Below, piece by piece: positions 1-64,000 of a stretch of DNA of 64,000 bases. This DNA comes from Mesotaenium endlicherianum. Its lineage: Eukaryota. Location of the stretch: contig WELA01000374.1 of NCBI GenBank assembly GCA_009602735.1, forward strand, positions 1 through 64,000. The letters are read 5' to 3'. Position 1 is the first letter of the stretch; each line of letters starts with the position of its first letter. The notes beneath the pieces were generated by a model. That model was not told where the DNA came from. It saw only the letters and a program-made list of their open reading frames with translations, and did not search any database. The position numbers were made by a program, and so were the translations under genes.

Positions 1-317
1 TAACAGTCGTTTCCGTTGACACGGGAAGGTGACAGGAGGTCCTGTCTCCATATAAGTTGGAGGGAGATGTGACAGTTGTGACAGGTAGCCCACCTTTAAA
101 TTTAAGTTGGAGGGAGTGGTAGTCTCCGATCACCATATTACCTACTCAACCTGCGCTCACACTTTCTTGCTCTCCAACTCAATTTTTCCTTATATTCGCT
201 CACACCAGGTATTCCACTCTTGGAACTCTCCCGATCGCGTCCCTCTTCATCAAGGGCACTCAATAACGGCAAAATATCATGACTTCACTAATCGCATTGT
301 GTTTATGATTGAGCAGG

Positions 318-1985
318 ATGACTCAAAAGTCGGAACTCAATAGGAAGAGAAGGGCGGAAGAGGCACATGCAAAATACTTGCAGTTCCGTGGAGACATTGA
401 ATCATCTTCCATCACCGCTCGGGAATCACAACGACTCCAACAACAGCGGGAGGCATTGAAGAAGAAGGAGGAGGAGGAACAGGCCAGACTGAGGCAGGAA
501 GAAATGGACAGAAAAGCTGCAGAGGAGGCTAAGAAAGCAGAGGAGGAGAGGCAAGCTGAGGAGAAGCGGAAGCAGCAGGCTGAAGAAGAAGAACAGAGGA
601 GAATCAGCAGCTACCGCTACACGGTGCTGGGCAAGGGCTTTGATCTACTGGAGGAGGCCTTCAAGTATGCCCAGAGAAGTCGCAGTGAGTCGCAGAAGGA
701 AATCCTCCAGAAGGAAGGGGAGACATCCGAAAACTTTGACAAGTATATAGAGGTCGGCACAGGGCTCCTCCTCTACCACGATTACGCCAGGATGGTAGGA
801 TATACCATCGGAGAGGCCAAGGCAATGGCCCAGGTGAACGAAGCAGGAGCTGTCTCGATTCCTGGTATCTGGGGGGCAGATAGGGTCATCAGGATGATCC
901 CCATGGACGCGGACAGCTTCAAGGACTCAACACCCCACAACAGGTTCAAGGCCATGTACAATGAGGTGGAGAGGAGGAGCTGGGAATTCTTGGCCAGAGA
1001 AACCAGTCAGCTGGACTTTGCAGGGCACTGGTACCCTTGTACTCTCAAAAAGACAGACGCTGCCTTCTTCCAAAAGCCCACTGATTGGCGGTGGATGACC
1101 ATCAACATGAGGGACCAGCAGAATGACAGGGCGACGGATGAGGATTTCCTGACAGACCTAAACGGGAACATAGTATTGCCCCCTCACATTGCGGCTTGGG
1201 ACCCAAGATTGGATGGAGTCAGAGACTGCATGAGCCAAGAGATGCAGGGGGACAGAAGCAGGGCCCGAGAGTCATTCTCCAAAGGGAAGCACGCTTATGC
1301 CAAATGGGCAAGTAAGCAGGGGGAAAAGGACCTCTATGCGGTCCGGACTCAGCAGCCCCCACCAGCACCCAAAAGGGGAAGGTCAGTAGGATATTCTTTT
1401 TCTCGGGAAGAGCTGGAGCAGCGGACAGAGGAGACCCCAGAAGTCTCAGAGGAACCCGGGGACGGCGAGGAGGCGGAGTCGGAGGAAGACGAGGAGGAAG
1501 GCGAGGAGGAGGACACTAGCCCCGCCGTGATCCTGACACCTGCCACATCCCCTGTAAGGGAGAAGACGGGGTGGGCCCCGCCGCAACTCGCTCAAGAGGA
1601 GGATATCACTTGGCTGGGGACTGCCAGAGGACAGAGCCCATCTCCAGGCAAGGAGACCCAGTCGGACAGGGCAGACAGGAGGGCTGCTCGGGAGATAGCC
1701 AGAGGCCTGCCAGCATCTCCCTCGCAGAGAGGGCATGTACCCTTGGCTCATGTCATGCAACATCCTTCCGGGATGCCGGTATACGTACCTGTCAGTTTGA
1801 GGGCTGCCCAGGAGAAGGCTGCCTCCCTTCAGTTTCAGACTGTGCAGGAGGAAACAGCCCAGTTACTGCGTTCTCCGCCGGGTCCTTACACGGAACCCCC
1901 TTCTCTGACAGGCTTCAAAAGACCCCAAGACAGGAGGAGGTCTGGCTCCCCTGAGCATAGGGCCTCAGGGATATCTCCCTCCTAA
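318..1985 (+). CDS. Family X accessory ORF3, type a, intact (~555 aa): N-terminal charged coiled coil, Trp-rich central domain, acidic and Ser/Pro/Arg-rich tail; function unknown
   Basis: Long open frame; first ATG at 318. Homologues at 37230-38902, 53088-54740 and a divergent one at 59858-61534. Confidence 0.85.
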   Translation: MTQKSELNRKRRAEEAHAKYLQFRGDIESSSITARESQRLQQQREALKKKEEEEQARLRQEEMDRKAAEEAKKAEEERQAEEKRKQQAEEEEQRRISSYRYTVLGKGFDLLEEAFKYAQRSRSESQKEILQKEGETSENFDKYIEVGTGLLLYHDYARMVGYTIGEAKAMAQVNEAGAVSIPGIWGADRVIRMIPMDADSFKDSTPHNRFKAMYNEVERRSWEFLARETSQLDFAGHWYPCTLKKTDAAFFQKPTDWRWMTINMRDQQNDRATDEDFLTDLNGNIVLPPHIAAWDPRLDGVRDCMSQEMQGDRSRARESFSKGKHAYAKWASKQGEKDLYAVRTQQPPPAPKRGRSVGYSFSREELEQRTEETPEVSEEPGDGEEAESEEDEEEGEEEDTSPAVILTPATSPVREKTGWAPPQLAQEEDITWLGTARGQSPSPGKETQSDRADRRAAREIARGLPASPSQRGHVPLAHVMQHPSGMPVYVPVSLRAAQEKAASLQFQTVQEETAQLLRSPPGPYTEPPSLTGFKRPQDRRRSGSPEHRASGISPS

Positions 1986-2070
1986 GGGCAGCAGGCTGGG
2001 GATAAGAGGGACAGCACGCTGTTACTAGTGATAGTGTTGTCGAGGCGACAACATGATAAGTTGGAGGGAT

Positions 2071-2791
2071 TGTAATGAATCAGTATACTGGTTGATATAA
2101 TATTCATTTAAATAATATAGTTAAATAAGTTCAGCCTGCTGAACTCTAGTTAACAATCAGTCTGCTGGACTTTATACTTAATATCAGTTTAATGACTTGG
2201 CCGGAAGTAGCAGGCTGAGGTCACCTTAAGTCAGCTTGCTGACACATTCTTTGACAGCCAGCTGACTTCCGTACTCGGTAGCAGCGAACTGCCTCGATAT
2301 GCATCTAAGTGTGGTATGCTAGATGAATGGCCAGATGACATCCCTATGATGGATGGCGATTCGGGATGATGGGAGATGGCGGTGGATTTGGTTAACCGAG
2401 GTCCTACCAACGTGGTTAACTCCCGGGTAGGCGGTGCCATCGCACTGACCGTTGAACAGTAAACTCATTCCATGTACATACGCTAGACATTGCTCTCGAG
2501 TTCGGCATTCGGAAACGAGGCCAACTCTCCTGTACAGCTTACTGAGAGAGATCTGAATCCAAGGCGAGAAGCCATTGATACGCACTGTCTTCTAACCTTG
2601 CTTATGTATGAGTTTACTGATTTGCGTTATTGATGCTAGTTTACTCGCATTTGACTTACGAGTATTATTCACTGCTAGTGTATTGTCCTTTGCCGTTTAA
2701 CCAGCTAACGGAAATTGCCATAAAGATTACTTGTTGATATAAAGATCTTTATAAATTGTTAATCGCTTATTTGGTAAGTCGATTCATTTCA
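2071..2791 (+). repeat. Family X LTR (3' LTR of copy 1), 721 bp
   Basis: Termini TGTAATGAATC...GATTCATTTCA (11-bp inverted repeat, 1 mismatch), preceded by the PPT. Seven more copies in the window. Confidence 0.95.
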
Positions 2792-2843
2792 CGAAGCAAC
2801 CTCAACAGCAGGAAAAAAGAGGACGCCAGTAAGTCGTTCTGGG

Positions 2844-5800
2844 GTGTCTACTGGCGTGAAGACGAGAACTCACAAGGAGGTTATCCCCAGGAGCCTGCCG
2901 AGATGCAAAGGACGAGACGTTGACAAGCCTATCATCGTGGAAGGAGTAGTCGACGGCAACAAGGCGAAGTGTATGGTCGACAGTGGCGCAAGTGCAAACT
3001 TTGTGCACAAGAAGCTGGTGAAAAAGTGGCGAATCCCTGTGCAGATTAATTATGAGTCTAAGGAGGCAATTTTGGCGAATGGGCAGAAGAATTATGAGTC
3101 TAAGGAGGCAATTTTGGCGAATGGGCAGAGACTCAAGTGTGGTGCACCTACGGAAGCTATTCACGTGGAAGTAGCGGGGCACCGGAGTAAGAAAGTTATG
3201 GAGCAGGCAGATTTGGGTCACCATGAGGTGATATTGGGCCGACCATGGCTGAGGAAAGCCAACCCACAAGTGCACTGGAGCACAGGACAAGTGAAAGTCC
3301 AAGGGCGTGATGGTCGAATGGAGACAGCGAAACAGGTGGAGGTAGATACGACCACAAGTAACTGTCTTCTGTCGAGCCTGCAAGTTAAGAAGCTATGCAG
3401 GGCAAATCAGGTGAAGGAGATGTACCTTGTTTCGGTGGCCCTGGCCAGGTCATCAGATGGAGCAAGCGTGAATCCTAACAGCCTGGGCGAATGTACATCG
3501 CCGGAGGAGCAAGTAGTGGTGTCTGATCCCCTTGCTCAGAAGGAGCAGAGCCCAACTGCTCAAGAGAAGAAGCCTGCTGAGATGCCTGCCCAAATTAAGG
3601 CGCTGTTGGAGGAGTTCAAGTGCGTATTTCCTGAGGAACTACCTGCAGGATTACCTCCACAGAGAGCTATGGAGCACAAGATTGAGTTGGAACCAGGAAG
3701 CAAGCCACCGGTGAGACCCGCCTATCGCCAATCGTTTGTGGAGTTGGATGAGTTGAAGAAGCAGCTGACAGAGTTGTTGGAGAAGGGATTCATCCGACCC
3801 AGCGAGTCTCCATTTGCAGCGCCAGTCTTATTTGTGAAGAAGAAGGATGGGACTATGAGGATGTGTGTCGACTACCGGGCTCTCAACAAGGTCACCATCA
3901 AGAACAGGTACCCACTTCCACGAGTGGACGAGTTGATTGACAGGCTTGTCGGGGCAAAGTATTTCTCGAAGATCGATTTGAGGAGTGGCTATCACCAGGT
4001 ACGGATTGCGGAAGGAGACGTTCAGAAGACTGCTTTCAGAACTCGCTATGGTTTGTTTGAGTTCACAGTCATGCCTTTTGGATTGACCAATGCACCTGCT
4101 ACATTTATGGGACTCATGAATAGTATCTTCAGACCCTATTTGGACCAGTTTGTGGTTGTATTTTTGGACGACATCCTGATCTATTCGAAGACCTTGGAAG
4201 AGCATGTGGAGCATCTGAGGAAGGTGTTGGAGGTCTTGAGAGATCAGAAGTTATATGGGAAGATGAGCAAGTGCGACTTCTGTCTCAAGGAGGTCGAGTT
4301 TCTTGGACACATAGTGGGAGCTGAAGGAGTCAAGGTGGAGCAGAAGAAGGTGCAAGCAGTCAGAGATTGGCCGGTACCTGCTGATATTCATCAACTCAGG
4401 AGTAGGCATGGCGAATTATTATCGACGTTTCATTGAAGGATTTGCCAAGGTATGTGCACCGCTCACGGACATGTTGAAGAAGCAGGAGAAGTGGCTATGG
4501 GGTGACAAGGAGCAGCAAGTATTTGAGAAGATTAAAGAGCTATTGACACAGGCACCTTTGTTGGCAATTGCAAGTCCAGAGCTTCCTTTCACCATCATCA
4601 CGGAAGCATCAAACTTTGCAGTGGGAGCCATTCTTCTCCAGGACCAGGGCAAAGGATTGCAGCCTGTGGCATATGAGAGCAGAAAGTTGAGTCCTGCGGA
4701 GCAAAACTATGCAGCACACGAGCGAGAGATGTTGGCTATTATCCAGGTTTTGAGGATTTGGCGATGTTATGTGGACGGCCGGAAGGTGTTTATCAAGACC
4801 GACCACAAGAGCTTGGAGAAGTTTATGACGCAGCCAACGTTGACACCAAGACAAGCAAGGTGGATGGAGTTTCTGCAACAGTTCGACCACAAGATTGAGT
4901 ACTTACCTGGGAAGATCAACCCAGCAGACGCTCTATCCAGGAGGTATGACCTTGCAGCTGTTTCGGTCATTAAGGAGAATATGGACTTCAAGAAGAAGCT
5001 TCAGAGAGGTTATGGGGAGGACCCAGAGTTTGCTGATGGTGGAGCAGCTGAGTCCAACTCGAGTATGCAGAAGAAAGACGGCATATGGTATTATGGTGAT
5101 TCCAAGAGAGTGGTGGTACCTGACATCAAGGAGCTACGAGACTTACTACTTGCGGAGCATCATGACTGCTTATATGCTGGACACTTTGGAAGCGAGAAGA
5201 CGGCAAGCGTGCTGAAGCGGGAATACTACTGGAGAAATATGGACAAGGACATCGAGGAGTGGATCAGGAGTTGCGATGCGTGCCAGAGAAACAAGACACC
5301 AAATCAAAAGAAGGGAGGTACATTGCAGCCCCTGCCTACTCCAGAGTATCCCTGGGAGCAGATTGCTATGGACTTCATCACATCGTTACCAGTCAGTGGT
5401 CAAGGGCACGATGCAGTATGGGTTGTGTCTGACAGACTCAGCAAGATGGCTTACTTCAATCCCATGAAGGAGACTTCTACGGCAGCAGATGTGGCACGGC
5501 TATTCTTTGATCATATTTTCAGGCTACATGGGTTGCCGAAGGTGATTGTTTCAGATCGGGATCCAAGGTTTACTAGCAACTTTTGGCGGTCATTGTTTAC
5601 TTTGATGGGGACCAAGCTGAGTATGAGCACTTCCTATCACCCTCAGACAGACGGGCAGAGTGAGAGGCTCAACAGAACTCTGCAAGAGGTGCTCAGGAGT
5701 TTCACTATGGAGGACCCTTCAGAGTGGGACAAGAAGCTGCCAGGATTGGAGTTTGCCTACAACAACAGCATGCAGGGATCCACCAAGCAGTCACCATTCG

Positions 5801-6466
5801 CTATGGTTTATGGGCGAGAAGTATATCATCCAGGGAACATCTTGTTGGAGAAGGCCAAGGAGAGTCAAGTTCCTACTACAAGCTTTTATAGAGCAGATGG
5901 CCAACACTTGGCACATGGCGAAGACGTGTATTCGGAAGGCACAGGAAGAGCAGGTCAAGCATGTTAACAAGCACAGGAGGGAAGTGACATTCCATGTGGG
6001 CGACAAAGTACTCTTGTCCACAGAGAACCTACCTTTCACAGGCAAGAGGAAACTGCGGGCACGGTTTACAGGTCCCTTTGTAGTGCTCAAGCAGGTGAAT
6101 CCAGTGACCTACAAGTTGGAACTTCCTTCAGGCTGGCGTATCCATGATGTGTTCCATGTCAGTTGTTTGCGGCCATACGTTGACCCGAATGAAGGACATC
6201 CAGGACGACTACCTACACCGCCACCACCGGTCGAGATCGATGATGTATTGGAGTATGAAGTGGAGGCGATTGTCGGCGATCGACGAGTCAAGCGAGGTCA
6301 ACGATTTGTCCAAGAGTATCTGGTCAAGTGGAAAGGCTACCATGCGGACGACAACACTTGGGAGCCAGAGGCCAACTTGACTCATTGTAAGAGTAAGTTG
6401 AGACGTTATCTGCAGAATGCGTCGAGGACGTCGCATCTTGAGGAGGGGGATGATGTAAGGTCATAG
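2844..6466 (+). pseudogene. pol: Element B pol: aspartic protease, reverse transcriptase, RNase H, integrase, chromodomain; two frameshifts
   Basis: Motifs MVDSGAS (PR), MCVDYRALN / MPFGLTNAP / FLDDIL (RT), AYESRKL (RH), HDCLYAGH...CDAC and IVSDRD (IN), GPF, YEVEAIV...YLVKWKGY...TWEP (chromo). Split over ORFs 2844-4436, 4408-5967 and 5660-6466. Confidence 0.93.
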
Positions 6467-7045
6467 GTTTATAAAGTGCATTTTTGAGTTTCATGAAAGT
6501 ATGTTTTGATTGTATAGTAGTGTAGAGTGCATTTTTGTGGTCATTTTGATATAAAGTTCATTGAATTTGGTCAAGTATTGAGAGGGTTACGGATTTCTGA
6601 AGTTTAATTAGTTTTGAGGTCGGTTGACGACTGTCCTTAATTCGCGGTGAGCGCGACCGTCGGATTGACAGACAGCGTCGAGCGGTCTGGCCCGTTAGAA
6701 TGAATTCGAACCTTCACGTAATTCGGCTGACGCGGAGTGCCGACTAGGTCGATTTACCTAGAAGTTTCGGTTTAGCCTAGCGCGTCTAAGATAGAATATT
6801 CTAGTAATGTCGATGCATGTATGTGGACGTCAAATCGGCCCGACACGTCAGATTAGACTGATCTGGCTTACTCACGAATATTTTGGAAGGGACAATTTGA
6901 CGAACACTTCGGAAATCCGTAGCTTCCTCCTAGGGAGGAGCACTTAGGCAGAAAATTATAAATAGGCATAACTTCTTTGTTTCTTATCAGTTGTCACTTC
7001 TGTAAATTCCTACGGGTTTGTAATGACAAGGCCTTTCATCCTACA
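6454..7045 (+). repeat. Putative 3' LTR of element B
   Basis: Starts TGT right after the PPT, is non-coding, contains TATAAATA near 6957 and ends ...CA. The second copy lies outside the window. Confidence 0.6.
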
Positions 7046-7173
7046 ACAATTGTGAGCAGTTTCTTGCTACTCAAAATGTCAAGTAATTTTCCTAAGCTTT
7101 GTTAGTGATATGCCGCTGCACTCTCTAGTATGATTGCAACTAGTTCCTTTCCTCGTGAGTCACTACGCTTCCA

Positions 7174-8650
7174 CTAGGGCACTCTGCCCCTTTCACTAGC
7201 AGACAATTGCTTAGCATCCGGGTACGGACAATCTCTCTTCTGATGTCCTAATTTCCCGCAATTCCAACAGCCCTGTGCTGTCTCAGCAGTGTTGGCGTGC
7301 TTAGCCAACCTATTGAAAGACCCGCTCTTCCTTTTAAACTGAAAATTAGAGCTATTGGCCTTAGGTTGAAAGGATTCCTCCCTTCTCCCAGGAGCCATAA
7401 GCGTCCTGGACGTCTCCTTGTACCAAACGTTACCTTCCTCGACATTGCGTGCTATTTCAGCAGCCTCGTCAATGTTCCAGTCAATTTCGCGTTTTGCAGA
7501 TAGGTGCGGCCTGACCTCCCGATCTGTGTCTTTACCTAGACACAATAAGAAATTGTCAGCCACAATCCTAGGCTCATAGATTCTTGCCTTCTTGGCAAGG
7601 TCTACCAATCTGGATTTGACCTCCATCACTGTCTCGCTCTTCTGACGGACAAAATGCACATAACGGTGCACCTTAAGACTGCGATCCTCTGGGAATTTTG
7701 CTTCAAGCAATATAAAGAAACGACGCAGACAGTGCTCAGAGTCTAACTGGTCATCCCCAACCTCCATATCCCTACGGCAATTAGCCAATGCTTGCGCATG
7801 GCTTGCTTCCGTGGTGGCACTATCACCATGCTGCCCTGTAAAAGGTGCAGCCTTGCGCGTTACTCGTTCCTGAGCATTAGCAATCTTTTCAGACAATTCT
7901 GCACACACTTTACGCAATTCTGCGACAGACCCAGCATCATCATTTCGAGTAGCCGCTCGCTGCTGACCCTCGGTGAGCTGCTTCATGGCATCTGTTAATT
8001 TTTGTGTTAGTGCAGCTAAGTCTACGCTCTCAACAGGTGTAGCAGGTATCGCTCTTCCTGATCACAAAGTGGACAGGCGGGCTTTCGTAGCCTCTTTCTG
8101 GATTTTTAAATCCCTCGCCTTCTTTTGCTCGTCAAACGCCCATTCCTGGGTAAGGTTCTCATCCTTCCGGAATTGGCGATAAAGCAACAAGGCATCCTTG
8201 TCCAAGTACTGAACCAAGCTTATAAAAGCAATTGACTGAGTGTAAGAAGAATCCTTTGGATTTTCTCAAAGAAGTCAGCCCAATAGATCTCATCAAACTC
8301 TTCGAAAGTGAGACTATTTACCCCGGTTCGTCCACTAAAACACTTTGTAGACAGCTTGAACTTAGAATTTTCATCCTTATCATCACCAGTCATTTCGAAT
8401 GGTGACCAAGACTCACTATCTTTACCCCACACGTCGTGCTCTCTGCCCAAATTGGGTACAAAGGCTCGCTCGTTATACGGATTCTCACCGTTGGTGGCAG
8501 TATGGCGAGACTCGTCTCCCGACGGTTGCTCACTCCACAGGTTATCCGTGCACTCAGATGTCTCACTTCCTCGTGGACTCTGGCTTGAATCAGAACCTTC
8601 CGCAGGCTCCACAGGGTAATAGAGTCTTCCACTCCTCAACCGCATGTACA
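7174..8650 (-). pseudogene. gag: Element C gag relic (retrotransposon Gag with CCHC zinc knuckle), disrupted
   Basis: CWNCGKLGHQKRDC knuckle in ORF 7174-7986; N-terminal MRLRSGR motif in ORF 8220-8714; broken frame between them; truncated by element B. Confidence 0.7.
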
Positions 8651-11247
8651 GTTGAATTTCTCCGGGCCCCCTTCCCGGTTGAGCACCGGCGGCCCTCACA
8701 GGCCTCAATCCCAATTTGCTTGGGAATTTCTGTTCACCTGAACCATAGAACCAGGTTCTCAGAAGTAGGACGGAAGTCTCCTACTTCCACATAGGCTTTA
8801 AGCCTTAAGGTTCTTGAGTTCACAGGTGAGCAAATTGTGGTTTGCAAAAATCACACTCTAAGCAGCTTGACATACAACGTCAGGTTTAGAGAAAATCGCC
8901 CTTCAGGCTTTCGCTTAACTTTCGCAAGTCACAGCTTACAAAACTCTGAAACTGCACGTCTATGCTGGCCTGGGTCAAGCTCTTCACTTAAATCCGCGCC
9001 TTAACAGCTCTTCACCGCCAGGCTGGGCTCACTCAGTTCTTCCACGAGAGCTTTATCTGTCAATACTACTCTCTCTCTTCGAGATGCGAATGCGACTTCT
9101 GAGAACCTGGAAACTAACACACAACTCACCATTTGAAAGCTGCTTCACACACACTTGTGGCGTTCGGCCGAATCTGTGCTAGTCTCCTAGCAGATTCTAT
9201 TCTGCAGTCCTCCTGCTGTCAACAGTGAGATTCCCTCTTGGGAACTCCTACAATCCTAACTTATCTATGATACACTGAGAAGAATCTTCAGCGTCGGCAG
9301 AAGCGTGGGGCCTCGGCCCTCCAATGGCCTTGGAAACTCGTTCTTCTTCTTCGCGCCCTTCTTCTCCTTCCTTCTGCTTCCTCTGCTTCTTGGCAAAAGT
9401 GTGTGAGAGTGAATGACATGTCTCAGGCAAGGTTCGTGGCTTTCGCAGGCACCACACAGCGTCATCCTTCGAGAATGCCGTGCTTAGTCACAAAGCTTAG
9501 CTGCATGTCGCTTCTTCCTAGCCATGCTCAACTCAAACTCGTAGTCACTCAGCATGCATGCACACCTCGTGACTGTCGCGCGTGGCTGCTTAGCTTCTCA
9601 GTTGGCAGTCACGCCTAATTGGCTCATGGATAAGAACTCCTGCACGGTGTGTACAAGCAAATGCCACTTGCTCAAGATTCCCACTCGGGCGGCCGTAATC
9701 TATTTTGGCATTGCGGCCATGACCTGGCTTAATCTGCCAGTCAAACAGTACTGGGCTTGGTACCTGCTGGGCGGCTCATCACTGATCCCCAGCTTCTAGT
9801 CTCACGGTTGTCTATGCTGTCAAAACCTCCCCCATTCCTGGGTGTGGGGCACATTGACATTGACCCCTTGCCAGTGGTCTTTATGCTGACATAACCGCTG
9901 ACTGCGACGAAATCAGTCAAGTGGTCGGTGAGTCAACGTTGACTTTCCGTACCTGGGTGGCCGTAGCTTGCGCTGCGCGTGCCGCGTCAAACGGATAGTA
10001 GTCGCGACATCTGTGATATATCCGACCACATATTACGTGATAATTGTCAATATAATACAACTATTTACGCTTTTGTCGAGGTTGTTGAGCCAAACCTTAG
10101 TTGTCCGCATTCATAGAACTGCACTGCGTCGGAATTGACCACTGCGCTAGAAATCGATGAGGCGGGGATTTCGGCGACGTACTTGCAAAGTTTGCGAAAA
10201 CACTCAATATTTTGGAAACGTTGTGACAGTTAGCACACCATGTTGGACGCTGGTTGAGGAACGTGCGGCACCATGCGGCACAGTACGCCACGAGCTGGAA
10301 GTGGGCAGGAATACGCCCGTCCCTGAAAATCGTGAAAAGAGCGTTTTTCAAGTCTTCCGAATCGGGGTTTTCCCGATTTGGTAAAATGGTTATTTCAGCA
10401 TAATAGCGATTTAGATCGCGAGGATGGGTTGCTAGGCTAGAGGGCCGGAGACCTACCAATTGCTGAACATGAAGATGTTCACGCTGGTCTTCCCGAATGA
10501 AGTAGGTGCAAACTTTGAAGTACAATAGATGCGAAGGTACAACCTTTGGGCCCTCTTCTATGCATCTAAGGGGTTGGTGGAAGAGTGTAAAAGACGGTGC
10601 GAGGAGTCGTTCGGCACTCTTTTGAGCTAGAGATCTCGAGGACACGGAGCTTAAATGCAGGAAATGAAGTAAGTGAGATTGCTGCACCCGTAGCATTACA
10701 CTCCCGTTCTCGCTAGGCCCGGTGCTATGCACCAATATTTTAACTTCATTTCACTAGATGTGCAAAAAAAAAAAGCTCCAATGCATAGTGTGCTTGGTTA
10801 GTTTGACCACTTGCGACCAAACGCAGCAAATTTGCACGCAGCTATCTAGCTCTGCTCTCCTTTGGCGTGCCTCAGCTTGAGTATGCGCCTGTGAACATGT
10901 TAACACAAGGCGCCTCTCTCACATAAATGCACCTCGAGAAGGGCATGTGCCAGCTGAGCTGTATAGTGACGTAGAGCATTTACTGCACTGATTGACCTGC
11001 ATTGTCAAACTGCTTGGCACGACTGGCTCAAAATTTGAAAGCCCTCCTCCCAGCCTTTTCTCTTCTACACCCGACCAGAAAAGCGCGCGTTGTGACTTCA
11101 GAAGGTCCATCTGCCTCCTTTTCTTCCTCAAAGGTGCAGCTTCCCGCCCTTTGTGTCCAGAAGCCCGCGTCTAAGGTGCTCAAACCCTTCAGACGTGTCG
11201 CTACTCGTCGTTAAGGTTTCAAGGAAAAGCAGGCTCCGGCAGCCAGG

Positions 11248-12343
11248 ATGATGAAGCAGGAGGCCCCCACGAGCAGCCCTGGGGGGGATTCGCCTTCCGG
11301 AAAGTCCAAAGGGCACTTTAGAAACTCCCCTGCAGGCCAGAGCAACGCCGCCACCTACTGGCTCCTGCTCCTGGTCGCCCCCCTCCTCGTCCTGGGGTCA
11401 GTCTTCATCTCTCACCTGCTCTCCCCTCCTCCTTATCATTCCCCTTCCAACCCGCATAGACACCCCCCACGGGCTGCTTACTCGAGTGCCTGTGAAGCTA
11501 ATCAGCTACCTATCGAGTTTGAGCAACAGCCTGCTGAGAGGCGTGTGCTACTTGTGCGGCGGTTGGGCTCCTTGTGGCCTGTGCCTGCCCGCGTGCCTGC
11601 TTGCCTGCCTGCCGGCACTGTAGTGTGCGACACTCCCCAGGCAAGCTAGCAGCTTGCACTCCCTTGCACTGTGCCAGAGGCCTTCATCAGCATCTTTACC
11701 CCCCACTTTAAGTTGCGCACTCGTTTGCTCCGTATCTCCAACCCCCCCCCCCCCTTCCCNNNNNNNNNNNNNNNNNNNNNNNNNNNNCCCCCCCCCTTCC
11801 CCCGGGCAGTCTCTCCGAGCCCCACTCCCCTCGCGTGGCATTGCCAGTGATGCATGTCCCCTCGGCTGGCTATCTCTCATGACCCTTCGAAGCTCCTCCT
11901 CTCACCTTGAAGCCCCCCTCCCCGACATGCTCCTTTTTTCTTTTTCTTCCATTCTTCTTCTTCTTCTTCTTGTTACACCGTTCCTGGCACGACTTGTTGG
12001 AAACTTATGCGCGTGCGTGCTCCGCCTATTGGAAGAAGAAGAGGAGGACTGATGACACCCGTGAAGCGACTCTGCTTCTGGCACGAGCCGCCATTGCCTT
12101 GCTGCGTGGCGCGCAAAGGTCGCATGCCACGTGTCGGCCATGCGTTGTTAGTTTGGCATTGTGACAAATGATACATTGCATGCATGTTGCGATCCGTCGC
12201 CTGCCTCCGTACAGGGTATGCAGCTTCTTCTCCTCCTCCTCCTCCTCCTGCTGCTGCTGCTGCTGCTGTAGCCTGAAGCTGGCAGGGGCGCTCAAGCTGG
12301 TGTGCAGATGTGTCACAGTTTGGCTGGCGGGGAAGATTGGGCT

Positions 12344-12403
<60 letters not shown>

Positions 12404-13183
12404 GTGCGCATACGTGCACAAACACTGGCACATGTCTCTGGGTGCATGAAAAAGCAGTTGCAGACGGAAACAGCTCACTCATGCTCACTCATGGAAGCAA
12501 CACTGACAGAAAGCCCGCTCGTTTGCTCTCTCTGCTGTGCTTGGTGGGGCTCACGCACGCACTCATGCACACACACACACACACACACACACGCACGCAC
12601 GCACGCGCGCGCAGGGGCTACATATACTTTTTTGGGCTGACTCTCCCGGGCTTCCTGGAGGGGGGCGACGCCGCCCCCTGCTCGTTCGAGATTACGCTCG
12701 GAAAGGAGGGCCTGTGGGAGGGCCCCTGGGGGACCTGGAGCCTGCCCCCCCCTTACTCAGAGGGCGACAAGAGCGGGGGGGGCGGGGCAGACCTCGGTCT
12801 CCAGGCCACAGGAGGCGAGGGAGCCGCCGCCGCCGCTGCTGCTGCTGCTGGGGGCGGCAGCGAGGCCGACGCGGAGGCGGCCCGCCACATGGCGAGCTTC
12901 TACAGGTCGCACCCGGCTTGGGCGTACTGGCGCGGGGAGGTGGTGAAGGGGTGGAGGCTGGTGGGGCCCCGCGACGAGGGGCTGGGTGTCACGGGCGGCA
13001 ACCGCAGCAGCGCAGCGGCGGAGAGGCGACTGCTGCAGGGGCTGGAGGCGGGCAGCTTCGACGTGAAAGACCCCCTCACGCTCGCGTTTGCGCGCCTGGT
13101 GGACATGCACCTGCTGCCGTGGGTCAAGTTCCCCGTGCGTGCTCCTCCTCCTGCTCCTCCTGCCGTGCCCTGCCCGCCTGATT

Positions 13184-13235
<52 letters not shown>

Positions 13236-13460
13236 NNNNNNNNNNNNNNNNNNNNNNNNNNNNNNNNNNNNNNNNNNNNNNNNNNNNNNNNNNNNNNNNN
13301 NNNNNNNNNNNNNNNNNNNNNNNNNNNNNNNNNNNNNNNNNNNNNNNNNNNNNNNNNNNNNNNNNNNNNNNNNNNNNNNNNNNNNNNNNNNNNNNNNNNN
13401 NNNNNNNNNNNNNNNNNNNNNNNNNNNNNNNNNNNNNNNNNNNNNNNNNNNNNNNNNNNN

Positions 13461-13507
<47 letters not shown>

Positions 13508-16500
13508 TGGTTCTGCGCCCTCTCTGATTAACGACACAACACGTCTGCTGGTGGGGGTGCAGGGCGTGGAGACGGGCATCGGGCGGCGGGGCATCGTGAA
13601 GCCGCAGACACTCAAGGCCATGGCCACCAACGACCGCGTACGCCTCCCTCCTCTCCTCTCCTCCCATGCTCTCTCTCTCTCCCCCTCTCTCCTTGCATCC
13701 ATCTCCACGCTCATCTCTACGTCTGTGCGTCAGCGTGTGCACACGTGTGTAGGCATAGGTGTGCGTGTGTGTGCGTCTGTGTGTGTGTGTGGGATGGGGG
13801 GGGTGTTGTGGGAGGGGGGGGGAGACTGCGTGCGCCTCTTGTGGCTGGTGGGCCTGCTGCTGTACTGAGGGAAAGGTGGGGGGGTGGGAGGGGGTGGTGA
13901 GGAAATTGGCATGGCACCTGCGGGAAGGGGGGGGATGCTCAATGTCTTCAAGGCGTTGGATATCCCCCTCCTCCTCCTGCTGCTGCTGCTGCTTCTGCCC
14001 TTGCAATTTTTTGTTGCGCATGGACTTTTTGCTTCTTCTTAACTTTCTTGTGCGGGTGTGTTATGTGACGGCCCAGACCCCATACCTGCCGACTCTTGCC
14101 TTGTTGCCACACACCCCTTGGCAGAGGCAGCAGCAAAAGAAGCACCCGCTTATCCTTCCCCACCGGCCAGAAGAGAGGCCAACGCTCGAACTCGTGATCC
14201 CTATGCTCATGTGCCGCGATGAAACCTCACACTCTCACACACACACTCACTTGCACACACACACACGCACACGCACCGATGTCTTCTACAAGAACCTGTA
14301 AATACATCTGCAAATGTACCTGTGCACGTCCTCATCTACAAGCCAAAGCCCCTCACCTTTGGGCCTTGGAAGCCACCGTGACATAGCAGAGCATTGCAGA
14401 GAGTCCTGGGGGGTGGGAGGAAGGGAGGGAGGGAGTGCAGCAGCACACACTCTCTCGGGGTGCAACAGGAAACTGCAGCCGCGGCTCTCTCACGCGCTCC
14501 TCTCGTCTGCCTCCGCTTGCAGGCTTAGCCTGCCTGCCTGCCTGCCTACCCATAAGAAGGGGGAAAGGGGGGGGGGAGGGANCTGCCTGCCTACCCATAA
14601 GAAGGGGGAAAGGGGGGGGGGGAGGGAGGGGGGATTGTTGGGCAGCAGGCATAGTAGAGTAGCAAGAGCAGTAGCGCTCTTCTCCTCCAGCGCTGCAGGC
14701 AAGGGAGTGAGGCAGCAGCCAGATGCGGCCAATGGTGGTGATGGGCCATCCTCCTAAGGGAGAGGGAGCGACAGAGAGGGAGAGAGATTTGAGAAAGGGC
14801 GCCTACATCCACTCCTGCGTCATGCTTTTGGCGTATGGTCGTTATAGCTGCAGGTTTACGACCTGGAGTAAAGTTTCTCTCTCTCTCCCTCTCCGTCTCT
14901 CGTACACGTATGAATGCGCACTGCGATGTGTCTGCAAGAAGACGCCTCTCTTCTTGTGTGCCTGTGCTTACCTGTGTGCGTCCTTGCGTGCGTGTTTGTG
15001 TGAGTGTGTGCTTGTGTAAGCGTCGTGAGGCATGCTCCTCATGTGAGCACTTCTTGTCAAATGATATACACTTGAATACGTCTCATTCCAGCCATCCACA
15101 TGTGCATGTGCGCCAACTCCCGGTGCACGTGTGCTCCCAGGCCATGAGCGCTCTCCCTCTCTCTCTTTCTCTTACACGCAAATCGTGTTCTCCCCTCCCC
15201 CCCTTCGTGTGGTGCCGCTTCTGTCACTGCTGCTGCCCGCCACTGCTACTGCTGCTGCTCCTGCTGCTGCTGCGGCGGGACAGCTGGCAGGCTGCTGCGC
15301 ACAGATCCGTGTGGTGGGCGGCAAGGTGTACTGGCGCTACGGGTCGTTCCTCAACTGGCCGCTGCGGCTGCGCCGCATCAACCTCAGCGTGCGCATGATC
15401 CAGGACGCCATCGACACCTACGACCTGCGCGGTGCGCGCGCGCGCCCTCTCCGCCTGCCTGACGCTCGCTTGCTCTCGCTCTCCGTCTCTCTCCTCCGGG
15501 TGGGCACGTGTGTGTGTGTGTGAGCGCGCATGCGTGTGCACGTGCTTGTGTGTGTGTGTGTCCTCTTCTCTGTCTCTCTCTGATTTGGGCTCGGTGTGAG
15601 CACCCGTTATGCAGCAGATACGACGCAGGCCTTTCCCGCCGGTAACAGGTTCTCGGAAAAAAAAAGACTTTCAGGCTGTTTCGGAAAATTGTGCCCCCTC
15701 CCCCCAAAACGTCTCCGGCGAGAGTGCGGTCGTATGTGCATCTCACAAGCAACATGTCACCTCGATGGCACAGACCTTTGCACAGCAGGAGAGTGAGACA
15801 AACCTTCACGGATTGCCTGTTCTCTCTTCTCTCCTCCCCCCCACCCAACACCTCCGCCCCTTCTTCCCCCCCCCCCCTTCATTTTCCAGCAGCATTTACC
15901 CCACTCTCCGTTACGTGACAAACGAAATCCAGGCCCTCATGTTTTGGGAGCAAGCAGAAGACCATCCGAGCAGCGGCCACTCGACCCCGCTGTAGAGACG
16001 GATGGCTGAGACCCGCGTATGCATCTGCTCTGCGTGCGTGCGTGCGCCTGTGCGTGGTGTGTGCGTGCTTGGGGGGTTGTGGGGCGCGGCGCCACGTGGC
16101 AGATCTAAGAGCGGAGTTCTACATCAACGCGTGCAACCAGCCCATCGGGTTCGACAACTCGCTGGCGCCCAACCGCGCGGGCTACCCCGTGTTCTCCACG
16201 CAGGTGCCAGATGGCAGCACTGACATCGGCGTGCCGGACCCGCTTGACCTGGACCTCACGGAGGACGAGCTGGCAGTGCACCGCCTGGAGCCCAGCTGGC
16301 ACCAGGTACTCACGCATACGCGCACGCACGCACACACCCACACACTAGCGCACGCACACACACGCACACGCGCGCACACGCTCTTGCTTGGCTTGCCAGC
16401 CGCCTGCCAGTCAGCAGGTGGGCAGGCTGGCATGGGTGCACATGTGAAATCAAAAAAGGAATGACGTCAACATTGCCCGTCGCATGTCATTGGGTGCAGC

Positions 16501-19235
16501 ACCGGCTGGGTGCACAGCTACTCCAACTGAGTGCGAGGGTACCCCTTGCCATGTGAGGGGGGAGGGGAGAGGAGGGCAGGGGAGGGCTCTGCGTGGCCTC
16601 CTCACTGGCTTGGCTGCTGCAGCCGCTCTCGGTTGCTCGCTGCACCCATGTGCCCCCCGCCCCACTTCCCCCCCTCCCCCTCCCCCTCCNTCTCGCCTGC
16701 TACAGCATCTCAAGCCTTCCATTGTCGCAGTGTGCTTTTTTTCTGGACAGAAACAACACACACACACACACTCACAGAGACACACAGAAAGGGACACAGA
16801 AAGGGATGGGTAGACAGGCCTGGGGGAGAAAGAGAAATGGGAACCAGCCAACTGTCGCAGGAAGAAGGCACACGCTCAGCTCTGCCCCTGCTTGCTGCTG
16901 CTGGCGGTGGTTGGGGTGCGCGTGCGGGTGGGAGAGGGGGAGCAGAAGAAGACGAAGGCGTTTTTCCGGGGGGTGGCGTCCAACTTTGCGCTCAAGGAGG
17001 GCAACTACGGCGTGAGCCCGCGCGTCCGCCTGCACTTCATGAGCGACGTGCGGCCGGACCTGCTGGACGCGCGCATCACCGCATGGGGTGGCGCCGACAG
17101 CGAGGACGCGCGCCTCGAGCTCATTGAGTAAATTAAATTTGCTCTCCTTGACTCTACTCTCAGCTGTGACTGCCCTTCCATCATTGCCAGCCCAGTCGCT
17201 CCCCAGCCCCCCCCCGGTTCTCTCTCTCCTGCTCACCCTCTTGTAATCCGTCACTTGTGATGGAGTGCACCTGTGGGGGCGTGGATGCTCCCCTGGCCCT
17301 GGAGGCTGTGGCATGGCGGGGTTGTGACATGGCCGGGGGTTTGTTGCAATGTGTGGTCGTGCGCTTGGTCAGTGGTGCCTTTCTGCTGCCCAGAGTATGT
17401 GCGTGTGTGTGTATGTGTGTGTCCTTGTGCGCAGCGTGCTCCTCCTCCTCCTCTTTCTCTCTCTCTCTCTGGCACAGGTCTGCTGCTGCTGCTGCTGCCA
17501 GGCAGACAGGCAGCAATCTCTCTCTTACGGATGAGCTGTAGCATCCATCCAGCCCCTCAGGTGACCCTCGCTCAGAATGGCCTCAATGCTCTGCCTTCGC
17601 CTTCTGCTTCATTTTCATTCCCCGCCAGTGGCGCGTGGCGCGCTTGCGACTGTTGTGGTTCTGGCGCTCTTCCTGGAGTGCACTCCTCCCACGACACGTG
17701 GGATCTCCCTTGGACCCCCTCTTGTGGGCCACACCTGGCCCTGTTGGACTGGTGCTGCCATGACAGGGTTTCACATGGAAGATTACGTGTGTGTTTGTGT
17801 GTCCTTGTGTGTTTCTCACTCTTCTTCTGATCCATATGAACGTCTTTCTTTCTGTCTTTGGTTGTGTGCCCCCCCACCTCCCCCACCCNNNNNNNNNNNN
17901 NNNNNNNNNNNNNNNNNNNNNNNNNNNNNNNNNNNNNNNNNNNNNNNNNNNNNNNNNNNNNNNNNNNNNNNNNNNCTCCCCTCCCCCCGCCCTCTCCCCC
18001 CACAGGCAGGGCTTTGAAATCGGATTCCCACTGCCGGCCGCTGAGGTGGCGCGGTACAAGTACAGCCTGGTGCCGGACGATGCTGTGGGGACCACGCGCA
18101 CGTGCGCGGCTCTGAACCGCAAGCAAGTGCCCATCCGCCAGGTGTCTGCATATGCGCAGTTCTACGAGCCCCTGCTGCTGCCAGGTGTCCACTTCGCCAA
18201 GACCAAAAGAAGGTGGGCTGTTGTGACCTGACCTTCCATGGCCCGCTTGCCCGCCGCTCACGCGTGTGCGCTTTCTTGCTTGCTCACTCTCTCACTTTCG
18301 CTCGTTTTCTAGAACGCATCGTTCCCTTCCCCTCGCGGACGCTGCCGAAGCTCCTTGATGCGCTCTTTCTCATCCCTTGCTTGTGTTCAGTAGGTTCATC
18401 TATCCAATTCCACGTCTCATGTGTTCACATGCAGACTTACACGAAGGGCAACGACCCCAGGGATGTAACTTGAGTAACGGGACACATGAGGAAGGGGGAA
18501 CAGACTTTGTCCTAGTTGCACCCGTGTGTGTCCTTGATACAGCCGTGCACCACCAGCCCCTCCCCCTGCCCCCCGCCCCCCGGCCTCCAAAAAAATCCTT
18601 TACATCCGTATGCACGCTCTCCTGCCTGTGTGTATTCAAGTCACTGTTTGCATATTCACGCTCTCCTGCCTGCGCTTGTCTAAAGTCCTGCTTGCTCGCT
18701 ACCCCGCCCGCGTTTCTTCGAGCCAGTATGCACGCTCTCCTGCCCGCGTCTCGTACAATGTGTGCACACTCTTCCGCCTGCAATTCCCATGCTCACTTCA
18801 TGCGCACGCTCTCCTTCCTGGGTGGGCAGTTTCGGCGACCTGTTTGACCTGGTGGAGTGGCTGCGCACGCACGACGTGACTGCGCACCAGATCGTGCGCA
18901 ACGCCAACCAGGTGGCGCCGTGGATCTGCACCTGGAACGGCCGCACGCTCTACTGGGCCGTCCTCATCTCCAAGTATGCCAGCCAGGCGCTCGAGGACCC
19001 CTCGGCTGTCACTGTTCCAAATGCTATCTGCAACGGGCCAGCCTTGCAGCACAGGCGGCCACCCGGGCGGGGACAGCTGTGCGTTTTGGAGGGCCCCAAC
19101 TGGGAGAGCGTGCAGTACTACACCAACTGCACGGACTTCTGCGTGAAGGGGGTGCCAGTGGAGGACTGGAAGTGGCTCTCCTCTGACTCCCTAGGAGAGG
19201 TGGAGCGTATGGATCCTTTCCACGAGGAGCCGTAA
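11248..19235 (+). CDS. Multi-exon glycosyltransferase family 90 (CAP10 domain) gene, probable type II membrane protein
   Basis: N-terminal TM segment (YWLLLLVAPLLVLGSVFI). Exon peptides CCAQIRVVGGKVY (~15285), DLRAEFYINACNQP...PVFS...DIGVPD (16102-16305), KKTKAFFRG...PRVRL (~16943), EVARYKYSLVPD...QFYEPLLLPGVHF (~18008-18220), DLFDLVEWLRTHDVTAHQIVRNA (18829-19235) match CAP10 motifs. Exon borders are approximate and there are gaps in introns. Confidence 0.8.
12346..13504. repeat. (CT)n/(GA)n, (CA)n and (GCT)n microsatellites in introns, flanking an assembly gap
   Basis: Directly visible tracts, e.g. 12346-12401 (CT)n, ~12568-12590 (CA)n, 13186-13235 (CT)n and 13461-13504 (AG)n. Confidence 0.95.
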
Positions 19236-20561
19236 GACTAAGATAGGGACTAATTAGTGAGTTCATGAACTATGCTGCTGTACCCTACTCCTTACTATAG
19301 GTACACCTTTTAGGTCTGGACAGCTGCGTAATTTTATTGCCGTATTTTGTACAAATAACAATTTTACTCGATCAATTGTAATTGGAGTGGCTTTTCCCGT
19401 TTCTGCTTGCAATAAGTAGGAATGACATCAGATGTGCACAGATATTTCTGAGATTATATCATGTGTAAGCGTATAGACTCGTCACAGAATTTTGTTTGCT
19501 ATGCATGCAGTTCCCTTTTCCAACTATGAATGCATTCCTTAAAGTGGCCAGGAAGGGCAGCGCATATAATGCTCAGGGGCGAGATCAGCTCAGAAACTCC
19601 TGAATGTTCATTCCTCAGATGCAGTGTACCTTTTCCTTAGTTCTCATTATCTTTAAGAGTAAAGCCCACGGCACTTCAAGATTGTCAGGTACAGAATGAC
19701 AATTACTTGGACATAAATTTTCACTTAAATGAATATGAGCTCACTTGAATGAGTTCCCATTCCATACAGAAAGAATGAGAGTCCAGGACATACAAAAAGA
19801 ATTATGCATAGCAAAAGTACCAAGTGCTGATAGTAAGCGTGCTACCATTGCTAGTATGCAACGCCATTGATTTACAAAAGAGAAAGTAAATGTACATCAG
19901 AGTAACAGAATAAGTTTCTCGACTACGCTCAGAGTTGTCTGCTCATTTTGAGCAACACCCTTCTTTCCTATTGTAGTCTCCGTTGAACTCGAGTACCCTA
20001 CAGCACTCTTCTTGATAGGGAAAGAATGAGGAAATGCAATTAGTCAGTGTCAGATGTGCTATATCAGATTGATGTGTACATATGCTCTGGAGGAATACCT
20101 CGAAGCCACATCTCTACCCAATCCTTTCCTTGAAAGTTGGACTTCTTCTCGCTATATACAAGTATATCACAACTAAGATCAGATCCAGTTATAACCCAGA
20201 TCAGATCCAGTTATAACCCATGCTGCTCAAGTAAGCACTTGCACTCCTAACACTTTAATGGCCCAATGAAGACCAATTGACCAGACACACCCCCCCCTCC
20301 AACTCTGATTAAGTTGAGTAGCAAAAGGAGGTCAATAGCCATCAAAGCTCGAGCCAGATCTGTAGGATCTGCCACTACCAATGGCACTCCAGCACTCCAT
20401 AGGAAGCGGGGTTGCAGATGACGATGCAGATCTTCTAGCGAGAGAAACCTTGTGAGTAGTGACGCAAGTGCCCAAATGGAACTTATCTGTAGCCTCCTTC
20501 ATCCATCAGTAAGCCAATGTCCACTAATATGAATGTGATAGCAATCTCCTTGTTTGTGCTC

Positions 20562-22147
20562 TCATGAGTAGCTGTCCAGAAGCTGCGGGAGGGGTTGCTG
20601 CTTATAATACATAGGCTCAAAGAAATCTGCCTGAGAATGAGGAGTTGGGACCATGGGAGGGGTTTGGAGAGTGCGCAGCCGCATGACCTCCTGCTGGGCC
20701 ATGGCCAGCTGATTCTGCAGTGTCCCCACCTGTAGACACAATGAGTAAAAGAAGCAAGGCATGGCATGTCAAACAAATGTGATCAACATGTTGTTACTCC
20801 AGGAAATGATGCACTCATCTGCATGAAGAAGAATCGCATTACAATATTCACCTCCTTGCATAATAGATAAATAACTCGAAAGAAGTACAAAAAATGATCA
20901 GAAACAGAAAACTGTCCTCCCATCCCTTTCACCTCCTCCCCCATGCACCATGCCAACCCTTTGTGTTCAGAAAAGAAACAGAAAACGTCGAGTGATTGTC
21001 CAGGCAGCAAGTCTCTAAAAAACTGTTCAGTCTTTTCACTACCAATACCTCTTTCTTGTAATTTAAGATTCAACAATACCTGTTGTTGAAGAGCAGAGAT
21101 GGCAGCCACACAGCCATAGATTGGATCCCTGACTCGAGCGTCGGCTTCATAAGCCAAACTGCTCGCAGCATCACTCCTTTGGTATTCAGGTAGGTCCTGT
21201 AAGTTCCATGCAGAGCGTAGCATTAAGGGCACAACTGTCAGATAACATTAAATATTTCATGATAGCAGACACCTCTCCTAGTATTCATGAAAGTGTGTCG
21301 GTTGGCAAGCTGTAATTCATGGGCCATCTAAGCAGGATATGAGTCCCATATGTTAGGGCATTCTTTAACGGGCCTGACATGACATTCTTGAACAAGCTTG
21401 ACAGTATCTTAAACAACTTCATCAGCAACCAGATGCCATCACATTCCATGTCCTCATTCCTCTCACAGCTAAACCAGAGCTGGGCTTCAGAACCATAGAA
21501 TGACCTTCATAGCATAAGAAAACTGCATGCTTAGGCTGCACACGGTTCTCTTGAACAGGTACTATACACGAACACAGGTTGAAGAAGACAACATCATATA
21601 ACAAAGATCTACAGAATTCTTGACCTCACTTAAAACCATGACTAACTTATAGTTGCCCGCCATTCTAGCAGTATGCAAGGTTCAGCAGGACCTCAAACAT
21701 GACAGCTTCTGCATAGGAACAAGAATCACAGACAGTCCTTGTGTTAGCAACTAAAGCAAGCTCAAGACCTTGGCAAGAAGTAGACCACAGTTGTACGTCT
21801 ACTCGATCACAACCTCGGCCTTATACCCAGTAGTTTTTGCCAGCATGCACAGTCTTCTATCTGAAGACATGTAAACGGCAAGAATGGCCAGTGACAAAGC
21901 TACAGGACCACAACAGATCTGATCATAACCTCCACTAAGTAGGCAGAACTCCAACCAATACCTGCAGCATCTTGGCGACGTTTGATGCTCCAAAGACGCG
22001 ATGGACATTTGCAAACCGGTTCGGCTCGTCATTAGGAAAGTAAGGCGCAAACAGGCACTCTTTTGCGCAACGTCTTCTTAGAAGCTTGCAGGCTGCGCAT
22101 GGGGAGGACCCTGTAACAAGACCCATTGAAGCTGCCGATCCTGGCAT
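20562..22147 (-). CDS. LBD: Class I LOB-domain (LBD/ASL) transcription factor; exons 22147-21962, 21196-21080, 20729-20562
   Basis: CAACKLLRRRCAKEC (CX2CX6CX3C), FANVHRVFGASNV (GAS block), EADARVRDPIYGCV, and leucine-zipper-like LQQQVGTLQNQL. GT-AG phase-0 introns join in frame. Confidence 0.93.
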
Positions 22148-24720
22148 TAAAATTTCACAATCCGGGGAATAAATCTTGGCAAGATCAGAGTCACCAAGAT
22201 CAGGAAACTGAACGGTGTGCTAAAGATGATAGCAGAAGAGACGGAAAGATCGCTGTTTAATCAGAAAGATTTTGACAGTAGTCAGCATAGATCTCTCAGA
22301 TGGGGCGCACCTTCCGTGTTGAGTCCTAAGCCATAAGTCAGCTTGGCTGAGGTTCTGTAATACGATATCATCAATACGCTATTTCCGCTGATTTTCACCT
22401 TGACCATGAAGCGACTTCCTTTTTGGAAGGCCTCGTGTGACAAGTCGCAGCGGCTTCTCCTGAGCTTTCAAGAAACCACGTCAGTCCTTTACACACGTAT
22501 GATCCCAAAATCATTGGAAAAAGTCTAGTTCAAGTGTGCAGATGTTTGGGGTCCATCTTCGGCAATTCTCACAATTTTCCACAATTTCGAGATTCTCTCC
22601 AATTTCGGTGAATAGTGGTTTTAAGCACAGCTTAAAAGGTCTAATGTCGACATGCATCTAGTAGCTTTGGGCGGTAGAAGGGAAATAGCTGCCGTCCGTT
22701 CCTTGACGCTCGCGGCATGTTGCATAATGTTGCATGTTTCTGTCGCATCACGTGCACCGCGAGCTCACATACACAGCTTTCTTGATGGAGTTTGTCACGA
22801 CATTGATCTGATTGGGTACGAAATTCGAACTGATATGACTTGCACATAAAGCCTCATTAGACTGTTGTACTCGAACCAACTCGGACCCACTCGAACCCAC
22901 TCGAACCAGGTCGAATCAAATTCGGTTATCTCCAACATCCTTGTAGCAAGGATCCACTAATGGTGTGACAGTTGTTGGTCAAGCTGAAGAAGAAACTTTG
23001 ACTCGAGGCCAAGAATTTTAGGTCGAACACTTGGCAGAATAAACAAGTATTTGTCAGACTTGCTGGTGCGCAACCAGGCGCAACGTACTTCGCACTCCCT
23101 CGTGCACCCGCGTGAGTCGTTTCACCAACCTCTGGAAACCATTCGAAATGCTTCCGCTCGGAAGATGCCCGATTCGGCATGATGACCAGAATGCCTGCAA
23201 GATTGAACGTTCGATAAGTTTAACGAACGAAGGAACAGGGTCGCTATCACTTGCGTAAGTTCACCATCGTCCATCATGGTCCATCGTCGATTCGTCGATG
23301 ATCGATATTCATGCTTGTTCATCCTCGATCGTACTTCCATAGATCCACTCTTACCAGCGCGCTCCAGCGTCATGTCCATTTGTCCACCACACCTGACCAC
23401 ACCAGTCCCAACGATGGGCGCTTATGCAGTCCCTGTCACACGGAATCACGTTCCAGTTTCACAGTCGGTGGCCCGCTCGTCTTCTCTCGTCTTGCTTTCA
23501 CTTCGGTCGGCGCCTAAGGGATGGGCCATGGCCGCCTAGATAAGATTCTGGAGCAAATGGTAAGCATTTCCTCGCCCATCTTAAATTGCAACGTGAAATA
23601 GCTCGTCACATTTGCTATACAGCTAGGATCCAGCAAACACATTTTTGCCATTTATATTGAATCTTTTGAGAAAGTTTCAACTCTAGGATATTGAGTTATT
23701 GCATAGGACGTACATAACTTAGATTTCTCTAGCAGTAGAGTCTACGGGAAGCACGGCCATATTAAGAAGGGTACTCATACATCTCTACGCTCACGGGATT
23801 ACTAAAAGAAATGCATGTGACTGGGAATAGCCCCTTTGAGCCACAAATGTGTAATACAAATCCATCAACAATGTATGTCTTCAAATCAAGGCGAGAGGCA
23901 ACATGTAGCTGTTACACTCTACAAAAACACTTTTGCACCAAGACATAGGTCCCCTGCCCCTTCTTTTCTTTCCTGCACCATTGTTGATGCAAGTGTCAAG
24001 GTTATGCCCATATTCATGGGCTAGCGTGGAGTGGAGTCCATGTAGCAACCCTGAATGCATGGTGCAAGCTTGTAGCATTGAATATACTTTACTTTTCACA
24101 GAGTTCAAGTTGCTTCTTGCTTAGTTAGTCATAAGTAATCAGTTGAGCTCCTATTATCTTAGTGATCCTTGTAGAAGATGCTCCAAAGGTTCATGAGACA
24201 CATAAAGAAGCTTTCTACGATTGATTCAATACCCAGTTTATTGGTCTCTATATTTTTGCTTGCAGTGTTTGTCTTGTTGTAATCAATGAACACCATGGAT
24301 GTTGCACTAATATGATGAAATGTACATAACTTATGATGTTTAGTAAGGTAGTTTGCCCTATTTTGTAACGTACTCGTGACATGCCAAATGTATACGCGAC
24401 TTGCACAATTGCTGCATTTGTGGATATATTTCCTTGGATGAGATTATCTTGATTTGAATATATGAGAACTCTTTAATTTCGCAACAATTTGCTGAGATTT
24501 TGATTTGGAAAGTTGTTGCAAGTGATTAGAAAAAATTCTTCATGCATACCACATATCACCGCGTTCGTATCTACATCCATGAAGGATGAGGACATTCCAA
24601 ATCCATTTGACAGTATAATATTCTTGTTATGTCAGCACACCCCCTACCACGTATATAGTAAGAAGCTGTAACATGTCACCTTTGAAAGAAGAATTAACGC
24701 ACGTTTATAAAACCGTAATT

Positions 24721-27700
24721 TTAGTCGGAACGTATAGCTGTATTATTCAATCGCTCAAGGGCCAAGAGAAGTGCCTGCGTGCCAAGGTCTTCGTCACCAT
24801 GCGCCTTCAAAGAGACGTACAATTGTTGTGCCTGCAAGATGGAGGAAGAATTCACAAGATCGTAATGGAGGCATCAAAGCCGTGCACTGATCAACCTTTA
24901 GTGACAACGGGCGCATCTTGAGATTTCTCCCAAATACGAGGCACAACCCGATTGTTGCAAGCCTTTGTCCCCAAGAGCGTAAATGTCTGAAGAGACTGTA
25001 GATTCCAGCTTACGAGCGGAGGGACACAAAATCATACTAGCAGTTTCTTAACAGAGAAAAAAACCAAATGTGCACGAGTCACGGTACAAATACCTCTCAC
25101 GACACCCACTGGAACTTTTGAATGTACCACGATAAATATTTGCAACAAACGTGGCCGCCTATGGGTGGACGATTAAACATGGCGACCTGATATGTACTCA
25201 AAGATTAGCCCCATTGTAGACCTTGACACGGCAATTTGCGGAGCCTCCAAATGTTAATTAAAAGTGGGACCTTCATTACTATAGACTTCAGTGGCAACAA
25301 GAGAAGGCGAGGAGAGTTACCAGGGCCAGTCCTGGAAGGGAAAGGTTAAGGTCGCGGCACTCCTGCAGGGCTATCCCGAGGTCTTTCACAAAATGCTTCA
25401 CGTAGAAGCCTTCAAACAAACGCGGGGCGAGCACAAGAGAAGCCCACTCCACGTCAGTCAGTAGAGGAAGTCTGGACGAAATTGCCTTCACTGAAGTCTA
25501 TGAACGAAAATGGCTGCTTGGCGTGTTGATGCCATTCACAGTCTGACGATGCAAGGCGACGCTGCGTTCAATAGCCGCCGCAGAGTTGCACAGAAAATGG
25601 CAGCGTTGTGGTCTCAGCCGACGCTGACATCAACGTCTGACGTGGCGGCAACACGCGCAGAGCACCGCAAGGGGATGAGAGCGGGAGAACGGAACAATCG
25701 TTACAGTCTTGTCTCGACACCATGGCTAGTTCTTCACCCTGTGACAGATCATTGTCATGCATAAGGATGGAAGAGGAGACATTGGAGCCGGGTGCAGGAG
25801 CCCCCCGTCATTCCTTGACAGCCTTGTACCACCTGACTATAATGCCTATCTATGTTAGCGTGTGCGTGCGCGTGTTGTGTGTGTGTGTGTGTGCGTGCAT
25901 GTGAGTGTGTATGTGCGTGTGTGTTTTGTGTGAGTGTGTGAACAAGTTTGCGCGCCGCCACTCGCGCGTCGGTGCAAGGTTTGCATGTGTCTCTGTGTCT
26001 GTTTGTGCATGCGAGCCCATTCGTACGTGCCGTTGCAAAAGTAGGACTGCTCGTTCAATCCTGTCAAGAATACAGACAGTAAAGAAGACCGGAGAACAGC
26101 AGGCACTGCAGGGGGGAGGCTAAAGGGAACCAGGGAGGGGGTGAGGGAGGGAGCGACACCTGGCAGAAAGTCGCGCTGCAGCAGGCGGGGCGCGTAGAGG
26201 TCGAGGGACTTGGAGCCCGCTGCTCCGCCCGAGATGGCTCTCAGGTACCTGTGGGGCCTCATGGCCACACACGCACACACGCACAAAGACACACACACGC
26301 ACACACATATATATATATGCACGCAAGCACACACGCACACTCCCACACACACGCGCTCGCACATACACACACATACACGTGCACGCACACCCACGCACAC
26401 CCGCACAAATACGCGCGTGGACGCACATATACATGCGCACACACGTGTCATAAGAGAGAGGCCTGCAAGTGGCACGTGGAGGGGGCATGAGACTGACGCC
26501 AGTGGTGTCATGCATGCGGCTCTTGCGACAGCAGAAGCAGCTTCAGCAGCAGGAGGACGATGTGGAAGTGGAAGTGGAAGCAGAAGTGGCGACTGCGGTC
26601 ACACACGCCTGTTGTGCCTTCCCTTTTTCCACTCTCCTTGCTGGCAGCGGGATCGCAGCTGCAGCAGCCCCCTGTCCCCTGTCCCCTGTCCCGTGTCCCC
26701 AGCCCTCTGCCCACTTTCCAATCTTCCCCTCCCTTTTCGCGCGGCTGCTAGCTGCTAACCCGTTCTCCTCTTCCACGCTCAAAGGTGGCACCACCTCACC
26801 ACTCACCGCCTCTGTCTCAGCGCCCCTTTTCCTGCCATCTCATGTCCATGGAGAGGCAAAGGAGGAGAAAGAGGAGGCGGAGGGAGGACGAGAGGAGAAG
26901 GAAGCTGTCTACCCACAGACCCATGACAGAGGAGAGGAGGAGGAGGAGGAGGAAGGAGGGGCAGGGGCGTGCGTGCGTGCGTACGTGGGCACGTGCAGGC
27001 CGGCCTTGTGCGCGTACAGCATGCCCTCCACCATGCCCACCATGGTGCTGGCAATCGTCACCTGCTCCCCCCCTCCCCCCCAGCCCCACCCCCAGGCCCA
27101 GCACCCCTTGGTCAACGTCAGGTCAAGGGCAGCGCCCGTGCAGACCTCAGTAAGAGCGCGTGCACATGTGCACGAGGGCGTGCGCGTGTGTGCGTGCGTG
27201 TTCGCGCGTGCATGCATGTATATGCGTATGTGTGTGTGTGCACAATTGTGCTGGGATGTGGTAGCTAGCGCCCGCCCGCATGCCCACCCGCCTTACTGAC
27301 GAATTGACAGGGGGTGAGAGCACACAGCAGCACAGCTGGGAGCAAGAGGGAGAGGAAAATAGGAGCAGCCTGGCACGCTCCCTCCCTCCCTCCCTCCCTC
27401 TCCCATATCCCCCATATCCCCCACCCACCACTGCCCCTGCCTGTGCCTCTCCCCTGGCGCTGCTGTGATCACCGTAACTCACTCAGAGAGCTCATGCGGA
27501 GCGCACCGGCAGCGGCAGCGGCAGGAGACACGACAGGGGACGCTAAGGACGCGCCGTTTCCGAGCCCTACCACCGCCACAGCCATCGCCCGATTGAGACG
27601 CACTCATTCTGTTCAATGCACGTCGGGCTCCAGGGTTCGGCATTTGTGGTTTGGGGTTCTGGGGTTCTTGGGCACGCGATGCGATTGCAAGTGGCCTCTT

Positions 27701-30532
27701 TCTGGCGCACGCGCGGTCGAGAGGCGGAGAGGGAAGGTGCGGCCACTCTTGACCACGACGGACACGCACTGCTTCCGCGTGTGTCTTTGCGTGTGGTCTT
27801 GCTTGTCCGCAGCATCTCTCTCCCTCCTTTTGCTTTCTCTCCCTCCCAGCATCCATATGGAAAGGGCAGCCAGTCCCTCCCTCTCCTCCCCGTCACACCT
27901 CAGGACAGAGTGGCGGCGCACCACAGGCGCCAGCTGCCGCTTCTCAGCCGAGCGAGCACGCGTCATGCGCACGCGCTTGCACGCCCACGCGCACACCCAT
28001 CCGGCCCGCACACCCACCTGGTTGGCGAGCTTGCAGCTCTGGCCCGCCCCGGCAGGGCCCAGGTAGGTCGCGCTGCCCATGCAGCTGAAGAGCGGCGCGA
28101 GCGCTTGCACGATGTGCTCGTCGCCACCTGTCATGATGGCCAGCGTGGCGCCCTTGGCCCCCTTGTCGCCGCCTGACACCGGCGCGTCCACCGAATGGCA
28201 GCCCCTGCAGAGAGCAGACCGCCCGCAGCAGCAGCAGCAGCAGGAAAGAGAGGAGGAGAAGGACAAGAACAGGTGGAGGAGGAAGAAAACAAGGTGGAGG
28301 AGGATGAGGATTTCACTGGAATAACTATTACCAGGAGCAAACATCTTCGATACAACTGCTAAGAGTAACTGTGAGCGAGCTCTTGTCATGACGACGGGCA
28401 TGCTGCTGACATTTCCTGCCTGCGTGCATCTGCCTGCCTGCCTGCCACTCCTCAACACTCAGTTGGCAAATAGCGCTTCAACCGAGCAAGAGAAGCAAGT
28501 GCGGCAACTGTCGAGCCTCTTGCCCTCATCCTCTTTTCTCTTGCTCTCACGCGCGTGCACGCACCGTGTGCACACATACATGCAAGCGTGAGCATGCACC
28601 GCCCGTAGAGGCACCCAGAGAAAGCGTGTTGGGGGCGGAGGGGGTAAGGAACAAGCTCGGATACAAGCAACAGGAGAGAGAGAAAAGGGGGAGGGGGGGG
28701 GAATAGCCAGCGCGGAGGAGAATAAGCTTTCAGGAGAGAGAGCACGGCCCGCTGCAAGCTGCCCGCTGCCCGCTGCCTGCAGGTTGCAGCAGTCTGCAGG
28801 AGCCCTTGGGGCTTGCGGGTAACGAGAGGGTGGCAAAGAGCGCGCACTTGCTCTTGGCGGCCGCCGCGATCTCTCGCGCCAGCGCAGGCTCGCTCGTCGT
28901 CATGTCCACCACCTGCCCCCACCAGCATGCACGTGCCAGCCTGGCAGCAACGCTCAGAGGTCACCTGGCGCTGGCTCCGGCCCTCTCTAGTCTCCACTCC
29001 CCACCTACCCGCCCATCTGCGCACACCTGCCGCCATTTGAGCACACCCACAGACCTGGCTGCACCCGCCGCCTTAGTCTGGCGAAATGGGAAGAGGGAGC
29101 GCATGGCCCTAGCCCCCCCCCCGGGCAGTCTGGGACTGCATTCAAGATCAAGCGAGCATTCCACCCTAAACCCTGATTCGGAAAGAAATGAAACTCGGCA
29201 TCGGCAACCCTGAAGCAAAACCCGAAACCAAACCCCAGACGAAGACTCCAAAGGGCACAGACTTGGAATCCCAGACTCTGGGCCCAGGCTCTGAAAGCCC
29301 TGGCTGGACCGGCACCATCCCACCTGAGGGCCTGGAGATGGAAAATCCACAGGGAGTAGGCCCACTCGGCCCAGGCCGGGACGTGTTCACGATCAGGACT
29401 GGCCCGAGCTCAACGACAAAGCAGCTGGAGAACAGGAGCGTTACCATGGCAAGGACACCCGTGAGGGAGGAGAGGGGAGCAGAGGGCAAGCAGAGAGAGA
29501 GAGAGGGGGGGNNNNNNNNNNNNNNNNNNNNNNNNNNNNNNNNNNNNNNNNNNNNNNNNNNNNNNNNNNNNNNNNNNNNNNNNNNNNNNNNNNNNNNNNN
29601 NNNNNNNNNNNNNNNNNNNNNNNNNNNNNNNNNNNNNNNNNNNNNNNNNNNNNNNNNNNNNNNNNNNNNNNNNNNNNNNNNNNNNNNNNNNNNNNNNNNN
29701 GGGGGGGGAGGGAGCGCACCCAACGATAGTGAAGACGACGTCGCTTGCTCGCGCCACCTCAGCGGGAGACGCCAGCACTTGCGCGCCCTTCTGCCGCAGC
29801 GCGTCCGCCTTGCTGCTCTCCTCCGCCCGCCCGCCGCCCGCCCCTCAGCCAGTCAGGACCAACAATCGCACGCAGTAAGCCCAACGAGCGGATGTTGATG
29901 CCCTTTGACGGTCACAAATGCCTAAAGCATGCTCCTATCTCTGCTAGAAGTGCAGACATGGGCACAAGCGCGCGCACAAGCAGCCATGGAGTAACGCAGG
30001 CAGGCCTCGCTGCCCTCTCTTTTCCGGTTATGAGTTGAATGTGGAGAGTTGAGGAAAAAGGCGTCATGCGTGCAGAAGCGAGTGAGGGTCAAGCAGAAAC
30101 AGAGGCTCGCATGCACAGGCCGCTGCTTGCCCGCTTCTCTTCCCCGCGTTTGAGAGTTCAACTTTCACTCAATCTCATTTAGTTGGCGCACTACTCTTTC
30201 TCTCTCATTAGTGGCCAAAGGAAAATCCAGCAGCAGTGTATCACTTCAGAGGGGGAGAAAGAAAGAGAGAGGGAGCAGAAGAGATTGTGAGAGAGCGCAA
30301 GGGGAGAGGGATAAGGCGTGGGATGGGAAGGGATGGGGTGGGATGGGGGGAGGGTTGGACCAGCTACAGCAGCGGCAGCAGCTAGGGGAAAGCGCCCTCC
30401 CTCTCCCTTTTCTCCCCCCCTCCCGCCCTCTCCCTCCCTTCCTTCCTCCTGGCCCATCTTCCGTGAGCCTCGCCTGGGGTGCGCGCGCGCCTGCGTTTTT
30501 CTTACAGAATCTGGAGCCAGCCAAGCCGAGCA

Positions 30533-30564
<32 letters not shown>

Positions 30565-31704
30565 GTTGAGAGAGAGATGGATTGCTGACCTGGCGGTGCG
30601 GTTGAAGACGCTGAGGTAGTAGCCGGCTGCCTGCAAGTGGCCTGCCATCGCGCTCCCCATGACACCTGTCCCTACCCATCTGCCGCCAGCCACAGCACCA
30701 GTGCGACAGGTGTCAGCAGGGGCCCCTCTCATGTGTCCTTTTTAGTCGAGACGTTGGGGCCCCGTTCTCGCACGACCATTGCTGGCTCTCCGCAAAACAC
30801 TCGCATGATGGGAGGCGGTGCCGGTGCCACCTGGCAATCCCTGGCATCCTCCAAGTTTTTCACGTAGAAGACCTCTGCCGTCCCCTGACGTGGAAGCCAA
30901 AGTAAACGCTTTTAGGCTCGTCAACTCTCTCTTGCTCAATTTCCCCACTTGCTGTTCGACTAGACCCGTGCAGCTGTGAAAGGAGGCGTAGAGGGAGCAG
31001 GCAGCGCAGAGGTTGGGACTCGCATCGACAGCAGCAAGCAAGCATGGGTGGCTGTTCCGACACGCGGGACATCCCGCCACAACACTCGACTGCACGTGCC
31101 AAGGGGAAAAGACACCTAGCAAAACCCAGACCTCCCAACGAGCACCTTATGCGTTCAATAAAATATTCTTCCTTTTGAATCACAGGCACGAGTGGCTTGC
31201 AGAAAGTGTGTGGCTCCTGTGGGGGGCGGGGGGCACCCTCTTGCTCCGTCTGTAGCTATCGGCTGAAGGCCCATTCTTTCTGGATGAGAATGACAAGCTG
31301 CAGAAGCTTAGGAGGAGCCATGTTTACTATTGAAAGAGGGAAAAAAAAAAAAAAAAAAAAAAAACAACCGAAAAGCTGACGTACCCGATTCGTGTGACTC
31401 CCGGCTTGATGGTGGGAACGGCGGGCCGGGCTTCTGTCATGGTGGCACTCGATGAGGCAGTAGAAGCTGCCCGGGAACTGCGGGCACGCGGAGGAGCTTC
31501 AGCTGCCCGCACTGCAGAAGACAGTCTCTTGCCGGCCGGTTTTTCCCCCTCCGCCAAATTTGCCTGGGATCTTACGACAAAATGAAATCTTCTTGCGCGG
31601 CCTAAGTCTGGCCTTGCCAAAACCCACCCAGCCTGCTGGAATCTTCCAAGGAAAAGGTTTTCGCCTGCCCAAACACATGTCAGCGTCAGACATGGACCAA
31701 ACAT
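24721..31704 (-). CDS. Multi-exon 3-hydroxyisobutyrate dehydrogenase-like (beta-hydroxyacid / 6PGD NAD-binding family) gene with a possible organellar transit peptide
   Basis: Exon peptides [12 protein letters not shown] (Rossmann), [37 protein letters not shown]...[32 protein letters not shown]...[20 protein letters not shown]; last exon 24831-24721 [30 protein letters not shown]...stop. Start ATG uncertain (31440 or 31704). Confidence 0.9.
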
Positions 31705-34700
31705 CTTGAAGACAACAGATTACCTCCCAGCTTGAAGACAAGAACATGGAGTGAGTAAGAGCCGCCGGAGATTTGTGAGGGGAAGAGACGCGAGGGATGG
31801 AAGTAGAGCGAGTGAGGATCAGGAGCTTCAAGGCATGTGAGAGCATGATGACAAGGCATGGCGTGTGCAGGCTGCTTCCTTGCACCAAAGGACAAGCACT
31901 CAAAAGCTGACAGCCTGGACAGGGGGAAGCCATTCTTGTGAGTACTCTTCCCTATTGTCTACAGCGCCTCAGCAATGCATGAGCATCTCCCTGCACTTCA
32001 GACAGCAGCCAACTGACACAGGGGCAAGAGCAGCGCAATCTGGCAGCCCCAGGAGAGGGACATATGTCAAGCATGCTGAGCCTCGCACTTGGCAGCCTCA
32101 CCTCTCAGGATGCACATGAATATATTTTTTGATCGCCACGAATGTACTCAGCAGAAGAGGGAAACGCACGTTGGGCCCGGCAATAGCACTCCGTCCAACT
32201 TTTCTTGTTCCGGGGACCTTACAGATCACCTCACCTTCAAGCAACTCCGACACTGACTAGAACAGCAGACTGAAGAGAAACTCGACACGTCGGCATCAAG
32301 TCTGTACGACGTGATGCTATGGCAATCATGTTTCTGATGTTTTGAAGGTATCGAGGAATGTCGATTACAGTGAACGAATTGCACACCCCGTGGAGTACTA
32401 TGCACATGACAGCTGTCAATCGCAAGAGCACATTCCTTCTCGGGTATGAGATTTGAAGCCCATCTGAAGCTCATTGGACTTCTCTCAACGATATGCTTCC
32501 CCTCACTGAGTCATTCTCCTTGTTGCAGTGCTGACCGTTCCCAACATTCATCACTGCTGACTGTGGACTGTACTATTTGCCGCAAGTCATTAAAAGAAGC
32601 AAAATATGTTGCATATTTAAATATAAAAACGCTTAGAAGCTCAGTCTCCGATGACACCTGGCCCTTGATTCTGCTGATTAGGTCTATAAAAGTGAGACTG
32701 TGCTCCCTACAATACATATAAATGGACACGCTAACATAAGTCGTCCGTAGTAACTTCATTCTAGACGTCCTCAGGTTGCACCCATTGAAAACGCAGCTCG
32801 GCGCTACATATTTACTTATTGACGAGACCCCATGTGGTAAATGATACACCTTGAGCTAAGCACAGAGAACGAAATTACTTCAGAATGTATACACATGATC
32901 AATGTGTATAAGTACTTGTCAATGCACACTGAGGATAGGTTTGCGAGACAAACTTCATCATAATGTGGACACTTTCAATAGACCGCAACCTTTGCAGCAA
33001 ATGCAGCATTATAGCACTGCTGGCCCTTTTATGCTAGTAATTTTATGTCCTTGAATTTCACAATCCAATGAATTACCAGTCACCCTGGCCCAGCAGAGCA
33101 TGTTTTGAGACGCCCGGCTTTTCTGCGGACGTCCGATCCCTGTGTCAAAGGGCCAACAAGAGACACTTTCAGAAAAGGGCTGAAAGAACTCTTTACCTCA
33201 GGAGTTTGGAACGGAGGTTGGAATTGAGATGGACTTGACTCAAAATATAGGCGACCGTGCATATAGGAGACATGCCCATGTACTGGAGACGTGCAACTTG
33301 GTGAGAGGAGACCTGGAGTGACGCAAGGTCACAACTTCGTCGTGATGTGCGTACCACTTACTAAGGGCCGGTTCAGAGTGGGCACTCACGACGAAGTTCT
33401 ATTCCGCTCATCGCGCTATTCCGGTTATGGCGCTATTATGAAACTCAATAGTAAAAAAACTTTTCCAATTGCAAAAGCAACGAAATTTCAGCTTTTTGTT
33501 TATAGTGAGCAACGTCCCTACTATTCCCATCGACCGTCAAATTCCTCTATTACAAGCGTCGCGATTTGCATTCCCTTTCTTTAGCGGGGGGATAGGTCAC
33601 ACCCAGGCAAGTGTTTCAAATTTGGCGACAAATTACACGACGGAGTACAGTAGAAGGGCTTGACGAGTCGATTTTGACGGGTACGCCAAGGTACTTGGCA
33701 CGACCGATGACTCCGGGATAGTAAGGTAGGAGGTGGGTGTCGATTCCCGAAAACGCTATTGACCTCTCGAGCACAATTGAGTTCTGAACTATGCTGTTCA
33801 CTTTTCGTCAAAATCCAATTTTAAGCGTCGAATAACTGGATAGCAAGCAGCCCGCCAAAATGCACTGTAAACCACAAAACGTGTCCGTTTTTTCAACAGT
33901 AAGGACGCGTTGTACAGCCCGGGTACACTCGGGTACAGTCGAATCGGATAGTAACGCTGATTTGTGCCCACTCTCTAAACAGGCCCTAACATCGTGCTTT
34001 TCCTTTTGGCGTACCACTTCAGAATCTGTTTGCGCTCTCTTTCCATGCCTTGTACCCCCTGCCGTCTCTTTGGATGTAACTTCGTCGTCTCGATCTTCAA
34101 CTTCTGAGCGTGCCTGACGGCTTCTTTCACGCCTGGTTGTCTCTCGTCACGCGTTTCACTTTAAAAAATCCAAGGCCGTTTTCGGCTCCGGAAATCGTTT
34201 TCGGAAATGTACCACTTCCGTAAAAGGGATTCCGGATAATGTGTTTCATAGTGGAACCACTCATGATCTTTAGATTTAACAAGTGTGTCAAATTGAAGTT
34301 TTAAGAGTGCATAAATGTCAAACATTTTTATCTTAATGCAGAGGCAAATGTATAACCTCTAAGCTCTGTAGATGAAGCAGTCCCTCTCGAGAACTCTCCA
34401 AGAAAGGTTTACAGAATTTTTTTCACTCTACATAAGCAGCAGAGCAAGAGGACAGACTCATTGCAGTGCATTTACATAATGCTGCTAGAGTTCACGCGTC
34501 TCTACCCCTCTCATATGCCATATTTATGCTCGGGTAGTTCAGCACATAGTAGCCCAGAATAACCACCTTCGTGCTCGTCTCCAAGCCCTAGCAATGGCTA
34601 ATACTACTCAGAACACTAACACTCCCGCGACGGGCGTGGAGGGAGTCATTTGAGAGGTGCCTGCTACCAACCAGACCCTCTCCACTCAATCTATCCTAGC

Positions 34701-37229
34701 TATTAGGTCTCAGTCTGAGAACTGGCGAGTCCTCTGATATGGGTGCTCGGCAAGCTCTCTTTGAGAAGTGGCTCCAGGAGCGCCTGGCTTCATCAGCAGC
34801 AGAAGAAATGGTGAAAAGCTCCTGCTCCTCCTGCCCCCAGTGCTCCCACCCTGGCTTTAGTGACCCAGCAGTTGGGCCAGCTTCAGAACATGATCACTAC
34901 TTTGGCGGAAGACAAATCATGTAAGGCGGCTAACAATGACAAGTGGGTCCAGCAAGTCAAGAGGATGAAGATTAAGCAAGATTTGGTTGGTGACCACAAG
35001 CTTTCTGAGGTGAATCGTCTCCATGTGAAGACCTGCTCACATATGGTGGTTCTTATTGACAACACGCAGATTGCCTTGGAGAAAAATGATATTCAGGAGG
35101 CCAAGAAGTTGTTGGCAGAAGGTTTGTCTTCATTTGTTGCACCGAGCTCGCCAGATTAATACTGCTGACCTGCATGGATGGAATGTTGTGCTAAAGATGG
35201 CCAGAAATATAACTCTCAACAAGCAGGATAACGAGTAGGACACCAAGCTCTCCCAGGTCTTGATTAAGAGAAAGAGAGCTGAGAATCTCACCCTGAAAGT
35301 TAAGATTGAAAGTCCTCCTGCTGCTAACAAGCCTATTCTCCAGTCTGTCGAGGACAGCTGGATCTGCTATGCTTGTAACGAGCATGGTCATCTTTCCACA
35401 AGGTGTTCTTACAACAGGCTCATGTACCAGCCTACCCAATTTATTCAGCAAGGCCAGCCTCTACAGTACAACCAATCCACTCAGCATTTCAACAATCCAT
35501 ACAACAACAACCATAATGACCCTCCTATAGTCAATCAGCAACCCCCACCTCCTCAGATGCAGCAGAGGCGGCAGAACCATCCCAATGGAAATAATTGAGG
35601 AAATCAGAGGCAGTAGATTGCAATTGGTCAATGAAGTCTTTGTAATCAAGTCTTTAATAAAGTTGGCTGAGACCTATTATGGATTATTTAATTTCTTCAT
35701 TGATTTCCAGTAATCTCACTTTGCAAGTCTAAGTCTATCAAACAAGTATGTGTGTGTTCAGATAATCAACACTCTTGTCTGAGTCAATCAGACTGAATCA
35801 GATTGAATAGCTGGGTCAATCCACCTGATTTGAGAGCTTGCAAGTTTGCTTGAAGCTTTGCTTAATGCATTTCATTGGCGTTATGTGTTCTGTTGTGCTT
35901 CAGAAGCATTTGATACGGATGAGCTTAGGCTCCTCACTCCGTTAGGCAAAAGAGAAGAAGTCTGCAATATTTGCCTCCTATGGAGATAGCTGGCCTGGCT
36001 AGAAGGATGTCTCAAAGAGTTGCTTGGTGGAAATCTTGGTGTAAGAGTAGTTTTGTACTCACTGTTATTGGCAATGGGTACAGACTGTACTCTATGTTAT
36101 TGGCAATGGGTACAGACTGGAGTGGGAGGAGTCTTTCCCTCTACCTCTTTAAGGAGAATTACAGCTCTACTGACAAACATATTGCATTCGCAAGAGAAGT
36201 TGTGGAGGAATTGGTTGTCACAGGAGCTGCCAAGAGATGGACAGAAGCGGATCCTCCTCTCTGCATCAGCCCTCTCCATGTAGTTGAAGGCAAGAATCCT
36301 AGGCTTATCCTTGACCTTCGCATTGTCAATAAAGCTTTGCAAATTGTGCACTTCAAATATGAAGGATTGTTTAAGCTAGGAAATGTCTTAGAAAAGAATG
36401 CTATATGTTCTCCATAGATTTTTGAAATGAATCGACTTACCAAATAGGCGATTAACAATTAATAAAGATCTTTATATCAACAAGTAATCTTTATGGTATT
36501 TTTCGTTAACTGGTTTAACGGCAGAGGACAACACACTAGCAGTGAATAATACTCGTCAGTCAAATGAGAGTGAACTAGCATCAATAATGCAAATCAGTAA
36601 ACTCATACATAAGCAAGGTTAGAAGACAGTGCGTATCAATGGCTTCTCGCCCTTGGATTCAGATCTCTCTCAGTAAGCTGTACAAGAGAGTTGGCCTTGT
36701 TTCCGAATGCCGAACTCGAGAGCAATGCTTAGCGTATGTACATGGAATGAGTTTACTGTTCAACGGTCAGTGCGATGGCACCGCCTACCCGGGAGTTAAC
36801 CACGTTGGTAGGACCTCGGTTAACCAAATCCACCGCCATCTCCCATCATCCCGAATCGCCATCCATCATAGGGATGTCATCTGGCCATTCATCTAGCATA
36901 CCACACTTAGATGCATATCGAGGCAGTTCGCTGCTACCGAGTACGGAAGTCAGCTGGCTGTCAAAGAATGTGTCAGCAAGCTGACTTAAGGTGACCTCAG
37001 CCTGCCACTTCCGGCCAAGTCATTAAATTTATATTAAGTATAAAGTCCAGCAGACTGATTGTTAACTAAAGTTCAGCAGGCTGAACTTATTTAACTGTTA
37101 TATTTAAATGAATATTATATCAACCAGTATACTGATTCATTACAATCCCTCCAACTTATCATGTTGTCGCCTCGACAACACTATCACTAATAACAGCGTG
37201 CTGTCCCTCTTAACCTCAGCCTGCTGCTT

Positions 37230-38902
37230 TTACGAGGGAGATGTCCCTGAGGTCCTATACTCAGGGGAGCCAGACCTCCTCCTGTCTTGGGTTCTTCTGA
37301 AGCCTGTCAGAGAAGGGGATTCCGTGTAAGGACCCGGCGGAGAACGCAGTAACTGAGCTGTTTCCTCCTGCACAGTTTGCAACTGAAGGGAGGCAGCCTT
37401 CTCCTGGGCAGCCCTCAAACTGACCGGTACGTATACCGGCATCCCAGAAGGATGTTGCATGACATGAGCCAAGGGTACATGCCCTCTCTGCGAGGGAGAT
37501 GCTGGCAGGCCTCTGGCTATCTCCCGAGCAGCCCTCCTGTCTGCCCTGTCTGACTGGGTCTCCTTGCCCGGAGATGGGCTCTGTCCTCTGGCAGTCCCCA
37601 GCCAAGTGATATCCTCCTCTTGAGCGAGTTGCGGCGGGGCCCACCCCGTCTTCTCCCTTACAGGGGATGTGGCAGGTGTCAGGATCACGGCGAAGCTAGT
37701 GTCCTCCTCCTCGCCTTCCTCCTCGTCTTCCTCCGACTCCTCCTCCTCGCCGTCTCCGGGTTCCTCTAAGACTTCTGGGGTCTCTTCTGTCCGCTGCTCC
37801 AGCTCTTCCCGAGAAAAAGAATATCCTACTGACCTTCCCCTTTTGGGTGCTGGTGGGGGCTGCTGAGTCCGAACCGCATAGAGGTCCTTTTCCCCCTGCT
37901 TACTTGCCCATTTGGCATAAGCGTGCTTCCCTTTGGAGAATGACTCTCGGGCCCTGCTTCTGTCCCCCTGCATCTCTTGGCTCATGCAGTCTCTGACTCC
38001 ATCCAATCTTGGGTCCCAAGCCGCAATGTGAGGGGGCAATACTATGTTCCCCTTTAGGTCTGTCAAGAAATCCTCATCCGTCGCCCTGTCATTCTGCTGG
38101 TCCCTCATGTTGATGGTCATCCACCGCCAATCAGTGGGCTTTTGGAAGAAGGCCGCGTCTGTCTTTTTAAGAGTACAAGGGTACCAGTGCCCTGCAAAGT
38201 CCAGCTGACTGGTTTCTCTGGCCCAGAATTTCCAGCTCCTCCTCTCCACCTCATTGTACATGGCCTTGAACCTGTTGTGGGGTGTTGAGTCCTTGAAGCT
38301 ATCCGCGTCCATGGGATCATCCTGATGACCCTATCTGTCCCCCAGATACCTGGAATCGAGACAGCTCCTGCTTCGTTCACCTGGGCCATTGCCTTGGCCT
38401 CTCCGATGGTATATCCTACCATCCTGGCGTAATCGTGGTAGAGGAGGAGCCCTGTGCCGACCTCTATATACTTGTCAAAGTTTTCGGATGTCTCCCCTTC
38501 CTTCTGGAGGATTTCCTTCTGCGACTCACTGCGACTCCTCTGGGCATACTTGAAGGCCTCCTCCAGTAGATGAAAGCCCTTGCCCAGCACCGTGTAGCGG
38601 TAGCTGCTGATTCTCCTCTGTTCTTCTTCTTCAGCCTGCTGCTTCCGCTTCTCCTCAGCTTGTCTCTCCTCCTCTGCTNCCGCTTTCTTGGCCTCCTGCG
38701 CAGCTTTTCTATCCATTTCTTCCTGCCTCAATCTGGCCTGTTCCTCCTCCTCCTTCTTCTTCTGTGCCTCCCGCTGTTGTTGGAGTCGTTGTGATTCCCG
38801 AGCGGAGATGGAAGATGATTCGATGTCTACACGGAACTGCAAGTATTCTGCATGTGCCTCTTCCGCCCTTCTCTTCCTCTTGAGCTCCGACTTTTGAGTC
38901 AT
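37230..38902 (-). pseudogene. ORF3 type a of copy 2, frameshifted near 38314
   Basis: ORFs 38117-38911 and 37230-38312 together match the 318-1985 protein almost residue for residue. Confidence 0.88.
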
Positions 38903-39226
38903 CCTGCTCAATCATAAACACAATGCAGTTAGTGAAGTCGTGATATTTTGCCGCTACTGAGTGCCTTTGATGAAGAGGAACGCGATCGGGAGAGTTCCTA
39001 NAGTGGAAAACCTGGTGTGAGCGAATATAATGAAAAATTGAGTTGGAGAGCAAGTGAGTGTGAGCGCAGGTTGAGTGGGTAATATGGTGATCAGAGAATA
39101 CCATTCCCTCCAACTTAAATTTAAAGGTGGGCTGCCTGTCACAACTGTCACTAACTGTCACATCTCCCTCCAACTTATATGGAGACAGGACCTCCTGTCA
39201 CCTTCCCGTGTCAACTGAAATGACTG

Positions 39227-42200
39227 TTAGGGAGGTGCCCCAGCCGCCCGAAGGTGGAACCGTTTCAACGCCCCTTTGGCATTGGTCAGCTGATCTTTAA
39301 ATTCCCAAGTGTCCCCAGAGGCATCGTAACCCTTCCATCGGATGAGGTACTTCATGACATATTTAGACGATCGACGGACCGAGCGAGCGTCTAAAATCTC
39401 ATCGACCTCATATTCCTCAGGATCGCCGTCCCGGACAGCGGGGACCGGTCCCGGTTGGACAGGTAACCGACCTGTGAACAGTGTATCACCTTTGATGTAT
39501 GGTTCCAGGAAGGAGACATTAAAGACCGGGTGACCCTTGTAGTCAGCTGACATGTTCAGTTTGTAAGCATTCTGACCGACACGACGTACCACCGAATATG
39601 GACCGACCCAGACAGGGCCAAGCTTTTTCTTGACCACACCAGGGAGGTACAGGTGCTGAGAATGCAGTTTGACTAAATCCCCCTTGGAAAATGTCAGTTC
39701 CCGACGGTGTTGATTAGCGTATTTTTGTTGGTTTTCCTGGGCCTTGTTCAAGTTTCGTTGGACTTCTGACAGGGTGTCAGCAAACTCCTGAGTTAACTGG
39801 AGGGAGACCGGGTTGTCAATCCCTTCAGGGTGAGTTAAAGATTCCCCTAACACATCTAAAGGAGACTTAGGGACTCTACCCAGGCTGAGTTCAAAAGGAG
39901 TCTTGCCCGTTGACGCGTGCACCGCACTGTTGACCGCAAACTGAATTTGAGGAAACAAGTCATCCCAATTATCTTGTTTTTGGTTAATATATGCTCTTAG
40001 CACCTCCTGCAAAACTCGGTTAGTTCTTTCAGTCTGCCCATCAGTCTGAGGGTGGTTTGCTGTGCTGAGCAGCTGTTTGACTCCCATTAACCCCATTAAA
40101 GCTCTCCAGAACTTAGAGGTGAATTTTGAGTCTCTATCTGAGATGATATTAGAAGGTAGCCCATGTTGGCATACTACATGGTTGTAGAATTGTCTTGCTG
40201 TTTCAAGTGCAGTTACTTTGACAGTTGTGGGGATGAAAATGACCATTTTTGTCAGTTTATCCACGACTACCAGTATCGAATCATGCCCATTAGCAGTTCG
40301 TGGCAGTGTGACCACCCAGTCCATGGATATAGTTTCCCAGCGTCCAGCTGGGATGGGCAGTGGTTGCAAGAGACCTCCGGGTGGTGTGTGCCGAGACTTA
40401 TTTCTCTGACACTGGTCACAGGACTTGACATATTTCAAGACCTCCCGGGGTAACTCCTCCCAATGATAATGTTTTGCCAATTTGCCAACAGTTTTGGCCT
40501 GCCCCAAATGTCCACCCAGGAGACTGTCATGCGCTTGACTCAGTAAGAGAGACCTTATTTCCAAGTTATTAGGAATGACCAGCTTCAGCCTGCCTGAAGT
40601 GGTTTCAGTCACCCAGACCCCTCCCTTGAGCTTATACCCGAGTGCAGTAGCACGACACACACCAGTAGTGGGGCTGGGCTCAAATGTTGGGTCAGAAAGG
40701 TAGGCTTTCCTAAGTTGTTCAAGGAAGGACTTTTTCACCTTTAGTGAAGTGAGTGCACACAGGACTTTATCTACAGCATGCTGACTAAAGTTCCGTTCTT
40801 GCAAGTCAGGTCTTCTAGAGAGTGCATCAGCAGGATTCAACTTCCCTGGTTTGTAGTCGATCTGGACTTGGAACTGCTCCAGCATCTGGCTCCAGCGGTT
40901 CTCCCTCCTCGACAGCTTGGACTTCTTCTGAAAGTGGGTCAGAGCTAGATGATCTGTAATCACCTTAAAGGCTTTACCATGTAAGTATGCTCTCCACTGT
41001 TTGTGTAGTGAAACAGATAGATAAAGTACTTAGTATAACAGAATACTTTATCTATTCAAGACATGGATCTTTGAACACAAGTGGTAGCTTCTTGAAAGAG
41101 AGATGGCTTCTTGAAAGTTAATATATTTCTGGATTTTGGCAAGTACAAGGGTGATTCTGGAATGTCTTTCTATGTTCTAGCTCTTGTTTATATACTTGCT
41201 ACATAAGTAATTTCTAGGAAGGTGTATGTTGATGTGTTGGCACCCAACACATCCCAAAACTTGCCACCTCTTTCTAGAATAATGTACACATGTCCTTTTG
41301 ACCTAAAAATGGCACATCTNNNNNNNNNNNNNNNNNNNNNNNNNNNNNNNNNNNNNNNAGAGTGCATCAGCAGGATTCAACTTCCCTGGTTTGTAGTCGA
41401 TCTGGACTTGGAACTGCTCCAGCATCTGGCTCCAGCGGTTCTCCCTCCTCGACAGCTTGGACTTCTTCTGAAAGTGGGTCAGAGCTAGATGATCTGTAAT
41501 CACCTTAAAAGCTTTACCATGTAAGTATGCTCTCCACTGTTTGAGTACATGAGTGATAGCTAGCAGCTCTTCATCATGCACTGAGTAATTAATCTCCGCT
41601 GGATTAAATTTCATAGACTCGTACAACACAGGATGCCACTCCTGCCGTACCTTACCATCCTTTGTGGTTTTGTCAGCAGGCTGCAACAAAATAGCACCCA
41701 TGGCAAAGTCAGAGGCATGAGTAACCACCTGCACCAGTTTGCTGGGGTCATACACGGCTAGCACTGGGGCAGAACAAAGGGCATCTTTAAGGGTCTGGAA
41801 GGCAGCCTGCTGATCTTCCCCCCAAACATACCCTATGTCCTTCTTAGTAAGGTCAGTCAATTTACTGGCCTTTGTGGAATAACTCTCAATAAATCTCCTA
41901 TAGTAGTTAGCCAACCCGAGGAAGGATCTAACTTCGGAGACAGACTTTGGTGCTGGCCAGTCCCTTATGGTCTGGACCTTTTAGGATCCACACTGATGCC
42001 CTCTTTACTGATAACGTGGCCTAAGAATTCAATACTTTCCTTAAAGAAATCACACTTGCTCATTTTAGCATACAAGTGATTTTTCGGCAGAGTGTCCACG
42101 ACTGTCTATAAGTGTTCAGTGTGCTGAGTTTCATCTTTAGAGAAAATTAAAATATCATCCAGGAAAACTTGCACAAACTTATCCAAATAAGGTCTGAAAA

Positions 42201-43600
42201 TGTCATTCATAGCACCCATGAAGGTAGCAGGAGCATTAGTCAGTCCAAATGGCATCACGTTGAACTCATAGTGTCCATAACGTGTGCGGAAAGCAGTCTT
42301 GTGTTCATCCCCCTCAGCAATTCTGATTTGATGATAACCACTCTTGAGATCTATCTTACTGAACACCTTAGCGCCAGACAGGGTATCAAGCAAGTCCTCG
42401 ATCCTGGGTAAAGCATACTTGTTCTTTACTGTAATTCTGTTCAGGGCTCTGTAATCCACACACATCCGCATACTGCCATCCTTTTTCTTCACTAATAGGA
42501 TGGGTGCGCCGTAAGGTGATTTACTTGGAGAAATATAACCATTTTCTTCAAGCTCTGCGATCTGTGTTTTCAACTCCTCGCTCTCCACATAAGACAAGCC
42601 ATACGTGCGTTGCCAAGGTGGCTGACTCCCAGGTAATAGATCAATCCTATGATCTACTTCCCTCTTAGGGGGTAGTCCTGGAGGCATNNNNNNNNNNNNN
42701 NNNNNTTAAATACATCCGTGAACTAAGCAACAATTTTTGCAGCAGTAGGGTGCTCCGGAGGGCTTACCTTTTTCTCAACCACTTCTTCAAGTTGAGGAGG
42801 TACCTCTCTTAGCAGCAGACAGAACATTCTGTCTTCCTTCTGGTTCCAGCTTTTGACAAACTCCATTGCATTCAGCAACTTGCATCCTTCTGGAAGCCTC
42901 TCCTTTTCCTTCATTTGCCATCCACACAAGACAAGAGGAAGAGCACTGGTGGGTGCCAAGTCAGTCTGCCCATCACTGGCTCCTCTCACTTTAACTGTAC
43001 CTCTGCTCCAACACACTTCAGCTTGATGTCTGTTAAGCCAGGACCTGCCTAGCACGAGATCATAAAAGCCAGTGTTGAGTACCTCAAATGTAAGCGTTTC
43101 AGTTAGAACTGCAATGCCAGAACCTAACTGGACCTCAATTGGCTTGGTTATAACTCCTCCCGGGATACTTGAGGCATCTCCAACGAATATTTTTCTATTC
43201 CCTTGGGTGACAGTAGGCAACCTTAGCCGCTTAACTAAGTCCTTGTGGATAAAAGTATGTGACGCCCCTCCGTCAACAAATGCCCTCACCTTCCTACCTG
43301 CAATCATGCAATGCAGTAGGATAGGGGGGACTGTCTTTTCCTGACTTTCGCATTGTTCTCCTGACGTAGCAAAGAAATGTTGGACATCAGGTGGAACAAG
43401 AGCATCCAGAGTGTGCACTCTCTGGACGTCTATATTGCTGATGGTCTCCTTTATCTGGTTGTCAGGCATGCATAGTGAATCCAGTTCAGCAGGACCCATA
43501 ATACCTGCTACGAGGGCAGCTAGTGACGACTCACTATCTCTAGCATCCTCACAGTGAATAGACTGGATTACTGACTGTTGCTGTCTTTTAAAGGCAGGTC
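39227..43600 (-). pseudogene. pol: Family X copy 2 pol (PR-RT-RH-IN-chromodomain), disrupted
   Basis: [37 protein letters not shown]...CDQC, IISDRD, GPY, YEVDEIL...YLIRWKGY...TWE. Confidence 0.93.
41004..41319. mobile_element. Fragment of an unrelated LTR-like insertion in the pol RNase H region, ending in a gap
   Basis: pol sequence ...TCCACTGTTTG switches abruptly to TGTAGTGAAAC..., which is AT-rich and non-coding. The intact version reads ...GTTTGAGTAC. Confidence 0.6.
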
Positions 43601-45046
43601 ATTTCTCTCGACCTTGGGCAGGTGCTTGACTGGACACTGTTCTTGGTAGTGGCCTTTCTGCTGACAATGGTAGCAAGTGGATTTTGCTGAGGCTGGTCTC
43701 GGCTTAGTCCTACCACCACCCCTTCCATAGCCACCTCGAGAGGAACCACCTCCACCTCTTGACTGAACAGCATTATACTCATAATCATATTCATCACCCT
43801 GATTGTCCTCAGCCTGGTCTCCTTCCGTTGCATTGTAGGAACCGTGGGGCTTCTTGACAATCTTAGACACCAAAGCGTTACTCTGGCGCTTGTGATTGAA
43901 CTGCTACTGATCCCAGGCGTCAGCATCCTAGATCAAGTCAGCCAGTTTCTCATACTTTTTCTCAGCAAAATGACCAGAGACCTCGGATTTCAAGCCATAC
44001 CTGAAGTATGCTATCCTATACCGTTCTGGCAAATCAGGCTGCTTCATCATGTTCTCTTGGAACTTTTGAGCAAACTCAGCAACTGAAGTGGTCTGCTTCA
44101 GTGTCAGGGAGATCATCGCATAGATAGCTTTCTCCTGCTGGTTGATGACATCAAACTTCTCATGCAACTTCTCGACAAACTCTACCCACGTAGGGTCACC
44201 GAGTTGCCGAGCCTTACGCTCTTCCTTCCAGTAAAGCCACCAGTCTGCGGCACTGCCTTTCAGTAGCGCACCGGTGTGCCTGACCTTCTCGTAATCTTGC
44301 AGTTCTGGGTAGTTCTCCAGCCACTGCTCAACATCCGCGAGAAACTTGATCAGGTAATATTTTCTGTTTCCCTCAGGATAATATTCCTGGGGAGGTTTCG
44401 GCTTGGGCTTACTAGGCCCTCGGCCACCACCACTAGTGGTGTGAGACCCCAGTTGGTCTCTGTCCCGCAGTTGGGACATTATGATTCTTTTGTCCTCCTG
44501 CTGAGACTGATTCATGGTCGCCAATTGCGACTGCATCTGAACGAACAATGCTCCCAAGTATACACCCTGGGGTGGTAGTCTAGCAAATGCAGCAGCAGCA
44601 TTGGCATCCACTCGCTGAGTAATGTTCTCAACAGTCCCTCTCGCTCCTGCAGCAGCAATTCCTGCCGCATTCTGCCGGTCGCGTATTTGACCTAGGGGTA
44701 CATTGAGTTGTACAGCAGGGGGTGGGTTCAGAACATTGGCCCTTGATGCCATAAGTTCTTCAACAGTGCGCTCGTCAGCTGGCTGTCCTTCCCTCCTTTC
44801 TGTAACTTCAGCGGCCTTTGCTACTTGTTCAGCTTCTAGCCTGGCTCTCTCCTCCTCAGCTTGCTGAGCTGCGACTACGGCAATAGCAGCTGCCTCATCT
44901 GCAGCCTCCGTAGCTGCAGTATCTGCTACTGCTTCCGAATAGGTACGGTTTCCCGCTACATGGCTTTCCGCCTGGTTTTCGACATTCTCGTTAACCTGGT
45001 TCTCCATGTCTCGGGAGTTGCTAGTTTGAGACCTTGTCCTTACCAT
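43568..45046 (-). pseudogene. gag: Family X copy 2 gag with a premature stop at ~43928
   Basis: MVRTRSQ start, LKGSAADWW capsid-like motif, CYHCQQKGHYQEQC knuckle; compare the intact gag at 57278-58756. Confidence 0.92.
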
Positions 45047-47543
45047 ACAAAGAAGACTGTGATAACTGCTCCGATACCACTGAAATGAATCGACTTACCA
45101 AATAGGCGATTAACAATTAATAAAGATCTTTATATCAGCAAGTAATCTTTATGGTATTTCCGTTAACTNTTTTCGTTAGCTGGTTTAACGGCAAAGGACA
45201 ACACGCTAGCAGTGAATAATACTCGCCAGTCAAATAAGAGTAAACTAGCATCAATAATGCAAATCAGTAAACTCATACATAAGCAAGGTTAGAAGACAGT
45301 GCGTATCAATGGCTTCTCGCCTTGGATTCAGATCTCTCTCAATAAGCTGTACAAGAGAGTTGGCCTCGTTTCCGAATGCCGAACTCGAGAGCAATGCCTA
45401 GCGTATGTACATGGAATGAGTTTACTGTTCAACGGTCAGTGCGATGGCACCGCCTACCCGGGAGTTAACCACGTTGGTAGGACCTCGGTTAACCAAATCC
45501 ACCGCCATCTCCCATCATCCCGAATCGCCATCCATCATAGGGATGTCATCTGGCCATTCATCTAGCATACCACACTTAGATGCATATCGAGGCAGTTCGC
45601 TGCTACCGAGTACGGAAGTCAGCTGGCTGTCAAAGAATGTGTCAGCAAGCTGACTTAAGGTGACCTCAGCCTGCCACTTCCGGCCAAGTCATTATACTGA
45701 TATTAAGTATAAAGTCCAGCAGACTGATTGTTAACTAAAGTTCAGCAGGTTGAACTTATTTAACTATATTATTTAAATGAATATTATATCAACCAGTATA
45801 CTGATTCATTACAATTTTGAAGGCAGGCTACCACATTGTTCCTGCCCACCAAGCTTTTCATAGGCTTTTGGCTTTTAGACTGGAAGGAGTCACTTATGCT
45901 TTCTGCTCTCTTCCTTTTGGTTTAGCTACTGCCCTCTTGTGTTTATCAGAGTTCTGAAGAAACTGGTGGGGAAGTGGAGAGGTAAAGGTGTATAGATATT
46001 ATCCTACTTGGATGATTTCCTAAGATGTGTTAGCACACTATATCTGCACCAAGTTCATCTGAATCTGGTGCTTCAGGACATTGCAATTGCAAACTTCATT
46101 GTGAATAGGAAGAAAGCTATTAAAGAACCTACTAGAGTCCTCAAGTTTTTGGGTGTCATTGTAGATTCCAAAAAGCTATGGTTATCTGTTGATCTGCAGA
46201 GGAAGCAAAAACTATTGCAAGCCATAGGGAAATTGCAATGGGCTGCAGATAGAGGCTTCCTGGTTAAGGTCGAAAAGGTTGCCTCAGTGGCTGGACAGAT
46301 TGTCTCAATATATAGCCAGTCTTTGGCATCATGACCAATTTATATACTAAGGCTTTGTTCAGATGCATTTCTCATAAACAAGAATGGTCTGTCAAAGTGC
46401 CTATTCTCCCAAGAGTGGGCCCTGAACTCCAGCCGTGGAGATTGCACTTTGATCAGCATAATGGAGCTTCTATCCAGGCTCTTCTATCTCCAGACATGGT
46501 TATACAGATCACTTCCTTGCCCAATTCATGGGCAGCTTATTTGAAGGACCTCAGACTGACAAGCATCATGAGCTATCAGGCCCCTGTCAGCTCTCAGGAG
46601 TCTATGTTGTGGATCCACTTCCTGAACTCCAGGCAGCACAAGCTGCTTTGAAGACTGCTACTAGTTTGATCAGGGACAATTAGCTGATGATGAGAATTCA
46701 CAGTTACTCCTTATTTGCTGCTTTGACTAAGGGAGTACACTCTGATCCTCTCATTTCTAACCTCATCAGAGAATTCTATGCTCTAACAGTTCCTTTGAGA
46801 ATGTCTTTACATGTGGAGTGGATGCCTCTTTGGTCGGATGCTAGGTTTGACAAGCAGTCAATACTCCTAGAAAGACATAATTTCCAGTTGCATCCACAAG
46901 CTTTTGCTAGCTTAGAAGAGAAGTGGGGTCCCCACTCTATAGATTGATTTGCCCATTCAAAGATTACCAAGTACAAGATATTCCATTCCATATGGATCTA
47001 CCAGGATTCTAAGACTATTAATGCTCTGACATTAAACTGGAGAGGAGAGAACAACTATTGTTTCCCTCCTTTTCAGCTCAATCTTCCTGCAGTCTTACAT
47101 ATTATCAGGTGTCAAGCTACTTGTACCCTGGCAGTTCCTGAGTGGCATGCTCCTAGCTGGTGGCCCAGATTGCACTCTGATGCAAAAAGATGGGCACCTT
47201 CAATTGTGGATTGGTTTTATATGGGCTATAGTAGAAATTGTTGTTGCCAGGCACCCATAACGAGGCTTTTGCTGGCAGAGAAATTCCAGTGTACAGTATG
47301 TTAACTCGGAGAGTGGAAGGCATGTGTGCTGACAGAACTCTAGGTTGCTGTCCATCCTAAACTAAGCAAGCTGCAAGAGATTAGCATGACTATGGCTCTT
47401 CAGATGATGGTCCCCAGTACCTTGAAGACTTATAATACATTGGAAGAAGTTCCAAACACCGTGTGAGGCCATGATGGTACAAGATCTCCCAGCTTCTGTA
47501 AATTTAATTAGACTTTACTTTCTTAGCTTGCTGAATGAGGAAG

Positions 47544-50500
47544 TGTAATGAATCAGTATATTGGTTGATATAATATTCATTTAAATATAACAGTTAAATA
47601 AGTTCAGCCTGCTGAACTTTAGTTAAAAATCAGTCTGCTGGACTTCATACTTAATATAAATTTAATGACTCAGCCGAAAGCAGCAGGCTGAAGTCAACTT
47701 AAGTCAGCTTGCTGACACATTCTTTGACAGCCAGCTGACTTCCGTACTCGGTAGCAGCGAACTGCCTCGATATGCATCTAAGTGTGGTATGCTAGATGAA
47801 TGGCCAGATGACATCCCTATGATGGATGGCGATTCGGGATGATGGGAGACGGCGGTGGATTTGGTTAACCGAGGTCCTACCAACGTGGTTAACTTCCGGG
47901 TAGGCGGTGCCATCGCACTGGCCGTTGAACAGTAAACTCATTCCATGTACATATGCTAGGATTGCTCTTGAGTTCGGCATTTGGAAACGAGGCCACTCTC
48001 TTGTGCAACTTACTGAGAGAGATCCAAATCCAAGGCGAGAAGCCATTGATACGCACTGTCTTCTAACCTTGCTGATGTATGAGTTTACTAAGTGCATTAT
48101 TGATGCTAGTTTATTTACGAGTGTTGTTCACTGCTAGTGTGTTGTCCTTTTGCCGTTTAATCAGTTAACGAAAAATCCATAAAGATTACTTGCTGATATA
48201 AAGATCTTTATTAATTGTTAATCGCCTATTTGGTAAGTCGATTCATTTCAGTGGTATCGGAGCAGTTATCACAGTCTTCTTTGTATGGTAAGGACAAGGT
48301 CTCAAACTAGCAACTCCCGAGACATGGAGAACCAGGATAACGAGAATGTCAAAAACCAGGCGGAAAGCCATGTAGCGGGAACCCGTACCTGTTCTGAAGC
48401 AGTGGCAGATACTGCAGCTAGAGAGGCTGTACATGAGGCAGCTGCTATTGCCGCAGTCGCAGCACAGCAAGCTGAGGAGGAGAGAGCCAGATTAGAAGCT
48501 GAGCAATTAGCAAAGGCCGCTGAAGATACAGAAAGGAGGGAAGGACAGCCAGCTGATGAGCGCACTGTTGAGGAACTTATGGCATCAAGGGCCAATGTTC
48601 TGAACCCACCTCCTGCTGTACAACTCAATGTACCCCTAGGTCAAATACGTGACCGGCTGAATGCGGCAGGAATTGCTGCTGCAGGAGCGAGAGGGACTGT
48701 TGAGAACATTACTCAGCGAGTAGATGCCAATGCTGCTGCTGCATTTGCTAGACTACCACCCCAGAGTGTAGACTTGGGAGCATTGTTCGTTCAAATGCAG
48801 TCGCAAATGGCGACCATGTATCAGTCCCAACAGGAGGACAAAAGAATCATAATGTCTCTACTGCGGGACAGAGACCAACTGGGGTCTCAAACCACTAGTG
48901 GTGGTGGCCGAGGGCCTAGTAAGCCCAAGCCGAAACCTCCCCAGGAATATGATCCTGAGGGAAACAGAAAATATTTCCTGATCATGTTTCTCGCGGATGT
49001 TGAGCAGTGGCTGGAGAACTACCCAGAACTGCAAGATTACGAGAAGGTCAGGCACACCGGTGCGCTACTGAAAGGCAGTGCCACAGGCTGGTGGCTTTAC
49101 TGGAAAGGAGAGCGTAAGGCTCGGCAACTCGGTGACCCTACGTGGGGAGAGTTTGTCGAGAAGTTGCATGAGAAGTTTGATGTCATCAACCAGCAGGAGA
49201 AAGCTATCTATGCGATGATCTCCCTGACACTGAAGCAGACCACTTCAGTTGCTGAGTTTGCTCAAAAGTTCCAGGAGAACATGATGAAACAGCCAGACTT
49301 GCCAGAACGGTATAGGATAGCATACTTCAGGTATGGCTTGAAATCGGAAGTCTCTTGTCATTTTGCTGAGAAGAAGTAAGAGAAACTGGCTGACTTGATC
49401 CAGGATGCTGATGCCTGGGATCAGCAGCAATTCAATCACAAGCGCCAGAGTAATGCTTTGGAGTCTAAGATTGTCAAAAAGCCCCACGGTTCCTACAATG
49501 CAATCGAAGGAGACCAGGCTGAGGATGATCAGGGTGATGAATATGAGTATGAGTACAATGCCATACAGTATAGAGGTAGAGGTGGTTTCCCTCGAGGCGG
49601 CTATGGAAGAGGTGGTGGTAGGACTAAGCCGAGACCAGCCTCAGCAGAATCGATTTGCTTCCATTGCCAGCAGCCACGTCACTTCAGAGAGCAGTGTCTA
49701 GACAAGCACCTCCCAAAAGTCGAGAGAAAAGACCAGCCTTTAAAAGACACCAACAGTCAGTAATCCAGTCTACTGACTGTGAGGATGCTAGAGATAGTGA
49801 GTCGTCACTAGCTGCCCTCGTAGCAGGTATTATGGGTCCTGCTGAACTGGATTCACTGTGCATGCCTGACAACCAGATAAAGGAGACCATCAGCAATATA
49901 GACGTCCAGAGAGTGCACACTCTGGATGCTCTTGTTCCACCTGATGTCCAACATTTCTTTGCTACGTCAGAACAACAATGCAAAAGTCAGGAAAAGACAG
50001 TCCCCCCTATCATACTGCATTGCATGATTGCAGGTAGGAAGGTGAAGGCATTTGTTGACGGAGGGGCGTCACATACTTTTATCCACAAGGACTGAGTTAA
50101 GCGGCTAAGGCTGCCTACTGTCACCCAAGGGAATAGAAAAATGTTCTTTGGAGATGCCTCAAGTATCCCAGGAGGAGTTATAACCAAGCCAATTGAGGTC
50201 CAGTTAGGTTCTGGCATTGCAGTTCTAACTGAAACGCTTACATTTGAGGTACTCAACACTGGCTTTTATGATCTCGTGCTAGGCAGGTCCTGGCTTAACA
50301 GACATCAAGCTGAAGTGTGTTGGAGCAGAGGTACAGTTAAAGTGAGAGGAGCCAGTGATGGGCAGACTGACTTGGCACCCACCAGTGCTCTTCCTCTTGC
50401 CTTGTGTGGATGGCAAATGAAGGAAAAGAAGAGGCTTCCAAAAGGATGCAAGTTGCTGAATGCAATGGAGTTCGTCAAAAGCTGGAACCAGAAGGAAGAC

Positions 50501-53500
50501 AGAATGTTCTGTCTGCTGCTAAGAGAGGTACCTCCTCAACCTGAAGAAGTGGTAGAGTAAAAGGTAAGCCCTCTGGAGCACCCTACTGCTGCGAAAATTG
50601 TTGCTCAGTACACGGATGTATTTAATATGCCTCCAGGTTTACCCCTTAAGAGGGAAGTAGATCATAGGATTGATCTATTACCTGGGAGTTAGCCACCCTG
50701 GCAACGCACTTATGGCTTGTCTTATGTGGAGAGCGAGGAGTTGAAAACACAAATTGCAGAGCTTAAAGAAAATGGTTATATTTCTCCCAGTAAATCACCT
50801 TACGGCGCACCCATCCTATTTGTGAAGAAAAAGGATGGCAGTATGCGGATGTGTGTGGATTACAGAGCCCTGTACAGAATTACAGTAAAGAACAAGTATG
50901 CTTTACCCAGGATCGAAGACTTGCTTGATACCCTGTCTGGTGCTAAGGTGTCAGTAAGATAGATCTCAAAAGTGGTTATCATCAAATCAGATTTGCTGAG
51001 GGGGATGAACACAAGACTGCCTTCCGCACACGTTATGGACACTATGAGTTCAACGTGATGCCATTTGGACTGACTAATGCTCCTGCTACCTTTATGGGTG
51101 CTATGAATGACATTTTCAGGCCTTATTTGGATAAGTTTGTGCAAGTTTTCCTGGATGATATTTTAATTTTCTCTAAAGATGAAGCTCAGCACGCTGAACA
51201 CTTAAAGACAGTCCTGGACTCTCTAAGAAAAAATCACTTGTATGCTAAAATGAGCAAGTGTGATTTTCTTTTATACCCAACATTTGAGCCCAACTACACT
51301 ACTGGTATGTGTCGTGCTACCGCACTCGGGGATGAGCTCAAGGGAGGGGTCTGGGTGACTGAAACCACTTCAGGCAGGCTGAAGCTGGTCATTCCTAATA
51401 ACTTGGAATTACGGTCCCTTTTATTGAGTCAAGCACATGACAATTTACTGGGTGGGCATTTGGGGCAGGCCAAAACTGTTGGAAAATTGGCAAAACATTA
51501 TCATTGGGAGGGATTGCCCCGAGAGGTCTTGAAATATGTGAAGTCCTGTGATCAGTGTCAAAGAAATAAGTCAAGGCACACACCACCGGGAGGTCTCTTG
51601 CAACCGCTGCCCATTCCAGCGTGACGCTGGGACACTATATCCATGGACTGGGTGGTCACACTGCCACCAACTGCTAATGGGCATGATTTGATACTGGTAG
51701 TCGTGGATAAACTGACAAAAATGGTCATTTTCATCCCCACAGCTGTCAAAGTAACTGCACTGGAAACGGCAAGACAATTCTACAACCATGTAGTATGCCA
51801 ACATGGGCTACCCTCTAATATCATCTCAGACCGAGACTCAAAATTTACCTCTAAGTTTTGGAGAGCTTTAATGGGGTTAATGGGAGTCAAACAGCTGCTC
51901 AGCATAGCAAACCACCCTCAGACTGATGGGCAGACTGAAAGAACTAACCGAGTTTTGCAGGAGGTGCTGAGAGCATATATTAACCAAGAACAAGATAATT
52001 GGGATGACTTGTTGCCTCAAATTCAGTTTGCGGTCAACAGTGCGGTGCACGCGTCAACGGGCAAGACTCCGTTTGAACTCAGCCTGGGTAGAGTCCCTAA
52101 GTCTCCTTTAGATGTACTGGGGGAGTCTTTAACTGACCCTAAAGGGATTGACAATCCGGTCTCCCTCCAATTAACTCAAGAGTTTGCTGACACGCTGTCA
52201 AAAGTCCAACAAAACCTGCACACAGCCCAAGAAAACCAACAAAAATACGCTAATCAACACCGTCGGGAGCTGACATTTTCTAAGGGCGATTTAGTCAAAT
52301 TGCATTCTCAGCACCTGTACCTCCCTGGTGTTGTCAAGAAAAAACTTGGTCTTGTCTGGGTCGGTCCATATTCGGTAGTGCGTCAGGTCGGTCCGAATGC
52401 TTACAAACTGAACATGTCAGCGGACTACAAGGGTCACCCGGTCTTTAATGTCTCCTTCCTGGAACCATACATCAAAGGTGATACACTATTCACAGGTCGG
52501 TTACCTGTCCAACCGGTACCGGTCCTCGCTGTCCGGGACGGCGACCCTGAGGAATATGAGGTCGATGAAATTTTAGACGCTCGCTCGATCCGTCGATCGT
52601 CTAAGTATGTCATGAAGTACCTCATCCTATGGAAGGATTACGATGCCTCTGGGGACACTTGGGAGTTAAAAGACCAGCTGACTAATGCCAAAGGGGCGTT
52701 GAAACGGTTCCACCTTCGGGCGGCTGGGGCACAGCCCTAAGTATCCCTTCAGTAGACATGGGAAGGTGACAGGAGGTCCTGTCTCCATGTAAGTTGGAGG
52801 AGGATGTGACAGTTAGTGACAGTCGTGACAGGCAGCCCACCTTTAAAATTAAGTTGGAGGGAGTGGTATTCTGTTTTGGGATCAGCCGGAAAATCTCTGA
52901 TATCCATTTTACACAGTCGACCTGCGCGCACACTCACTTTCTCGCTAACTCAATTATCCCTTATATTCACTCACACGAGGTATTTTACACTAGCAACTCT
53001 CCCGATCGCGTTCCTCTCATCAAGGGCACTCAGTAGCGGCAAAATATCATGACTTCACTAACTGCATTGTGTTTATGATTGAGCAGGATGAGTCAAAAGT
53101 TGGAACTCAAGAGGAAGAGAAGGGCGGACGAGGCACATGCAGAATACTTACAATCCTGTGGAGACATCGAATCATCCTCGATCTCCACTCGGGAATCACA
53201 ACGACTCCAACAACAACGGGAGGCACATAAGAAGAAGGAGGATGAGGAACAGGCCAGACTGAGGCAGGAAGAACTGGACAGAAAAGCTGCAGAGGAGGCC
53301 AAGAAAGCAGAGGAGGAGAGGCAAGTTCAGGAGAGGCGGAAGCAGCAGGCTAAAGAAAAACAGAGGAGAATCAGCAGCTACCGCTACACTGTCCTAGGCA
53401 AGGGCTTCGATGTACTGGAGAAGGCCTTCAAGTATGCTCAGAGAAGTCGTAGTGAGTCACAGAAGGACATCCTCCAGAGGGAAGAGGAGACATCCGAAAA

Positions 53501-55573
53501 ATTTGACAAGTATATAGAGGTCAGCACGGGGCTCCTCCTCTACCACGATTACGCCAGGATGGTAGGATATACGGTCAGAGAGGCCAAGGCAATGGCCCAG
53601 GTTAACGAAGCAGGGGCTGTATTGATTCTTGGTATCTGGGGAGAAGATAGGGTCATCAGGATGATCCCCATGGACGCGGACAGCTTGAAGGACTCTACAT
53701 CCCATAACAGGTTCAAGGCCATGTATAATGAGGTGGAGAGAAGGAGCTGGGAATTCTTGGCCAGGGAAACCAGTCAGCTGGACTTTGCAGGGCACTGAAA
53801 CCCTTGTACTCTTAAAAGGACAGACCCTGCCTTCTTCCAAAAGCCCACCGATTGGCGGTGGATGACCATCAACATGAGGGACCAGCAGAATGACAGGGCG
53901 ACGGATGAGGATTTCCTGACGGACCTAAACGGGAACATAGTATTGCCCCCTCACATTGCGGCTTGGGACCCAAGATTGGATGGAGTCAGAGACTGCATGA
54001 GCCAAGAGATGCAGGGGGACAGGAGCAGGGCCCGAGAGTCATTCTCAAAAGGGAAGCACGCTTATGCCAAATGGGCAAGCAAGCAGGAGGAAAAGGACCT
54101 ATATGCGGTCCGGACTCAGCAGCCCCCACCAGCACCCAAAAGGGGAAGATTAGTGGAATATTCTTTTTCTCGGGAAGAACTGGAGCAGCTGACAGAAGAG
54201 ACCCCAGAAGTCTCAGAGGAACCCGGGGACGAAAAGGAGGAGGAGTCAGAGGAAGACGAGAAGGAGGACACTAGCCCCGCCGTGATCCTGACACCTGCCA
54301 CATCCCCTGTAAGGGAGAAGACGGGGTTGGCCCTGCAGCAACTCGCTGAAGAGGGGGATATGACTTGGCTGGGAATTGCCAGAGGACAGAACCCATCTCC
54401 AGGCACGGAGACCCAGTCAGACAGGGCAGACAAGAGGACTGCTAGAGCAATAGCCAGAGGCCTGCCGGCATCTCCCTCGCAGAGAGGGCATGTACCCTTA
54501 GCTCATGTCATGCAACATCCTTCTGGGATGCCGGTATATGTACCAGTCAGTTTGAGGGATGCCCAGAAGAAGGCTGCCTCCATTCAGTTTCAGATTGTGC
54601 AGGAGGAAACAGCACGGTTACTGCGTTCTCCGCCAGGTCCCTACACGGAACCTCCATCTCTGACGGGCTTCAGAAGACCCCAAGACAGGAGGAGGACTGA
54701 CTCCCCTGACCATAGGGCCCCAGGGGCATCTCCCTCCTAAGGGCGGAGGGCCAAGAGCACAGCATGCTAGATGGGAGAGAAATCAGTAATTTCAGTGGGG
54801 GAAACGTATGTACCCTGTGTCAGTGTTGTCGAGGCGACAACATGTTAAGTTGGAGGGATTGCAATGAATCAGTATATTGATTGATATGATATTGATTTAA
54901 ATATAACAGTTAAATAAGTTCAGCCTGCTGAACTCTAGTTAACAATCAGTCTCCTAGACTTTACATTTAATATCAGTTTAATGACTCAGCCGAAAGCAGC
55001 AGGCTGAAGTCAACTTAAGTCAGCTTGCTGACACATTCTTTGACAGCCAGCTGACTTCCGTACTCGGTAGCAGCGAACTGCCTCGATATGCATCCAAGTG
55101 TGGTATGCTAGATGAATGGCCAGATGACATCCTTATGATGGATGGCGATTTGGGATGATGGGAGATGGCGGTGGATTCGGTTAACCGAGGTCCTACCAAC
55201 GTGGTTAACTCCCGGGTAGGCGGTGCCATCGCACTGGCCGTTGAACAGTAAACTCATTCCATGTACATATGCTAGGCATTGCTCTCGAGTTCGGCATTCG
55301 GAAACGAGGCCAACTTTCTTTGTACTGAGAGAGATTTGAATCCAAGGCGAGAAGCCATTGATACGCATTGTCTTCTAACCTTGCTTATGTATGAGTTTAT
55401 CGTTTGCATTATTGATGCTAGTTTACTTGCATTTGATTTACGAGTGTTGTTCACTGCTAGTGTGTTGTCCATTTGCCGAGTAATCAGTTAACAAAAAATC
55501 CATAAAGATTACTTGTTGATATAAAGATCTTTATTAATTGTTAATCGCCTATTTGGTAAGTCGATTCATTTCA
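47544..55573 (+). mobile_element. Family X copy 3: LTR 47544-48250, PBS, gag, internally deleted pol, ORF3a, PPT, LTR 54860-55573; decayed, TSDs do not match
   Basis: LTR termini; PBS TGGTATCGGAGC at 48252-48263; gag 48285-49763 with a stop; pol fragments 49740-52740; flanks GGAAG versus AAAGA. Confidence 0.92.
53088..54740 (+). pseudogene. ORF3 type a of copy 3 with a premature stop (Trp->TGA at 53796-53798)
   Basis: ORFs 53079-53798 and 53862-54740 are in the same frame and collinear with 318-1985. Confidence 0.88.
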
Positions 55574-56522
55574 AAAGATCTTTGTATTAGCGATAAATCT
55601 TTATGGTATTTCCTGTTGATGGATTAACCAGCAAAAGACAACACACTAGCAGTGGACAAAACTCGCAAGTCAAATGCAAGTAAATTTGCATCAATAATGC
55701 AATTAGTAAACTTATACATAAGCAAGGCTAGAACACAGTGTGTATCAATGGCTTCTCGCCTTGGATTCAGATATCTCTTAGTAAGCAGTACAAAAGAAAT
55801 GGCCTTATTTTTGAATGTCGAGCTCGGGAGCATATGTACATGGAATGAGTTTACTGTTCAACGGCCAGTGCAATGGCAACGCCTACCCGAGAGTTAACCA
55901 CGTTGGTAGGACCTCAATTAACCAAATCCACCGCCATCTCCCATCATCCCGAATCGCCATCCATCCTAAGGATGTCATCTGGCCATCTATCTAGCATACC
56001 ACACTTACATGCACACGTAGGCAATCCGCTGCTACCGAGTACGGAAGTCAGTTGGCTGTTAAAGAATGTGTCAGCAAGCTGACCTAAGTTGACTTCAGCC
56101 TGATGCTCTCAGCTGAGTCATTAAACTGATAATTTTATAAAGTCCAGCAGACTGAATATTAACTAAAGTTCAGCACGCTGAATTTAATTAACTATTATAT
56201 TTAAAAGAATGGTATATCTACCAATATACTGATTCGTTACGATCCCTCCAACTTAAATTGTTGTCGCCTCAACAACATTAAACTGTACAAATAGCTGGTA
56301 AGGAAACTAACAGAACTAACCCTTCACCGCCTGCCTCTTGCTTCAACACTGTTGCCTAGATGTGAGGATCACTAGTGACAGTGAACTGTCGCCTCCACCC
56401 TCAGTCCACTTCCGTTGTGGGGTGCAAACAGAGAGACCTCCAGCAAGGCTTGACTGGAGGATGGTTTCGATGTCTAGGGGGTTGTTCCTGGGGCTCCAGG
56501 ATCAGGATAGTGAGACCTGGAC
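55574..56522 (-). mobile_element. Family X copy 4 remnant: diverged 3' LTR (55574-56241, ~40 bp missing at its end), PPT and the last codons of a type b ORF3
   Basis: LTR homology; PPT plus hairpin at ~56242-56278; minus strand ...PDPGAPGTTP-stop at ~56475-56520, matching the ORF3b end (PDPEAPGTTP). Confidence 0.85.
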
Positions 56523-57277
56523 TGTAATGAATCAGTATACCGGTTGACATAATATTCATTTAAATAATATAGTTAAATAAGTTCAGCCTGCTGAACTCTA
56601 GATAACAATCAGTCTGCTGGACTTTGTACTTAACATCATTTTAATGACTTGGCCGGAAGTAGCAGGCTGAGGTCACCTTAAGTCAGCTTGCTGACACATT
56701 CCTTGACAGCCAGCTGACTTCCGTACTCAGTAGCAGCTAACTGCCTCGATATGCATCTAAGTGTGGTATGCTAGATGAATGGCCAGATGACATCCCTATG
56801 ATGGATGGCGATTCGGGATGATGGGAGATGGCGGTGGATTTGGTTAACCGAGGTCCTACCAACGTGGTTAACTCCCGGGTAGGCGGTGCCATCGCACTGA
56901 CCGTTGAACAGTAAACTCATTCCATGTACATATGCTAGGCATTGCTCTCGTGTTCGGCATTCGGAAACGAGGCCAACTCTCCTGTACAGCTTACTGAGAG
57001 ACATCTGAATCCAAGGCGAGAAGCCATTGATACGCACTGTCTTCTAACCTTGCTTATGTATGAGTTTACTGATTTGCGTTATTGATGCTAGTTTACTTTC
57101 ATTTGACTGACGAGTATTAATCACTGCTAGTGTGTTGTCCTTTGCCGTTAAAACAGCTAACGGAAAATACCATAAAGATTACTTGTTGATATAAAGATCT
57201 TTATTAATTGTTAATCGCTTATTTGGTAAGTCGATTCATTTCAGTGGTATTGGAGCGATTATCACAGTCTTCTTTGT

Positions 57278-58756
57278 ATGGTAAGGACAAGGTCTCAAAC
57301 TAGCGACTCCCGAGACATGGAGAACCAGGATAACGAGAATGTCGAAAACCAGGCGGAAAGCCATGTAGCGGGAACCCGTACCTATTCTGAAGCAGTGGCA
57401 GATACTGCAGCTAGAGAGGCTGCAGATGAGGCAGCTGCTATTGCCTCAGTCGCAGCTCAGCAAGCTGAGGAGGAGATAGCCAGACTAGAAGCTGAACAAG
57501 TAGCAAAGGCCGCTGAAGATATACAAAGGAGGGAAGGACAGCCAGCTGACGAGCGCACTGTTGAAGAACTTATGGCATCAAGGGCCAATGTTCTGAACCC
57601 ACCTCCTGCCGTACAACTCAATGTACCCCTAGGTCAAATACGTGACCGGCTGAATGCGGCAGGAATTGCTGCTGCAGGAGCGAGAGGGATTGTTGAGGAC
57701 ACTACTCAGCGATCAGATGCCAATACTGCTGCGGCATTTGCTAATCTACCACCCCAGAGTGTAGACTTGAGAGCATTGTTCGTTCAGATGCAGTCGCAAA
57801 TGGCGACCATGTATCAGTCCCAGCAGGAGGACAAAAGAATCATAATGTCCCTACTGCGGGACAGAGACCAACTGGGGTCTCACACCACTAGTGGTGGTGG
57901 CCGAGGGCCTAGTAAGCCCAAGCCAAAACCTCCCCAGGACTATGATCCTGAGGTAAACAGAAAATATTACCTGATCAAGTTTCTCGCGGATGTTGAGCAG
58001 TGGCTGGAGAACTACCCAGAACTGCAAGATTACGAGAAGGTCCGGCACACCGGTGCGCTACTGAAAGGTAGTGCCGCAGACTGGTGGCTTTACTGGAAAG
58101 AAGAGCGTGAGGCACGGCAACTCGGTGACCCTACGTGGGTAGAGTTTGTCGAGAAGTTGCATGAGAAGTTTGATGTCATCAACCAGAAGGAGAAAGCTAT
58201 CTATGCGATGATCTCCCTGACACTGAAGCAGACCACTTCAGTTGCTGAGTTTGCTCAAAAGTTCCAAGAGAACATGATGAAGCAGCCTGATTTGCCAGAA
58301 CGGTATAGGATAGCATACTTCAGGTATGGCTTGAAATCCGAGGTCTCTGGTCATTTTGCTGAGAAAAAGTATGAGAAACTGGCTGACTTGATCCAGGATG
58401 CTGACGCCTGGGATCAGCAGCAGTTCAATCACAAGCGCCAGAGTAATGCTTTGGTTTCTAAGATTGTCAAAAAGCCCCACGGTTCCTACAATGCAATTGA
58501 AGGAGACCAGGCTGAAGATAATCAGGGTGATGAATATGAGTATGAGTACAATGCTATTCAGTCTAGAGGTAGAGGTGGTTCCTCTCGAGGTGACTATGGA
58601 AGGGGTGGTGGTAGGACTAAGCCGAGACCAGCCTCAGCAAAATCTACTTGCTACCATTGTCAGCAGAAAGGCCACTACAGAGAACAGTGTCCGTTCAAGC
58701 ACCTGGCTAAGGTCGAGAGAAATGACCAGCCTTTAAAAGACAGCAACAGTCAGTAA
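57278..58756 (+). CDS. gag: Family X Gag, intact, 492 aa, with CCHC zinc knuckle
   Basis: Open frame right after the PBS; CYHCQQKGHYREQC; RGG-rich segment before the knuckle. Confidence 0.93.
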   Translation: MVRTRSQTSDSRDMENQDNENVENQAESHVAGTRTYSEAVADTAAREAADEAAAIASVAAQQAEEEIARLEAEQVAKAAEDIQRREGQPADERTVEELMASRANVLNPPPAVQLNVPLGQIRDRLNAAGIAAAGARGIVEDTTQRSDANTAAAFANLPPQSVDLRALFVQMQSQMATMYQSQQEDKRIIMSLLRDRDQLGSHTTSGGGRGPSKPKPKPPQDYDPEVNRKYYLIKFLADVEQWLENYPELQDYEKVRHTGALLKGSAADWWLYWKEEREARQLGDPTWVEFVEKLHEKFDVINQKEKAIYAMISLTLKQTTSVAEFAQKFQENMMKQPDLPERYRIAYFRYGLKSEVSGHFAEKKYEKLADLIQDADAWDQQQFNHKRQSNALVSKIVKKPHGSYNAIEGDQAEDNQGDEYEYEYNAIQSRGRGGSSRGDYGRGGGRTKPRPASAKSTCYHCQQKGHYREQCPFKHLAKVERNDQPLKDSNSQ

Positions 58757-58773
58757 TCCAGTCTACTGACTGT
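58732..58773 (+). promoter_or_regulatory. Candidate -1 ribosomal frameshift signal (T TTA AAA + 7-nt spacer + 10-bp hairpin)
   Basis: Heptamer in the gag frame at 58732-58738; stem ACAGTCAGTA/TACTGACTGT at 58746-58755/58764-58773; pol lies in the -1 frame. Confidence 0.75.
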
Positions 58774-59857
58774 GAGGATGCTAGAGATAGTGAGTCGTCA
58801 CTAGCTGCCCTCGTAGCAGGTATTATGGGTCCTGCTGAACTGGATTCACTATGCATGCCTGACAACCAGATAAAGGAGACCATCAGCAATATAGACGTCC
58901 AGAGAGTGCACACTCTGGATGCTCTTGTTCCACCTGATGTCCAACATTTTCTTTGCTACGTCAGGAGAACAATGCGAAAGTCAGGAAAAGACAGTCGCCC
59001 TGAAATGAATCGACTTACCAAATAGGCGATTAACAATTAATAAAGATCTTTATATCAGCAAGTAATCTTTATGGTATTTCCGTTAACTAGTTAAACGGCA
59101 AAGGACAATACACTAGCAGGGAATAATACTCGTAAGTCAAATGCGAGTAACTAGCATCAGTGATGCAAATCAGTAAACTCATACATAAGCAAGGTTAGAA
59201 GACAGTGCGTATCAATGGCTTCTCGCCTTGGATTCAGATCTCTCTCAGTAAGCTGTACAAGAGAGTTGGCCTCGTTTCCGAATGCCGAACTCGAGAGCAA
59301 TGCCTAGCATATGTACATGGAATGAGTTTACTGTTCAACGGTCAGTGCGATGGCACCGCCTACCCGGGAGTTAACCACGTTGGTAGGACCTCGGTTAACC
59401 AAATCCACCGCCATCTCCCATCATCCCGAATAGCCATCCATCATGGGGATGTCATCTGGCCATTCATCTAGCAGGTGGTACTTAGATGCATATCAAGGCA
59501 GTTCGCTGCTACCGAGCACGGAAGTCAGCTGGCTGTCAAAGAATGTGTCAGCAAGCTGACTTAAGTTGACTTCAGCCTGCTGCTTTTGGCCGAGTCATTA
59601 AACTGATAATTATGTAAAGTCCAGCAGACTGATTATTAACTAAAGTTCAGCAGACTGACTACTAACTAAAGTTCGGCAGGCTGAACTAAATTAATTAGTA
59701 TATTTAAATGAATATTATATCTACTAATGTACTGATTCATTACAATCCCTCCAACTTAACTTGTTGTCGCCTCGACAACATTAAACTGCAAAAGCGTTAA
59801 ATAAAGAAACTGACCCTGACCAGCCTCCCTTACTGACTATCTTTTCAGCCTGTCACC

Positions 59858-61534
59858 TTAAGGGGTGGTTCCTGGGGCTTCAGGATCAGGAGACGGAGAT
59901 CTGGACCTAGATCTGGACAGCCCTCTAGGTCTGTCAGCTGGCCTTCTAAAGAACCCGGTTTGCTCTAAAGTTGGACCTCGAGGAGAACGAAGGATGGTAG
60001 CCTGCTCTTCAACCACTTGGGTGTTGATGCCCACATAGACAGGCATTCCAGTAGGATGCTGAAATACATTGGCTAGAGGTACATGCCCCTGAGCGGAGGG
60101 GGAGGCTGGCATACCTCTGGCCCACCCGCGTGTCCCTCTTCTGGCACCCCTGTCCTCTGGGGATTTCTGCCTGTGTCTGCTGCCCAATACAGTCAGATCA
60201 GCTTCTTCCCCTGCTTGGGCAGGTGGGCTGTGGGAGCGAGCGCGGGGTCCAGTAGTCGCCATAACGGGGATCACATTCCAAACACCTGATCGTGGTTCTT
60301 TAAGAAGCGCCCCTACCTGTCCCTGGGTATCCTGAGTACCTGCTGCTGATGCTTCTCCTCTGCCCTGTTCTTCTTCCTCAGCCTCCTCATCCTCCTCCTC
60401 GGAGAGAGTAGGGGTCTCGTCCACTAAGTCGTCCTGCTCCCTAGTAGACATGGAGTAGTCTACCGACCTCCCTTTCTTAGGGCGCGCTGGAGGTTGCTTG
60501 GCCTTCAGCCTACTGATATCTATCCGGCCTGCATTCTTTGCCCATTTGACAAAGGCATGCTTTCCCTTAGAGAAGTAGTCTCTTCCCCTCCTCCTATGTT
60601 CCTTGGTCTCTGCATTCATATTGCTCAGGCATCCATTCAGCCTGGGGTCCCAAGGGGCAATGTGAGGTGGTAGGATGAGATAGCCGTCTAGGCCATAGTG
60701 GAAGTCATCCGGTTGGGCTCGGTCACACTCCTGCTTCTTATTTGTGACGGTCATCCACCTCCAGTCTGTTGGCTGCTGGTAGTACTGGGGTCCGTGCTCA
60801 GCCTTCCTCAGTTTACACGGGAACCAGTGGGGAGAGAACATCTGCTGTCCTGCTTCCCTGGCCAAGTACTCCCAGCTCCTTCTCTCAACTTCATTGTAAG
60901 CTGGCAGGAGTGTGAGGTAGAATACCGTATCCTTAAAGCTATCGGGCCGCATGCTCACCATCCGGATGAGTCTCTGATCTCCCACTATTCCCGGTATGGG
61001 GACCGGCTTGTCCTCTGAATCATCTGCGAGATACCGGGCCTGCTCTGCTGTATAGCCCACCATCTTAGCATAATCTTCGTAAAGGACCACGCCGGTGTGT
61101 GTCTCGATGTACCTGTCCAGTGCTGTAGCTCCTTCCTTCTGTAGCAGTGTTGTCTGTTCCAGCCTGTTGATCTCCTGGGCTGCCAGCAATGCTTCCTTCA
61201 GGTTATCGAAGTTTTGGCCACCCACCACAGTATACCTGTAAGTGGCCAAGCTCTTCTGTCTGTCCGCTTCAATCTTTTTTCTTTTCTCCTCTTCTGCCGC
61301 TGCCGCTTCTTCTTGCTGTTTCTTCTGTCTCTCCTCCTCAGCCTTCCTGAGGTTTTCCGCTTCCTGATCCTTCTTCCTCTGTGCCTCTTCTGCCGCCTCT
61401 TGTTGTTTGCGGACCCTTTCTTGTTCTCTCCTGGTGAGGGACGTCGCCGCCAGCTCCTTCTGGTATTGCTCCATTGTCCTCCTGGCTTCTTCTGCCTTGC
61501 GCTTTCTGTCCTCCTTTTGTGTGGTGGGCGCCAT
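59858..61534 (-). CDS. Family X accessory ORF3, divergent type b, intact (~558 aa)
   Basis: Shares blocks with type a: YRYTV, LY.DYA.MVGYT, YNEVERRSWE.LARE, PTDWRWMT, LPPHIA.WDPRL, FSKGKHA, PASPS..GHVPLA.V.QHP.GMPVYV. ATG 61534 chosen by homology; an in-frame ATG also exists upstream. Confidence 0.87.
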   Translation of the reverse strand: MAPTTQKEDRKRKAEEARRTMEQYQKELAATSLTRREQERVRKQQEAAEEAQRKKDQEAENLRKAEEERQKKQQEEAAAAEEEKRKKIEADRQKSLATYRYTVVGGQNFDNLKEALLAAQEINRLEQTTLLQKEGATALDRYIETHTGVVLYEDYAKMVGYTAEQARYLADDSEDKPVPIPGIVGDQRLIRMVSMRPDSFKDTVFYLTLLPAYNEVERRSWEYLAREAGQQMFSPHWFPCKLRKAEHGPQYYQQPTDWRWMTVTNKKQECDRAQPDDFHYGLDGYLILPPHIAPWDPRLNGCLSNMNAETKEHRRRGRDYFSKGKHAFVKWAKNAGRIDISRLKAKQPPARPKKGRSVDYSMSTREQDDLVDETPTLSEEEDEEAEEEEQGRGEASAAGTQDTQGQVGALLKEPRSGVWNVIPVMATTGPRARSHSPPAQAGEEADLTVLGSRHRQKSPEDRGARRGTRGWARGMPASPSAQGHVPLANVFQHPTGMPVYVGINTQVVEEQATILRSPRGPTLEQTGFFRRPADRPRGLSRSRSRSPSPDPEAPGTTP

Positions 61535-61801
61535 CCTGCACATGTAACCAGGGCACAAGTTAGTAGGATATGGACCTTTGTCATAGGGATTGCAGGAAGT
61601 ATGTTAGTATTTAGTATAGTGGCTTCGCTGCTGTTTACCTTACAGGATGATTGCTAAAAGTTGACGTAGTTGCGATGCGCTACACATAAACGTATGAGTG
61701 TGTTTTTATCGCTCTCGCTCACTAACTGTCATATATTTTCCCCTCCAACTTAAATGGAGACAGGACCGCCTGTCACCTTCCCGTGTCAACTGAAATGACA
61801 G

Positions 61802-64000
61802 TTATGGAGGGACTCCAGCGGCCCGAAGGTGGAACCGTGTCAACGCCCCTTTGGCATTGGTCAAGTGGTCCTTAAACTCCCAAGTGTCCCCAGAGGCATC
61901 GTAACCCTTCCATCGAATGAGGTATTTCATGACATATTTAGACGATCGACGGACCGAGCGAGCGTCTAAAATCTCATCGACCTCATATTCCTCAGGATTG
62001 CCGTCCCAGACAGCGGGGACCGGTCCCGGTTGGACAGGGAACCGACCTGTGAACCGTGTATCACCTTTGATGTACGGTTCCAGGAAGGAGACATTAAAGA
62101 CCGGGTGCCCCTTGTATTCAGCTGACATGTTCAGTCTGTAAGCATTCTGACCGACACGACGGGCCACCGAATAGGGACCGACCCAGACAGGGCCAAGCTT
62201 TTTCTTGACCACACCAGGGAGGTACAGGTGCTGAGAATGCAGTTTGACTAAATCCCCCTTGGAAAATGTCAGTTCCCGACGGTGTTGATTAGCGTATTTT
62301 TGTTGGTTTTCTTGGGCCGTGTGCAAGTTTCGTTGGACTTCTGACAGGGTGTCAGCAAACTCCTGAGTTAACTGGAGGGAGACCGGGTTGTCAATCCCTT
62401 CAGGGTGAGTTAAAGATTCCCCTAGCACATCTAGAGGAGACTTAGGGACTCTACCCAGGCTGAGTTCAAAAGGAGTTTTGCCCGTTGACGCGTGCACCGC
62501 ACTGTTGACCGCAAACTGAATTTGAGGCAACAGGTCATCCCAATTATCTTGTTTTTGGTTAATATATGCTCTCAGCACCTCCTGCAGAACTCGGTTAGTT
62601 CTTTCAGTCTGCCCATCAGTCTGAGGGTGGTTTGCTGTGCTGAGCAGCTGTTTGACTCCCATTAACCCCATTAAAGCTCTCCAGAACTTAGAGGTGAATT
62701 TTGAGTCTCTGTCTGAGATGATATTAGAAGGGAGCCCATGTTGGCATACTACATGGTTGTAAAACTGTCTCGCTGTTTCGAGTGCAGTCACTTTGACAGT
62801 TGTGGGGATAAAAATGACCATTTTTGTCAGTTTATCCACGACTACCAGTATTGAATCATGCCCGTTGGCAGTTCTTGGTAGTGAGACCACCCAGTCCATG
62901 GATATAGTTTCCCAGCGTCCCGCTGGGATGGGTAGCGGTTGCAAGAGACCTCCGGGTGGTGTGTGCCGAGACTTATTTCTCTGACACTGGTCACAGGACT
63001 TGACATATTTCAAGACCTCCCGGGGTAACCCCTCCCAATGATAATGTTTTGCCAGTTTGCCAACAGTTTTGGCCTGCCCCAAATGTCCACCCAGGAGACT
63101 GTCATGAGCTTGACTCAGTAAGAGAGACCTTATTTCCAAGTTATTAGGAATGACCAGCTTCAGCCTGCCTGAAGTGGTTTCAGTCACCCAGACCCCTCCC
63201 TTGAGCTTATACCCGAGTGCAGTAGCACGACACACACCAGTAGTGGGGCTGGGCTCAAATGTTGGGTCAGAAAGGTAGGCTTTCCTAAGTTGTTCAAGGA
63301 AGGACTTTTTCACCTTTAGTGAAGTGAGTGCACACAGGACTTTATCTACAGCATGCTGACTAAAGTTCCTTTCTTGCAAGTCAGGTCTTCTAGAGAGTGC
63401 ATCAGCAGGATTCAACTTCCCTGGTTTGTAGTCGATCTGGACTTGGAACTGCTCCAGCATCTGGCTCCAGCGGTTCTCCCTCCTCGACAGCTTGGACTTC
63501 TTCTGAAAGTGGGTCAGAGCTAGATGATCTGTAATCACCTTAAAAGCTTTACCATGTAAGTATGCTCTCCACTGTTTGAGTACATGAATGATAGCTAGCA
63601 GCTCTTTATCATGCACTGAGTAATTAATCTCCGCTGGATTAAATTTCATAGACTCATACAACACAGGATGCCACTCCTGCCGTACCTTACCATCCTTTGT
63701 GGTTTTGTCAGCAGGCTGCAACAAAATAGCACCCATGGCAAAATCAGAGGCATCAGTAACCACCTGCACCGGTTTGCTGGGGTCATACACGGCTAGCACT
63801 GGGGCAGAACAAAGGGCATCTTTAAGGGTCTGGAAGGCAGCCTGCTGCTCTTCCCCCCACACATACCCGATGTCTTTCTTAGTAAGGTCAGTCAGTTTAC
63901 TGGCCTTTGTGGAATAATTCTCAATAAATCTCCTATAGTAGTTAGCCAACCCGAGGAAGGATCTAACTTCAGAGACAGACTGTGGTACTGGCCAGTCCCT
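61802..64000 (-). CDS. pol: Family X copy 6 pol C-terminal part (RNase H, integrase, chromodomain), open frame, partial
   Basis: VVTDASD, ELLAII, ITDH (RH); HHCC and DDE-region motifs; GPY; chromodomain YEVDEIL...WKGY...TWE. Confidence 0.95.

Follow-up and report, generated by a model that had tools for sequence, protein, structure and literature searches.

The open reading frame at positions 318–1985 of the forward strand, referred to here as ORF3, is a real gene under purifying selection. It is a non-Env accessory gene of a chromodomain-bearing Ty3/gypsy retrotransposon (chromovirus) and lies within the known class of sense 3' extra ORFs. The gene exists in two versions, types a and b, and one copy of the element, c6, is a recombinant: it carries a type-b block of ORF3 and U3 on a type-a backbone, the block starting just past a duplicate of the hairpin and PPT. 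Taken together, the gene, its position, the selection acting on it, its lack of Env hallmarks and the fact that c6 is a mosaic are regarded as established with high confidence. New here are the swap of two versions on near-identical backbones, the precise splice prediction and, apparently, the protein itself.

The window, that is, the whole stretch of DNA that was analysed, is 64,000 nucleotides long. The copies of the family are designated c1 to c6; those at 36–64 kb are clustered and nested in one another. The elements have TG..CA LTRs of about 721 nt, a PBS and a PPT. Pfam domains across c2, c3, c5 and c6 follow the order Ty3_capsid, aspartyl protease, RVT_1, RT_RNaseH, rve, SH3_Tf2-1, Chromo. 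A fragment of a LOB-domain gene is also found within the window and suggests that the host is a streptophyte; judging by the style of the introns, it is likely to be an alga. The features of the family are as follows.

31–115, forward: hairpin and PPT-like copy (54–65) just 3' of the pol stop, with a second PPT-like copy (104–115); both match the true PPT
288–317, forward: predicted branch point (288–292) and 3' acceptor (AG 315–316), one base before the ATG of type-a ORF3 in c1
318–1985, forward: type-a ORF3 of c1, intact, 555 aa (frame and alignment)
Segments of this ORF3 (residues): coil 1–95; conserved core about 96–345; acidic 346–410; low-complexity tail with a conserved block at about 463–496
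2035–2069, forward: hairpin (z −6.35), followed by the PPT, upstream of the c1 3' LTR
2071–2791, forward: 3' LTR of c1, 721 nt, TG..CA; consensus splice-donor motif at 2773, 19 nt from the end
36423–45814, reverse: c2, full-length (LTR, PBS, gag, pol, chromodomain, type-a ORF3, PPT, LTR); gag and pol interrupted
38902–37230, reverse: type-a ORF3 of c2, one frameshift near 38315 (tblastn)
47544–55573, forward: c3 with both LTRs; pol interrupted, lacking an RNase H match
53088–54740, forward: type-a ORF3 of c3, one internal stop at 53796 (tblastn)
56518–56474, reverse: C-terminal tail of type-b ORF3 in c4, 14 codons and a stop, cut by the insertion of c5
56241–55574, reverse: diverged LTR of the c4 remnant, in which the ORF3 tail is followed by a hairpin, the PPT and this LTR
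56523–59000, forward: c5 with 5' LTR, PBS and intact gag; interrupted by c6, the 3' end being out of view
59001–59744, reverse: 3' LTR of c6; diverged from type-a LTRs over its first ~290 nt, similar to them thereafter
61534–59858, reverse: type-b ORF3 of c6, intact, 558 aa
61535–61565, reverse: predicted branch point TACTAAC (61565–61559) and acceptor (AG 61537–61536) before the ATG of type-b ORF3
61719–61804, reverse: pol stop of c6 with the hairpin and PPT-like copy (61751); resemblance to the type-a copies is lost at about 61719, the inferred crossover
61802–64000, reverse: c6 pol with RNase H, integrase and chromodomain, continuing to the end of the window

The two LTRs of c2 differ at 17 of 723 positions (2.4%), and a 5-bp target duplication was seen for this copy only; the LTRs of c3 differ at 37 of 701 positions. 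The hairpin and PPT copy follow the pol stop in every copy in view and may mark the ancestral end of the element before ORF3 was gained, or a second plus-strand start. The search of window positions 1–3000 against Rfam gave no matches. A reverse transcriptase tree was built from 29 rows, 27 of them hand-picked from the 120 matches listed and two from the window, REXdb references not being among them. The family lies outside the seed-plant group, in a place of its own that has no firm support. No supported set holds it, and the tree gives no supported placement in a named chromovirus clade (Tekay, Reina, Galadriel, CRM, Tcn1 or Chlamyvir). The closest rows among the matches listed are ena/jgi proteins at about 72%.

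ORF3 of c1 is an uninterrupted frame of 555 aa, and each of the other five frames contains 10–20 stops; for both intact copies (c1 and c6) the corresponding range is 9–30. The first-pass annotation had stated that every family copy with a 3' end carries the frame, and this holds in the window: ORF3 or its tail lies between pol and the PPT in all five such copies, being intact in two (555 and 558 aa), broken in two and represented by the tail in one. Where pol is in view, it ends in a chromodomain upstream of each ORF3, and each ORF3 is followed by the hairpin, PPT and LTR. Relative to c1, the amino acid identity is 95–96% for c2, in two pieces, and 86% for c3. The tail suggested earlier at about 56475–56520 is real, since it matches the type-b C-terminus by direct translation, although the window tblastn search missed it.

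The protein has RKRR at residue 9, a charged N-terminal coil (1–95), an acidic tract (346–410) and an SP/TP-rich tail. Thus the composition given in the first-pass annotation is confirmed. Its RS-rich part is short: past residue 500 one counts only 2 and 4 RS/SR dipeptides. Basic clusters at residues 9–12 and about 351–356 are common to both types. ORF3 is not Env-like, having neither a hydrophobic membrane segment nor sequons, in agreement with what had been proposed from the letters. This conclusion is based on hydropathy and motif counts: the best 19-residue Kyte–Doolittle mean is 0.88 for type a and 0.73 for type b, N-x-S/T sequons number zero in both, and only 2–3 cysteines are present.

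Selection was assessed on four copies, all within this 64-kb window. In the core (residues 96–345), c1 and c3 differ by 25 synonymous changes per 151 sites and 18 non-synonymous changes per 596 sites, so that dN/dS among these window copies equals 0.165, far from 1 (Fisher p 1.7e-8). For the whole ORF3 the ratio is 0.32, and for the coil, acidic and tail segments it is 0.40–0.55. The two pieces of the c2 gene gave 0.20 and 0.28. Control values from the same elements were 0.105–0.177 for pol and 0.29–0.57 for gag; hence the core is constrained like pol. Core differences are distributed over the three codon positions as 8/7/29 and, outside the CpG context, as 5/6/22, that is, the third-position excess persists. 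Types a and b share 49% identity, in blocks (MAFFT alignment), despite saturation of the synonymous sites (pS 0.79), and the frame is nonetheless open in both. Indels between copies are in-frame (3, 6 and 12 nt) with a single exception of 1 nt. The earlier suggestion that the frame is under selection is therefore upheld. Both broken near-complete copies (2 of 4) are situated in elements with a broken pol.

These data weigh heavily against ORF3 being a passenger, i.e. a captured host or nested-element sequence or a chance open frame that does not benefit the element. In favour of a passenger, RNA coverage of ORF3 is thin, two of the four near-complete copies are broken, and the PPT duplicate after pol resembles a capture scar. 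Against this stand the pol-like dN/dS between copies, the open frame of more than 550 codons in two synonymously saturated types, the predominance of in-frame indels, and the failure of the protein searches to reveal a donor gene. We consider the passenger explanation largely refuted already and give it hardly any weight.

Over the last 1.1 kb of pol, the type-a copy c2 and the type-b copy c6 are distinguished by 48 differences in 1114 nt (4.3%; dS 0.106). This is less than the 5.6% that separates the pol genes of two type-a copies; overall, the backbones carrying the two types are 4–8% apart. The similarity of c6 to type-a copies stops at about 61719, just past the post-pol hairpin and PPT copy, and resumes inside the LTR. 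Of the 29 c6-specific LTR differences, 25 are concentrated in the initial 290 nt of the 721-nt LTR (p 5e-7, uncorrected for the choice of the cut). In LTR replication, the 3' end of the RNA serves as template for U3 and its 5' end for R-U5. Consequently, c6 is best taken as type-a R-U5 and pol joined by template switching to a foreign ORF3 and U3, and the transcription start would lie at or before position ~290, upstream of the U5 donor. The swap seen in c6 is one event. Co-evolution of type-b ORF3 with U3 is not supported, just 4 of the 29 c6-specific differences being present in c4 as well. The type-b tail of c4 goes with a different LTR that has diverged further; type b may therefore be no more than the version of an older sister subfamily.

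The two types could also be viewed as specificity alleles that set subfamilies against one another or against the host (by exclusion, by addiction or by antagonising a host restriction factor), being old alternatives that are retained and reshuffled. Two synonymously saturated types on backbones that differ by only 4–8%, each conserved within itself and swapped as a block, would fit such a scheme. However, plain recombination of two long-separated subfamilies would produce the same pattern without balancing selection, the type-b tail of c4 comes with a second, more diverged LTR, and no partner gene is present. We consider this scheme improbable.

Splice signals were predicted at the ORF3 start. 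A branch-point motif is located 24–25 nt upstream of the same GCAG|GATG in all four ORF3 starts, whereas the a and b spacers upstream of ORF3 are otherwise unalignable. The combined branch-point and acceptor pattern occurs five times on both strands of the window, four of these at ORF3 starts, and was found in 0.02–0.04% of the sequences obtained when each 80-nt stretch upstream was shuffled 200,000 times. The donor motif GGTAAGT is found in seven of eight LTRs, the eighth being cut short. In the 9.4-kb c2 it has only two sites, one per LTR, 19 nt from the LTR end and upstream of the PBS. Other, weaker donors are located at the gag ATG and in the spacer about 105 nt upstream of the acceptor. 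A conserved TATAAA lies about 53 nt from the LTR end; if it serves as the promoter, almost no exon would precede the U5 donor. It should be mentioned that the U5 donor sits at the end of the LTR, a region whose conservation has other causes. The env genes of errantiviruses and retroviruses are expressed from spliced subgenomic RNA. The conserved branch point, acceptor and U5 donor motifs suggest an env-style spliced mRNA for ORF3. The first-pass annotation mentioned neither the conserved splice signals at the ORF3 start (branch point and acceptor) nor the donor in U5, the post-pol duplicate of hairpin and PPT or the recombination of type b onto a type-a backbone.

RNA over ORF3 is sparse, and expression is neither shown nor excluded. 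Six RNA runs were screened, 6–24% of each being read, and no junction between the U5 donor and the acceptor was supported by the required 3 reads. The ORF3 core has no coverage at all in the two runs with a PolyA label, two apparently unstranded runs are patchy over ORF3, and X16 is near zero. In X17, which is apparently stranded, depth reaches 8–9 over 61171–61504, the 5' fifth of type-b ORF3, in the sense orientation. Read strand was assigned by the usual library convention, with which GT..AG joints agree in X17 (2 of 2 reads) and in only 1 of 3 reads in X11. In two apparently stranded runs, most reads at the pol end are antisense. Most of the mapped reads are less than 99% alike and so come from other copies or strains. 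Reads at 1–380 were rejected as evidence of ORF3 expression, since they are antisense by the same convention and end near codon 20; a loose end among them, joining the start of type-a ORF3 to inverted pol, suggests one rearranged copy.

The first-pass annotation had left the frame unassigned, and the searches that were run returned no significant homolog, family or fold. Word-index searches against proteins of about 305–977 aa yielded 0 of 1000 candidates at E ≤ 0.001 for the type-a core and 0 of 1297 at E ≤ 0.01 for the type-b tail. A search of 1.84 billion representative proteins with a HMMER profile built from the a/b core produced two matches (E 1.6e-6 and 5.2e-4), both rejected, as these are tandem-repeat proteins whose scores are sums of weak matches; no single stretch scored better than E 0.003 even in the 122-protein set. 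Nothing exceeded the cut-off in Pfam, PHROGs, NCBIfam and PADLOC. The best sub-threshold row was Obc1_C (E 0.001, type b only); type a matched no Pfam family, and type b had a sub-threshold match only, in the charged region. PDB sequences gave a best E of 0.18–0.29. None of 212 and 57 pattern matches in metagenome and viral contigs, respectively, was confirmed, and phage records contained none. Nine loci with a 31–56% identical integrase showed no ORF3 match, most of them being too short to show the downstream gene, and an ORF3-like part was found in none of the RT-bearing relatives among the 120 matches listed. These absences are weak evidence of a restricted range, as the collections presumably hold few transposon ORFs of streptophyte algae. 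Searches of the literature brought up no description of this family or protein.

Structure models were likewise of limited help. The model of the 260-aa core has pLDDT 40 and is unreliable; its best hits are generic helical bundles (Z 5.0). Of five subdomain models, one exceeded pLDDT 44, namely that of the first ~98 core residues (pLDDT 61), with hairpin–helix and strand–helix-turn-helix elements. Foldseek, which had been proposed for the core, returned no significant match for the ~98-residue model; its weak rows are mostly MerR/Xis-type DNA-binding domains (E 0.9–10, none at E ≤ 0.001), whereas the best rows of the structural aligner are unrelated folds (Z 3.5), and MerR/Xis domains are absent from the top rows of VIA-align. 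A helix-turn-helix of the MerR/Xis type in the core is thus a weak, model-based lead and not a match. The conserved PC dipeptide was checked against the known motif order of cytosine methyltransferases, and this interpretation was dropped, there being no Pfam match and no following motif.

ORF3 was compared with accessory genes of other elements; sources marked "in part" are represented by excerpts of their text. The earlier statement that chromoviruses normally encode only gag-pol was too strong, given the extra ORFs recorded for Tekay in REXdb and the 5' aORFs of sunflower Tekay elements (PMC11728184, in part). In Additional file 5 of REXdb (PMC6317226), extra ORFs of at least 250 codons are given for Tekay chromoviruses at 33, 12, 18 and 8% in four position classes, and the other six chromovirus rows have none. 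The Tekay figure for the sense 3' class may be either 18% or 8%, because the Athila row of this file seems shifted relative to Additional file 4. In total, REXdb reports extra ORFs in 3372 Ty3/gypsy elements forming 314 groups, and 21.4% of all eORF proteins match a domain (PMC6317226, in part); the excerpts of its text contain no match to "charophyt". Sense 3' extra ORFs are a known class in plant LTR retrotransposons (PMC7264820), and their function is described as an open question (PMC7264820; PMC6317226, in part).

By the definition of this class (PMC6317226, in part), ORF3 has at least 250 codons, lies 3' of pol on the forward strand, separate from it, and is present in most copies. It had no Pfam match to Athila ORF1, PMD, Transposase_28 or DUF390/601/1204/1633 (list from REXdb Additional file 4), a comparison made by domain only, about 79% of REXdb eORFs being domain-less. 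Like the eORF-3'F or aORF-3S genes of Athila, SIRE, Tat and a minority of Tekay elements, ORF3 is a long sense ORF between pol and the PPT, is found in most copies and, as is usual for the class, has no known domain; splicing to an aORF has been reported for Bagy2 (PMC7264820; PMC6317226, in part). Unlike them, it has no transmembrane segment, comes in two swappable types, has a candidate donor upstream of the PBS and resides in a host that appears to be a non-seed-plant-like streptophyte.

The 5' aORF proteins of sunflower Tekay group 2 and of grass RIRE3/Retrosat (PMC11728184, in part) are also chromovirus accessory proteins, of about 400 aa, with a predicted NLS, coils, long disordered or low-complexity regions and strong conservation within a family. 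As described there, they are encoded upstream of gag, whereas ORF3 follows pol, has a conserved core of ~250 aa and accompanies an RT outside the seed-plant group. In Tekay Bongo3 (PMC3605345, in part), too, the PPT is duplicated at the pol stop, and the functional PPT lies downstream of it; the excerpts mention no third ORF in it, and in our family the duplicate includes the hairpin and marks the edge of the swapped block. With env of errantiviruses and retroviruses (PMC7264820), ORF3 shares position, strand and a predicted spliced subgenomic RNA, differing in that it lacks a signal-peptide-like or transmembrane segment and sequons and has but 2–3 cysteines.

Algal Ty3/gypsy elements with an extra chromatin-related module include Chlamydomonas REM1, cited for a PHD finger in its ORF3 (PMC6673714, in part), and chromoviruses with methyltransferase cargo (bioRxiv 10.64898/2026.05.21.726589, in part). 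According to these excerpts, their modules are recognisable as PHD, chromo, DAM or DNMT, while ORF3 of our family has no significant Pfam match. Selaginella elements have a short chromodomain ORF3 (PMC3350952, in part), and orchid Gypsy elements, a demethylase ORF (PMC9289625, in part). VANC of VANDAL DNA transposons, an accessory protein that forms coiled-coil oligomers and counters silencing, is proposed as an analogy only (PMC13547354, in part, which describes such oligomers for VANC/Athila); VANDAL belongs to another element class, and no sequence or fold link to ORF3 was found. REM1 differs in orientation as well, its ORF3 being reportedly antisense.

The interpretation that we tentatively prefer, at slightly below an even chance, is that ORF3 encodes a nuclear nucleic-acid-binding helper, likely made from spliced subgenomic RNA, that would sustain expression of the element in the face of host silencing. 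It is based on the basic clusters in both types, the charged coil, the weak helix-turn-helix lead and the linkage with U3. In the transcript from the 5' LTR, splicing would probably join the U5 donor to the acceptor that lies one base ahead of the ORF3 ATG; removal of the PBS, gag and pol would leave a non-replicating ORF3 mRNA, as for env mRNAs. Very likely, ORF3 and U3 would move between subfamilies as one block via template switching in reverse transcription, the switch points being just past the post-pol hairpin and PPT copy and at the strong-stop transfer. We find it somewhat more plausible than its opposite that the protein is nuclear, oligomerises via the N-terminal coil and binds nucleic acid via the core. 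The final step, in which it would transactivate the LTR or shield it from silencing, is proposed with considerable reserve.

Three other roles assume a functional protein. With such splice signals, unspliced RNA would have to be protected, and ORF3 might be a Rev/Rex-like factor that is made from spliced RNA, binds full-length RNA, aids its export, stability or packaging and balances spliced against genomic RNA. The Arg/Lys clusters with the SP/RS tail, the conserved hairpins on both sides of the ORF3 cassette and the analogy to retroviral accessory factors drawn in PMC7264820 favour such a role, which we nevertheless hold to be unlikely: the RS content is low, and no RNA-binding domain was matched. 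Besides, proteins of the Rev type are far smaller than ORF3. Less likely still is a cofactor of integration targeting or nuclear import that tethers the integration complex to chosen chromatin. The basic clusters, the clustering and nesting of family copies at 36–64 kb, and the different insertion of sunflower Tekay elements with and without the aORF (PMC11728184, in part) agree with it; on the other hand, the integrase already ends in a chromodomain, and near-identical integrases take either ORF3 type, which argues against tight co-evolution with the integrase. Finally, Env position, sense strand and the env-like predicted splice layout would suit a non-membrane movement or particle-associated protein acting in the role of Env, i.e. 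in cell-to-cell spread or spread between mating partners. With neither a hydrophobic segment nor sequons, and with no significant match to a viral protein by fold or sequence, we see very little chance for such a protein.

Since two natural versions occur on nearly the same backbone, the predicted splice sites are precise and the conserved core has no detected relative, the expression and function of ORF3 of our family are directly testable. In a broader and rather doubtful interpretation, the element would be an early-diverging streptophyte chromovirus with a retrovirus-like three-gene plan. Its env slot would hold a soluble regulator of a new protein family, expressed from PBS-less spliced RNA, and in an arms race with its host the element would exchange one cassette of ORF3 and U3 for another as an anti-silencing module. 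If this is true, each regulator travels with the half of the promoter on which it acts. Should ORF3 indeed counter silencing, it would do for a retrotransposon what VANC does for VANDAL elements and would also represent a new protein family.

The window holds a member of a second chromovirus family, recognized by its Pfam domains and by sequence comparison, which serves as a local control for the third ORF (ORF3) located between pol and the PPT in the chromodomain-bearing Ty3/gypsy family X:

2792-7100, + strand, element of the second chromovirus family

The RT nucleotide identity between the two families is about 68-71%. In the second family the chromodomain is followed directly by the PPT and the LTR, and no third ORF is present between the chromodomain and the PPT of this element; hence ORF3 is specific to family X. 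The same element is the site where family X copy c1 sits.

Within the otherwise low-complexity tail of ORF3, residues ~463-496 (window ~1704-1805) are strongly conserved, and the alignment shows this block to be common to both diverged ORF3 types, a and b. It has no match in the databases searched and is a candidate partner-binding motif.

Shortly before the end of the family X gag lies the heptamer TTTAAAA, and pol opens in an overlapping frame (58727-58756, + strand; ~43590-43570, − strand). The heptamer is of the −1 frameshift motif class; on its sequence and position, it is a candidate −1 ribosomal frameshift site.

Other genes and elements of the window are as follows:

20783-21247, − strand, LOB-domain fragment (PF03195, E 7.7e-12), which indicates a streptophyte host given the range of this family
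~27600-31700, − strand, intron-rich host gene (NAD_binding_2 match, E 2e-12), its introns packed with short tandem repeats
35929-36417, + strand, RT-like frame interrupted by the insertion of family X copy c2; the Pfam search gave no match for it, and by eye it resembles a DIRS-type RT
7174-8780, − strand, gag-like frames with a zinc knuckle, belonging to a third element

At 47544-64000, four family X copies lie inside one another in head-to-tail or tail-to-tail orientation, which suggests targeting to their own kind or to heterochromatin.

Among the RNA runs, each partly read, two GT..AG joints were observed on the strand opposing pol: 63508-63715 (+; 11 reads) and 63555-63715 (+; 6 reads), the latter also present in contigs from a run of unspecified kind. 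They possibly represent spliced antisense RNA across pol. Reads at window positions 1-380 and ~63042 suggest a rearranged copy elsewhere, in which the ORF3a start adjoins inverted pol; such a copy is a possible source of fold-back RNA and small RNA.
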